Source: Eledone cirrhosa (Eukaryota). From it: a DNA stretch of 64,000 nucleotides. The notes under the pieces were generated by a model. That model was not told the DNA's origin. It was given only the letters and a program-made list of their open reading frames with translations, and did not search any database. Of this stretch, positions 1 through 64,000 are shown in pieces. The number at the start of each line of letters is the position of its first letter. Position 1 is the first letter of the stretch. Position numbers and translations under genes: made by a program. The DNA lies in NCBI GenBank assembly GCA_964016885.1, contig OZ024740.1, forward strand, positions 291,896,001 through 291,960,000. The letters are read 5' to 3'.

Positions 1-1117
1 ATAATACGCTAAGAATAATTTCCACATCAATGTATTTAATATTTGTATGTTTTTCTCTTTTATCCGAAATATAAAATACGATGCTGCTATTTTCTTCTAA
101 TCACATGTAATGTGATTAGAAATAGAGAAACCCTATAATTTATGTGGTTATTGACACGTTGAAGTGATTAAAAATAAGAATTAATTTCCATAATTTAATT
201 TATTTCTGGGATACAATTACTTAAATGTTAATGTTCAGCATATTAGAAATGACAAACAGGATAGTTTAACTTTTCAGAAATAACTATTTATGGGATGTGA
301 TTGGAAAACAAACTTGTATAAAATACTGTATAAATGTTAAGAGTTACAGACAGAGATATAAATATAGAAACACGTGGCGTATTATTATGGTCGATGTTCC
401 ATTCTTTAATATGAATGTAATCCAGAGAAGAAACCGAATTATAACTATTATTCTTATAAAAATATATAAAGCGCTGTGCAATCAAACAATTTAACACATT
501 TAAGTCTTATGATTTTAAACTAAAACTTCGCTGTATCGTCAAGGAAACAATAATATTGCTTTTGACATTCTTTAAAGTGTTTAATCTTTCAAAATACCAT
601 CACGCCGTCTTAATTATTCGTTACACCAGAGAAGAATGTTTGAATACAAACTAAACTTTTAAATTGAGCAGATTTATATGATGAAGAGCGTTCCAGCTGT
701 GACCACCCCCATCTTGTATATCTTGAACATTTTCTGGAAATCCTTCATATTGCGGTTGTAATCTAAAAAGAAATTACAAACCTTGACCCCAGAACAAAAC
801 ACACCATGAAATTTTCTAAAGAAACAATAATTCTTTAAATATGCATATGTGATGTCTAAGATCTCAACGAAGCCATAGGCTTAGCAGTAATCCTATGTAA
901 CTGAAAAGTATAGAGATTTTGATTGTATGTCAACAATTGTAATTACTAAGGAGGGGAAATTTTTCCGGAGATGCCTTCATAAAGATTATAAAGTTAACTC
1001 TAGAAATAATGTAGTAAAGAGAAAAATAACAGCTGTATTAACTCTAATCAAGAAAAGCAAGGGAGACAACTCTGAAATCATCTAATAAATGTTTAGCCTG
1101 AAAAAAGCTATTAGTCT

Positions 1118-1260
1118 CGTATGGCTGTGTAGTTAAGAAGTATACTTCACAACAGCATGGTTTCGAGTTTGATTCCACCGTCTAACACCTTGGGCAAGTG
1201 ATTTCTCCTAGATGACAATACATTGTGAGTGAATTTGCTTGGTAGAAACTGGAAACGTGC
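1118..1260 (+). mobile_element. tRNA-derived SINE with CORE-like CCTTGGGCAAGTG segment
   Basis: A-box TGGCTGTGTAGTTAAG and B-box-like GGTTTCGAGTTTGATTCC. Related copies at about 4375-4510, 48460-48600 and 52935-53080. A further SINE type lies at 14080-14200 and 34975-35120. Confidence 0.6.
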
Positions 1261-1654
1261 ATATTTGTCTCTGTCTTTACATTGAATATCACTTAGGTAG
1301 AGCCTTTCAACATGTGAATCAGTGGAACGAGAACCTTACTATAAAAATCCAGGGTTGACATCAGGAAGGACGTTTTGTTATAGAATACTGCCCCAAAATG
1401 TATTGTTCAACCCATGCCAGCATGCAAGAGCCGACTTAAAAAAGGGATTTCAATGATGTATGTGTATATCTTTCTGTAAACAACAAAAAAGCATTGCATT
1501 TTAAAGAAAATCTGCTTTATTTATTCTACATCAGGTTACAGATACTATTTCCATCATTCTCCAGTTGGAAATCTGAACTGAAAATGTTATTGCTCAGTTG
1601 TTCTATGAGAAAAATTAAAATAAACTGAAACATCAGCATCAAATTCTAGAAGGG

Positions 1655-1841
1655 ACTATGTTAATCTAGTCTTAATGTGCTATGTTAATCTAGTCTTAAT
1701 ATGCTGTTAACCTAGTCTTAATGTGGTATGTTAATCTAGTCTTAATGTGCTATGTTAATCTAGTCTTAATGTGCTATGTTGATCTAGTCTTAATGTGCTA
1801 TGTTGATCTAGTCTTAATGTGCTATGTTAATCTAGTCTTAG
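1655..1841. repeat. 24-bp minisatellite, about 8 copies
   Basis: Unit CTATGTTAATCTAGTCTTAATGTG. Confidence 0.9.
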
Positions 1842-2429
1842 TATTTGTATTGCTGCAAAGAAGCCATAACTGGAGGTGGATACAAGAAGATAACAGTACT
1901 TTAATCCCAGAAACATAGTAAATTCCGTCATCATTTATTGTCTATTTCCCGTGTTAGTTAGTGTTGGACAACTGATCACAGACCACATTGGTATTTAATT
2001 GGAGCTACCGACTTCTGAAGATTAGTAGGAAGCCTGCACCTTGCCCACATATGCTTCTGTCCTTCAGAGTGCACCAGGTGCATTTCATCATTGCATCAAC
2101 ACTAGGTAGGCTGTCATGTTTTCCTGACCCCTTGCTTGACAGGTTTTCCACGGCCAGATGCCCTTCCCATCACTAACCACCTCAGATTGAACCGGGTGTG
2201 CCAATCATGTCTGTATGAAAGGAAAACTGTCCTTTGGCCTGAATAAGATTTGGGCTAAATTATCTTTGAGGAAACTATGAAATAACAACAATTTATCATC
2301 ATCATCATCATCGTTTAATGTCCATCTTCCATCTATAGAATAGATTAGAAACCATTCTATGATATAGTCTACAGTGACATGATATTGTATTAAATTGTGC
2401 TGTGAAAACTGAGACACTTGTCCTCTCAA

Positions 2430-3047
2430 GGAAGCCTGCTCAGTGTGCAATCTACATGTGAATGGTTCCACTGAAGCAGGTGAAGAAGTTCATCTTGAGG
2501 CTGTGTCCACAAGTAAGGGAAGGCAGGAGGTTGAATTAAGTACAAGAATTGCAGGAGCTGGTGCAGTAATATGCCAGCTTCAACATTCGGTAATCACAAG
2601 AAGGGAGGTAGGTGTAAAAGCCAAACTTGCTATCTTCAATTCAGTATTCATGCCAACCCTTACCTATGGTCATGAATCCTGGGTAATAACCGAAAGAATA
2701 CGATTGCAAAATGGGGTTCCTCCTAAGGGTCTTTGGAGTAACGTTGATAGAGATCAGAGAGTCACCCCAAGTAGAGCTGCTACTTCTCCGAATTGAGAGA
2801 TCACAGCTCCGATATTACAGGCCTGTGGTTAGAATGTCTCAGAAAAGAACTGCTGGACAGATTTTATGGGCAAAACCAGCTGGCAGAAGACCCAGAGCAA
2901 GATGGTTGGATAACATCCATGAGCTGGTCTCACTTGGGGATCCAGTTGAATCAGTTGAAGTCGGTTGCTTCTGACAGGATCTGCTGGAAGGAGTGTTTGA
3001 GGACTCTGCCCCTATGACCCTCAAAGGAATAAATGGATGAAGAAGAT
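2430..3047 (+). mobile_element. Second RTE-like LINE family, 3' fragment (other copies 30510-31440 -, 43015-43350 -, 57320-57460 +)
   Basis: PTLTYGHESW, LLLRIERSQLR and GRRPRARW motifs. Shared 3' end with (GAA)n-like tail among copies. Confidence 0.8.
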
Positions 3048-4699
3048 TTAATATCAGTAGAAATGAAGATAAGTTGGATATGACCTGGTAAAACTTTAAG
3101 TAGCTGAACCTTAATAACCCTAGCATACAAATAATTAAAGTGAATCAAATGTGATTTAAAAACTATATTTTTTTAAAACCAAGCATCAACTGTCAGAGTT
3201 TGAAACCTTGATTTACAATTTCTGCAAAATTTTACACAGCGAGCACTATAAAAGTAATTTCTATAGCTATTCATTTTCTCTTCTGATTTCTTTATAAAAG
3301 CCATAGACCTTACAAATCCAATTTACATCTCTTTTGAATTCGACAAGTTTAGTGACCCATTAATGGATACTGAATATGACTGAGCAGAAATCCAACACTA
3401 TCACATTGTCCAAGATGCATTGTCTCCTCTCTGCCTTTTCTATAGTTAATACAACTGCTTATACTGTTCTGAACTAGTTAGGTACACACTAGCTCCACCA
3501 ACTTGTTTCCTTTTGTGTATTAACCTTAAATTCCTTCGGTGTCTACATTTTTTCTGCTAACTACAACTTGGAGAGCTGAAGCTGAGCATCACTGAACTGA
3601 TCTCACCAGTCTGAAAGAGTCAAAGAAAGTCATGGGCACTGTCCTTTCTGACTAAAACTTTTTTTTAAACGATCACTTTATTTGATATGTTTAAAATAAA
3701 AGATTTATAAAAATATTCCTGCATTCTTTCCACTTATATTGTGTCCAGTTATTTAGTTTATTTTAGTTCTTTTTTACATATCAAGCATTGTCTTAGTTTT
3801 ATAATTGTGAACATTTTTTTATATGCAGTGCAGGTTATTAGAAATTAGATATCTTATAGTGTCTAGTTAGGTTCTCATAATACAGTACAGTCAATAAATA
3901 CAACACTACTACTAGGTTGTCTATACTTTATATCACAGTAAATAGCACACCTCTAGGTTGTCTATACCTTATATCACATCATTGTCAATAAGTATAATAG
4001 TATTAGGTTGAGTTCACCTACGTTTAATAGATACAGCACCACTAAGTTGACTTTACCTGATACTACATTATAGTCAATAAATACCACGCTGTTAGGTTTA
4101 CACTTATATAACATTATAGTCAATAATACGTGGTCAACATAGTCAATGTGTTCAAATGCCTTCATAGAAAAATATTGTCTTGCAATGAAAAGATATTTAT
4201 TAGAATGATGAGATTGCAAACAGCTAAAAAATGAATTGTAAGTTCAAATATTTTCTGAGTAACATAAGTAGTCATTGAATTTACTTAATTAACTATACAC
4301 ATCATACCTAATTAACTATACACTTCATACATAAGCAATTAGCTTTTATACCTTATCAAACTATATTACAAGAGGTCATGGCTGTGTGGTTTAGAAATTT
4401 GCTTCTAAAGCATATAGTCTTTGGTTTGGTTCTGCTGTGGGGCATCTTAGACAAGTGTTTTCTGCTATGTGAGGGAAATTGGTAGATGGGAAATCTGTGG
4501 AAACCCATCATCAGTATGTATATGTTTGTTTATGTCTTCACCTCCACACTTACTATCATTTAGTTTTATTTTCTTGGCTTATTTTTCTTTTATTAATATT
4601 GGGTTTTGTTTTGAGGGAGGATTTGTGCTCATAGCTTTGGAAGACCTTCCAAAACTGGTAATATTGATGCAATTACCATTCTTCTTAAACAGGTGGGGT

Positions 4700-5170
4700 G
4701 CAGAGGATGCACATTCTTGAAGGGAAGCACTAGGTGTGTTGGTTTGTTGAATTTGGTGGGATGAATAATAGGGGTGATGAGAGGAGGAGATAAGAGTGAA
4801 TTAGGTATGCCTAGATGAAGGTGGCATGAGACCAACCAGCTCTAAATAGCAGAAACTACTGCAGTAGTGGTAGAGTTGGAAGTAAGCGACTCCATGCTAG
4901 TCAGTAGGGTGTCCTTTCTTTGGATTGGGTCAAGGATGTTTCTGTGTGGGTGTGTGTAACAGCAGCACTTCATTGAATGTGTCACATAAGTTTTGCAAAG
5001 GGTTTCTAGTTGCTGAAAGCTGAAATATTTTCTGGCCTTGAAAGGTAAGGCCAATCTTTGGTACATTGAGTATGTGTGTTTGCCAGGAGAGATCCTTAGT
5101 GATAGTGAGGCCTAGCATTTGTAGTCACCTTGAGGATGCTAGTTGCCTGCTGCTCATGTTTGAAGTAGGA
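4700..5170 (-). mobile_element. Degenerate CR1/Jockey-like LINE 3' fragment
   Basis: LGLTITKDLSWQTHI and LDPIQRK-like remnants. Confidence 0.5.
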
Positions 5171-5267
5171 AATTATACCCAAAATGCTAGGATATACACA
5201 GGAAAGGTGGCTGTTTTTCTGTGTGCCAGGTGCCATTTAATCCATGTCAGCATTTGCAATATATACA

Positions 5268-6240
5268 GAGGAACGAAGCTTGCATGCTCCGCTGGATGTG
5301 TAACAGTAATATACGTGAACGGCAAAGCATAAACGAACTAAGGAATAAATTAGAGATAAGAGGGATCAGATGTTGTTTACTCGAGAGAAGGCTACGTTGG
5401 TATGGACACGTGATGCGCATGAAGGTCGATAGCTGTATAACAAAGTGCAGGGCAATAAAGATAGACGGTAGTCACGGAATAGGCAGACCTAGAAAAACCT
5501 GGGACGAGCTGATAAACTCCGACATCACACACTTACACCTCTCCAAGACAATGTCACTGGACCGAGACCTTTGGCGGTACTCAGTAACAGAGAAGACCCG
5601 CCTTACCTAAATATATAGTAAAACCTACTCCAGCCAGTAGGCATCTCTAACAAATACACCCCGTCCCACCACCCCCACCCGATCCACACCACCCCGTTCT
5701 ACGTAAAGTTATGTTGGTGCCGCGCCATCGAGGCCGAAACAAATGAGATCGTGTAGGTGTCACGACAAAAAAACACACAGTCCACGCTGTAATGTGGCCG
5801 TGTAGGCAACACGGTAAAAACCTCCCAGACCCACACTGTAAATGTGGTTGGTGTTAGGAAGGGCATCCAACTGTAGAAAACCTGCCAGACAGTCCTATGC
5901 GAGCAAGACAATCACTCTTGCCTCAAGTGGGACTACCCCCGTCCAAACCCATGCAAGCGTGGAACACGGACGTTAAACGTTGATGATGATGATGATGATG
6001 ATGATGATATAGCAAAGAGTCAGGACCCGACAGCTGAGCGCTTCCCATTTCAACAGCTAGTTCCAGATATATGTATATATAAATGTAAATGTGGTTGGTG
6101 TTAGGAAGGGCATCCAACTGTAGAAAACCTGCCAGACAGTCCTATGCGAGCAAGACAATCACTCTTGCCTCAAGTGGGACTACCCCTGTCCAAACCCATG
6201 CAAGCGTGGAACACGGACGTTAAACGTTGATGATGATGAT
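5268..6240 (+). mobile_element. 3' fragment of the same RTE family, with a duplicated 3' UTR end (about 6085-6240)
   Basis: Near-identical to 12322-13050. Two (GAT)n tails. Confidence 0.9.
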
Positions 6241-6883
6241 AAATATATGTGCATCTCTCTCTCTCTCTTGCTATATATATATATATATAAAAATAAGATT
6301 TTTTTTCACATGAGTGAAGTTGAAAATGTACATGGAATTTTTAAGAAGATATATTTACATTAACTGGTTTCATAATTTCATAATTTTCTCAAAGTTATGG
6401 AATTGGGCAAGAGATATGGTATTATACTGCAACTGTCTCACCTCTGGCCAGAATTTGAAAATTTGTTAATTTTTATAGAGAGAATGACTTAAATTACTAT
6501 TTGTTTAAGATTCAGTTTTATAGGTTAATAATGATGGTCATGAGATCACTTGTAAAATTTTGTTTGTTCCTCATGAAGTGTATTAGGGTCTTGTAACAAT
6601 ACAGGAGATTATTGTGTCAAAAATAAAGGGTGTTCGGGTTCAGTAAATGTATTATGTGACAGTCAAAAGTCAAGGCAGTGTAAATTTAGTGAATGTGTTT
6701 TATTATATTGCCATGTTTTATATTATACTATTAATTTTAGAAACAGGTGTTCAGGAATTCAAACTGTATAGTTTTTTCACTTTGATTTATGAAATCATTG
6801 TATATTTATTATATCATCTTTTCCTCTTTGTTTATTATTAGATGGAACATTGAAGTTAGAAAATATATTTCAGAAGATAAGAA

Positions 6884-8442
6884 ATGGCTTCAATAACCAA
6901 CAGATTCACTGATGTTAATCTCACTGATTATATGGATGTTGTTACTACATATAAGTGCCGTTTCTGTAATTTCTCTTGCAACCAGCCTCAAGAGATGGGT
7001 GTACATGTTCGTAATGTACACATAAAAAAATCTCTTTCGAAAATAAGCACTGATGCAAATACACAAGATATTGAACCGATTGAAAATTCTGCAGGTGATG
7101 TCACCATTGAAGAAGAGACAATACCAAATTTAACTAAAACTCCATCCGTAACCATTTCTCAAGAAACATCTACATTATCAGATGTAGAATCTGTTTCTAT
7201 GATTGAAAAATCTGATGCTGGGTCATTGATTGAATTAACATCCAATAATCAACAAGTTATTTTTACTCAAGCTTCTTTAAATGAACCACAAATTATTCCA
7301 ACCCACAGTGATATTTTAACACCTGGAAATATCTTACCATCTTACATTCATTTAGAAGCTCCAACACCTGTTGAAGACTCACTGGCTTTTGTTAATGAAT
7401 CTGAAATTAATTCAAAAACAATTAATCAGTTTTCTGTGGCTTCTTCTGACAATGATTTATCTGAAGCTCAAATAGAAGAGGAAGATGTTTTAACAAGAGA
7501 ACTGTTTCTGTGTGGTCAATGTAGAATAGGATTTAACAGTATTGAAGAATGTAAAGCTCATATGGTACAAGTTCACAATATTTTACCGGAGAAGGAAGAT
7601 AGTCAATTAACAGGTGAAACTGTTAATAGAGTCAGTGTTGGAACTCAAGTTACATCTACTAAAAAAAAGCCAGGTAGAAAACGGAAAAACCCATTACCTC
7701 AGAGGTCCTCTTCACCTGTTTCAGATAAAGACTGGGAGGAAGATGAAAATAGTGAATGGTATTCACGGAAAGGACGCAATCATAGAAAAATTCGTCCACC
7801 AAAAGCTCTTAAAGAAGATTATTATTTAGGTAAAAAGAAACGAAAGAACAAAGAGACCAATATTCTTACAGAAGGCTACAATCTGAAGTGTAGTGTACAA
7901 GGCTGTTTTGCCAAGTTTAAAAAAGACCAAAGTTTAAAGATTCACAGTACTTGCCACAAAAAAGAAGCAGAAAGGTCATTCTTTGAATGTAATGTATGCG
8001 CTGTTGAATTTCTTCTCTGGAAACATCTTAGAATGCATCTTTGGCGTTATCATTCAATTGATACTGATCTTTTTGCATGTGAAAACTGTGAGTTCAAGAC
8101 AGATACTATCCACAAATTACTGATTCATAAAGAAATTCATAGTGACCAAAGGCCATACACTTGTGATGTATGTTGGAAAGGTTTTAAGCAATTCAGTCAG
8201 ATGAGGAATCATCAAATGATCCATGCAGAACACCAATCAAATGATGCTGATCGTTGGTATACCACTAAACAGTGTGATATTTGCAAACGGACCTTTGCTA
8301 ATCAAAAGTGTTTAAGTAAACATGTTCAAGCTGTCCATAGTAAAATCAAACCATATGTCTGTCCATACTGTGGTCATTCAACAGCACGTAAAGCTATGTT
8401 ACAGTTACATCTACGTATCCACACTGGGGAAAAGCCATTCAA
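6884..8442 (+). CDS. C2H2 zinc-finger protein, coding exon 1 (8 fingers, AT-hook/NLS-like KKKPGRKRK)
   Basis: 520-codon ORF with repeated CxxC...HxxxH fingers and an HTGEKPF linker. It ends at the donor AA|GTAAGT (intron starts 8443, phase 2). Upstream acceptor-like pyrimidine tract and AG at 6840-6841, then an in-frame ATG-GAA-CAT-TGA, so ATG 6884 is the likely start. Confidence 0.92.
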
Positions 8443-8695
8443 GTAAGTTTATTTACATATCAAATTATTCTTTTATTTATTTATTTGATCTTCTACTGGT
8501 TTCAGTCATTGGACTTTGCCCATGCTGGAGTGTCATCTTCAAGCATTTTAGTCAATTATATCAACCCCAGTATTTTGTCTGGTGCATATTTTATCAAATG
8601 GCTGAGTTCACCTTTGGTGAAAATCTATGTAACTCGCTACATAAATATAACAAGGCTTGTTGAGAAAACAATTATTAGAAGTATTTGATCTCTGC

Positions 8696-9136
8696 CGGAG
8701 TTGGGGAAACCTTTTCTTCTTGAAAGGCCGCATTAAGTTACTTGTAATATAATAAGGCTGCTTCAAGAAAACATAATTATATATTCTTAAAATCTACTAT
8801 GTACTAATTATCTAAAAACCGAAAAAACTTAATTTTAAAGCTAACTACCTTTTTAATGACTTCGTTGTGACTGCTTGTTGTAGGAAAGCATTTTGATATT
8901 TGGTTGCAACATTTAAGATTTACTAATATTTTAATTCTGGTTGTCTGTCTGTGGAATATTTCGTTGAGTTTTCTTTCACTCTTTGGTAGTTAAAATTCAT
9001 TTATCTTATTGTTTAAATTAAAATAATAAGAGATAGACAACAATATATAAATAAAAATTAAAAATTTGTTAGAAATTTTTGGTTCTTTCAAAAGGCTGCA
9101 CAGAATGGCATAGAAGGCTGCAGCTCCTCCATCACT
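8696..9136. mobile_element. Possible old hAT MITE
   Basis: Degenerate GC-rich ends (..GTTGGGGAAACC..GGCCGC / GGCTGCAGCTCCTCCATCACTG) and imperfect 8-bp flanks ATCTCTGC/ATCTATGT. Confidence 0.4.
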
Positions 9137-9909
9137 GATCTATGTTTTCAAAATTGATAGATAGTAAGTGTGAAAGAGTGCTAAGTCATGTGGGTTTGGT
9201 AGCAAGTGTTGGTTAAGGGTGAAGAAATTAGAAAGTTTAGTTTTCATTTTCAATTTACATCCTCTTTTCTATTGTGGCATAGGGTTAGCTTTGTGGATGA
9301 AAATCTAAACTATAATAAAGCAAGGGCTGCGGGACTGCGTACGGTTTATTTCTTTTAATCCAGTTCGTAAAATAAGTTGGATTACTTTGAATAAATAATG
9401 TATGAATATTACATAATTTATGTGCTAAATTTCATAAACGAATAATTTCATAAAAATAAATAATCTAAAATTGACTTCTTTTCAAAGTTGCACTTCTGGT
9501 ATATCGTCGCCACCACCACTTCAACTACCATATATATAGAAAGAGAGAGTGTGTGATTAGAGAGATTATGATTTTCTACACACTGACGCATATGAGTGTG
9601 CACATACATACATCTATATGTATGAGTATATAACTATTAAGAGTATATAACTATTATGAGTATATAACTATAAAGACTTATAAAAATACACATTCATGGA
9701 CATAATCCACACAAATACACATACATTCACATATACTTTCATACAAACATACATACATTCACACATATACATTTACACAAACACACACATACAGTCATGA
9801 TAGCGTCAGTTTAATTTGAAATGGGAGGGTAAAACAAGTATAACATATTATTTATTTATTAACTCTTTATTTATTTATTAACTTTTTTTTTTAAACTCAT
9901 TTAATATAA

Positions 9910-10419
9910 CTAGCAGAAAATCCACCCTTCGGGTGGTTTACTGCTGGCATGTGTAGTGTAATACGTTACAAAATGACGATATTATATATCTGCTAGCATG
10001 TATAGTGTGTATATTGATATTATACGCAAGTATATATGCATGTAGATATGATCAAATAAAATCGTAATTGACAATATACACTGTGTTACACTGTCTTATG
10101 TAATCAGTAACGTAATCCATGATACATTAAAAAATACGATATTATATATAAACTGCATTAGGAGAAAATTAGTCACACAAATATATGAATATTTATTTAA
10201 ACGATCGCTAACCAGAAGTGTTGACATTTGAAAATTTTAAAGAAGTGAATCTTTAAATAAGTAATAAAATATATTTAAGGAACAGCCACGAAATTTAGTA
10301 GATAAATGATGTAATATTCATTCATTATCTATTCAAAGTAATTCAACTTATTTTACTAAGGGTATAAAAAATTATAAACCGTACACAGTCCTGCACATCT
10401 TACTTTATTATAGTTTAGA
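9910..10419 (-). mobile_element. Non-autonomous Helitron
   Basis: Minus-strand A|TCTAAACTATAATAAAG 5' end and 3' hairpin AACCACCCGAAGGGTGGATT followed by CTAG|T. Second copy at 61022-61477. Confidence 0.8.
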
Positions 10420-10512
10420 TTATGCACTGTTGTACGCCCATTGATTAGATATATATAAATTATGTCTGATGCAGACACACACATATATATATATATTTAT
10501 ATATACACACAA

Positions 10513-13050
10513 TATAGAGGAACAGTGGGAATTTCTGAAAGCAAACCTGCTGATGGTGGCAGACGAAGTCTGTGGCTGGAGCAGGCCTATAGGCAGGAGG
10601 AGAGTAACGTGGTGGTGGAACAGTAAGGTGGAGGAGTCAATTAAGGCCAAAAAGCAGGCTTGGAAAGTATGGCGGGATGGGGGAAGTAGAGAAGACTATC
10701 AAGTGGCCAGGAGGGAAGCTAGGAGACAAGTGTACTTCACAAGAAGGGAAGCAGAGGAAAGAAAGTTCAAGCATGTTCTACAACGCGAGGACCAAAAACG
10801 CGAGGTGTTCAGGATTGCTAGGCAATGTGTCAAGGAAAACCGTGATATTGTCGGGGAGAAGTGTGTCCTTAATGATGATGGCGTACTTAACATCACTGAC
10901 GCTGATAAGAAGGTAGCTTGGAAGTGTCACTACGAAAGGCTACTAAATGAGGATAATAAATGGGAGAAAGACAGTCTCCCCCACATCGATCCAATAGAGG
11001 GACCAGCAGTGTTAGTCGAAGGTAGTATAATAAGTAAGGCAATCAAAGATATGAAGACGGGTAAGGTGGCTGGGCCTTCGGAAATAGTTGCTGAAATGCT
11101 GAAAGCTTCTGGATGGTGGGATACACCATGGTCACCCGGATAGTAAACCAAGTCATACAGAATGGGGTTGTTCCGAAGGACTGGCGTAACAGCATTATCA
11201 TTAACTGCTACAAGGGTAAAGGAGATGCCCTAGATAGGGGTAACTATAGAGGCATTAAATTAATCGACCAGGTCATGAAGGTCACAGAAAAAGTAATAGC
11301 GCAACTAATCAGAGAGCGAATTGATCTAGATGAAATGCAGTTCGGGTTTGTGTCAGGTAAAAGTACCACAGACGCTCTTTTCATTGTACGACAACTACAG
11401 GAGAAGTACCTAGCTAAAAGTAAACCCCTATACTTAATTTTTGTCGACTTGGAGAAAGCCTTTGACAGAGTCTCCCGTTCCATTATCTGGTGGGCTCTTA
11501 GAAAACTAGGTGTTGATGAATGGCTTGTGAGAGCTATACAAGCCATGTATAAAGAAACAGTCAGCAAGGTTAGAATTAACAACGAATATAGTGAAGAGTT
11601 TAACGTAAAAGTTGTTCATCAGGGCTCCGTTCTTAGCCCCCTACTATTTATTATTGCCCTTCAGGCTATAACAGTGGAGTTCAAGACCGGCTGCCCATGG
11701 GAACTCCTATATGCAGATGATCTAACGCTCATAGCTGAATCAATGGCTGAACTAGAGAAGAAATTCCAAACATGGAAGCATGGCCTAGAATCAAAAGGCC
11801 TTAAAATTAACCTGTCTAAGACTAAAGTTCTAGTTTGTAGGAAGGAAAATAGGGGACCGGTTCCATCCGGGAAATGGCCATGCTCAGTGTGTAGGAAAGG
11901 AGTAGGTAGAAACTCCATTTTATGTCCCAAATGCAAAGTATGGGTGCATAAAAGATGTAGTGGGATCACAGGTAAGCTAACTAAGAACATAGTTTTATAT
12001 GTGGCCGGTGCTCTGGTGCAATAAGTAGCAGCAAGTGCCCACAGAATACTAGCTCATTCCATTGCACAGATGGTTCTATAGAAATAGTGGACACCTTCCG
12101 TTACTTGGGTGACAAAATCAGCAGTGGTGGAGGGTGCTCTGAAAGTACAGTAGCTAGAGTCAGAACTGGATGGAAAAAGTTCAGAGAGCTTATACCACTA
12201 TTAGTCGCTAAAGGGTTTTCTCTAAAAATGAAAGGCAGGCTGTATGATGCCTGCATACGAACAGCAATGTTACATGGCAGTGAGACCTGGGCATTGTGTG
12301 CAGAGGATATACGCAGACTGGAGAGGAACGAAGCTTGCATGCTCCGCTGGATGTGTAATAGTAATATACGTGAACGGCAAAGCATAAACGAACTAAGAGA
12401 AAAATTAGAAATAAGAGGGATCAGATGTTGTTTACTTGAGAGAAGACTACGTTGGTGTGGTCACGTGATGTGCATGAAAGACGATAGCTGTATAAAAAAG
12501 TGCAGGGCAATAAAAATAGACGGTAGCCACGGAGTAGGCAGACCCAGAAAAACCTGGGACGACTTGATAAATTCCGACCTTACACACTTACACCTCTCCA
12601 AGACAATGTCACTGGACCAAGATCTTTGGCGCTACACAGTAATAGAGAAGACCCGCCTTACCTAAGTACAAAGTGAAACCTACTACAGTCAGTAGGCACC
12701 TCTAACAAAAATACACCCCCGTCCCACTACCCCTACCCCATCCACACCACCCCTTTCAATGTAAAGTTATGTTGGTACCACAACATCCAGTCCGAAACAA
12801 ATGAGGTCGTGTAGGTGTCACGACAAAAAAACACAGTCCACACTGTAATGTAGCCATGTAGGTAGCACGGTAAAAACCTCCCAGTTCCACACTGTAAACG
12901 TGGTTGGTGTTAGGAAGGGCATCCAGCCGTAGAAAACCCGCCAGACAGTCCTATGCGAGCAAGGCAACCACTCTTGCCTCAAGTAGGAAAACTCCCGTCC
13001 AAACCCATGCAAGCGTGGAAGATGGACGTTAAACGATGATGATGATGATG
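10513..13050 (+). mobile_element. 5'-truncated RTE-clade LINE (RT, PHD-like finger, C-terminal domain, 3' UTR, (GAT)n tail)
   Basis: Motifs NYRGIKL, QFGF, FVDLEKAFDRV, QGSVLSPLLF, LLYADD, HGSETW and GRPRKTW. Frameshifts near 11110 and 11995. Lies in the ZNF intron. Confidence 0.92.
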
Positions 13051-13219
13051 ACACACGCACATACATACCAAACCACACAAATCGTCTTCCGGAGTTAGTG
13101 AAGCTATTATTAATCCTCCTCAGGTGAAGTAACTTGTAAATTCTTCGTAATCCATGAAATGCAATAATACATCTAACGGATACACACACATATATCTATT
13201 CATACATAGACATATATAT

Positions 13220-13465
13220 AGGCGAAGTCTGGTCTGAAGTGCGCATGTGTGAAGGCCAGTCTGAAGTGCGCATGCGTGAAGGCCGGTCCGTACAGTGCAT
13301 GTGTGAAGGCCGGTCCATACTGCGTATGCGCGAAGGCCGGTCCGAAGTTTGCATGCGCGAATGCTGGTCCAGAGTGCGCATGTGGAAGGCTAGTCCGAAG
13401 TGCGCATGCACGAAGGCTGATCCGTACTGCGCATACACGAAGGCAGGTCCATACTGCACATGCGC
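13220..13465. repeat. 27-bp GC-rich minisatellite, about 9 copies
   Basis: Unit approximately GAAGGCCGGTCCGAAGTGCGCATGCGC. Flanked by an approximately 130-bp direct duplication (13060-13190 / 13490-13615). Confidence 0.88.
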
Positions 13466-14490
13466 TATATATATATATATATATATAGACACATACATAC
13501 CGCACACAAATCGTCCTCCAATGTTAGTGAAGCTATTATTAATCCTCCCCGGATGAAGTAACTTGCAAATTCTTCGTAATTCTTTAAATGCAATTATACA
13601 TCTAATGGACACACTCTCTAGAATAGATATATTTGTGTGTGTGAGAGAGAGGTAGATAGACAGGTAGGTTGGCAGGTAGATAGATAGGACGATAGATCGA
13701 TATGTAGATATATAGGTAGGTAGATAGGAAGATAGACGATAGTGTGGTTATCTGTATATGTGGCTGTGTGTATGTATGTGAAGATGTGGAAATAAGGAAA
13801 GGATAATTTACTACAGTGCCAATGATTCAATCCACAGGTGTATATTCTTTTTACCATTGCATAAGTACATAGACTCACTCACACACGTGTATATATATAT
13901 ATGTGTGGTGTGTTTATGTGTGTATCTGTGTGTGTGCATAAGTGTTTATGTGTATATATATTTATATGTGTGTGTGTATCTGTTTGCTTATGTGTGTGTG
14001 TATGCATATGTGTGTTACTGTATCTGTGTATGTGTGCATATGTGTGTGCGTTATGTCCATGTGTGTGTCTGGTGATTGTAATGTTGAGAGTTTGAATCCC
14101 ATCAGTGCATTGTGTTCTTGAGCAAGACACTTTATTTCGCCTTTCTTCTCTCCACTGAAGTAAAAAAAAATGTACTCTGCCAGTAAGTCGAAGAACCAAT
14201 GTAGTCCCACCCTGAAACCCTCCGTTATACGTGTCTATGGAATGCTCAGACACTCTCACCTTAATTTCAGGCAGTTCCATTTGAGAAACCTTAGCTGGAA
14301 GAATCCTCGTCACAAGCAATAGGGTACCATCATACATATGAACACATAGACACACACACACGTTTCAAAGAGAATAGAAGAGATCAATAAAATAAGTATT
14401 AGGTTTTAAAATATAAGTACTGGAATTGAGGTCAAGAAAATCCTTTAATCCAGGTATCCCAGCATGGGCACAGTCTAACATCTGAAACAA

Positions 14491-17030
14491 GTGCAGGCCG
14501 GAGATTTTGTTCTTCCTCCTTCAATCTATGGTTCCCCTCACTTCTACAGTGAGTGCTTTCAAAATTCGATGACTGTGGTTCGACACATGGGAAAGCCATC
14601 TTATTTAATCATGGTAACAACTAACCCTAACTGGGATGAAATAAAAAATAGTTTGCACCCTGGTGAAGAACCTAGAGACCGTCCTGATATTTGTGCAAGA
14701 GTCTTCAAGATCAAGTATGACAGCCTTATGGATGACATACTGAAAAAAAATATCCTAGGAAAAGTTGTGGCTCATTCTGCTACAATAGAGTGGCAGAAAA
14801 TGAGGCCTCACTCATGCTCATATTCTGCTGATAATGGCTGAAGATAGCAAGCCCATTGATCAGGTAGTGTACTGTGAGATTCCTGATAAAGAGACCAATC
14901 CAATTCTGCATAAGATCATCACATCCTGCAACATTCATGGCCCATGTGGACAAGCTAATATGATGTGCTCATGTATGGAAGGGCTAAGACAACAACGCCA
15001 TTGCTCAAAAAGTTATTCCAAGGCATTCAGACAAACCACATTTGTTGCCGAAAATTCCTTTCTGGAGTATAGAAGAAGTGATAGACAGCATGGGGGTCAC
15101 ACCCATACAATCCAACTTAAAGGTCAAGAATTTACTGTTGATAATCGTTGGATTGTTCCATACAACCCTTTCCTCTCATTGAGATATCAGTGCCACATCA
15201 ATTGTGAGGTTGTCCACAGTGTCAAGGCTGTTAAGTACTTATATAAGTACATCACAAAAGGATCAGACAAGATCACTTGCACTATTAAGGATGATCAAGG
15301 AAATTGTGTCCATGCCCAAAATGAGATTGAGACCTATATCAATGCACGGTACATCTCAGCCAGTGAAGCATTCTGAAGAATCTATAAATTTCCATTACAT
15401 CATCAAAAACCGCCAGTTGAAAAGTTGCCTTGCCATTTACCTGGGGAACAAATGGTCGTGTATGAGCGAGGGCAGGAAGAAAGTATTGTTTCTAGGAGAC
15501 AGCCAATGACTAAGTTGACGGAATATTTTCAACTGAATATTAGAGACCCACTGGCACAAAACATATTGTATATTGATATTCCTAAATATTTCACTTGGAC
15601 AAGAAAAAAGGGACATCTGGATGGTGATCAACAATTTATGAGTGAATCTCTTGGATGCATTCCAACAGTATCTCTCAGTAGACATCAATCTGAATTATAT
15701 TACCTCAGGATGATCCTATATCACAAAGCTAGGTCAACTTCATACAAAGATTTAAGGACAATTGAAGGAGTTGGATTTCCAACATTCCAAGAAGCATGCA
15801 GGAAACTTGGTCTGTTAGATGAAGATGGAGAAAAAGACAAAGCTATGGAAGAGGCCTCACCCATTACGCTTGGTCCTCAGCTGCGAGAGATATTCTGCAC
15901 AATTTTATTGTACAGCATGCCAAATGGCCCTCTGCAGTTCTGGGAGAAATGGAAGAATTGTCTTGCATGAACGTCATGAGCAAGTCATGTCCATGCAAAA
16001 GAATTTTCTGCTTGAATGCAAGTGCAGGTACAGGAAAGACCTATGTCATAAACATCCTATTGGATTACCTCCGATCTAAAAAAAAAAAATTTGCACATGC
16101 CACTGCCATATCTGGAATAGCAGCCACTTTGTTTCACAAAGGTAGAACTCTTCATTCCAAGTGCAAGTTTCCTCTCAATGTGACTGCTGAATCAACTTGC
16201 TTCTTCACAAAGAGGGATGACACAGGTAAACTTATGCAGCAAGCTGATGAAAGACAGCTTGCAAACTACCTTCTTGATGTGGGAAATGGTAACATTCCAA
16301 CTGCTCCAACTGTAGGTGCATTCACAATTCTTCTGCCAAATGAACTTTGTCTGGAATATGGTAATGTGTCTGGACTGTGTGATTTTGTGTATACAAATCT
16401 TCCAGGAAACTACACAAACCCACTATGGCTTACAAATAGAGCCATTATCACTCCAACAAATGATGCAGCAAGATTGGTGAATGAGTTCATGGTCAACAAG
16501 TTCCCTGGTCATGAAATAATCTACAGAAGCTCTGATACAGTAGATAATGAACTGCAATATCCAATTGAGTTCAACAAACTTACCCCATCAGGCTTTCCAA
16601 CACACATACTTAAACTGAAGAAAGGCAGTTGCATCACGCTTCTGAGAAATCTGGATCCTCTAAATGGGCATTGCAATGGTACACGCTACATCATCATCAG
16701 TTTACATAATTATGTAATTGAAGCTGAAGTGGCATTGGGTCCCAATGCTGGAACAAGGTTGCTAATCCCAAGGATACCACATGTATCTCAAGAGCTTTCA
16801 CCTTTACTCACAAGCAATTTCCTGTCAAACCAGCCTTTGCCCTTACATGCAACAAGGCACAAGGGCAGACATTTGAAAAGATAGGTGTATATCTACCAAC
16901 ACAATTCTTCTCACATGGTCAGATGTATGTTGCAGCATTATCACGAGTTACAAAAAAAGAAAATATTAAAATATTAAATGAAAGGGGTCTGTTTGCTGAC
17001 AACTGTGTCTACAAAGAAATTCTACAGTGA
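14491..17030 (+). pseudogene. Helitron Rep/Pif1 helicase, decayed and internally deleted
   Basis: Rep motifs TTNPNW.EI, DRPD..ARVF, IEWQK..PHAHIL, HGPCG, VPYNP..S and KYLYKY. Helicase motifs AGTGKT, SGIAATL..GRTLHS, LLRNLD..GHCNGTR and FSHGQ.YVA. Multiple frameshifts. Confidence 0.92.
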
Positions 17031-17264
17031 TGTAGAATTCTACAGTCTAACCCATGCTAGCGTGGAAGATGGATGTTAAACGAAGATGATGATGTGAAAC
17101 AACTATCACTCTCTTTTAGTTGAAATGCATTTCAGTTTCTTTTTAACTGCTAGAAAAGGGACACTACAAAAACTTAAGAAGTCTATATGTAAATACAGTA
17201 AAACAACAATATAGCGAAGGTCAACTCTTCATATTGGTAAATGTAATTCATTCATACCAGCAGC

Positions 17265-17540
17265 ATCATCATCATCATCATCATCATCAACGTTTAACGT
17301 CCGTGTTCCACGCTTGCATGGGTTTGGACGGGGGTTTTCCCACTTGAGGCAAGAGTGATTGTCTTGCTCGCATAGGAGTGTCTGGCAGGTTTTCTACAGC
17401 TGGATGCCCTTCCTAACACCAACCACATTTACAGTGTGGGTCTGGGAGGTTTTTACCGTGTTGCCTACACGGCCACATTACAGCGTGGACTGTGTGTTTT
17501 TTTGTCGTGACACCTACACGATCTCATTTGTTTCGGCCTG
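17265..17540 (-). mobile_element. RTE 3' UTR fragment
   Basis: Reverse complement of about 5735-6005. Confidence 0.88.
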
Positions 17541-19954
17541 AAGCTTCCCATCGACATTCTCAAGTGAAGATTCATGAACATTTTCCATCAACAGTTTCAT
17601 TGCTTTTCCATCTCCATTATCGCCTTTTTTTTAAATGTATCAAGGATTACTTTACTGATTACAGAAGTGTAACACAGTCTTTGTTCAGTTTATGTGCATA
17701 TTGTCAATTTACGTATTATATCTATGTGCATATATATTTGTGTATATCAATATACACACTATATATGCTAGCAGAAAACCGCCCGAAGGGCGGTTCTTCT
17801 GCTAGTAATACTAATGATGTATGATAAGTATAACTAAAGATAGACTGATGTATAGAGACATGTAACCTATGCACTGTTAAGTACACACTAACAAAATATT
17901 TGTATTTTAACAATACTAATATTTTCCCATTTTAAGGAATGTACTATAAGAAACTGCTTTTTCACCCTTTCTTTACCATATTTCTGATGCCTATGATTTT
18001 CAAATATTTTTGTTAATTATCTAAAATTTGGAGGGTTTTAGTAATATAAATAACTTTCTTACTATTTATCTGATGTTTGGAACATGACTTAACAAAGATC
18101 CTTACATTAAATTACGATGGAAGGATTTTAGATATAAACAGTTTTGTCATAGAATAAGACTTGGTATGAAAAGAGTTAACCCTTTAGCATTTACATTATT
18201 CTATATATATTATTGTATTTTCATGTTAAAGCCTTTCTTATATAATTATTTCACATAATATTGAATCTGAGATTTTGATGTCATTCATTTTGAGAACAAT
18301 ACCTCAACATAAGTATGAGTGACCAGGTATGGCCAGTTTGAACAGAAGAGGCAAGAGCATTCTGGCTGGTTTAAATGCTAAAGAGTTAATCTTTGTTATG
18401 AGCATCATGTTTATTTTAAGGTGACCCATGTGTAAAACAATGTCTTTCTATGTCTCTTACTCCTTATCATTTCATCCTTGAGGTCCTAATCTTCTGAGAT
18501 TCAATTTAACTCGCCTCAACTGTGTGTGTGTTCTATTTTTCCTAAGTCAACATCCACTACAATTTGTGTCCCTTTCTCATCCAGTATCCATTTACTTACC
18601 AGTGCTATTGTTTCACCCACATGAATGGAGCTAATGTTTCTTATTTCTATAGATCAGAGGCTCAGTGTTTGCAAAATATTGAACCATTGTCTATCCACAT
18701 CATAAATACTGAGCATTACTATTGCTCTCTTTCTACTGGCTCCTCATTTTAACAACCAGAGAAGACTAATAATGAAAAATAGAAGAAATCCATTAGACAT
18801 ACTGGTTATTTTAAACATCTTGAAAAACTCTTAAGCTTCTGTGAGAAGCATTTGCCAGTTTAGTGGAGAGGCAGTGCTGGATAGTACCCATCCAACCAAT
18901 GCAATCATGGAAAAACGAACATAAAAAGGATGATGATGATTTTCAAGAAGAGGTCAACTTTGTTTTTCATCTGAGTTCAGATTTTACTCAGGCCTACTTT
19001 GCCTTTTATCCTTCTATGAATGAAATACTAGTCAAGTGAGAACTGAAACCTGCTAGATTAGCTGAACTCTCACCCTGGTGTACAACACTCACCACATACA
19101 TTAGATTTTAAGAAATCTCATCTGCTGTTGAATAGGTTAGCTTTCAAATATGAAGATCATTTTATTTATATATATATCTAATTTCAACATTGTTTTGTAA
19201 TAGGTGATAACACTAAATACATGGACTACATAAAAGTTCTTCTTAATTGTTCCTCAACTATGTACTTCTTCTGTCTCTCTGATGTGAAAAACTTTCAGTG
19301 GATGTCACCTTACAATCCCAGCAGATGCAATTTCAAAGGTGTCACTGTGGAGCATAGTGAGGGAGATATGTTGAAAAGGCCACAAGTGTTGGGCAATGAA
19401 ACCTATATCTACTGCTGAATTGACCAGGTTGCTGCTGGTGAAAGTCATTGCATGTCAAGTCTCAGATGAGGGGATTATCATTGTGGAATGTGAGGATTTT
19501 AAGGTCATCTAACTTTTTGCCGTCCCTATGATGTAACCCCACCAGTTCAAGCTGTGATTGGAAGCCAGCGATGTCTAAGCTGCACTTAATGATCTTATTG
19601 AAAGCAACATGTGAAATGAACTGACACTGAGGGGGTATGACAACAAATAAAGACTGAAACCATATACCATAGATTCACTATGGCATTTGTGTTGCTCACA
19701 AACCCCAGGGCCAACCGGAGGGAAATAGCAATACAGAGACAGTGAAATTATAGATTTAAGCAGTTATTTCCATTCATTATCAAAAATTGAATAATACAAT
19801 GAATTTAGCTTTTGCAATTTGAAAGTCATGCAAATTTTAATAATCTACTTTCTTTATTACTTTCTTCATTATTTTCTTTATTAATGTAAAAATTAATTTA
19901 TTCTTAAAAGATTTTTGTTTAAATGATGAGTTTATTTTATTTATATTTATTTAG

Positions 19955-20840
19955 GTGTGATGTTTGTCAGTATGCTACTGGAGATCACAACTCGCTCCGA
20001 CGTCACAAAATGCGTCACTCAGGATTGAGGCCGTACAAATGTCAATATTGTTCCTACTCATGCATTCAGGCCATTTCTTTGAAGACTCACATGAAAAATA
20101 AACATCCAGGTTCATCTGGAATTTATCACTGTGATATTTGCAACTACCGAACTGTAAATGCTACCAGTTTTTCTAACCATGCCAGTGATCACAAATATGG
20201 GTTGATTAATGTTCAAGAAGATAGCAGCACCACCACCACTACTACCAGCACATTACCAACAACAACAGTGTCTACTACTACTGTTGAAACAAGTAGTAGT
20301 TTCACAGCTATCTCTTCCACCAATAATAAAAATATATTACAAAAAGTCAATACTGTTAGTAATAATGAAATACAAACTCAGTTAGCACCGGTAGAGAATA
20401 GTGTTTCAAATCTTAGTGCAGATGACATTATTAAAATGGCACAAACAGGGAATAACCTGGTCTCAACAGATCTCACTGCTGCAGAATTAATCTATGCTAT
20501 TGCAACCAATTCTTTACCACAAGACTCTCAGATGCTTTCTGGGATGCAAGCAACCATAAATACATCTTCTAAACAAGGAGTCTCAACTCATACAATTACT
20601 TTACATTTACCACCATCTCAGTCACAGATTGCCTCAAATGAAAGTTCTTCTGATCCAAGAAACACTGGCCATACTTTATTCATGGTACAACCAGTAGAAT
20701 TATGTTCTGTAAATAATGATTGTAATTCACAAACTCTTCCTCCTGAAAATATAAATGTTGATTTCCAAGCAGCTGAAAGTACAGTGACTGCTACAGAAAT
20801 TGTTTTTGATTCAGACGACAAAACTGTTACTACTGAATAA
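19955..20840 (+). CDS. C2H2 zinc-finger protein, coding exon 2 (3 fingers, then S/T/N-rich tail)
   Basis: Acceptor TTTATTTAG|G at 19954/19955 is phase-compatible with the donor at 8443. The join reads HTGEKPFK-CDVCQYATGDHNSLRRHKMRH, a seamless linker plus finger. Spliced CDS is 2445 nt (814 aa). AATAAA at 20963. Confidence 0.92.
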
Positions 20841-22793
20841 TTAATTAATTCAGTGGTTATATTTGGCTTTTATTCTTCATTTGTAACATTTAGAATTATT
20901 TTATATTTAGGTTGAATTATAATGAATTTTCAGAGACAACTGATGTCTCGTTTGATCATTAAAATAAATGCAATTGTTTTCTTTTAGCTTTTAGTTGACC
21001 TTTAAAATAAGACTATTATTTGGAATATGAGATATATTTGATATTTTGAAATAAGACTATTATTTGGAATATGAGATATATTTGATATTTTGGTTTTGTA
21101 TTATATTTACTTGCAAAATTACTAGAACTCAAATTCAGACAAAAATATTTTAAAATATGCTAATATATCCTTTTGAAAAGAAAGTGAAATATTATTACTA
21201 TTAAGATGACGAAGATAGCTAAAATTTATGAATATAATTGTTTCTGCTTTTGGCACAAGGCCAGCAATTACCCAGTACATTACTGGTACTGTCCCAGCTA
21301 AAATCTGCATGAGGAGAGCCTGCTATGCTGATCTGGCTGGATCTTGATGGCTGATCTTTGATAAAAACGTGGATATAAAGACCCCAATGGTAGTCTTTAT
21401 TGATTGCTTAGTGGATGAAGGCAGCATCAGTTGGCTAGTGCTTTCCAGGCAGACCTTGGAACTACAAGAATTCAGTCGTTCAATGTAATATTTAGTGCTG
21501 ATCTCATTTGTCTCAGTTTCTTTTAAGACATGAAGAAAGTACTAGTGGGTATCTCAGTTGTGATGAGTCATTGGCCCTTTTGGGGTGGGGATGGGGGGAA
21601 TTCAGTCATATATCATGGAAAACAAAAGTATTATCACCATAATAATTAGGGCTACAAGTTCACAGAAACAGTAATATGTCAGATTAAAGGCCTTACAGTA
21701 TTTAGCTTCATCATCTGTTTTCTGAACTCAAATCTTGCTAGGATCTATTTTGCCTTTCACTTCTCTGGAATGTTTTAAAAATAAATTCTAGGAATGTACA
21801 AGTGTCAATTCAGTTGCTTGTCTTTTCATTTGTAAAGGGCGGCCTTGTATCTACTTCAAAGGAACCAGTTTTACACGAGCAATTAATTTTAAAGTTATAC
21901 AACTGACTTGATCTGAGACTATATGTTGCACATGAATCAATTATACGTGGTAGTCACGGTAGCTACTTAAAATACACATATATTACTATAGTTATTTTGT
22001 GATTCTATTATATACTATTGAATATATTGTACATCTATAAAGCTGAAAAAATGTTTTTCACCTAATGCGGGCCCTAGGCCATAAAAAAAGTTGGATTTTC
22101 TTTGCTCACGATATGAAGAAGAGTTACAATTTCAAGGAAATTGGTCTGATGTAATGCCTCAAAAATCCCCTAAAAAGTTTTTAAAAACGCAGTTTTTCAC
22201 CTAATGCGGGCCCTAGGGGATCAAAAAGTTGAATTTTTTAATGTGCATAACACTCCCTGAAACATAAATAATACACATGTAAAGTTTGAAAAAAATCGGT
22301 TGAGTACTTCTTGAGTTTTAGGGATTCAAACTCACAGACACACACACACACAGACAGACAGACATCCTCAGTTTTATATATATAGTATTACATTATTAAA
22401 GAACTAGCAATCAGCTAATGGAGCATAAACATCCAAAGATACATATATACACATACCTAAACACACAGACACATAGATATTCATATATATAGATACACAC
22501 ACCCATATATATATATATATAATTTATACATGTTTATATACACATAGCTAAACACACACACACAGAGACATATATCTCTATATACACACTTATATATATA
22601 TATATATATGTAAAAGTTCTATTTAAATTGTTGGGATACAACAAGCAAATATTTTTTATAACTGATATAAAGCACTCAACAAATATTTGGAGTAAAAATA
22701 CGATATTAACAAATGGAAACTCATCATCATCATCATCACCGTTTTACGTCCGTTCTTCCACGCTAGCATGGGTTATATGTATAAAACCATATT

Positions 22794-22858
22794 TATTTCA
22801 TTATACATATTTCAAGGACACCAAGTTAAATTATGGTGTGCTTTCATCAGACAAAATA
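22794..22858 (-). ncRNA. Minimal type I hammerhead ribozyme (inverted twin)
   Basis: Reverse complement of 22997-23061 with one substitution, in the other arm of the palindrome. Confidence 0.72.
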
Positions 22859-22996
22859 TAATATAGATCAGTTTTATAAATAAATATTGACATACCCTTA
22901 AAAAATGCAACCATTACTGTTGGAAGCTCCCGGGAGTTTCCAACAGTAATTTTTTAAGGGTATGTCAATATTTATTTATAAAACTGATCTATATTA

Positions 22997-23061
22997 TATT
23001 TTGTCTGATGAAAGTACACCATAATTTAACTTGGTGTCCTTGAAATATGTATAATGAAATA
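22997..23061 (+). ncRNA. Minimal type I hammerhead ribozyme (Penelope-like)
   Basis: Stem I TATTTTGT/ATGAAATA, CTGATGA (23005), stem II AAGTACACCA/TGGTGTCCTT, GAAA (23042), short stem III, UA cleavage site at 23053. Confidence 0.72.
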
Positions 23062-23551
23062 AATATGGTTTTATACAAATAGATAGTTATAAAAATACCC
23101 ATACTCATATATAATATACAAATATATGCACACACACACATACATAGCCATATAGACATGCATACATATATATATACATACATATATATACATATAAAAA
23201 TAAAACATTTATATACGCAGGTACACATATATACAAAAATATATAGAACATATATAAACATGTACACGCACATGCAAATAGACACACATGAGAATACCAA
23301 TAAATATGAACCAGAAAGAAATATGAAAAAAGAATCCTGCATGGCTAAAAGCATATGAATAAATAAAAAATATGAGCAAAGACAACACTGGAGGTCATTT
23401 TCTGTGAGTGTCCTTAGCTTATCAGTTACAATTTTTTGTATGTTTTCCACAGTCCCAAAATGATAACCCTCCAACTTTGATTTCAACTTGGGAAAGACAT
23501 AGAAATCTAACAGCACTAGATCTGAGTTGTAGGAAGGATGTGGAAGAGTGG

Positions 23552-25020
23552 GAATAATAATAATAATAATGAAATTATTGTGTACAGTGCTCAGGTGCAT
23601 TACAATTCATCAAAGGTGCATGTATAGTACATAGAATAATGTACAAATGTCAGGAAAATGAACAGTGTATGAGTCATCATATACACAGATAAATGCGTGC
23701 CTGTGTATGGAGGGGGAATATCAGATATAGTGATGGCAAATTTCAGGAAGCATGGAGGTTCTAAAAGATGCAGTGTCCCAGCAGCTAAAAATTGTTTCAG
23801 GTAGTTTGTTCCATGCTTCAGCAACTCGGAGCGTGAAAAAAGGTTTCAGAAAGTCATGTCCACGGGTGTTAGACACATGGAATTCAAAAAGGTGCTCAGG
23901 GTTGTTGGCAAGATGGTTAATAATTTTGATGTCGGAGCTTCAATGTTTCCATGCCCAGGGAAGCAAGGCGTTCAGAGTATGGTAGATGCCTGAAGACTTC
24001 TTGAGATTAGTGTTGTGGAAGGAGTATGTGGACGCTGGGTTTTTCCTCCCAAAATGCATGGTGGTACACTTGTCAACAGCCAGCTTGTGTTGCCAGTCTG
24101 TGATCCATTGCTGCATTGTATCCAGGTCTGATTGCAGGAAAGATCTATAGTGTTCAGGATCTGTCCTTTTTATCTCAAAGTACAGCTTGATGTCATCTGC
24201 ATATTTCAGTACTGTGGCATTCTTTAAGCTGGCATCTATGTTATTAATATATGCAACAAACAAAAGAGGACCAAGAACAGATATCTGCGGTACACCAGAT
24301 CACATCTCATAGGGTGAAGAATGCTGTCCTAGAAGCGTGACTACTTCTTTTCAACTGAAAATGAAGGACTTCAACCAGTTATAAAGATCATCTCTCACAC
24401 CCATTGCAGCTTTTGCCATAAGCCTTTTGTGTGGCACAGAATTAAAAGCTTCAGCAAAGTTTAGGTAAACAACTGCCATCAGTGATCCAGGTAATGTCTT
24501 CAAGAAACTTGAGTTGATCACAGTAGCTGGAACTAGGGATAAATCCAAATTGCGAGGGCCAGATAAGGCTGTGAGAATTCCAGAAGTTCCAGAGTGTTTC
24601 TCTGACACAGGATTTCATCAGTTTGGTGATGCAGCTAGTAAGACTGACTGGACGATAGTTGACAGGAGACGTGTGGTCGCCCTTTTTGAATTGAGGCATG
24701 GCACTGGCAGTTTTCCACTGCTCCATAGAAACACTGTTTGAAACACAGATTTGAAAGAGTGAAAGCTGGTGCAGAAGAAAGTAACCACCACATTTGGGAA
24801 GCAGGTATATAATACCATCAAGACCAGGAGAGGCATAGTCTTAAGATGACATTGCAGCATTGCAGGTGTAAATTCCATATTTGATATCAGAGATGGTGGA
24901 GATGGTACGTTTTGGTTTTCAACAGTAAAAATGCCTGCCTAGCATTCAGCAACGAGTTCTGCGCATTCTTTGGGATCATCAGTAATCTGGCTTGTGTGCG
25001 GTTTGCAAAGAAGACCAACT
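23552..25020 (-). mobile_element. 5'-truncated CR1/L2-group LINE, degenerate RT
   Basis: PVNYRPVSLTS, QFGF, AF.SVPH and KYADDIKLY motifs, with an (ATT)n 3' tail. The same 3' end recurs at about 52530-52612 (+). Confidence 0.85.
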
Positions 25021-25271
25021 GAATGTTTTTCTTCACCAGAAATTTTCTAATTGAAACAGCTCTGTGAGCAGGTGCGTTATCATGGAGTAGTACCCAGTCT
25101 ACTGCAATGTCCTTTTGGACTTGCTCGACTCATTTTCAGTTGTACCAAGACATCTTTGTAAAAGGTGCGATTAACAGTCTATCCTGAAGGTAAAAATTCT
25201 GTGTGAACAATACCACAGCTATCGAAAAAAATGATAATCATCGTTTTCACCCTGGATGTGTGCTTTCTTTG

Positions 25272-25541
25272 TGTAGTTAGAATAAGCTATCTCACTTACC
25301 GCTTTTCACAGGCGCCGCTAAATTCCACCGCAGGTACTCCTCTTCCACGTGCGTCCGACTGCTTAACACCGGGAGCTGCCCAAAACTCGCGTCCACACCG
25401 TATGCTGGTCACCACTAGGGAGAGGCCCTCTCCTGGCCCTTCCGGTCAAAGACCCCTTCCGGTCGAGCACTCAAAAACCCCTTCCGGTCGAGCACTCCCC
25501 CCCCCCCGCCTCCGGCCACCGCACACCACACCATACCCACA
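25272..25541 (-). repeat. 3' LTR
   Basis: Direct repeat of 29186-29437, preceded on the minus strand by a purine tract. Confidence 0.93.
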
Positions 25542-25554
25542 CGCCCCCCTGATC

Positions 25555-28385
25555 TCAAGGATCAATTTCCCCCTCGTCCCTCTGCATATGAAAGTCTGCC
25601 GTCCAGGTCGGTGGTCTACGACTTTGTTGCGATCTTCGTAGTATTGGGGCAGGGCTCTGGGTTTCCACCCCATCTTGGGTTTCCTCTTCCTCGGAGTCCG
25701 TCGACACAGTGATTCTTCTTACATCCAGGACATGACGTGGTACCCCGTCCACGGACACATTATTCTTTGAATTTACGGCCGTCACCGTTCCCCTTCCCCA
25801 TTGAGATGTGCAACGTGCATCTGGGGGCTTAACCCAGACTTCTTCGCCCACCTGCACGAATGCACTCTCTCTCCCCACTGGCCGTTGTGGTGGCGTGCAC
25901 GGGTGCCGCCACTCGTATTTGAATACTGCTCTATGTGGCACTGCTTCCTCGACCTGTCCAACCCGAGGGGACATACTGTACCAGAATACTGCCTCCATTG
26001 GTGAGATATGGCCCCGCTCCGCCATTGACTTGATCGTCCGGTGGTGTCGCTCCACGATTCCATTCCCGCTCGGAAGAAACGGTCCACCTTCCATCCATCG
26101 AGCATCTCCCTCAGTGCCTCCGAGCGGAATGCTGCGCTGTTGTCCATCAGCAGTTCATCCACAGGGCCCCGCTCCAAGAACACCTCTCTCAACGTCCGCA
26201 CGATTTCCTCGACCGTTCCAGTCTTCATCTCCCTCCATATCGCCATTCGACCTGGTCCACAGTCGACCATCGAGAGGTACGTTCCCTGCCGGTAGTGCGT
26301 CACATCCACCGCTAATCGCTTCCAGTCGCGATCCACCGGGAGGCTTCCCGTTTCGTGTACACCCGGGGCGGGATCAATGGACTGACATCGGACGCAGCCT
26401 CTAACCACCCCCCGAACACTGTGTCTGCTAACGTCCGAGTCGATTCTCCTGGCTAGGAACAGGCTCCTATCCACCCCCATGTGGTGCATGTCATGCAACC
26501 CCTTCAGGTCTAACTCGGTCAGCCGACACACGGCAGCTATCTCATCCTCTACCTCCTCCCGCGCTTCCATCCAGGCTTTCTTCACTCTAGTTAAGATGTC
26601 CGCCCTATTTTTCTCTGAGGGCACGAACACTACGCTCAGCTTCAGGTCGAACTCGGTGGCCAGCTCTCCTAACGTTCCCAGGCGGCGCTTTATCAGCATC
26701 TCCGCCGCACATCTCGTTCGCACTCTCTTCTCACTGGTGAGCACTGATCTTACCCATCCGAGTACGGTAGCCGAGTCGGTGCGTATCTCGATGGTGCGCA
26801 GCCCCCACCGCAGGGCGAGGTTCACCCCTCTCAACACCGCGTCCAGCTCGGCCACATTGATGTGGCTGCAGTCGTCCTTCTTTCTAAGCCAGGCTGCATC
26901 CTCGACCTCAACACCTCCTATCTCCAACGTGACACCCAGCGCTATGCTGCTGGCATCGCACCATACGGTCCCGCTCCGTGATTTGGGAACGTACCAGCGT
27001 CGTCGGCCTTCACCCTCCCCACGATCTCCTGCATCATGGCCACCGTTCTCTGTCACTCCAAGTCACCCCTCCCGCTCGTCTCTTGACATAGCTGCATGCC
27101 GTCCGGAGCCACCCAGCGATCGGGTAGTGACCCACCAGCTTTCCACACACCGAGAAAAGCTCCCGCCTATTCATACTTGGGCCCAGTTCCGGAACTTCGT
27201 TTCCCCTCTGGAACACCAAAACGCCCGTCTTATCTCGCCGTAGCCTAAGTCCCAGCGCGGCTCCTCCCTCCAATGCTTCTGATGGCTTCGCAGTCAGTCC
27301 ATACCTCCGCAAATGGCTCGTGACCTCCGCCGTCGACACCACCGACTCGTCCACTAGGATGTCGTTAATGTAGGAGTTAGTAGCCCTCTTTATCTTGTCG
27401 GCCCTCCCCAGAGCGGTCTTGAGGACCGCCGCCAAGATCTTCGGTGTGGAGCTCAGCCCGAAACCGAGCCTGGTCAGGCAATATGTCCGGCCCTTATACC
27501 TGACCAGCTGATACCGCCAGAGCTTCTCATCTATATGCAACTGCAAGTAAGCCGACTTTAGATCCACGATCGCTGAACCCCCCGTCATGCGTCTCCACTG
27601 ACGCAGGGTTTCCCCACAGACATCCGTGACCTCGCCACCCGTGTGGCATGACACGTGCTCGTTCAGCTCTCGATAGTCCAGCACCGGCCTCACCTTGCTC
27701 TTCGTAGGTTGCACCACCGCCATCAACGGCAATACTCCGCACTTCACCTCCTCCTTCCAGGGAAGCAGTATGCCCTCTTCGATCCATCTCTCTACTTCTC
27801 GCTCGAACTCGCCCCTAGCGTTTCCCTTCAATGTGTGTTGATAGCAGCCCACTTTGGTCTTCAGTGTTGGTGGTTCTCCCTTCCAGTACCACTCAACAAC
27901 CCATCGCTGCCCATCAAACACGGCCTTGAAGTCCTTGTCCTGTACAGTGTAAGCGGGGTATTGCTCCTCGTGGGCCTTCTGGTTCTCATGACGTGCACTC
28001 ACAGCGCATACCGATGCAGTGGCGCCAAACGACACACCAACATTGTTCACCGTGACGCCCCCTAGACGGCCAATCGCGTCCATGCCCATAACCACGCCAA
28101 TCCCATCCACCACACTGTCTACCACGATGGCGGAAAGCCTTATCGTCCTTCCCCGTACCGCTATTTCCATCTCGCTGCGACCTCGGCATTCAATTTTCCT
28201 GCCGTCGACTGCCCTTACGCTGCTCTTCCCTCCCCACCTCTGTGCCACCCCCGCGGTCACCAGTGTCGTCGTACAGCCCGTATCCACGAGGGCTCGCTGT
28301 GGCTTCCCCCTCACGAAGACTTCCACCACGGGCAGCGCCGCTACTCGTAAGGGGAAACTACCGGCGCAGTAGTTCCCCTTGGATC
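25555..28385 (-). pseudogene. pol: Retrotransposon Pol (protease, RT, RNase H, DDE integrase), disrupted
   Basis: Protease ALVDTGC; RT RPVLDYRELN, VDLKSAY and YIND (YIDD mutated, codon at 27364-27366); RNase H CDAS / HINVAEL / TDS / NRADILTR; integrase HHCC plus D(VTH), D(N), E(RHH). Split across three ORFs by frameshifts near 27040 and 26070. Confidence 0.9.
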
Positions 28386-28392
28386 GTTTCCC
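28335..28392 (-). other. -1 programmed ribosomal frameshift signal (G GGA AAC plus H-type pseudoknot)
   Basis: Slippery heptamer in the gag frame, 5-nt spacer, stem AAGGGGAACTAC/GTAGTTTCCCCTT, loop GCGCCG pairing with downstream CGGCGC. The -1 frame is open into pol. Confidence 0.85.
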
Positions 28393-29103
28393 TGGTTGCA
28401 GTTAGTAGCGATGTGGCCTGGTCGCTTACACCGGTAGCAAATTATATCCGGCTTCGACTCTCTACAGTCTCTAGCCATATGCGGGCCGTGACACCTAAAA
28501 CAGCGGCCCCTAAATTCTCGCGAACGGCCGCGTGCCGAGGTTGCCTCCCTTTGACCATTTCGCTGCCAGGTGTCCTGAGCCTCCGTAGTCGCTATCGCCG
28601 CAACACTCTTTTTGGCATCTTCCGTTATGATCCGGGCTTGTTCCACCAGTGAACGCATTTCCATCTCCTTGTACCCCGGGACTTGCTGCAGTTTCACCGC
28701 TATGTCGTCCGGAAATCCATTGATGAATGCCAACCGCACCGTGCGTTCGCATTCCGCCTGGTAACCGGCCAACATAGCCAACCGCCTTATTTCCGCTGCG
28801 AAAATGTCAACGCGCTCACCATTCCACCTGATTCTCGCCAGCTTAGCAAAAGCCGCCAACGGTCCCTCGGCGAATGCATCCATCAGACGCCTCTCAATCT
28901 TCTGCACATCTCTTTGGCTGTGCTCGTCCAACTCAAGGAAGAGTACCAACGCGTCGCTCTCGAGGTACAATGCAATGAGACCGGCCACTTCTTCTATCTT
29001 CTGCAAGCCTGCGACCAGCCGAACCTTCCGCAGCCAAGCGACAACATCACCTTCCCCGGTGAATGGCCTGATAGCTTCGTTCATCCGTAGTCTTGTCGCC
29101 ATC
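28341..29103 (-). CDS. gag: Retrotransposon Gag with two CCHC zinc knuckles
   Basis: ORF MATRLRMNEAIRPFTGEGDVVAWL... containing CFRCHGPHMARDC and CYRCKRPGHIATNC. Confidence 0.88.
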
Positions 29104-29185
29104 TTCTGATTTGTTTTGCGGCAAGTGTTTTCTTTTTCTTTTCTTTTTTTTTTTTTTTTTTTTTTTTTCAGTCGCCGAAATAGCT

Positions 29186-29437
29186 TGTAGTTAGGATATC
29201 TCACCGCTTTTCACAGGCGCCGCTAAATTCCACTGCAGGTACTCCTCTTCCACGTGCGTCCGACTGCTTAACACCGGGAGCTGCCCAAAACTTGCGTCCA
29301 CACCGTATGCTGGTCACTAGGGAGAGGCCCTCTCCTGGCCCTTCCGGTCGAGCATCCTTCCGGTCAAAGACCCCTTCCGGTCGAGCACTCCCCCCCCCCC
29401 CCCGCCTCCGGCCACCGCACACCACACCATACCCACA
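29186..29437 (-). repeat. 5' LTR
   Basis: Direct repeat of 25272-25541, TG...CA termini on the minus strand. Confidence 0.93.
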
Positions 29438-30509
29438 CTTTGGATAAGGAAATTTTTGCGTGTGCCACTCCCCACTTTGCTATTTTGTCTCTGTATCATA
29501 CTCAAACACCCAAGACACATCTCCTGTTATTACTTTAGCTCAGTTTTGAGTCTTTCTAGCAAATCCTAACTAATTTCTAAGTTCACTTTTTGCTCCACAG
29601 ACAAATATTTGGGCACTAGTTTTGCACAAATTTCTCACAAAAGTAAATGATCTGTTAAAATTCTGTGAACTGCATTTTTATCCAAGCCCGTTTCTTCTGC
29701 AATCACCATAGCACTTAATCAGCAATCTTTCGCCATCACCACTTCCACATTTTGTTCAATTGTTGACGAGATTGGCCTTCCAGAATGAGGTTTGTCTTCA
29801 ATATTTTCTTGGCCCTCTTTGAAAGCTTAAAAAAACCCTTACTTTTCTATAGAGTGGCACCTCCATAAATATTTTGGTAGCAGATTCATTGAGGTCCATG
29901 CAAAATTTGATTGTGTACCATTGCTTAATATTTTCTTGCATCGCCAACGTAACAGAGGTTATAAACACATCTGTACATAAACAGTGATAACTCACAACTG
30001 ACTCAATCGATCATGTAAGTACGTGTGGCCAAGGTCACAATCAATATGCCGACATACATCGAGGTGCTGCATTACCTCGTCGTACATAGGAAAATCAGTA
30101 CTTTTAATTTTGGAACAAATCTTGTATCATCATCATCATCATCATCATCATCATTTAACATCTATTTTCCACATTATCATGGGTTAAACGGGTTGTCCCA
30201 TTTGAGGCAAGTCGGGTCAGGTGTCCATGTCTTGCTCATACAGAACATGATTTTTAAAAAAAATAATATAAGTGAACGTGACCCAACGGGTCACGGGTGG
30301 TCTATATATATATATATATACACACACATATATATGGTGCCACGACATAAAGTGCCCAGTCCACACTGTAAAGTGGTCATGTTGGTATCATGACAAAAGG
30401 CACCCAACACACACTGTAAATCTGGTTGGCATTAGGAAGGGCATCCAGCATGTGTATATATGGGCATATATTTGTATAGGTTTATGGATGAGTATGTATA
30501 TGTTTCTAT

Positions 30510-31440
30510 CTTCTTCTTTGCTCACTTATTTCTGAGAGGGTCATGGGGTCAGAGTCCTCAAACATGCCTACCAGCGGGTCCTGTCAAAAACAACTGTCTC
30601 CAATTGATCTGGCTGGATCCCCAAGTGAGACCAGCCAAGCTTATAGATGTTATCTAACCATCTTGCTCAGGGTTACCCCTGGGTCTCCTGCCGGTTGGTT
30701 TTGCCCATAAAATATATTCAGTGATTTTTTTCCTTAGACATTCTAACCACTTACCCATAGTATCGGAGTTGTGATGTCTCAATTCGGAGAAGTAGTAGCT
30801 CTATTCTCTGATCTATGCACTCTATCAAGTAACGCTATTACAAAGACTCTTCAGAAGAACTCCATTTTGGCCGCTTGTATTCGCGATCATATTCTTTCGG
30901 TCATTACTCAAGATTCATAATCATAGATAAGGGTTGGCATGACTATTGAATTGAAGATAGCGAATTTGGCTTTTACGCCTACCTCCCTTCTGATTACTTA
31001 ATGCTGAAGCTGGCGCATTATTGCACCAGCTCCTGCAATTCTTGCACTTAATTCAGCCTCCTACCTTTCATCACTTGTGAACATGGCCATAAGATACTTG
31101 ATCTTCTCTACCTGCTTCAGTGGAATTTCATTTACATGTACAGTGCACTGCACAGGCTTCCTTGAGAGGATGAGCATCACAGTTTTCACAGCACTTATTT
31201 TCATTCCAGCCATGCAGTATTTGTCATGAAACCTATCGAGTGCAAGTCGGAGATCATCTTCTGTCGAGTTAAGTAACACCTTGTCGTCTGCTGATTTTAC
31301 ATCCCCTGGTCATGATACTACTTCCAACCCGGCTGCACATGTCAATCCTGTTCATATAAATTAATGAACAGGAGAGGTAACAGTATGTACCATTGGTGGA
31401 GTTCGATTCCCACATTGAATGGTTTCGATTTACACATACT
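30510..31440 (-). mobile_element. RTE-like LINE fragment (second family)
   Basis: Homologous to 2430-3047 and extends into the RT thumb (GMKISAVKT, QVEKIKYL). Confidence 0.8.
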
Positions 31441-34400
31441 CAGGGCAACAAAGGAAGAGAGAAATTTTTTACAAATTAATTAAATTTGTCATTCTGATTT
31501 TTTTAATTTTACAAAGTATATGAAGTACGCTGAATTGGCAGTCATTAGAACGTTGGATAGAATGCTTTGTGGTATTTGTTCTGTCTCTTTGAGTTTTACT
31601 TTGCTTTTCATTCTTTCAAGATCTATATAAAAAGAAGTACCAGCTCAGTACTGGTATCGATTCTTCCACTATATCTTATCACTTCCTCTCTCAGGGGAAG
31701 AAACCGACTGTGTTTTGATTTGGAGAAGGGATGGGCTCTGTCACGTTTAAAGTGCTCAAGACGACGTTTCTACGACTTCATCGAGAATTACAGATCCATA
31801 TATACATGCATAAATTTTTCTATGTACTAACGTTTTATCTATTTTGTGTATGTGTGACGTCCGAACGAGTATCTTTCACGCCCAAACTAACTTACCTTCA
31901 GTTTTGGGTCCCGGCTGACAAGACGGCGAGGGATGCAGCCAACTCAGCTCCGATAGAAATGAGGAGGGGTGTGGTTCAGGGGCCAAGAACGCCAGAAATC
32001 CCCACTGATACAGGCTCTACATATATGGAAAAGCACCATAATCTATAAAGTGCTTAACTCGGCCTTACTCAACATGTAGATTAATTTTGATGGAAACATA
32101 AACGAACTCAATCAATTAAGAATTAATTACCGTGTTTGAAATGTCATTAAAGTATGTAATATCTAGTTCAACGAATCTCATTTGGGTGATAAATATACCC
32201 AGCGACAAGTATACATGTCTGACTACTTTAATACAGTAAATAAAGTCTATTAATCAATTCCAGAACCCGTAAATGAATTTGTATTTTGCTGTTTTAAGAA
32301 GGCAGTGTGTGATCTGAGGGTAATTTGGGTGCCACTTCTAGCAAGTCGAGCGTAGAGGTTTTTTAAATTATTATTTGACAATGTTTAAAATAGCTATATG
32401 ACAAGGAAGCTAGTTTTTATGTTCGAAATGATTGACATGCGTATATAAACAAGGCTGTAGTTAAACAATATTTTCAGTGTATATATAAGTTACACTCGAC
32501 TGTGACTTCCACACATTTCCGTTTCACATATCACAGGACTGATATGGTATGGTCATGTAACTCCTAGCGGAGTCGTACGGCGTTTCTTGAGCATTTTAAA
32601 AGTGTCCATCCCCCTCTCCAGGTCTGAATACAGCAGATTTATTCCAGAGAAGGATAGAGTGAGAGAATGGACGCGAAAAAGTAATATAGAGGAAGAATCG
32701 ACCTCAGTACTAGACTGATATTTTTTGTTATCGACCTAGGCGGGATTTGAACTCAGAGAGCAGAGATCCGAAACGAATACTACAAGCCATTCTATCCGAC
32801 GTTCTAACAACTCTGTCAATTCACTACCTTATTGTCACTGATACAGTAAGTATCTGTAAAATGTGAACGAAACTCTAATTCCTGGACCCGGAAACGTCAC
32901 TTCAGCTGTTCAAGGGAGATAATCGTGAAAGAGTTCCCCCCTCAACCCATTGCGTTTCATCTTGTACCTCAACACATCCATAAGTAGATGTGACTCTTCA
33001 ACTAAATATTTATATGGAACGAAAGGTAACAGATTGTTTTGTTTTTTGTTGTTGCCTCCACCACCACCGCTCTTTATTTCTATTAATAAACCCTTCTCTC
33101 CTTAAATACCTGAATTTCTATTTACTTATAATGTGAATCTGTCACAAACATTTATTTTACTTGTAATGAAGCTATCACCAAAATAACAATTTCAATTTAA
33201 TTATTGTCCAAAATGTTTTGATTGACGGTCATCTGTTATCGTTTTTATTGTCCAGATGTCAGCTAATTGAGATCTTGTGTCTTTTTAATTGGGCCATTAC
33301 ATAAATGTGTCAAGCGAGACAATTTTATAAATGAAATATTGTATGAGTAGGCATTTTTATATTAATATTAACCAGAGGGTAATCTAGTTCTGTTAGTTAT
33401 CTTAAAGAAATTTTACTAACAGATTTTTATTTCTTAGTTTTATCTGTTTGTAATAACAGTTCCAAATAAAAAGGTAATATTAATTATTTAATCAATATCT
33501 CTCCCAACTAACGTAGTCTGGGTTTATGTAAAGTCCAGTATTTTCCTGTTTTCTTAGTACAAAGTCCTTGAATTTTCAACAGGCGTCGATAGCAGGACAG
33601 AAGAATAAAAGTATATTTCTAACAAGTAATATTACCTTTCTGTGTGTATGGGATATATGTTTTAGTAATGACCATCGCTTATTCTACCTGGACATACACG
33701 TGGCCACCACTATCTCCCCACTACGACACGTCATTTTCTGTTTAATCCGTTCTTGTTACATTTGATAGGTCAAATTAACAAACACAATTAGATTTCTACA
33801 GAAACCCTTATCGATATTCACCTGAAATAACAATTTTCTTATAATTAATCTCTTTATATAGTCTTGTATATGCCAAATTATCATATATTGTACATTCTTT
33901 TGGTTTGATGTCATTCAAAATTTATTGATTTATAAATGATTTCGTCTGTCTCATCCAAACGGGACATTTCATTTCGAAATCTTCACGCGAATTAAGTTCG
34001 TTTCTGTTTTACGCAAATCCAAAATAATCACACAACCTATTAAATATATATTTAAAGAAAAACAACAACTAAAAGCAAACTTGTTTCCACAACTGTTTAT
34101 TTGGTACAGACATGGGAGTGGGAGAGAGAGAGATATATATATTCAGCGAGAGAGAAAGACAGACAGAAAGAGAGAGACAGAGACTGTCTGAATTCTTTAT
34201 AGTATTTAGTTCAGTGTCTAGTAAGTATTGTTCTTCGAAATAACTATTTCCAACCCTCATCCTTCTCACCACTTCCCCTCACCCCTACTGTATATCATTC
34301 CACAGGTACCACACTGACCACTATATCTAATTCTTTATGCTCAGAACAGTTTTGCTGCTGACGTTTATTTACAGATGTTCAAATGATATATCAGTCGTAT

Positions 34401-36445
34401 CAATGTCACCAGTTCCAGCAAGATTTCCAAAGGTTATAAGCAGTAGTGCCCTTTCTTCCTGGAAAGTTCCATAATGATTTAAGGGATCAAATTCTAGTGG
34501 AATCATTTTGTCGATAAAACAGGTGCCTGATGTTGAACCAATCAATTATCACTGTCCACCATCAAATAGCTTCGTGTCTAAATAAAGACAGCTCTAGCTC
34601 TTCATGTTATGCAATCAAATTATGCTGTCTTTCATCCTTCAAGAGTTGATAAAATACAGTGCCAGTCAAGTACTTTGGATTGACTAACCGTAGATCCAAA
34701 TTTCTAGTTTTGTGTCTTTGTGAGAAATAACTATTTATAAAGCTCAAATGGGACAAACCTGTCCAACCCATGCAAGTGTTGTAGGTGGACGTTAAACGAT
34801 GATGATTTAAATGAGGTGCAAGCCTCTGGTCAGTCTGAGAAGTCAGTAGCTCCTCTTGAGTACTGACTTTATCTGTGACCACCCATCTAACCCTTGTTAG
34901 CTGGGAGAACAGACGTTAAATGAGGATTTAGTTTTTTTCTTTTTTTGTTAATCAAGTGGAAGAAGCTATTCTCATGAACATGGCTTAGTGGTTAGAGCAT
35001 TGGCCTTGCAATCGAAAGGTTGTGAGTTCAATTCTCAGACCGGGTGATGTGTTGTTTCCTTGAGCAAGACACTTTATTTCACATTGCTCCAGTTTACTCA
35101 GCTGTAGAAATGAGATGATAGGGACTGGGGTCCCTATCATTCCACTGCAAAGTGGTCATGTAGGTGCCATGGCAAAAAACCACCCAGCACTCACTGTAAA
35201 TGAAGTTGGTGTTAGGAAGGGCATCCAGCTGTAGAAATCAAGCCAGAATCAGTTCCCGTCCCACCCTTGCAAGCAGGGAAAAGTGGACGTAAAATGATGA
35301 TGATGATGGGCATTCTGAAACTAAAAATTCCACCACTTCTCATATTTGAGGCAGCTTTAGCAGAGTTCAACATTATAAATACCCAGATATAGACACTTGG
35401 TGTTAACAATACATCACACTCTGGATGTATTGTTCTTTTCGGGATGACACACTTGACTGTCAAAGGAATAGCAGCCACATCTTCAGAGAACACCATACTA
35501 TTTTAAAATAAAGAAAGTCTCATTAGATATTTTCCTGGAAATAACAGAACAAAACAAACAAGATGGGGATAGTAAATGCTGGAATAGTTTTGATCGAAGG
35601 TCTGCTCAATCAGAGCTAACATGGAGTTAAAGAGCAACAACAAATAATTATATTGTAAGTATAACTAAATGACGATCATTTGTAAAAGATATGAATCTTC
35701 TGTTAACTCTGTTGAACAAACAGAAATGAGTATATGCCTGTTGAAAACACATTAGCAAATGTCAACCCTGGATTGCTCTTTCAAAAGATCTGGAACAAGT
35801 AAGAATTTCTCACCAGCTGGAGAGAAGGCTTCATCATCATTTTTATGTCCACTTTTCCATACTGGCATGAATTTGGACGAGATGTTTTGATAATGTTTTA
35901 CAGTCAGATGCCCTTTCTCATGCCAACCCTTTTTGTTGCCTCTTACAACATGCAGGGATATGGGGTACCTATTCTAAAAATCGGGATACTCATCTACCAT
36001 ATAATACATTGTGCTTTTTCTCCGCCAATTCAGGAATAGTACCCATCTAGCATAAAGATTAGCACTAACCCTGAGACTTGGTTTCCTTTCTCCTCATATA
36101 GTTTATTTCAATAAGTATGGACATGCCAAATTTACAAAAACAGTGCTAGATTTCTTAAGTCAATATTCTTGGCCACCGAGTATTAGATGGGCAGAATTGG
36201 TAGTGTCGTTAAAATGCCATTATGGTATTTGTTCTGGTTCTTTACACTCCGAGTTCAAATTCCACTAAGGTTAATATAAGGTTTGCCTTTCATCCTTCTG
36301 GCATCGATAAAATAAAGTACCAGTAAAGTACTGGAGTTGATTTAATCAACTTTCCTCTTTCCTCAAATTTTTTGGCCTTGTTCCTAAATTAAAAATTAAT
36401 ATTTGTAGCCACCATTTCAGTTTTCAGCTCACTCATCATCTTTAA

Positions 36446-36892
36446 CCTTTTGTTAATCCCTATTTCCACTCATACTATTTATTTTATCTAAAACCCTCCC
36501 ATTGTAATTTAAGCTAAGAACCTTTAGTAAGTTATGCTTGAAATACCAGCTTAATAAGGAGAAAGTTATTTTAGTAAATTCCTTTAGAATCTTAATTATT
36601 TTCAAAATGATTTAGAAATTATAGGCAGTGTCTTTCTTTAGAAATATGGTAACAAAAGAGTTAACCTTTTTAATACCACCTGTCCAAAATTGCCACTGGT
36701 TCTATGGAACTACACCATCAGTTTTAAAAAGTTCTTATTTAAATTAAAATCTTTCAACAATTTTATATAAGAACCATATGTTATGTTACAAATACCATCT
36801 TAATAGTGAAATAATTTCAGTAAAACCCTCCAAACTCTTCAATAATCAGTTAAAATACAGTGTATTTTATTAGAAATATGGTAATGGAAGTG
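36446..36892. mobile_element. Two tandem TTAA-flanked (piggyBac-like) MITEs sharing a TTAA at 36661
   Basis: TTAA|CCTTT...AAAGAG|TTAA structure. Relatives at 18180-18386 and 63632-63856. Confidence 0.6.
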
Positions 36893-37059
36893 TTAAACTT
36901 ATGATAATTCACATTTATCATGCAAACTTAGAGAATCTTCAGCACAATACTAAAGTTCTTTACATTGTTGGGGAGTCAGAGCTAAGTAAATTACTTTTGT
37001 GTTGGTCTGTTGATGAAAATTTTGCTGAATCCTCTATTGTCAATGGAACTGCATTTGTC

Positions 37060-37262
37060 CATAGCTAAAACACACATCTCTCTATGACCCATTGTATCTA
37101 TAGCTAGAATACACATCTCTCTATGACCCATTATGTCATAGCTAAAACATACATCTCTCTATGACCCATTGTGCCCATAGCTAAAACACAGCTCTCTATG
37201 ATCCATTGTGTCATAGCTAAAACACACATCTATCTAAGACCCATTGTGTCTATAGCTAAAAT
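37060..37262. repeat. About 39-bp minisatellite, 5 copies
   Basis: Unit ATAGCTAAAACACACATCTCTCTATGACCCATTGTGTC. Confidence 0.88.
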
Positions 37263-37784
37263 ATGTGTGTCTATATCAGCTTGTAGGTTGAGGAAAAAGA
37301 GGAAGAGAGGAAATGGGTACAAACTCTTCGTACTCCTGGAGATGAGGGTTGCACATTTTTTGGGGGGGTATGTGTTACCCAGATGAAATGTCTCCCCTAT
37401 TGGGGAAAATCGATTAACTTTTAAATTGTATTTGTGATAATATTTTACACGTTTTTATTGTATGTAAACTTCCCCCTTTGTATTTGTCCCCTTCTTTTGT
37501 GCCCCTGTGGCTAATAAAGAAACATATCTATGTATACACACACACATGCAGTCCCGTGATAAATAACGTATCAGGGAAGTACTGGGGTTGATATAAACAA
37601 CTGCCTCTTTTCCCCACTTAAAAAAACTGCTGTTCTTGTGCCAAAATTATTATTGCTGCTATTATTTATCCTCCTTACTGGTGAGCATGAGTTGGTACAT
37701 CTGCCTAACTAAATATTTCATTTACATTAACTCCAGATGTGCTATGAGATAGATGTGACTAACTAGAGGCTTTGAAAGGATTTT

Positions 37785-37962
37785 GTTAAGAGACACATCG
37801 TCTGATTGGATAGAGGAGGGTTTCAATGAATTTACTCTCGATGTATTAAGAGACACATTTGATTGGACAGAGGAGGTTTTAAATGGATTTACTCCAGATG
37901 TGTTAAGAGACACATATGATTGGATTAAGGAAGGTTTAAATGAATTTACTCCAGGTGTGTCT
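37785..37962. repeat. 63-bp tandem repeat, about 3 copies
   Basis: Recurring TTAAGAGACACAT...GATTGGA...TTTACTCCAGATGTG. Confidence 0.85.
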
Positions 37963-38937
37963 AGATACATAGTGGTTATATATGTTAAATGGATTTGCTT
38001 CAGACACATGGAAAAGTGTGAAATAATTTATTAAAAAAAACAAAAAAACAATAGTTATTTGTAATAGAAGTTTCATCTATAAGGCTAGTCACAACTCTGA
38101 TGTAAATGGAATTCAAAAGTTCTTATACAGGTTTCTGGGCTTTTTTTTTTTTTGTAGATGTCCTTTTTGAAAAAAAACCCACCTTTTATTTATTGAAAAA
38201 GGAAAAAAAAATCAGCTGTCAATTTACATGAAAGGGAGTGGAGAGGATATGATGAATTGTTTGTTGATTTTGTTTTTAGAAATAATTGTTTCTACTTTAG
38301 GCACAAGGCCAGCAATTACCCAGTGCATCACTGGTACTTTATTTTATCGACCCCGTAAGGATGAAAGGCAAAGTCAACCTCGGCGGGATTTGAACTCAGA
38401 TCGTAAAGGGACGTAACTATGCTGGAAAGCATGGCGTCCGACTCTCTACCGATACTGCCAATCCAGAAATAATGTTTAATTTTTAGGAATGTTAGAAGTG
38501 GGTGGTCTGCCTTTTAAAATTTGAATTATTTTCCATGTACACAAGTGTGTGTGTTAGTATTCATATTAGTATATATGTATGTATGTTTCTGTGTAAATGT
38601 TATTAGGTATGTATATTTCTTATATGTGTTAGTATTCATGTTAGTATATATATATATATATATATATATGTTTCTGTGTTAATGATATTAGTTATACATA
38701 TATGTTTGTTATATAAAAAAATTGCCAATTTATTTCAATTTTCAAATTTTCTATATATTTCAGCTTCAAACCATCTTATTTAGAAAGAATTTTCAAGAAT
38801 GTCACTCTGACTAGGGACATATATATAATACATATTTTTTTATTCACCTTATATTTAAATATAGAAAATAACATATTTTTAAAACAACCAAAGTATCATT
38901 AAATGTCAAATGTTTCAAAGAAATTTTTCTCTACACA

Positions 38938-40683
38938 ATGAATTGTGAAGGAAAATCTACTGCAGTAATGAACACAAAGAAATTAGTGACCAAAAGCAAC
39001 AGTGGAAGGCCTGTAATGTTTGATTTCCACAAAAAAAATTTCCCTTTTCAAAACCATTTTAGTAAATATTTAAAAAACTATAATACAGAAAATTCTGGTA
39101 AAAAATGTTTTTTGAAGCCATTTTTTTATTCCAAAGGTCTTTCAAAGAATTTAAAAATACATTTCTTATATGAATGCACTTTCTGTCAAAAACTTTTTGC
39201 ACACAATAGCAACCTAAACAGACACATGATGGTACATTCAGATGAGAAATTGTTCCAATGTAATCTTTGTGAAAAATTTTTTACATCATCGAGTAATTTA
39301 GGCACGCATTTAGGAAACCATTCAGGAACCCAAATGACAAAAAGCCCTTTTAAATGTGGATATTGTAAAAAGATATTTACAAAATCAAATGAACTTATCA
39401 AACATATTGAGTTACACACAAAACAAAATGCTAACCAACAAAAAACGAACTGCTCTTTGAAAGCTGATTCTTTAAGTGAAGGATTTAAGAGTTGTCTGGG
39501 CACAAAATACATTGGTGAACAGTCAATGTCAGCCAAAGATAACTGTAGTTTTGATCAACATTACAAACCTGACCATACGTACTGTTTCAATACCAACCAG
39601 GAGTTGAATGATGGCAACAAAACAAATCTACTTCCATTTGCTGACAATAGCAAGTGCAGTTCAAGTACTATTGAGAAAAGCCAGTTACAACCAGACCACA
39701 CATATTGGTCACATGCTAAAAAATCTCGCTTCTGTAAAAGAAAAGTAAAATCTTCACATTTCAGTAAAGAACCTCCATTGAATCAGTCAGGTTTCAAGAA
39801 ACCTAATATTGAATCTGACCATACATATAGTTCGGGTTCTTGTTCTGACATACTTTGGGATAAGTTACATTTAGAACCTTTGACTTGTAATAATGCAGTT
39901 GTGCCTGAAAAAAATGTAAGAAAGTTAAAACCTGACCACACATACAGCATTGGAGTTCATGATAACCAAAACACAAATACTCAAGAGGATTCATATTTGC
40001 AGGATATACACCATTCCCATACAGATAGTCATGGCAGTAATTCTAGAAAGACTGCATCTCTGAACACCCAGCATAACCAGTCACATACAGATTGTAATGG
40101 CAGTAATTCTAGAAAGACTGCACCTCTGAACACTCATTGTAACCAGTCACATACAGATAGTAATGGCAGTAATTTTAGAAAGACTACACCTCTGAACACT
40201 CAACATAACCAGTCACATACAGATAGTAATAGCAGTAATTCTAGAAAGACTATACCTTTGAATACCCAGCAAAACCAAAACTGTCAACAAGTTAACACAC
40301 CTCTGAAAAAGTCAAGTAAAAACAATTGCATTGATCAACCAGTTGAAACAGCAATACATTGTTCAAATGTCTCTAAACCTGACCACACATATTCTCATAA
40401 AAAAGTTATTTCTAATATGAATAATTTAAAAACATTTGGAAGTAGGTCAGTTAAAACAGACTGGGATAAATTTACTCTTCAAGCTGCAAAAGAAAATCAG
40501 CCTTCTTTTGATCATACATATTGTTCTGATGCTAAACTTCAAAAAGAACCTGATGGGAAAGGTACTGCTGATCATACTTACTGTCTGGAGGAAGATGATT
40601 TTATTTGCTCACACAACTGGAATGCAAACATGATGTTAGATCACACATATTGTATGATGCATGCAGTCACACGTCACTTTTGA
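38938..40683 (+). CDS. C2H2 zinc-finger protein (3 intact fingers) with 8 DHTY (HCF-1-binding-like) motifs and a 22-aa tandem repeat
   Basis: 581-aa intact ORF in very AT-rich DNA. Fingers: YECTFC..HMMVH, FQCNLC..HLGNH, FKCGYC..HIELH. Upstream acceptor ...TATTTCAG at 38763. AATAAA at 40816. Confidence 0.88.
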   Translation: MNCEGKSTAVMNTKKLVTKSNSGRPVMFDFHKKNFPFQNHFSKYLKNYNTENSGKKCFLKPFFYSKGLSKNLKIHFLYECTFCQKLFAHNSNLNRHMMVHSDEKLFQCNLCEKFFTSSSNLGTHLGNHSGTQMTKSPFKCGYCKKIFTKSNELIKHIELHTKQNANQQKTNCSLKADSLSEGFKSCLGTKYIGEQSMSAKDNCSFDQHYKPDHTYCFNTNQELNDGNKTNLLPFADNSKCSSSTIEKSQLQPDHTYWSHAKKSRFCKRKVKSSHFSKEPPLNQSGFKKPNIESDHTYSSGSCSDILWDKLHLEPLTCNNAVVPEKNVRKLKPDHTYSIGVHDNQNTNTQEDSYLQDIHHSHTDSHGSNSRKTASLNTQHNQSHTDCNGSNSRKTAPLNTHCNQSHTDSNGSNFRKTTPLNTQHNQSHTDSNSSNSRKTIPLNTQQNQNCQQVNTPLKKSSKNNCIDQPVETAIHCSNVSKPDHTYSHKKVISNMNNLKTFGSRSVKTDWDKFTLQAAKENQPSFDHTYCSDAKLQKEPDGKGTADHTYCLEEDDFICSHNWNANMMLDHTYCMMHAVTRHF

Positions 40684-40930
40684 ATGAAGATCTCATTTCA
40701 AAAGTAGGTTTTTAGACATATTTAAAAATTCTAAGGATGTATTTTATTGTTTGACATGAACCTGAAATATATTTGCTCTTTTAAAGATCAAATTTTGCTA
40801 TGCAAAAATGTTGAAAATAAAATATAGATTTTTTCAAGAATATTACAATTATGTTTCTTATTTTCATTTTGCAATTTTATCAATTTATTAATTTTATTTA
40901 TACTGTGTAAACTCTAATTATTAAATATAT

Positions 40931-40970
<40 letters not shown>

Positions 40971-40974
40971 CTGA

Positions 40975-42560
40975 GGGAGAAACTAGGTTTAAGAGAAATC
41001 TGAGGTAGTGTGCAGGAGAGAAGATTGCATTGGTATGGATATGTGATGTGCATGGATGATGATTGATGGGTGAAGAAGTGCCAGGAAATCCCAGTTGAGA
41101 GAAGCCATCATAGAGGAAGACCAAGAAACACCTGGGCAGAGGTGGTGAGAGCAGACCTCAAATCACAGACTCACGGTAGAGTGATACTGTGTTGAAAAGG
41201 ACCTGTCCAACCCATGCAAGTGTGGAAAAATGGACATAAAAACGATGATGATGGTGATGATTGTACAGAAACAGCGAAAGATTCAACTGAAGCTGCATGA
41301 GTGTATGTAACCAAATCAGACATGTAAACTATGTAAACATCACATTTATATATTTCTCCATAGACTGAAAGTGATGAACAGCCTCCCAGAGGTTCTGATT
41401 CTGGTTGGAATCTCATCAAAAGTCTATATCAATGATTATCATCATCATCATTTTTACATGTTTTTTTATGTATGCATAGCTTGAATGAGGTTTCTCCACC
41501 ACAACTCCACTTCTCTTGTATCATGTTTCTCCAGCATAGCTCTCCTCCTCTTGTATGGTGTTTCTCCAGCATAGCCCTCCCTTCTTTTTGTATTCTTTCA
41601 TCATCCTTTTTGTGAAGTTCAACATTTTAAGATCAGTTCTCACCATTTTGTCCAGGTTTTTCTCAGTCTTCCTCTCCTGGGAACTTTTGGAACTTCTTTA
41701 CCCAATGATCATCATCCATACACATCACATGTCCATACCAGCACAATATCATCTCTTGCACACTGCATCTGATTTCCCTCGTGTCCAGTTTTTCTCTCAT
41801 GCTATCTGGGTTTCATTGTTAATGCACACTAACATTACACATCTAATAGAGCATGCTTGATTTGTTCCTCACCAGCCTTCACATATCCTCTGCAGTCACT
41901 GCCCATGTCTCATTGCTATACAACATCATCACAGGCATCATACAATTTACTCTTCACTCAAAGAGAAATTCCATTTGTTGCCAACAGAGGTAGTAGCTTC
42001 CTGAACTTTTTCCACTTTTTCCACCTTGTTCTTATTCTAGCTACTATGTTTTCAGAGCAATCTCATTTCACTTCAAATTCGATCTCTATGGAACCTTGCC
42101 ACGATTGGGAAAAATTTATTTCCTGATGCTCTTACTTTCAACTAATCCTATACACCTGGCATATATAAAGTCTACCTCTGTTAGCTTGCCTGTGATTCCA
42201 CTATATCACTTGTGTACCTATGTTTTACATTGAGTACACCATATAAAACTTCTTTTTTGCATATTGAGCATGGTAATTTTCCAGTTGGTATCAGTCTTGT
42301 CTTCTTTTCTACTTACTAAAACTTTGGTTTTTGCTAAGTTTACTCTAAGCCTTTTTGATTTTAGGTTGGTTCTACTGAAATTTCTCTTCTAAATCTTCCA
42401 CAGATTGGTTTATAAAAACTTTTATCAGCATAAAAAAAGTTACCACAGACAGTCTTTAATTTCTCTGTTATAGCCTGGAAAGCTACAACAATCTGGAATT
42501 GACTGAGGTCAGAGCCTTGATGAGCATTTAACTGCTCATTTCATTTCCTTACTAAACTTA
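40975..42560. mobile_element. Old degenerate RTE fragments (40975-41260 +, 41640-42560 -)
   Basis: Recognisable RTE C-terminal and RT remnants and a CCAACCCATGCAAG...GATGAT tail. Confidence 0.6.
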
Positions 42561-43789
42561 TTGCCTTCTCAGAAAAATTGTTATTTTAAATTTTTGTAAT
42601 CTATCAGTGGTAGGAAGGGCCTCCAGCATAAAAATCTTGCCAAACAAAAAGGTTTGGAGGACCCTCAGTTGTGTCAAAGATATGACAACTGTGGGCTGCA
42701 TGCGACCCTTTACAAGCACACCTGCGGCCCACACAAAAACTTTTACAGTGCGAGCCTGTTTTATCTTTGTAATGTAAAATGGAAAAAAAATAGTTGTAAT
42801 GTGCGCAATTAGTTGTCATGTGTGGCCCTCAGACAAAACATATGTGACCCATGTATCCTTCGGGGGACCCTCAATTTGACATGCCTGCCCTAGAGGAGGT
42901 TGTGCAACTGACCGTTGTGAGGAAACACTGTGGCGGGAAAGTCAAATACTGAATTTAAGTTCTCAACCAGACAAATACAAAATTGCCAAAAAAAAAATAT
43001 AAATCAAATTAAATTCTTCTTCTTCGCTTACTTATTCTTGAGAGGTTCGTGGAGGAAGAGTCCTCAAACACTCCTTCCAGAGGATCCTGTCAGAAGCAAC
43101 CATCTCCAACTGATCCAGCTGGATCCCCAAGCGAGATCAGCCAAGCTAATGGATGTTATTCAACCATTTTGCATGAGGTCTACTCCTGGGTCACCTGCCG
43201 GCTGGTTTCGCCTGTCCAGCGATTCTTTCCGGAGACATTCTAACCACAGCCTCATAGTATCGGAGCTGTGATCTCTCAATTCGGAGAAGTATTGCTTCTA
43301 CCTGGAGTGATTCTCTGATTTCCGAGCTACGCACTCTATAAAGTAATGTACTTAATTAAAAAGAAAAAATACATTCAACTTACATTCATCTATATGTGTG
43401 TGTGTATATATATCATCATTTCATTTATAACTCTTGTGCTATGAGGCACCATACTTTTTCCTTGATGTCTCAAAATTGTGTGTCTACTTGTAGCTTAATT
43501 GCTATAAATTTATGGTTTGTCTCTTGTCTCTAACTCCACTAGACAGCATTTGGCTTATGTCAGATGCTGTGACTCCTTGTGGATCAGCAGTACCATTGGT
43601 AGGTGTCAAACCTGCCAAAGTCCATCTCAACAACTGATGGCCCTGGAGTTCTGTGTCTTTTATTTGTATGTTTATTTCCGAAAAATAAATTTTTAAGGTT
43701 TCCCCTTAAAAAATTGTTTATCATTTTGCCTTGTCCTCTCTTTCTTTATTCTTTTAAGTTTATGTATATATATATTTGAAGAACATATG

Positions 43790-44600
43790 ACTCAGTATGG
43801 ATACTCCCGTCACCCATCACTTCCGTTCTCCAGGTCACTCTTCCTTACATGTCTCAGTCTTTGGTGTCCTTTTTACATCATGGATCATAGGCCTCACACA
43901 CCAAGACTGAACAGTCTGATTTTCCGCCTTGGGTCCTGTTTCCCTAATGGACTCAACTCCCCTCCGCAATTTCTTTAATATTACACATATACGTTCATGC
44001 TTACTTTTCTACCCCTCGCCCCCCTCCGTTATCGCACACAAACACTTGTACATTCACCTCTAGATTCTTACGGTTCTCTTATGGTCAGAAACACATATTC
44101 TTACATCTGATACAGACCAACTAAATATGCGCACACACACCTCTACTCTTCCCTTTACAGCTCTGTATATGGGAGTGTGTGTGTGTGTGTGCCTTATATT
44201 AACATATCTTTGCTCACAGCTTCGTACTTACAAGCTTTCACACACACTCTTTTACTTACATACCTCACACACGCATATCCTCTTACCATCGTACGGACGT
44301 ACACACACACACAAACGTACGCACGCGCACACATAGCTCTATATACAAAACGGTCTTTTTTCCCTTTCATCATCCACTTTTCTAAAAATGTATATCATAC
44401 ACAAAACGCCAGCATCCACAGTTTTCCAAGAGATGGCAACATGAATGGACCTGTTATTTTTTCTCTAAATACACTTTTTCCGATTCCGCTCTGCCCGTCC
44501 CTTCAATCTTTCTAATGTCTCATTCTTTCTTCTGATGAAGGACTAGCGTTCGAAGCATTAAACTAATATATTCCTTCCATATACTGTACCGTTTGTGTTA
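43790..44600 (+). mobile_element. Penelope-like element 3' remnant (GIY-YIG C-terminus plus degenerate hammerhead)
   Basis: TPVTHHFRSPGH...LIFRLGSCFPNGLN resembles the PLE endonuclease end. CTGATGA-AGGAC-TAGC-GTTC-GAAG at 44532. Related degenerate hammerhead at about 54385-54425 (-). Confidence 0.6.
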
Positions 44601-45975
44601 TTATTTCTGTTTACCTTTTACACACTCACACATATATGGAGCGAGAGAGTCCTAGTCTTCATTAAGACATCTCTTTAGGAGAAGGTCACTCTGATATAAA
44701 ACCTGCGACTTCGTTTCCATCCAATGATGTAGACCAGTTCTTTTTGGATAAATGCATTCGATGTTCAGAGAGTGGGATTGGCTCCGTGTAAAGCCTCTCC
44801 TCACTTAAAAAAAAAGCTTCAAGCGCAATCATCGCTTGATATGTGACATTTATTGCAATGCATGGTATTGTTGGCCATAGACAAGTCCCTAGCAGGATTG
44901 AAAAGCCACATCTGTGATGTTCATACTTAAGTATCAAGCGATGGCATTACTCGCGAGTTGCAGCCATCATATATATATTTATAAAACACTGAGGCATATA
45001 TGTTGATGTTCAATTGTTCATTAATTGATTAATCAATTGATTCCGGCATGCATTTCGATGAATTACGTAGTAGCCTATTAAATCTGGATTATTACATAAT
45101 CGATTATTTCATACTGCCCGGTATTAATTTTTCAACATCCCTTTCAAGAAATTCCCAAAATTAATATTTTCAAAATCAGGAAATGAGATTGAAATACGTA
45201 TATTCATTCATTCTCTCACACACACACACACTTAAGTATCAATTACTTAAGTGCGCGCGCACACACACACACTTCAAATTCAAAAGATATATTTAGAGAA
45301 AGAGAAAGAGTTATATGTTATCACCAATTTACGAATTATTCATTTCTTATATTATAAGTTTATCTTTATCACAATAAGAAGTGTTGGAGTTTCTTCCCAA
45401 TAAGTTTTGAGGCAAGTCAACACGCAGCATTGCTACGGGTGATAGTGAGGTTAAGCCACTAGAATAGCCAAACACCCTTCCAGGCATCACCTGATACATT
45501 GGTAAGGCAGAGCCACAAACAATAACAAGAACTACATTGTCAGGGACCCAATTACTCCAAATATCTCGAACACCACAGGTTAAAAAAATAATTGTTTCTA
45601 CTTTAGGCACAAGGCCAGCAATTACCCAGTGCATTTAAAAAAATGTTTGCTAATAATTTTGTGATCTTCATCTTTATTGCAACATCCATGACGAGGAAAG
45701 ATATTTAAAAGAAATAGTGAAGTTTAAAAATATAGCATCACGAATTTTATAATAAATATTCAGAATAAAGATTATCCATGTAAGAACACCCCCTCGCCCA
45801 AACCTTAACCAGGAATATTAAATACTGTAAAACTAAGCAGGGGAGATGACTCCAGCATGATCAACTAGTTCGGAAAATATATAGATCGGAGTGGATCTTA
45901 TCGTCATATTCAACAGGTAAAAAACAACAGATACTATAGAAATTTTATCAAAACAGGCTAGGTAAGTATATTTAG

Positions 45976-47168
45976 GTACAGTCGCTTTGGTGTCGCAGTT
46001 TAGGTGATGCCGTTTCGGCGTAAAACCTATTTGGCGAGAAAATTGCTTTTATTGTATATTCGCCTTCTAAACCTTATTTACGTTGTATCAATGTATCAAT
46101 ATATAAATCTTTTCAATTAACTTATATTTAAAAAAAAAATATTATAGGAAGGCTCCGGCACCCCTTGTGGTATGTGCCCGATTGACACACTTACTGTTGA
46201 CTTAATATTTGGTTTTGATTCTATATTTTCGTGTGAAATATTCATATAATTAAGATATGTGTATGTGTTGAATTTTCATATAATTAAGATGTGTATGTGT
46301 TGAATGTTGACAACTATGGCATTTGTGTTTGTAATTTCAAGCAATCTATACTGTTAGCATATTTGTTTTGGGAAAACTGTGAACTTTGCTATTACGTAGT
46401 TTCATGTACATCGTTTATTTCGATATATCAATCAATTGTTATTAAATATTGATTGGTGGCGAATTGGTAGAGTCGCTAGAACGTCGGATAGATTACTGTG
46501 GTATTTGTTTTGGCTCTCTTCTCTCTGAGTTCAAATCCCACCAGGGTTAACTTTGTCTTTCATCCATTCGAGGTCGATAAAAAAAAAGTAACGGTCTAAT
46601 ACTGGGGTCGATTCTTCCTCTATATCTCTTTCTCACTTCCATTCTCTCACGCTCTCTCTATCTTTCTCTGGAAGAAATCTGTTGTATTCAGACCTGGAAA
46701 GGAGATGTTTTAAAAATGCCATATGTCAATACGGCGCCCCTACAACTCCCTCAGGAGATACGGAACCATGCATACATGTAATGAATATTTTTCTGCAAGA
46801 GAAAGATCGAACCAAACGTTGTTAGACATCTCCGAAAGGATATTTCATTGTACATTTATGTCATTTAAAGGGAAATAACTTAATCTTTTAGCAATTTTAT
46901 CATTTTCATTTAATTTTAATGTTTCTGTCTGTTATGTGTATGCAGAGAGTGCAAGTGTTTGTGCATATCGCATTCATGTTCAATGCATTTTAATCTTTTC
47001 TCTCCTTTTTTCCTCTTCTCCCCCATTTCGCTCTCTTTCTCCTCTCTCTTTATTTATCTGTTCCTTTGTATGTGTATGTATGTGTGTGTGTCTGCATGTG
47101 CGTGTGTATTAATGCTTGTATGTATGTATGTCTGTCTTCAACACAAAATCTCCTGTATCAACCAGGTT

Positions 47169-47199
<31 letters not shown>

Positions 47200-47238
47200 C
47201 TGTCTTCAACACAAAATCTCCTGTATCAACCAGGTTCA

Positions 47239-47271
<33 letters not shown>

Positions 47272-47630
47272 CTGTCTTCAACACAAAATCTCCTGTATCA
47301 ACCAGGTTCATGTGTGTGTGTGTGTGTGTGTGTATGTGTCTGTCTTCAACACAAAATCTCCTGTATCAATCAGGTTCATTTTCATTCCTCACCTGTTTGA
47401 CGTCAAATCATTCTGTCAACTGGGATCGTTTTCTATACATTTTGTTTCTCTCTTTTTCTTCCTGTATTAACGTTTCTCTTCCCATTTCCCCTCTTTCCCG
47501 TGTCTGCTTTCAGTTCCAAATAGTCCGCCATCTAACTGGTTTGGCATCAATATGACCGCGCCAAATAGGTGGTGCCAAAGCGACCGTGCAAAGTAGGTGG
47601 CGCCAAAACGGCTACGCCTAATCATGCCAT
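45976..47630. mobile_element. Possible DNA transposon with sub-repeated GC-rich inverted ends
   Basis: GTACAGTCGCTTTGGTGTC at the left is inverted relative to GGTGCCAAAGCGACCGTGC at the right. About 15-bp GCGCCAAA sub-repeats. No clear TSD. Confidence 0.4.
47130..47378. repeat. Compound tandem repeat (40-bp core plus (TG)n), 4 copies
   Basis: TCTGTCTTCAACACAAAATCTCCTGTATCAACCAGGTTCA repeated. Confidence 0.9.
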
Positions 47631-49204
47631 TTCATTATTAGATCTCAGCGAAGCACATTCTAATCAAATCTTAGAAGAGGTTTCTATTATATATGAGTTA
47701 AGTACGTTTTGGCACGTGATCAGTATTTATAATAATAGTTTCTGATTTAGGCACAAGGCCAACAATTTTTTTAGGGGGGAGGGGGATCGATTAAATCGAC
47801 TGTGCATTACTGGTACTTTATTAGTAATGCATTGGGTCGATTTAATTGACTTTCCCCTCCTCCAAATGTGTTTATACATGTTAAATGGGTGGAGGAAGTG
47901 TTAATAAGAAAAAGAAAAGTTTTGATGCGAAGGGAAGTGAGAGAGAGATGAAAAGTGAAAGAGAGAAAAGTGTGCGGTAGGAGGGGAAGTGAGAGAGAGA
48001 AAAGTGTTGATGGGAGGGAAAATGAGAGAGAGAAGTGTTGATGGGAGGGGCAGTGAGAGAGAGAGGTGAGAGGGAGAAAAACGTCGATGGGGAGGGAGGG
48101 GTAAGTAATAACATTGTGAGATAGAAAGCGGTTGAGGAAAGAGAAAAATGAGACGGAACGCTACTTATGCACACACACACACACACGTGATATACTGAGA
48201 ACTGTAACTGGAGACGTTATCTGTAGGAATATTGGTTAATGCACGTAATGGTGCTGACAAGGAGGGGGAGGCGAAGACTAATTTTTTTCAGTAATATAAA
48301 TTTTTAAAAAGAATTACTTATTATTTAACGCGTGCGCTTTAGTTAGTGCATTTAACAAAACAGGTTGAAACAACGATGAACTATTATATATATATACATA
48401 TACAGTGTCTCAAAAAGATGTATACACACTTCAACAGCTTGGGACACCCAGTATATATGCAGGCATGGAGGAGTTTGCTTCGCAACCAGTCGATTCTGAT
48501 TTCTGCCTGGCACCTTGGGCAAGTGTCTTCTGCTATAGCCTTGGATTGACTAATGTCTTTTGAGTGGAATCCGGCAAACGAAAACTGTAGAAGTTGCCGT
48601 AAACATACAATTGCCTTACTAAATCTCTCTTCTCTCACACGCATGCATGCATGTGTGTATGCATGCATGTGTGTGTGTGTGTGTGTGTGTGTGTTCGAGG
48701 TCAATAAAAAGTTACCAGTCAAGTACTGGGGTCGATTCTGCCTCTATATATCTTTCTTACTTCCTCTCTATCATGCCTTTCCTTAGTCTGGAAGAAAGTA
48801 ACAGTATTCAGATCTGGAGGAGATAAGTTCTGCCAGGTTTTAACAAAATGCTCAAGAAACGGGTCCAGAAAGTTTAATTGCCAGCTCGAGTTTGATAATT
48901 TCCCTCCAAATTATGTTTGATGTATCACATTGTCAATACAGCTTATATAATGAATAAGACAATGTAGATATATAAAGTAAAAGAGAGAGAGAAAAAAAAG
49001 GAGTAAAAATGGAGATGGGTTAAATAAGACCCGCACACTCAATCATACACCATAACAAGGAGCGCTGAAGCTCCCTTCTAAAAGATTTTGAGGCAAGACA
49101 ATACACTCGCAGCAAGCCAACAATTATCCTTAACTAAGACACAGCAGTTTATTTTAAAGTTTAGTTTACATTTCTGGATGTTTTGGGGTTTTTTTTAGGG
49201 GCTA

Positions 49205-49702
49205 CTCTCGGGTCCCAAATAATAGGGGTGGAATAACAGGGGGTAGGCGGTTTGGAAAATCAGTAATTTTTCTGTCGTCTCCGTTATTGAGACCCCGCCC
49301 ATCCTATACATTTTATAACGTATGGTATTTCTAGTAATGTACTTTTTTTGTCATGTATAACAGGCATGTCAAACTGAGGGTGCCCCGAGGGCCACATGGG
49401 TCACATATGTGTTGTCTGAGGGCCACACAACTAATTGAGTACATTACAACTAATTTTTTTAATTTTATTTTTACGCTGTAAAAACCGTTGTGCGGGCCGC
49501 AGGTGTGCTTGTAAAGGGATGCATGCAGCCCGCGGGCCCATGTTTGACATGAAATGTATAATGTTTTTTGATGTTTAAAGAAAATTAAAATAAAATTTCG
49601 TCGGAGTTAGGTTAGAAAAATTGAATAAGCTAGCCGGAGGATTGGAAAAAATTTGAAAATTTAATAAGCGCAGGAAAGGGGCGATTATTCGAGACTCGAG
49701 AG
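49205..49702. mobile_element. TA-flanked Tc1/mariner-type MITE containing a nested hAT MITE
   Basis: TIRs CTCTCGGGTCCCAAATAA / TTATTCGAGACTCGAGAG with TA on both sides. Confidence 0.7.
49361..49553 (+). mobile_element. hAT-type MITE
   Basis: TIR CAGGCATGTCAAAC / GTTTGACATG and 8-bp TSD ATGTATAA (49353-49360, 49554-49561). Second copy at 42666-42887 (-). Confidence 0.8.
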
Positions 49703-49929
49703 TACATATTTTAATAGGAGTCAGTCAAGTTTGTGAACATCCATAGCAATTATATAAAGTTGTTGACATACTCTTGTTAGAGTTGGGGTGGGCTAGGTTT
49801 CAGAAATAGCTACCATCTCGTCACATTCAAAATTAAACTTTATACTTTCGAGTTCAGTATGGAGAACTAATGTAAATTTGACAATACAGTTCAAACATAT
49901 ACTTTAATGATGTTCTCTAGCTGCCTGTT

Positions 49930-49970
49930 CCAATAACACAAACCGTATACTCCACCTCCACATGACGTCA
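49930..49970 (+). promoter_or_regulatory. Candidate proximal promoter elements: CCAAT (49930) and full CRE palindrome TGACGTCA (49963-49970)
   Basis: Motifs lie about 200 bp upstream of the putative signal-peptide ATG. Confidence 0.4.
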
Positions 49971-50164
49971 GTAAATTATTTCTCTATCCACCCCTTTTTC
50001 TCCTAGCTTTATTCTGTATATATCTTTTTCTCTCTCTCCCTATCTCTCCGCCTCTTACCCGTTTTTAGATTTTATTTTTTATTATTGTTACTATTATTAT
50101 TTTTCCACTCCAGACTACTGACATCACTTTTCGTTTTTTTCGTTTAGCTTGTAGTCGTTTCAAC

Positions 50165-50225
50165 ATGAAGTCTTCTCAGATTATCACTGTCTTTATATTT
50201 CTCATCACTCTGTGGGTCAAATCAG
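50165..50225 (+). CDS. Probable first coding exon encoding a signal peptide (MKSSQIITVFIFLITLWVKS) of a secreted or membrane protein
   Basis: CAACATG start context, basic residue followed by a hydrophobic core, and a consensus donor TCAG|GTAAGT (phase 1, typical after signal-peptide exons). No downstream exon identified in the window. Confidence 0.6.
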
Positions 50226-51283
50226 GTAAGTTCTTATACAACACTTTGGTTAATTTCCTTTCACAAATGTGATAAACGGAAACTTTATTGAAAAAAAAAA
50301 ATAGACATTAATTTGAAAAGAAATTTCTATATTTTCTCCTTTCCTCTTTCCTTCCAACTATCTGGAATTTAATTGAAGAACATTTTAAATTTGATATTTT
50401 CATTGTTTCTTTAATTAGCCGGTTAAACAATAACTACTGAGCTCTACATTAAATGATGTTGTTTTAAGAATCACGTGGTTAAATGAATATGTAAATGACA
50501 TTTAAGCTAACAACGAATACCGCTGCATCATTTATCTCAACTTCAGTAGAAGAACAAGCTGTCTGGCCTACCTTTAGAAAATATATATCGCACCTATGTA
50601 AACTGTATAAAGTTTGTGCGCATTAACCCTCTCTCTCTTGCAACATTCTCTGTCTTTCTGTTTCTGTAACTCTCTATCTCATCTCTCTCTGCCTGTCTCT
50701 CATTCTCTCTCTCTCAACATACACATGAGGATTTACATATAGGATAGTAAATTTATATTTTGTTAGCAAACATTAGATTTTATGGTGTTTTAAGTTTGGT
50801 AGATTTTTACTTCTCATAGATGTTTGCTATATCATTACAATGGAAAATTTTCAAAAATATTCTCAAAGTAACCTTGAGAGAGAATAACAAAACCAAAAAA
50901 AGTTTGTGTATAAATATGTCTATAAATATATCTATAATCTATAACTATATATATATAGTAATGATAAACACAAAGACCAACACCCAAAGAGGTCTCGATA
51001 AGGGTTGTATATCTACTATATAAACCCGTTGAGCAAATATTTATTAGTACAGATTAAAACTTTTAGCAGAAATTCATTGCTTAAACTTTTAATCTGTACT
51101 ACTACTGCTACCGCTGCTGCTACTACTACTGCTAATGCTGCTGCTGCATATATATATATATATATTAATATATATATATATTATATATATATATATAATT
51201 TATATATATATATATTATATATTATATATATATACATAATATATATATGGAAAAAAATGAAACGAAATTTCATTACATACTTA

Positions 51284-51328
<45 letters not shown>

Positions 51329-51499
51329 TATATTATACAATGATATTAAATAAATGGAAACTATATTTATAAAACCATATTTATTCTATTATATATATTT
51401 CAAGGGTACCAAAAACCTTGGATAAAGACTTTCCAGGGATAACTTGAACCGTTAAGGTATATTATCCTTGGTCATGTCAAATATTTATAAAACATTTTG

Positions 51500-51561
51500 T
51501 ATTTTATCTGATGATAGCGTACCAAAATTTTTGGTACCCTTGAAATATATATAATAGAATA
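51500..51561 (+). ncRNA. Minimal type I hammerhead ribozyme (Penelope-like)
   Basis: Stem I TATTTTAT/ATAGAATA, CTGATGA (51508), stem II GTACCA/TGGTAC, GAAA (51542), palindromic ATATATAT stem III, UA site. Confidence 0.72.
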
Positions 51562-51696
51562 AATATGGTTTTATAAATATAGTTTCCATTTATTTAATAT
51601 CATTGAATACTTACTCCAGAAACTTGTCGAGTGCTCTGAATCAGTTATAAACATCTATATTTGTTGGATTTCCAACAAATAAAACATCTCTTCTAC

Positions 51697-51740
<44 letters not shown>

Positions 51741-54700
51741 CAATTAATCAATGTTTTGAACGTGTATCAAGCAAAACTTGTCTCAGAGTGCTAACCAAAT
51801 GTATATATATATATATATATATATATCATTTGTGCATATTCAAGAATAACTTCTATAAATAAATTACTTGAAAAGAAAATTAAGTGCAATCGATAGTTCT
51901 TTCTGTTGCAAATTGTTATAAATAACTCGTCCTCCCCTCTCCTCTCCCGAATTATGTCAACGCACCCCCAGCATGCTACTACTGACGAACAAACTAAAAT
52001 ACTATACCAACAATTAAAAACAAGAGAATTAACAGTAAATAACTGCCATTGTTTAACGTAAATACTGTGCTGAAGTTATATAAACCCAGTTTATTTTAGT
52101 AAAATATTTGCCGGAATGCAACAGATAAAAATATATAACTTGTGCCAGAACTAGATTTATGACCTTGTTACAAGGTTACGAATCATATACACTTACTATC
52201 TGCTAAATTTATAGGTACTAGATGCAACCGAGATGCGTGTTTAGCTCCGGTTTGTTCTGAAAATTGGGCGAGAGATTTATTTCACCTCGTAGGTAATATC
52301 AGTCGATTATATAACATTCCCAATTGGTTTTTGATATTAGTTCCCAGCTGAATGTAGGGTGTTGGGTGAGATCTACGTGATCATTTGGTTTGCTGGAAAT
52401 AGTAATCAAAGCTCCCTCAAATTACACCCAATTATCATATAAAAAAGAGGATTATTGGATGATGTGGTTTTAGGTATCTTATGCCTGGAGAACGTAAGGG
52501 ATGGTCATGGTTGGATGACTTTGATAATTTGTACATTATTCTATGTACTATACATGCACGTTTGATGAGTTGTAGTGCACCTGAGCACTGTACACAATAA
52601 TTTCATTATTATTGGTCTGCTCAATCAAAGCTGATCTATGACTTAACTTCACCAATTCAGGTGTACTGGACGATATAGAATTAAGTTCCCATCTTTAAAT
52701 ACCCAATAAAGCTGGATGGATTTCAACACAAGACCTGGTCAATCCAATGAAGACCACATCCACCTGACTATTTTGTTTCATCAATAAATTTGTGGAGAGG
52801 ATGCAGTAAGATCCTTATCTTTATGACAAACAAATATTGTCTTAAAGAACTAACCGTTTGAAGCAACTCAACATTCTCGCAGCATTACTGTGAGTGATAG
52901 TAAGATTTTATCAAACATATGTATCCTGACTATATATATGGCAACAGAGCTCATATTCACAAGGTCCAGGTTTGATCCTACTGTGTGACCCCATGGTCTG
53001 TTGTTTTCTACCTTGGCATTGTATTCCTCCAAGCTTAGTAAGTTATATTGGGTAGACAGAAATAGTGTGGAAGCCTGTCCAATGGATTATAACTGTACAT
53101 TGTGCCATGCCGATTTTGCCTGAGATTTAGGTTAATGTTATGAGTGTTAGTAGAATACTCAGCCACTTACATTATAATTCAATGAGAATGTGGTTCAAGT
53201 GAATGACCAATACACTCGTCTTTAAAATTGACGGAAAATCTATCACATATCTGATTAAACACCTCGAGTCCTTTTTTTCATTTTGATCATAAAAGCTTGA
53301 AACACAATGAAGAAATAGCTGAATCTGAAAGCAATCTTTACTACTATCGGTATCTATAATGGGTTTCTTATATATCGGTATCTATAATAAACACACTTAA
53401 GTGTATTTCACTTTGTTTTGCTTATGACGACTACAAAGCCATATTAGATAATAATGTGAGTGCTCATTCAAGTTGTGTGAAGTTGTTGATAATAAGTTGA
53501 AAGAGCTTCCAGTGATAAAACTCTTGTTTAATGAGGAACACTACAATATATCACCCATGTTGCAATACTGTAACCCTATGCGATTAAATACTGCAATATG
53601 ATTTAATAGGAGTTAGGTGATGGAATTCCATTTATATCTAAGATATTTTACAGGAATGCAGTTCTTTGCTTTAGTAGAAGTTTATTTTATTGACCTGGAA
53701 GGATAAAAGTCAAAGTTGACTTTAGTGGGATATGAATTCAGGGACATAAAGTATCATAATTAAATACTGCAAAGTATTTGATATCAACCACCAAACATGC
53801 AGGATTGTACATGTAATTCAAGAATCTAGCCTTGTAATGTATTGTTACATTGATTTGACCTGTATTAAGGGTACACATGTCTGTGGAATACAATGTGTGA
53901 ATGTTTTGCTTTAGGTATGTAAAATGTCAGACATTAACATTAAAATAAAAGGTACTTTCTTTTTCATTGAATTTTTTTTAAATTGATAAACTGAAACGAA
54001 TTGAGGACGGCGACTGCATGTTGCTTACATATATTCCCATATTCTTTAGAGAGTATTGGGTGAATTTTATCATGGCACCAGCCCTAATGATGTCATGTCT
54101 TTGATACAGCTGAAGATTCCTCCCAACCTTATGTTTGGTAAGTTTTCTACAGCTGAAAGCCCTTCCTATCACCAACACTTTACAGGGTCTACTAAGTATA
54201 TTTATCATGTAGATCACTAGACACGTTGTCGTGTCCTTGATACAACTGAAAAGTTTTCTCAATCCTTTTTCTTTTTTACATATATATATATGTAAAAGGT
54301 AAACAGAAATAACAAAAATAACAAAACAAACGGCACAGTACATGGAAGAAATATATTAGTTTAATGCTTGAAATAGCAGGAAGAGAGTCTTAACGTTTTG
54401 GACACTAGTCCTTTATCAGAAGATAGAGTTAGAAATAGAAGATAAATAAAAGTAAAGAGTGATGGGAAGAAGGAACGGGCAAAATTAGAAAAGAAATTGG
54501 GGAGAAAAAAACACGTGCGTATTCAGTCGGCCATCTTAGAATGATAAGGCACTTGAGGAGTGAAGAGAGACAGTATATACATATCCTTGCTAGCAGGGAA
54601 AATGGATATTAGAGAGGAGGCTGTTGGTATGGATATGTGATGCATATTGAGGACGACAGCTGTATAAGAATGTGCATGGTACTGAAAGTTGATGAAACAT

Positions 54701-55562
54701 GTTAAAGAAGAAGGAAGACCAAGGAAAACCTGGGATGATGTGGTGAAGTCTAACCTCATGCTGCTGAACCTCAAGAAGGAGATGACACAAGATCCAATAT
54801 AACAGAGGACTTGACTATTCTCAAGGGTGGAGTGAAACAGAATGGGGTTGGCAGAGAGGTAAAACAACATTTAGCCCCCTCCCAGCCTAATCCTTCCTTC
54901 TCTGTCAACTTTCCCTATCTTAATCCCACTAACTGTCTCTCCTCACTCCTCAAGTGCCTGAAAACTCACATCCATTACCAATTCTTCTTCACCTCTTTAC
55001 CCTGTTCCCTCATCCAACCATTCCAACATAGAAAGAAGAAAGTGTTCCTCCATATATATATATATAAGGTGGCGAATTAGCAGAATCATTAAGATGTCGG
55101 ATAGAATGCTTTACGGTATACGTCCCACCTCATTGCGCGCTCTGAGTTCAAATCCCGCTGTGGTCAACTTTGCCTTTCATCCTTTCGAGGTCGATAAAAA
55201 AAGTACCAGTCCAATACTGGGGTCGATTCTTCCTCTATAGAAAAAATCGGTTGTGTTCAGACCTGGAGAGGGTTGGGGTCCACCAGGTTTAAAAGTGCCC
55301 TAGACACACCGTATGATGGTGCCTCTACAACACCACAAGGAGTTATAGGATCTTTATCCTTATATATATAGGGGCGCACAGGACAAGGGGTGTTTGAAGG
55401 CTCTTTCCCCATGACCCTATATATTTTAATGAGACAGTGTTCAGTGGGTAACTCTTGTCATTTTACTTTATAATACCTACTCTCTACTTTCTTAAGTATC
55501 AAGTACTTAGCTGAACAATGGACTTATCAAACTGCTAACTCTCTCTCTTTCTCTCTCTGTAT

Positions 55563-55625
<63 letters not shown>

Positions 55626-56655
55626 AGTTTGAAGAATAGTCAGACAAAATTTATCCAATTTTTTTCTCCTTAGTCCGTTGAAATCAACCCGATAAATAAT
55701 CATTTAAATGGAGCTAAGTTTAAAATGTAACTTTGAAGAAATAACAGATTAATGTTATTGTGACAGACAAGAAATACAACAAATTTATAGGATTATTTGC
55801 TTTGATATTTCTGCTTTTTTGGTTTTGACTGCATGTCCATATATGGACTGTACCCCTTGATAAGTTCAGCTAGAATGCCGCCGTTACAATACTGCTGGTT
55901 TAGTTCGGATCTAGCTGTCGAAACGGCCAGAGCTCTGCCGTCAGGGTCTTGACTTTTTCTATATACATATATATATATATATTCATTAGTTAAGCAAAAC
56001 AAGACCACAAATTTCACAAGGAAGACATTATTAAAAGATTGTCAACATATTTTAGTTTGATGTAAGGAATGTAGAGAATAATAATATTAATAATAATAAT
56101 GTCCATTTACAATTGTTCCGCTACTCCATATAATATTTCTGGATCAGATGACTATATATCATTATTGATCTGGTTCAGTTGAAAATAATTAACATAGTTA
56201 AAAACAGAGCGGCTCATCGGAACTTCAAACATAATATAAATTAAAATAAGGAGAGAATGTTACATAATGTAGTGTTACATAATGTTACGCTTTGGCTTCT
56301 AATTCACCAATCTCTCCTCTCCTATCTCCTTTCCTATCTCCATCTCTCTCTTTAAGATTGGTTACTCTTGAACTGTGTATATATATATATATATATATAC
56401 ACAATCCATTTTCCACGCTAGCATGGATTAGATGAGTTGTCTCGTTGTGAAACAAGCCAGATCAGGTGACCATGTCTTGCTCATACAGAACTGATTTGGG
56501 TGTTGGTTTCTATGGCTGGATGCCCTTCCTAAAAGCCAACCACATTTACAGTGTGTACTCTGTGCTTTTTGTTGTGACACCTACTCAGCCACTTAACAAT
56601 ATATAATATACATATATATACACATACATCTCTCTTGCTCTCTCTCTCTCTCTCT

Positions 56656-56703
<48 letters not shown>

Positions 56704-56974
56704 GTACAGAGATTCACATTGAAATTAAAGTTAGTACCATCTGTCAGGGTAATTGTTTTATGCTATGTACATAGTTTTATAACACAATAAATAGCAGCTA
56801 AATCTCTTTTATATCACACTCAATACATTGGACAATGTGTTCCTTTATATAATGTGAGTTTGAAACCAGATAGGATGATCATGGCTGGAATGCCTTTTAT
56901 GATAAGTTTGCATGATCAGTGTTGACCTGGGGCAAAGCAACAACTTTTTAAAATCATTTAAAAAATTTGTCATG

Positions 56975-57680
56975 ACATTTAATAATTGTTTCTACTTATG
57001 GCACAAGGCCAGCAACACCCAGTGTATTACTGGTACTTTATTTTATCGACCCCGTAAGGATGAAAGGCAAAGTTAACCTCAGCGGGATTTGAACTCAGTC
57101 TGTAAAGGAACGTAACTGTGCTGCAATGACATTTAATAATTGTTTCTACTTTTGGCTCAAGGCCAGCAATAACCCAGTGCATTACTGGTACTTTATTTTA
57201 TCGACCCCGTAAGGATGAAAGGCAAAGTGAACCTCAGCAGGATTTGAACTCAGACCGTAGAGGGACGTAACTATGCTGGAAAGCATGGTGTCTGACCCTC
57301 TACTGATACTGCCAATCCACCGTCCATGAACTTGGCTGGTCACGCTTGGGGATCCAGCTGGATCAGTTGGAGACAGTTTCTTCTGATAGGACCCGCTGGA
57401 AGGAGTGTTTGAGAACTCTGCTCCCATGACCCTCTCAGGAATAAGTGGGAGAAAAAGAAGATTTAATAATTGTTTCTACGTTTGGCACAAGGCCAGCAAT
57501 TTACCCAGTGTATTACTGGTACTTTATTTTATCGACCCCGTAAGGATGAAAGGCAAAGTTAACCTCGGCTGGATTTGAACTCAGAATGGCCAGGACCGTA
57601 ACTCTATGCGTCAAAGCATGACGTCTGACCCTCTACCGATACTCCCAATCCACCGCCCTTTAATGACATTTAATAATGGA
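56975..57680 (-). mobile_element. Cluster of three tRNA-derived SINEs (Meta/MESC-like core) with an RTE tail fragment
   Basis: B-box GAGTTCAAATCC, core GCCTTTCATCCTTACGGGGTCGATAAAA, tail GGCCTTGTGCC...AGAAACAATTA. Other copies at 38280-38465, 58375-58575, 32690-32830 and 53685-53780 (-), and 31535-31670, 36190-36390, 46455-46615 and 55065-55230 (+). Confidence 0.75.
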
Positions 57681-58014
57681 TACAAAACAAGACAGATTAG
57701 CCACAAAGAAATGAAGTCTTGACATTTATTTGGTATAACAGAATTGGATGTCATTTAGAGATATAATCTAGAAATGGGGTTGCATAGTCGAGAGGTATTC
57801 AACCTAATTGAATAATTGCTTTGTTGTGTCTATGTGTATACGTGTATGTGTCTGTATATATGTGATTGTTTGTTATTGTGTGTGTGTGGGTATGTGTGTA
57901 TATGTGTATGTATGTATGTATGTATGTATGTATGTATGTATGTATGTATGTATGTGTGTGTTTATGATGAAAGCCTACTGGAATGTATCTGATAATGTTG
58001 ATAACATTGTTGTT

Positions 58015-60265
58015 ATAGAGATAGTAACAGTTAAACTACTATATGTTAACAGTGATAGTTAGTAACAGTTACAACTACTACATGTTAACAGACATAGTAA
58101 CAGTTATAACTACTATATATTAACAGAGAGACAGTTAGTAACAGTTATCTATATATCTAAAACACAGAATGTCTGTCTGACTCCCTAAAACTTGAGAAGC
58201 ACCCAACCGATTGTTTTCAAACTTTACACATGTAATACTTATGGTCCTGTAAGTGTTTTGAACAAAAAATATTTCAAATTTTCAATGCCCTAGGGACCAC
58301 ATTAGGCGATTTAGCGATCTCTCTCTATCATTCTTAGTCTTTCTTTTTAGATAGATACATAGATATAATGTTGCGCCCTTATAATTGTTTCTACATTTGG
58401 CACAAGGCCAGCAATTACCCAGTACATTACTGATACTTTATTTTATCGACCCCGTAAGGATGAAAGGCAAAGTTAACCTCGGCGGGATTTGAACTCAGAT
58501 CGTAAAGGGGCGTAACTATGCTGGAAAGCACGGCGTCAGACTCTCTACCTATACTGTCAATCCACCGCCCTTATAATATCTGTCTGTATGTCTAGCTGTC
58601 TGCATTACGATATTATGACGTCGCTATATATGTGTGTGTGTATATATATATATACATTGTGTGTAACGTTTTTCGAAATATTTACTTCTGCGTTCACAGA
58701 TCGATTTTTTTAGTTTCAGAAGATCCCGCTAAGGGTGAAAGCAACGATTCTTTACTTAAACTTTAATCTGTTATTTTAATATATATATATATATAATTAT
58801 ATATTCGTGTACAGATATTTTTGCATACACAATAACAAAATATAAACAAAAGTATTTATTTTGCGATAAAGTATTGATTTTCTTTGCACGGAAAAAACCC
58901 TGGTAATCTACAACAAATTTTTTTTTATAAGCATAAAATGTAGACACCATCCCGAGGCCGAGGTATTCCGTACTTCTCTGTACTGTTTCAGAAAGGGGGG
59001 ATAAACATGCCAATCTATGTTTAGAATCCCGAGCATTCTGCTAGTAACTACTATGTTAACAGAGATAGTTAGTAATAGTTATAACTACTATATGTTAAAA
59101 ATAGTTCGTAATAATTATAACTACTATATGTTAACAGAGATAGTTAGTAATAGTATTAAATACTATATGTTAACAGAAACATAGTTAGTAATAGTTGTAA
59201 CTAGTATATGTTAACAGGGAGATAGTTAGTAACAGTTATAACTACTATATATTAACAGAGGTAGTTAGTAACAGTTATAACTACTATAAGTTAGAAATAG
59301 TTAGGAATAGTTATAACTACTGTATGTTACCAGAGAGATAGTAATAGTTATAACTACTATGTTATCAGAGAGATAGTTAGTAATAGTTATAACACTATAT
59401 GTTAACAGAGATAGTTAGTAATAGTTATAACTACTATGTGTTAACAGATAGTTAGTAATAGTTATAACTACTATATGTTAACAGTGATAATTAGTAGTAG
59501 TTATAACAAGTATATGTTAACAGATAGTTAGTAGTAGTTATTATTACTATATGTTAACAGTGATAGTTAGTAATAGTTATAGCTACTATATGTTAACAGA
59601 GATAGTTAGTAATAGTTATAACTACTATATGTTAACAGATATATAGTTAGTAATAGTTATAACTATTATGTTAAGAGACATAGTTAGTAATAGTTATAAC
59701 TAGTATATGTTAACATAGATAGTTAGTAATAGTTATAACCACTATATGTTAACAGTGATAGTTAGTAATAGTTATAACTACTATATGTTAAGTGATAGTT
59801 CGTAACAGTTATAACTACTATGTTAACAGAGATAGTTAGTAGTAGTTATAACTCGTATCTGTTAACAGAGATAGTTAGTAGTAGTTATTACTATTATATG
59901 TTATCAGAGAGATAGTTAGTAATAGTTATAACTACTATATGTTAACAGATATAGTTAGTAATAGTTATAACTATTATGTTAAGAGACATAGTTAGTAATA
60001 GTTATAACTAGTATATGTTAACAGAGATAGTTAGTAATAGTTATAACCACTATATGTTAACAGTGATAGTTAGTAATAGTTATAACTATTATGTTAAGAG
60101 ACATAGTTTGTAACAGTTATAACTACTATATGTTAACAGTGATAGTTAGTAGTAGTTATAACTACTATATGTTAACAGTGATAGTTAATAATAGTTATAA
60201 CTACTATATGTTAACAGTGATAGTTCGTAACAGTTATAACTACTATATGTTATCAGAGATAGTTT
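58015..60265. repeat. About 40-bp AT-rich minisatellite (about 30 copies), interrupted by a Helitron
   Basis: Unit AGAGATAGTTAGTAATAGTTATAACTACTATATGTTAAC. Confidence 0.92.
58148..59044 (+). mobile_element. Non-autonomous Helitron inserted in the minisatellite, with a nested SINE
   Basis: A|TCTATATATCTAAAA...CTGCTAG|T. Removing it restores the satellite unit AACAGTTA/TAACTACT with no TSD. A related partial copy lies at about 22030-22385 (-). Confidence 0.8.
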
Positions 60266-61021
60266 ACGTCTAAGTTAAAATATCTGTGTAGAGAAAATTA
60301 CTGGTTTGTCTGATGACTCAGAAAATTAAAGAAATTTATTTTCCCCACTAAAATTAATGAAAGAGCCAACAAGGCAGCCTCTATATGTAGTTGCTTTGGT
60401 ATCCTAGAAATGGCAGTCATATTTCCTTCAAATACGAACATACCTATTTGAAAAAGGAGACCACAAATGTCAAGACGGTGATAGCTAGAGCACATTGATC
60501 TGAGTGACCCTGGATAAATAACAATAGCAGCCAAATATCCCTCAAATAACCTCCTAGTATCTTAAAACAGGAGGACATATTGGATGATGTTATTTAAGAT
60601 ACATTATGCCTGAAAACAAAACAGGAGGTGAGCCAAATAAGGAAGCTTCTATGTGCCTACTCAGTTTTCTAGAAACAGCAGTCAAATTTCCCTTTCATCA
60701 TAAGTTTGTACGTTTACAGTTGATCTGGGGCTAAATGAGACATGATGGCCATAAGTGAATTTCTTTTCATCATAAGTCTGCTAGGTTAGGCCAAATAGTA
60801 ATTACTGTATGTAATCATTAAGGCAAGAAATTACATCCCCATTGCCACAGATCCTCTTTTATGTAATACTATCACTAGGTAAATTTGAGTGTCAGTAATG
60901 TGCATGCTCTCATATCTGCTGACTTAAGGTAAAAAATGACTTCTGTGACAAAAGAAATATCGAAGTACAGTTTTTCTTGGCGACACTGACAAACATAATA
61001 TAATAATTTACATTATAAAAA

Positions 61022-61477
61022 TTAGAAGAAAAACCACCCTTCGGGTGGTTTTCTGCTAGCGTGTGTAGTGTGTATATTGATATTATACGTACGTATATAT
61101 GCATGTAATCAAATAAAATCATAATTGACAATATACACAGAAATTGAATGAAGACTGTGTTACACTGTAATCAAATCCATAACACATTAAAAAAAGACGA
61201 TATTATATATAAACTGCATTAGGAGAAAATTAGTGACAGAAAATTAATATGTTTATTTAAGCGATCACCACTGGAAGTGTTGACATTTGAAAATTTTAAA
61301 GAAGTGAATCTTTAAATAAATAATAAAATATATTTAATAAACAGTCACGAAATTTAGTAGATAAATTATGTAATATTCATTCATTATTTGTTCAAAGTAA
61401 TCCAACTTATTTTACTAATGGGATAAAAAATTATAAACCGTATGCAGTCCCACGCTCTTACTTTATTATAGTTTAGA
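61022..61477 (-). mobile_element. Non-autonomous Helitron (same family as 9910-10419)
   Basis: Colinear homology, same 5' end and terminal hairpin. Confidence 0.8.
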
Positions 61478-62469
61478 TTGAGGACAACAGACAAAGGTAT
61501 TCAATGACTATTGAAATAAAATATTTCTGGGTCAGTTATATTATAAAGAATCACTGATAAACTTCTGTTATCTCTCTTTCTCACCCTTTCACATGAGCAA
61601 ACTACCCTCTACTTCTCATTATCCTTTTTTCCATTTCTTTTTCACGTTAATTGCACCCCCTCCTCTTCTGTCTCTATATTTTACTGTTGTCCCTATCTAT
61701 CTGTCTGTTACTATCCATTTCTGGACTCCTACTTTAGTTGTAGATTTTAAACACCTATAGGACTTTTTGTCTAATACTATTTACTTCAGCTTTTCAATTG
61801 ATTATATTACATATGTAAAACCGTATTGTTCTTGTGTCTAAACCTGTTTTACAGCCAATCTGCAAAATAACCCAAATTTCTTTTTTCAAGCCTATTTCTT
61901 ATCATCCCATCTACTATACTCTTCTTTCACCATGTTTACCAGTATTAATCCATACACATTATATATGCTTATTGTGTGTGTGTGTGTGTGAGTATATATA
62001 TATAAAGAAAAGGAAGAAAAGCAGTATCACATATTCAACATTGATTTATTCCATTACATCATTCTATTATGCACATTTTGAAGGTATAGAAAGGTTGTTA
62101 TTGAATGATTATCCCATGTTTTCATCAAACAGGCAGTTCAAATGTAAAAAAAAAAAAAAAAATTGTATTTTTCTTGATATTCTGCTGTGGAAGATGTAAA
62201 CTCATTGTAATGGAATAAAACAACATTGAATATGTGATACTGTCTCTCTTCTTTTTCTTAATATTGATACTCTGTTTGATACCATGCATGTAATATCATA
62301 CATGGCATCTGAGGCGTTTTCCACCTGATTACAACATTGTAACACTGATTATCATGATATATATATAGATATATATGATTTCAAATGAAAACTGCTCTGA
62401 TCCTGTAGAAGTCATTTCTATATGAAATAAATCAAACACACACATATACACATATACACATATACACAT

Positions 62470-62883
62470 ATGCGATGTTGTATGGTAGTGAGACATGGGC
62501 AGTGAAGCAGAAAAGATGAGAAAACTGGAAAAGAAATAAAGTGAACATACTTAGATGGACGTGCAGTATTAATGTGCATGAGAACCAAAGCATAGATGAG
62601 CTGAGAGAAAAGCTGGGTATAAGAATAATTAGATGTAGTGTGCAGGAGAGAAAATTACACTGGTATTGCAATGTGATGCATATGGATGATGATTGTCAAG
62701 TGAAGAAGTGCCTAAAAATCTCAGTGGAAGAGATCCACAATAAGGAGAGGCCAAGGAATACCATGGCAGAGGTTGCCAGAGCTGATCTCAACTCACTGAA
62801 TCTCACAGCTGGTTGGTGAAGGATCTGTCCAACCAGTGCAAGCATAGAAAAACGGATGTAAAATGATGATGATGATGAAGATG

Positions 62884-62915
<32 letters not shown>

Positions 62916-64000
62916 TAGAAGTGGCACTAACAAAGCGTGGTTCATTACAAGGGTGTATATGAAAGCATATACAATATGTTTCTGTATAATATACATACAA
63001 TATATCTCGCTATGAATTTTTTTATAAGTTGTGATCATGTCACAGCTATCTCAGTAGCAGTGAGAATGCCAGACAGCTGTTTCTGGATGTTTATCCATCA
63101 TAAGTGACATCTATTTACTCACCACTTAAAGCCTATATGGATTTTCCATATGAAACTTTGGCTGGCAATGCTCATTTGCATATAGTGGGAACTTAACTGG
63201 TGAAAGGGGCTTAATTAGAAATGACAGGGTTGAACTGCTTGAAGGATGAAGTGGGAGAAATTGTTGACTCAGATGGAATTAAGGAAAAGTGGAAGAGATA
63301 TAAGGAGGGTTTGCTGAATGTGGAGAATGAATGAAATAGCTACATAGAAACCTAATTGTCTAGCAAGTAGAGCAAATAGCTGAGGAAGCATTGAGAAAGA
63401 TGAAGAGTAGATAGGCAGGAGTTGTGGGAGATATGTTAAAGGCAGCAGGAAGTTAGTATTTGAAGAGAATGACAGAGATCTGTAGATTGGTGGTGAATAA
63501 AGACCATATTCTAGTGGATTGGGACAGTATTCCCATTCACCTGTACTAGATGATTCTCTAAACTGTAGCTCATATAGAGTTATTGAAACATAGAATGAAG
63601 TTATTAGAAAGAGTGCTACAAGAGAGATTAACCCTTTAGTTACTAAACTGGCCCTGGTTCTATGAAATAAAATCACCCAGTTTCAAGGTTTTTAATTCAA
63701 ATTAAAATCTTCCAACATAATTTTATATAAGAACCTTACATTAAATTACTATCTTAGTAATAAAATAAATATAATTTTAGTAAATTCCTCAATATTCTTC
63801 ATTAATTAATTGAAATACATTGAGTGTATTTTATTAAAAATGTGGTCATGATAAGGTTAAGAGAAAAGATGAAGATTGATGAAATATAGTTTGGATTTGC
63901 ACCAGGAAAAGGAACAACTAATGCAATATTTATTGTGAGGCAGTTACAGGGACAAGAAGACATTGTTTGGGGGGTTTGTTGACGATAATTAAGTTCCACT
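62470..64000 (+). mobile_element. Old degenerate RTE fragments, interrupted by a TTAA-flanked MITE at 63632-63856
   Basis: YGSETW, LREKLGIR, LLNVENE and FGFAPGKGTTNAIFIVRQLQ remnants. Removing the MITE restores the RTE text across TTAA. A similar fragment lies at 54590-54830. Confidence 0.7.

Follow-up and report, generated by a model that had tools for sequence, protein, structure and literature searches.

An array of eight DHTY motifs in the tail of a cephalopod zinc-finger protein, a candidate multivalent partner of HCF-1

Described HCF-1 motifs and comparable architectures

The short word [D/E]HxY is the binding motif of HCF-1 (PMC13631171; 10.1101/813352; PMC5644247; 10.1101/2023.08.07.552219); it is entered in ELM as LIG_HCF-1_HBM_1 ([DE]HxY) and present in THAP1/3/7/11, CREBZF, KANSL3, DIDO1, SETD1A and herpesvirus UL48/VP16. 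A proteome-wide screen is reported to have found 66 of 347 human D/EHxY peptides to bind HCF-1, with Asp before the His (H-1) in 51 of the 66, and the screen taken with mutational scans describes a preference for a small x and a hydrophobic residue at H-4, whereas a charged residue at +1 (the residue after Tyr) and Pro at +2 are disfavoured, as is Trp at +1 in some contexts (10.64898/2026.03.19.712392). Since just this fraction of the peptides bound, a match to the consensus is often insufficient for HCF-1 binding, and THAP5 is reported to have the motif and to have failed in co-immunoprecipitation with HCF-1 (PMC13631171; 10.1101/813352). The literature, in the portions available to us, treats these motifs singly, with one motif per factor among the known partners (THAP4 has two non-canonical ones), and no precedent for the effect of an array was found in it. 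As for what HCF-1 does, in mouse cells its recruitment via the Kelch pocket is reported to bring TFIID to CpG-island promoters (10.64898/2025.12.28.696747), it is described as promoting O-GlcNAcylation of most of its transcriptional binders (10.64898/2026.03.19.712392), and it is also tied to repression (10.1101/2022.08.26.505062).

Two other groups of zinc-finger proteins bear on the comparison. In ASCIZ/ATMIN, an extended disordered tail lies behind the zinc fingers and bears a motif for the hub protein LC8 7-11 times over, LC8 being a dimer that is itself the product of ASCIZ's own target gene (as described in PMC5963919), and repeated motifs for one domain are said to raise affinity in general (10.64898/2026.07.03.735260). 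KRAB, ZAD and FiNZ are non-finger parts of C2H2 proteins common to hundreds of paralogues, KRAB and FiNZ being N-terminal and on an upstream exon (as described in PMC10547256). Cephalopod C2H2 genes are reported to be greatly expanded (PMC12513265); the searched text of that paper has 0 matches for the term HCF, and in two of its supplement files the accessions of the orthologues described below were not found.

The zinc-finger protein described here, of DNA-binding type, resembles the known HCF-1 motif proteins in the motif core, with Asp at H-1, a small residue at x, no charge at +1 and a +2 other than Pro; as in them, its motifs may sit in a disordered region. Unlike them it has 8 or 9 copies per chain, all eight shared copies have Thr at x, and H-4 is often polar. 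Its likeness to ASCIZ, as architecture only, is that a zinc-finger factor repeats one hub motif many times along its tail, whereas the motif and the partner are different and no homology is shown. As with KRAB, ZAD and FiNZ, the proposed recruiter of a chromatin cofactor lies outside the fingers of a C2H2 protein; here, though, it is dispersed over the C-terminal part, shares an exon with the fingers and was found in one gene. Our search, which lay largely outside subscription journals, found neither this gene nor any array of HCF-1 motifs described in the literature. The motif and its reader are known already, and what appears to be new is that a single factor has eight or nine copies and conserves them.

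The gene, its fingers and its tail

The window, that is the whole 64-kb stretch of DNA that was analysed, has on its + strand an open frame at 38872-40683 that gives 581 aa when counted from the first in-frame ATG at 38938. This ATG comes after an in-frame stop and the orthologues share the Met or have one nearby; we take 38938..40683 (+) as the coding sequence, in a single exon (P0001, the window's protein). A likely splice acceptor of the exon, a pyrimidine tract with AG at 38762-38763, was identified at 38741..38763 (+) from the sequence and from the end of a 2,214-base contig of run X4 (run type not on record), which aligns from 38762 to 40912 with 63 letters unaligned at the acceptor side. 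Because the X4 contig breaks at the acceptor whereas the contigs of runs X1-X3 continue past it to 38682, its end hints at a transcript that is spliced and begins with a non-coding exon. A sequence-based lead for this exon and its promoter is the candidate region 32880..33027 (+) with a donor-like AG|GT at 33025/33026, the word ahead of which we presume to be ETS/CRE-like, and a candidate poly(A) signal is present at 40816..40821 (+). The 2-3 kb contigs of Logan proteins were considered as a sign of expression and rejected, since the DNA-like runs X1-X3 yield a 2,302-base contig across the same exon.

The rest of the window has several other features. Two large exons of another C2H2 gene with Pfam matches and no DHTY are found on the same strand 18 kb upstream (6881-8446 and 19923-20840, +). 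By eye, frames at 10445-12665 (+) and at 5191-5610 resemble a broken LINE reverse transcriptase, those at 14479-16884 (+) resemble a Helitron in fragments (replication protein, helicase), and those of a GC-rich region at 25555-29210 (-) resemble an LTR retrotransposon in several pieces (gag knuckle, protease, reverse transcriptase, integrase). A 39-bp minisatellite of about 32 copies occupies 59047-60264, with a related unit at 58022-58147.

The first-pass annotation had described three C2H2 fingers ahead of a low-complexity tail, and PF00096 indeed matches three stretches (56.1 bits against a cut-off of 25.2), while Pfam finds nothing in the tail. These intact fingers (aa 78-100, 106-128 and 138-160; 39169..39417, +) also agree with the pattern C-x2-4-C-x12-H-x3-5-H of C2H2 proteins, and their recognition-helix residues are largely conserved in the orthologues, from which sequence-specific DNA binding by the three fingers is inferred. 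The linkers between fingers are partly non-canonical in octopods as per the alignment. Ahead of the intact fingers are a decayed finger (aa 26-48; 39013..39081, +), recognised from the alignment and the finger pattern and present as an intact C2H2 finger in the orthologues P0004-P0006, and a second finger-like unit (aa 55-75; 39100..39162, +), which is without two metal ligands in all 6 aligned proteins and has a near-invariant helix segment. The latter unit may serve for contact with other proteins or be a finger of unusual type.

Motif counting and alignment place the eight DHTY copies, all in the one open frame of the + strand, at 39571..39585 (motif 1, DHTY-C), 39694..39708 (motif 2, DHTY-W), 39817..39831 (motif 3, DHTY-S, with C in distant orthologues), 39934..39948 (motif 4, DHTY-S), 40381..40395 (motif 5, DHTY-S, again with C in distant orthologues), 40510..40524 (motif 6, DHTY-C), 40570..40584 (motif 7, DHTY-C) and, with the conserved C-terminal end included, 40639..40680 (motif 8, DHTY-C, from the alignment). 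These are the same eight codon starts (39571, 39694, 39817, 39934, 40381, 40510, 40570 and 40639) as had been noted at first pass, and the distances between successive copies (41, 41, 39, 149, 43, 20 and 23 aa) bear out the recurrent spacing of about 40 aa (41, 41, 39, 43) seen there. A six-frame scan of the window found DHTY at these 8 sites only. On shuffling the tail 100,000 times, DHTY was obtained once in 441 shuffles, twice in 1 and never more, as against the 8 observed; the count of the looser [DE]HxY peaked at four (1 shuffle), and in 20,000 shuffles no 4-mer of whatever kind rose above four occurrences.

The annotation had also held that the DHTY codons vary only synonymously and that the sequences between motifs are largely unrelated. 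The former is upheld by the eight 12-base copies, in which 59 of 59 pairwise differences fall on third codon positions. The latter holds for the flanks, which are unlike between copies, with the exception of the residue after Tyr: in motifs 1-8 this +1 residue is C, W, S, S, S, C, C and C (likeness p about 0.006). Beyond it, comparison of the copies revealed no residual likeness among the 40-aa blocks save scattered single columns, and our working word, read from these sequences, is DHTY-[C/S/W].

The 149-aa gap between motifs 4 and 5 contains a 66-bp (22-aa) tandem repeat of 4.1 copies, rich in Ser, Thr, Asn and His (40010..40277, +), which was found by repeat search; its expansion is confined to the window's protein, none of the aligned relatives having more than one copy. 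A basic stretch after motif 2 (39727-39750, +), with Lys residues kept in 6 of 6 proteins, is a candidate nuclear localisation signal. In an AlphaFold2 model (from a weak alignment of 6 rows) the fingers alone fold and the tail is a low-confidence coil with a mean pLDDT of 35; the polar composition of the tail and its many indels across the alignment agree with disorder, and together these lend weak support to a disordered tail.

Conservation of the array and its confinement to one locus

Querying proteins with the tail returned 5 orthologue clusters among 2,212 candidates. The P0002 cluster includes records of Octopus bimaculoides, O. vulgaris and O. sinensis, P0003 is an Argonauta hians protein, and P0004-P0006 are taken, from their divergence alone, as squid or cuttlefish proteins; identity to the window's protein is 77, 65, 37, 37 and 36% for P0002-P0006 in order. 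The records carry the automatic name 'zinc finger protein 184/429-like' (XP_014781270.1, XP_029636805.1, CAI9722878.1, GAB1598794.1), which ignores the array although they have the same fingers and eight motifs; they are without the 22-aa repeat expansion. All eight motifs are kept in 6 of 6 aligned proteins, with 32 of 32 motif columns invariant, whereas only 30 of the 241 other ungapped tail columns are invariant, 9 of these 30 touching a motif. Identity of the spacers to P0004-P0006 is 60/293, 66/301 and 70/314 (20-22%), as against 52-53 of 81 in the finger region. The proposal made at first pass that selection keeps the motifs, for which their loss from orthologues would have been fatal, is thereby supported by all five orthologue clusters, and the alignment shows the pattern of a selected short linear motif whose surrounding tail drifts.

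Some variation around the motifs is also seen. Thr is at x in 50 of 51 motif instances of the six aligned proteins, and a ninth, looser motif is present in P0004-P0006 and absent in octopods; its variants are DHIY in P0006 and P0024, and GHTY in 3 of the 14 listed P0004-cluster members that include the tail. Internal duplication probably enlarged the array, at a time before this lineage and that of P0004-P0006 parted. The 25 C-terminal residues around motif 8 (40600-40680, +) are conserved above the other flanks, the invariant residues being Cys, Ser, Met, Val, Arg and, as the last of the chain, Phe; they may widen the interface of motif 8 or form another motif at the C terminus. The +1 Trp of motif 2 is invariant, and Cys is the +1 residue in 4 of 8 motifs of the window's protein and 6 of 9 in P0005. 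This Cys would allow the His-x-x-Cys of DHTYC to bind metal, making the tail a metal-binding or sensing region, a reading we regard as very improbable: at motifs 3 and 5 some orthologues have Cys as the +1 residue where others have Ser, motifs 2 and 4 have no Cys, the invariant Thr and Tyr are poor metal ligands, and the AlphaFold2 model from 6 rows predicts no folded repeat.

The same comparisons bear on whether the DHTY words could remain, without selection, from CA/TA microsatellites or ancient tandem duplications. Within the codons there is indeed a run resembling CACACATA, and at another place in the genome a CA-rich satellite (L109) translates to repeated PDHTY. But the copies differ at third positions only and all 8 are kept in relatives whose spacers have changed by about 80%, and a neutral origin of this kind is hardly credible to us. 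The satellite itself (G000:C5:24629000-24631600) translates to His/Thr/Tyr words including the repeated PDHTY, and CA-rich satellites of its type could seed HCF-1-like motifs in octopus coding DNA.

It had further been suggested that the array is an effector module for lineage-expanded C2H2 genes, like KRAB or ZAD. Such a general module of the expanded cephalopod family would sit well with a C2H2 factor that is confined to octopods and P0004-P0006, and with the reported expansion of C2H2 genes in cephalopods (PMC12513265). Our searches point the other way. Two tail queries match their own locus only in the 3.0-Gb genome, and the gene is apparently single-copy by this measure. The finger query gave at least 210 matches (best 150 of 10,483 candidates scored), the next best having an E value of 2e-16 against 2e-90 for self, and identities of 33-54% among the matches listed. 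From 84 finger-match loci, a small sample of the family, we read 88 other open frames with at least 2 fingers, leaving out separate upstream exons; in their 25,390 non-finger residues DHTY was found in 0 of 88 frames, a single [DE]HxY in 3 and two in none. A genome-wide pattern of Pro-DHTY plus two bases matched 62 places (control 107) with two clusters: the first is formed by four copies in this gene and is the sole cluster in register, and the second (G000:C5), considered as a second gene, was rejected as the CA-rich satellite, its four copies being out of register and at distances of 29, 97 and 29 bases from one another. Searched against 1,835,955,588 representatives, a profile built from the six tails matched 2, both orthologues. 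The suggestion of a family-wide module is thus not sustained by the single locus and the 0 of 88 frames, and we hold it to be highly unlikely.

As regards distribution, the finger region of P0005 used as query gave 41 proteins. Five are the orthologues already described; the other 36 (29-46% identity) are generic zinc-finger proteins, and 33 of them are without [DE]HxY outside the fingers. By this result no orthologue beyond the group was found. ESM Atlas gave no usable match for two tail queries and PDB none for the tail. Because neither the tail profile nor the finger query yielded a further orthologue, the gene looks restricted to this group and is probably coleoid-restricted within the reach of these searches, in which a profile that also weighs spacers could miss unrelated arrays of DHTY.

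HCF-1 as the probable reader of the array

The first-pass reading of DHTY as the HCF-1 word [D/E]HxY stands for the core, in that all 8 copies have Asp at H-1 and Thr at x, while the +1 residue never carries a charge and +2 is never Pro, as the core published rules would have it. CREB3/LZIP, too, has DHTY as its motif. The N-terminal flank fits the rules in part only: the favoured hydrophobic residue at H-4 is found in 5 of the 8 motifs of the window's protein and in 3 of the 9 of P0004. The string DHTY was not found in seven supplement files of PMC13061025.

A cognate pocket is present in the same genome, where PF13854 matches HCF-1 Kelch exons (G000:C12) that are near-identical to the Octopus HCF-1 protein P0029. 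The Kelch domain of P0029 is identical to bovid HCF-1 at 276 of 350 positions, and all five of P134, L138, S202, R228 and L257 (bovid HCF-1 numbering), mutation of which is reported to weaken motif binding (10.1101/813352; 10.64898/2025.12.28.696747; PMC13061025; 10.1101/2023.08.07.552219), are kept in octopus HCF-1. A complex prediction for the Kelch domain (P0029, 3-352) and the last motif (P0001, 548-581), made without alignments and in a setting unvalidated for peptides, scored 0.03 against a mark of 0.34 and counts neither way; no solved HCF-1 Kelch chain was among the best 20 PDB matches.

To rationalize these observations, we consider it reasonably probable, on sequence grounds, that this is an apparently single-copy zinc-finger factor whose tail of eight DHTY motifs docks in the Kelch pocket of HCF-1, recruiting several complexes or holding one by avidity. 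The three fingers would bind a conserved DNA site and each DHTY would dock in a Kelch pocket, and since the word matches the HCF-1 docking motif, several HCF-1 molecules would likely be gathered at the bound DNA. With several sites occupied at once, either multiple HCF-1 complexes would be loaded or one would be held through avidity. If the mammalian pathway applies, OGT, SET1/MLL-type complexes and TFIID would be delivered and the target promoters activated, and the Ser/Thr-rich tail would gain O-GlcNAc modification. The effect on transcription could be of either sign, because HCF-1 can also repress. Against a recruiter count the often polar H-4, the +1 Trp of motif 2, the constancy of Thr beyond the HCF-1 rules and the precedent of THAP5.

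The constancy of Thr deserves separate mention. It exceeds what the HCF-1 rules need, as other small residues should be tolerated there, and this hints at a further constraint or another reader. Because Thr is kept almost throughout (the 50 of 51 motif instances above), DHTY-[C/S] might be read by some other protein, or be a site of Thr or Tyr modification, with the likeness to HCF-1 motifs being secondary, and the frequently polar H-4 would agree with this. Yet Asp, His and Tyr are the exact HCF-1 anchors, and within a zinc-finger protein; a whole-word literature search for DHTY found nothing relevant, and we know of no other reader of the word. We find this reading distinctly unlikely.

ASCIZ offers a different use of HCF-1 binding. 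As ASCIZ, the closest architecture, loses activity when LC8 occupancy rises, the DHTY array could by analogy bind HCF-1 as a sensor or sponge, its occupancy reporting free HCF-1 and tuning the factor, perhaps at the HCF-1 or OGT gene. The likeness of plan favours this, ASCIZ too having its fingers ahead of an extended tail, described as disordered, in which a single hub protein finds 7-11 sites (in the account of PMC5963919), as do the reported ability of HCF-1-motif peptides to displace other HCF-1 partners in cells (PMC13061025) and the differing flanks of the eight sites, which would give graded affinities. But LC8 is described as a dimer that cross-links two chains (PMC5963919), the like of which was not found for the Kelch domain in the literature available to us, and no target gene is known; the sensor or sponge is in our estimate unlikely. 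A wider proposal, which we offer tentatively and think doubtful as a whole, is of a coleoid factor whose whole effector region consists of 8-9 HCF-1 motifs, which loads several HCF-1/OGT complexes and acts as an HCF-1 rheostat or buffer, with Thr as a modification switch, and which would be the HCF-1 counterpart of ASCIZ-LC8.

Returning to docking on HCF-1 as the preferred reading, its interest is that HCF-1 connects transcription factors with OGT, SET1/MLL complexes and TFIID, and a natural factor with 8-9 motifs lets the scaling of HCF-1 recruitment with valency be tested, the possible outcomes being avidity, several complexes, condensates or buffering, in an array that has come unbroken through a deep divergence. 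Such a test would be cheap, since the Kelch pockets of octopus and mammals agree and ordinary cell lines can serve to assay the tail. For the cephalopods, the array does not provide the missing KRAB-like module of the expanded C2H2 family; rather, one conserved zinc-finger gene, out of well over 1,000 per genome, gains a concrete cofactor hypothesis.
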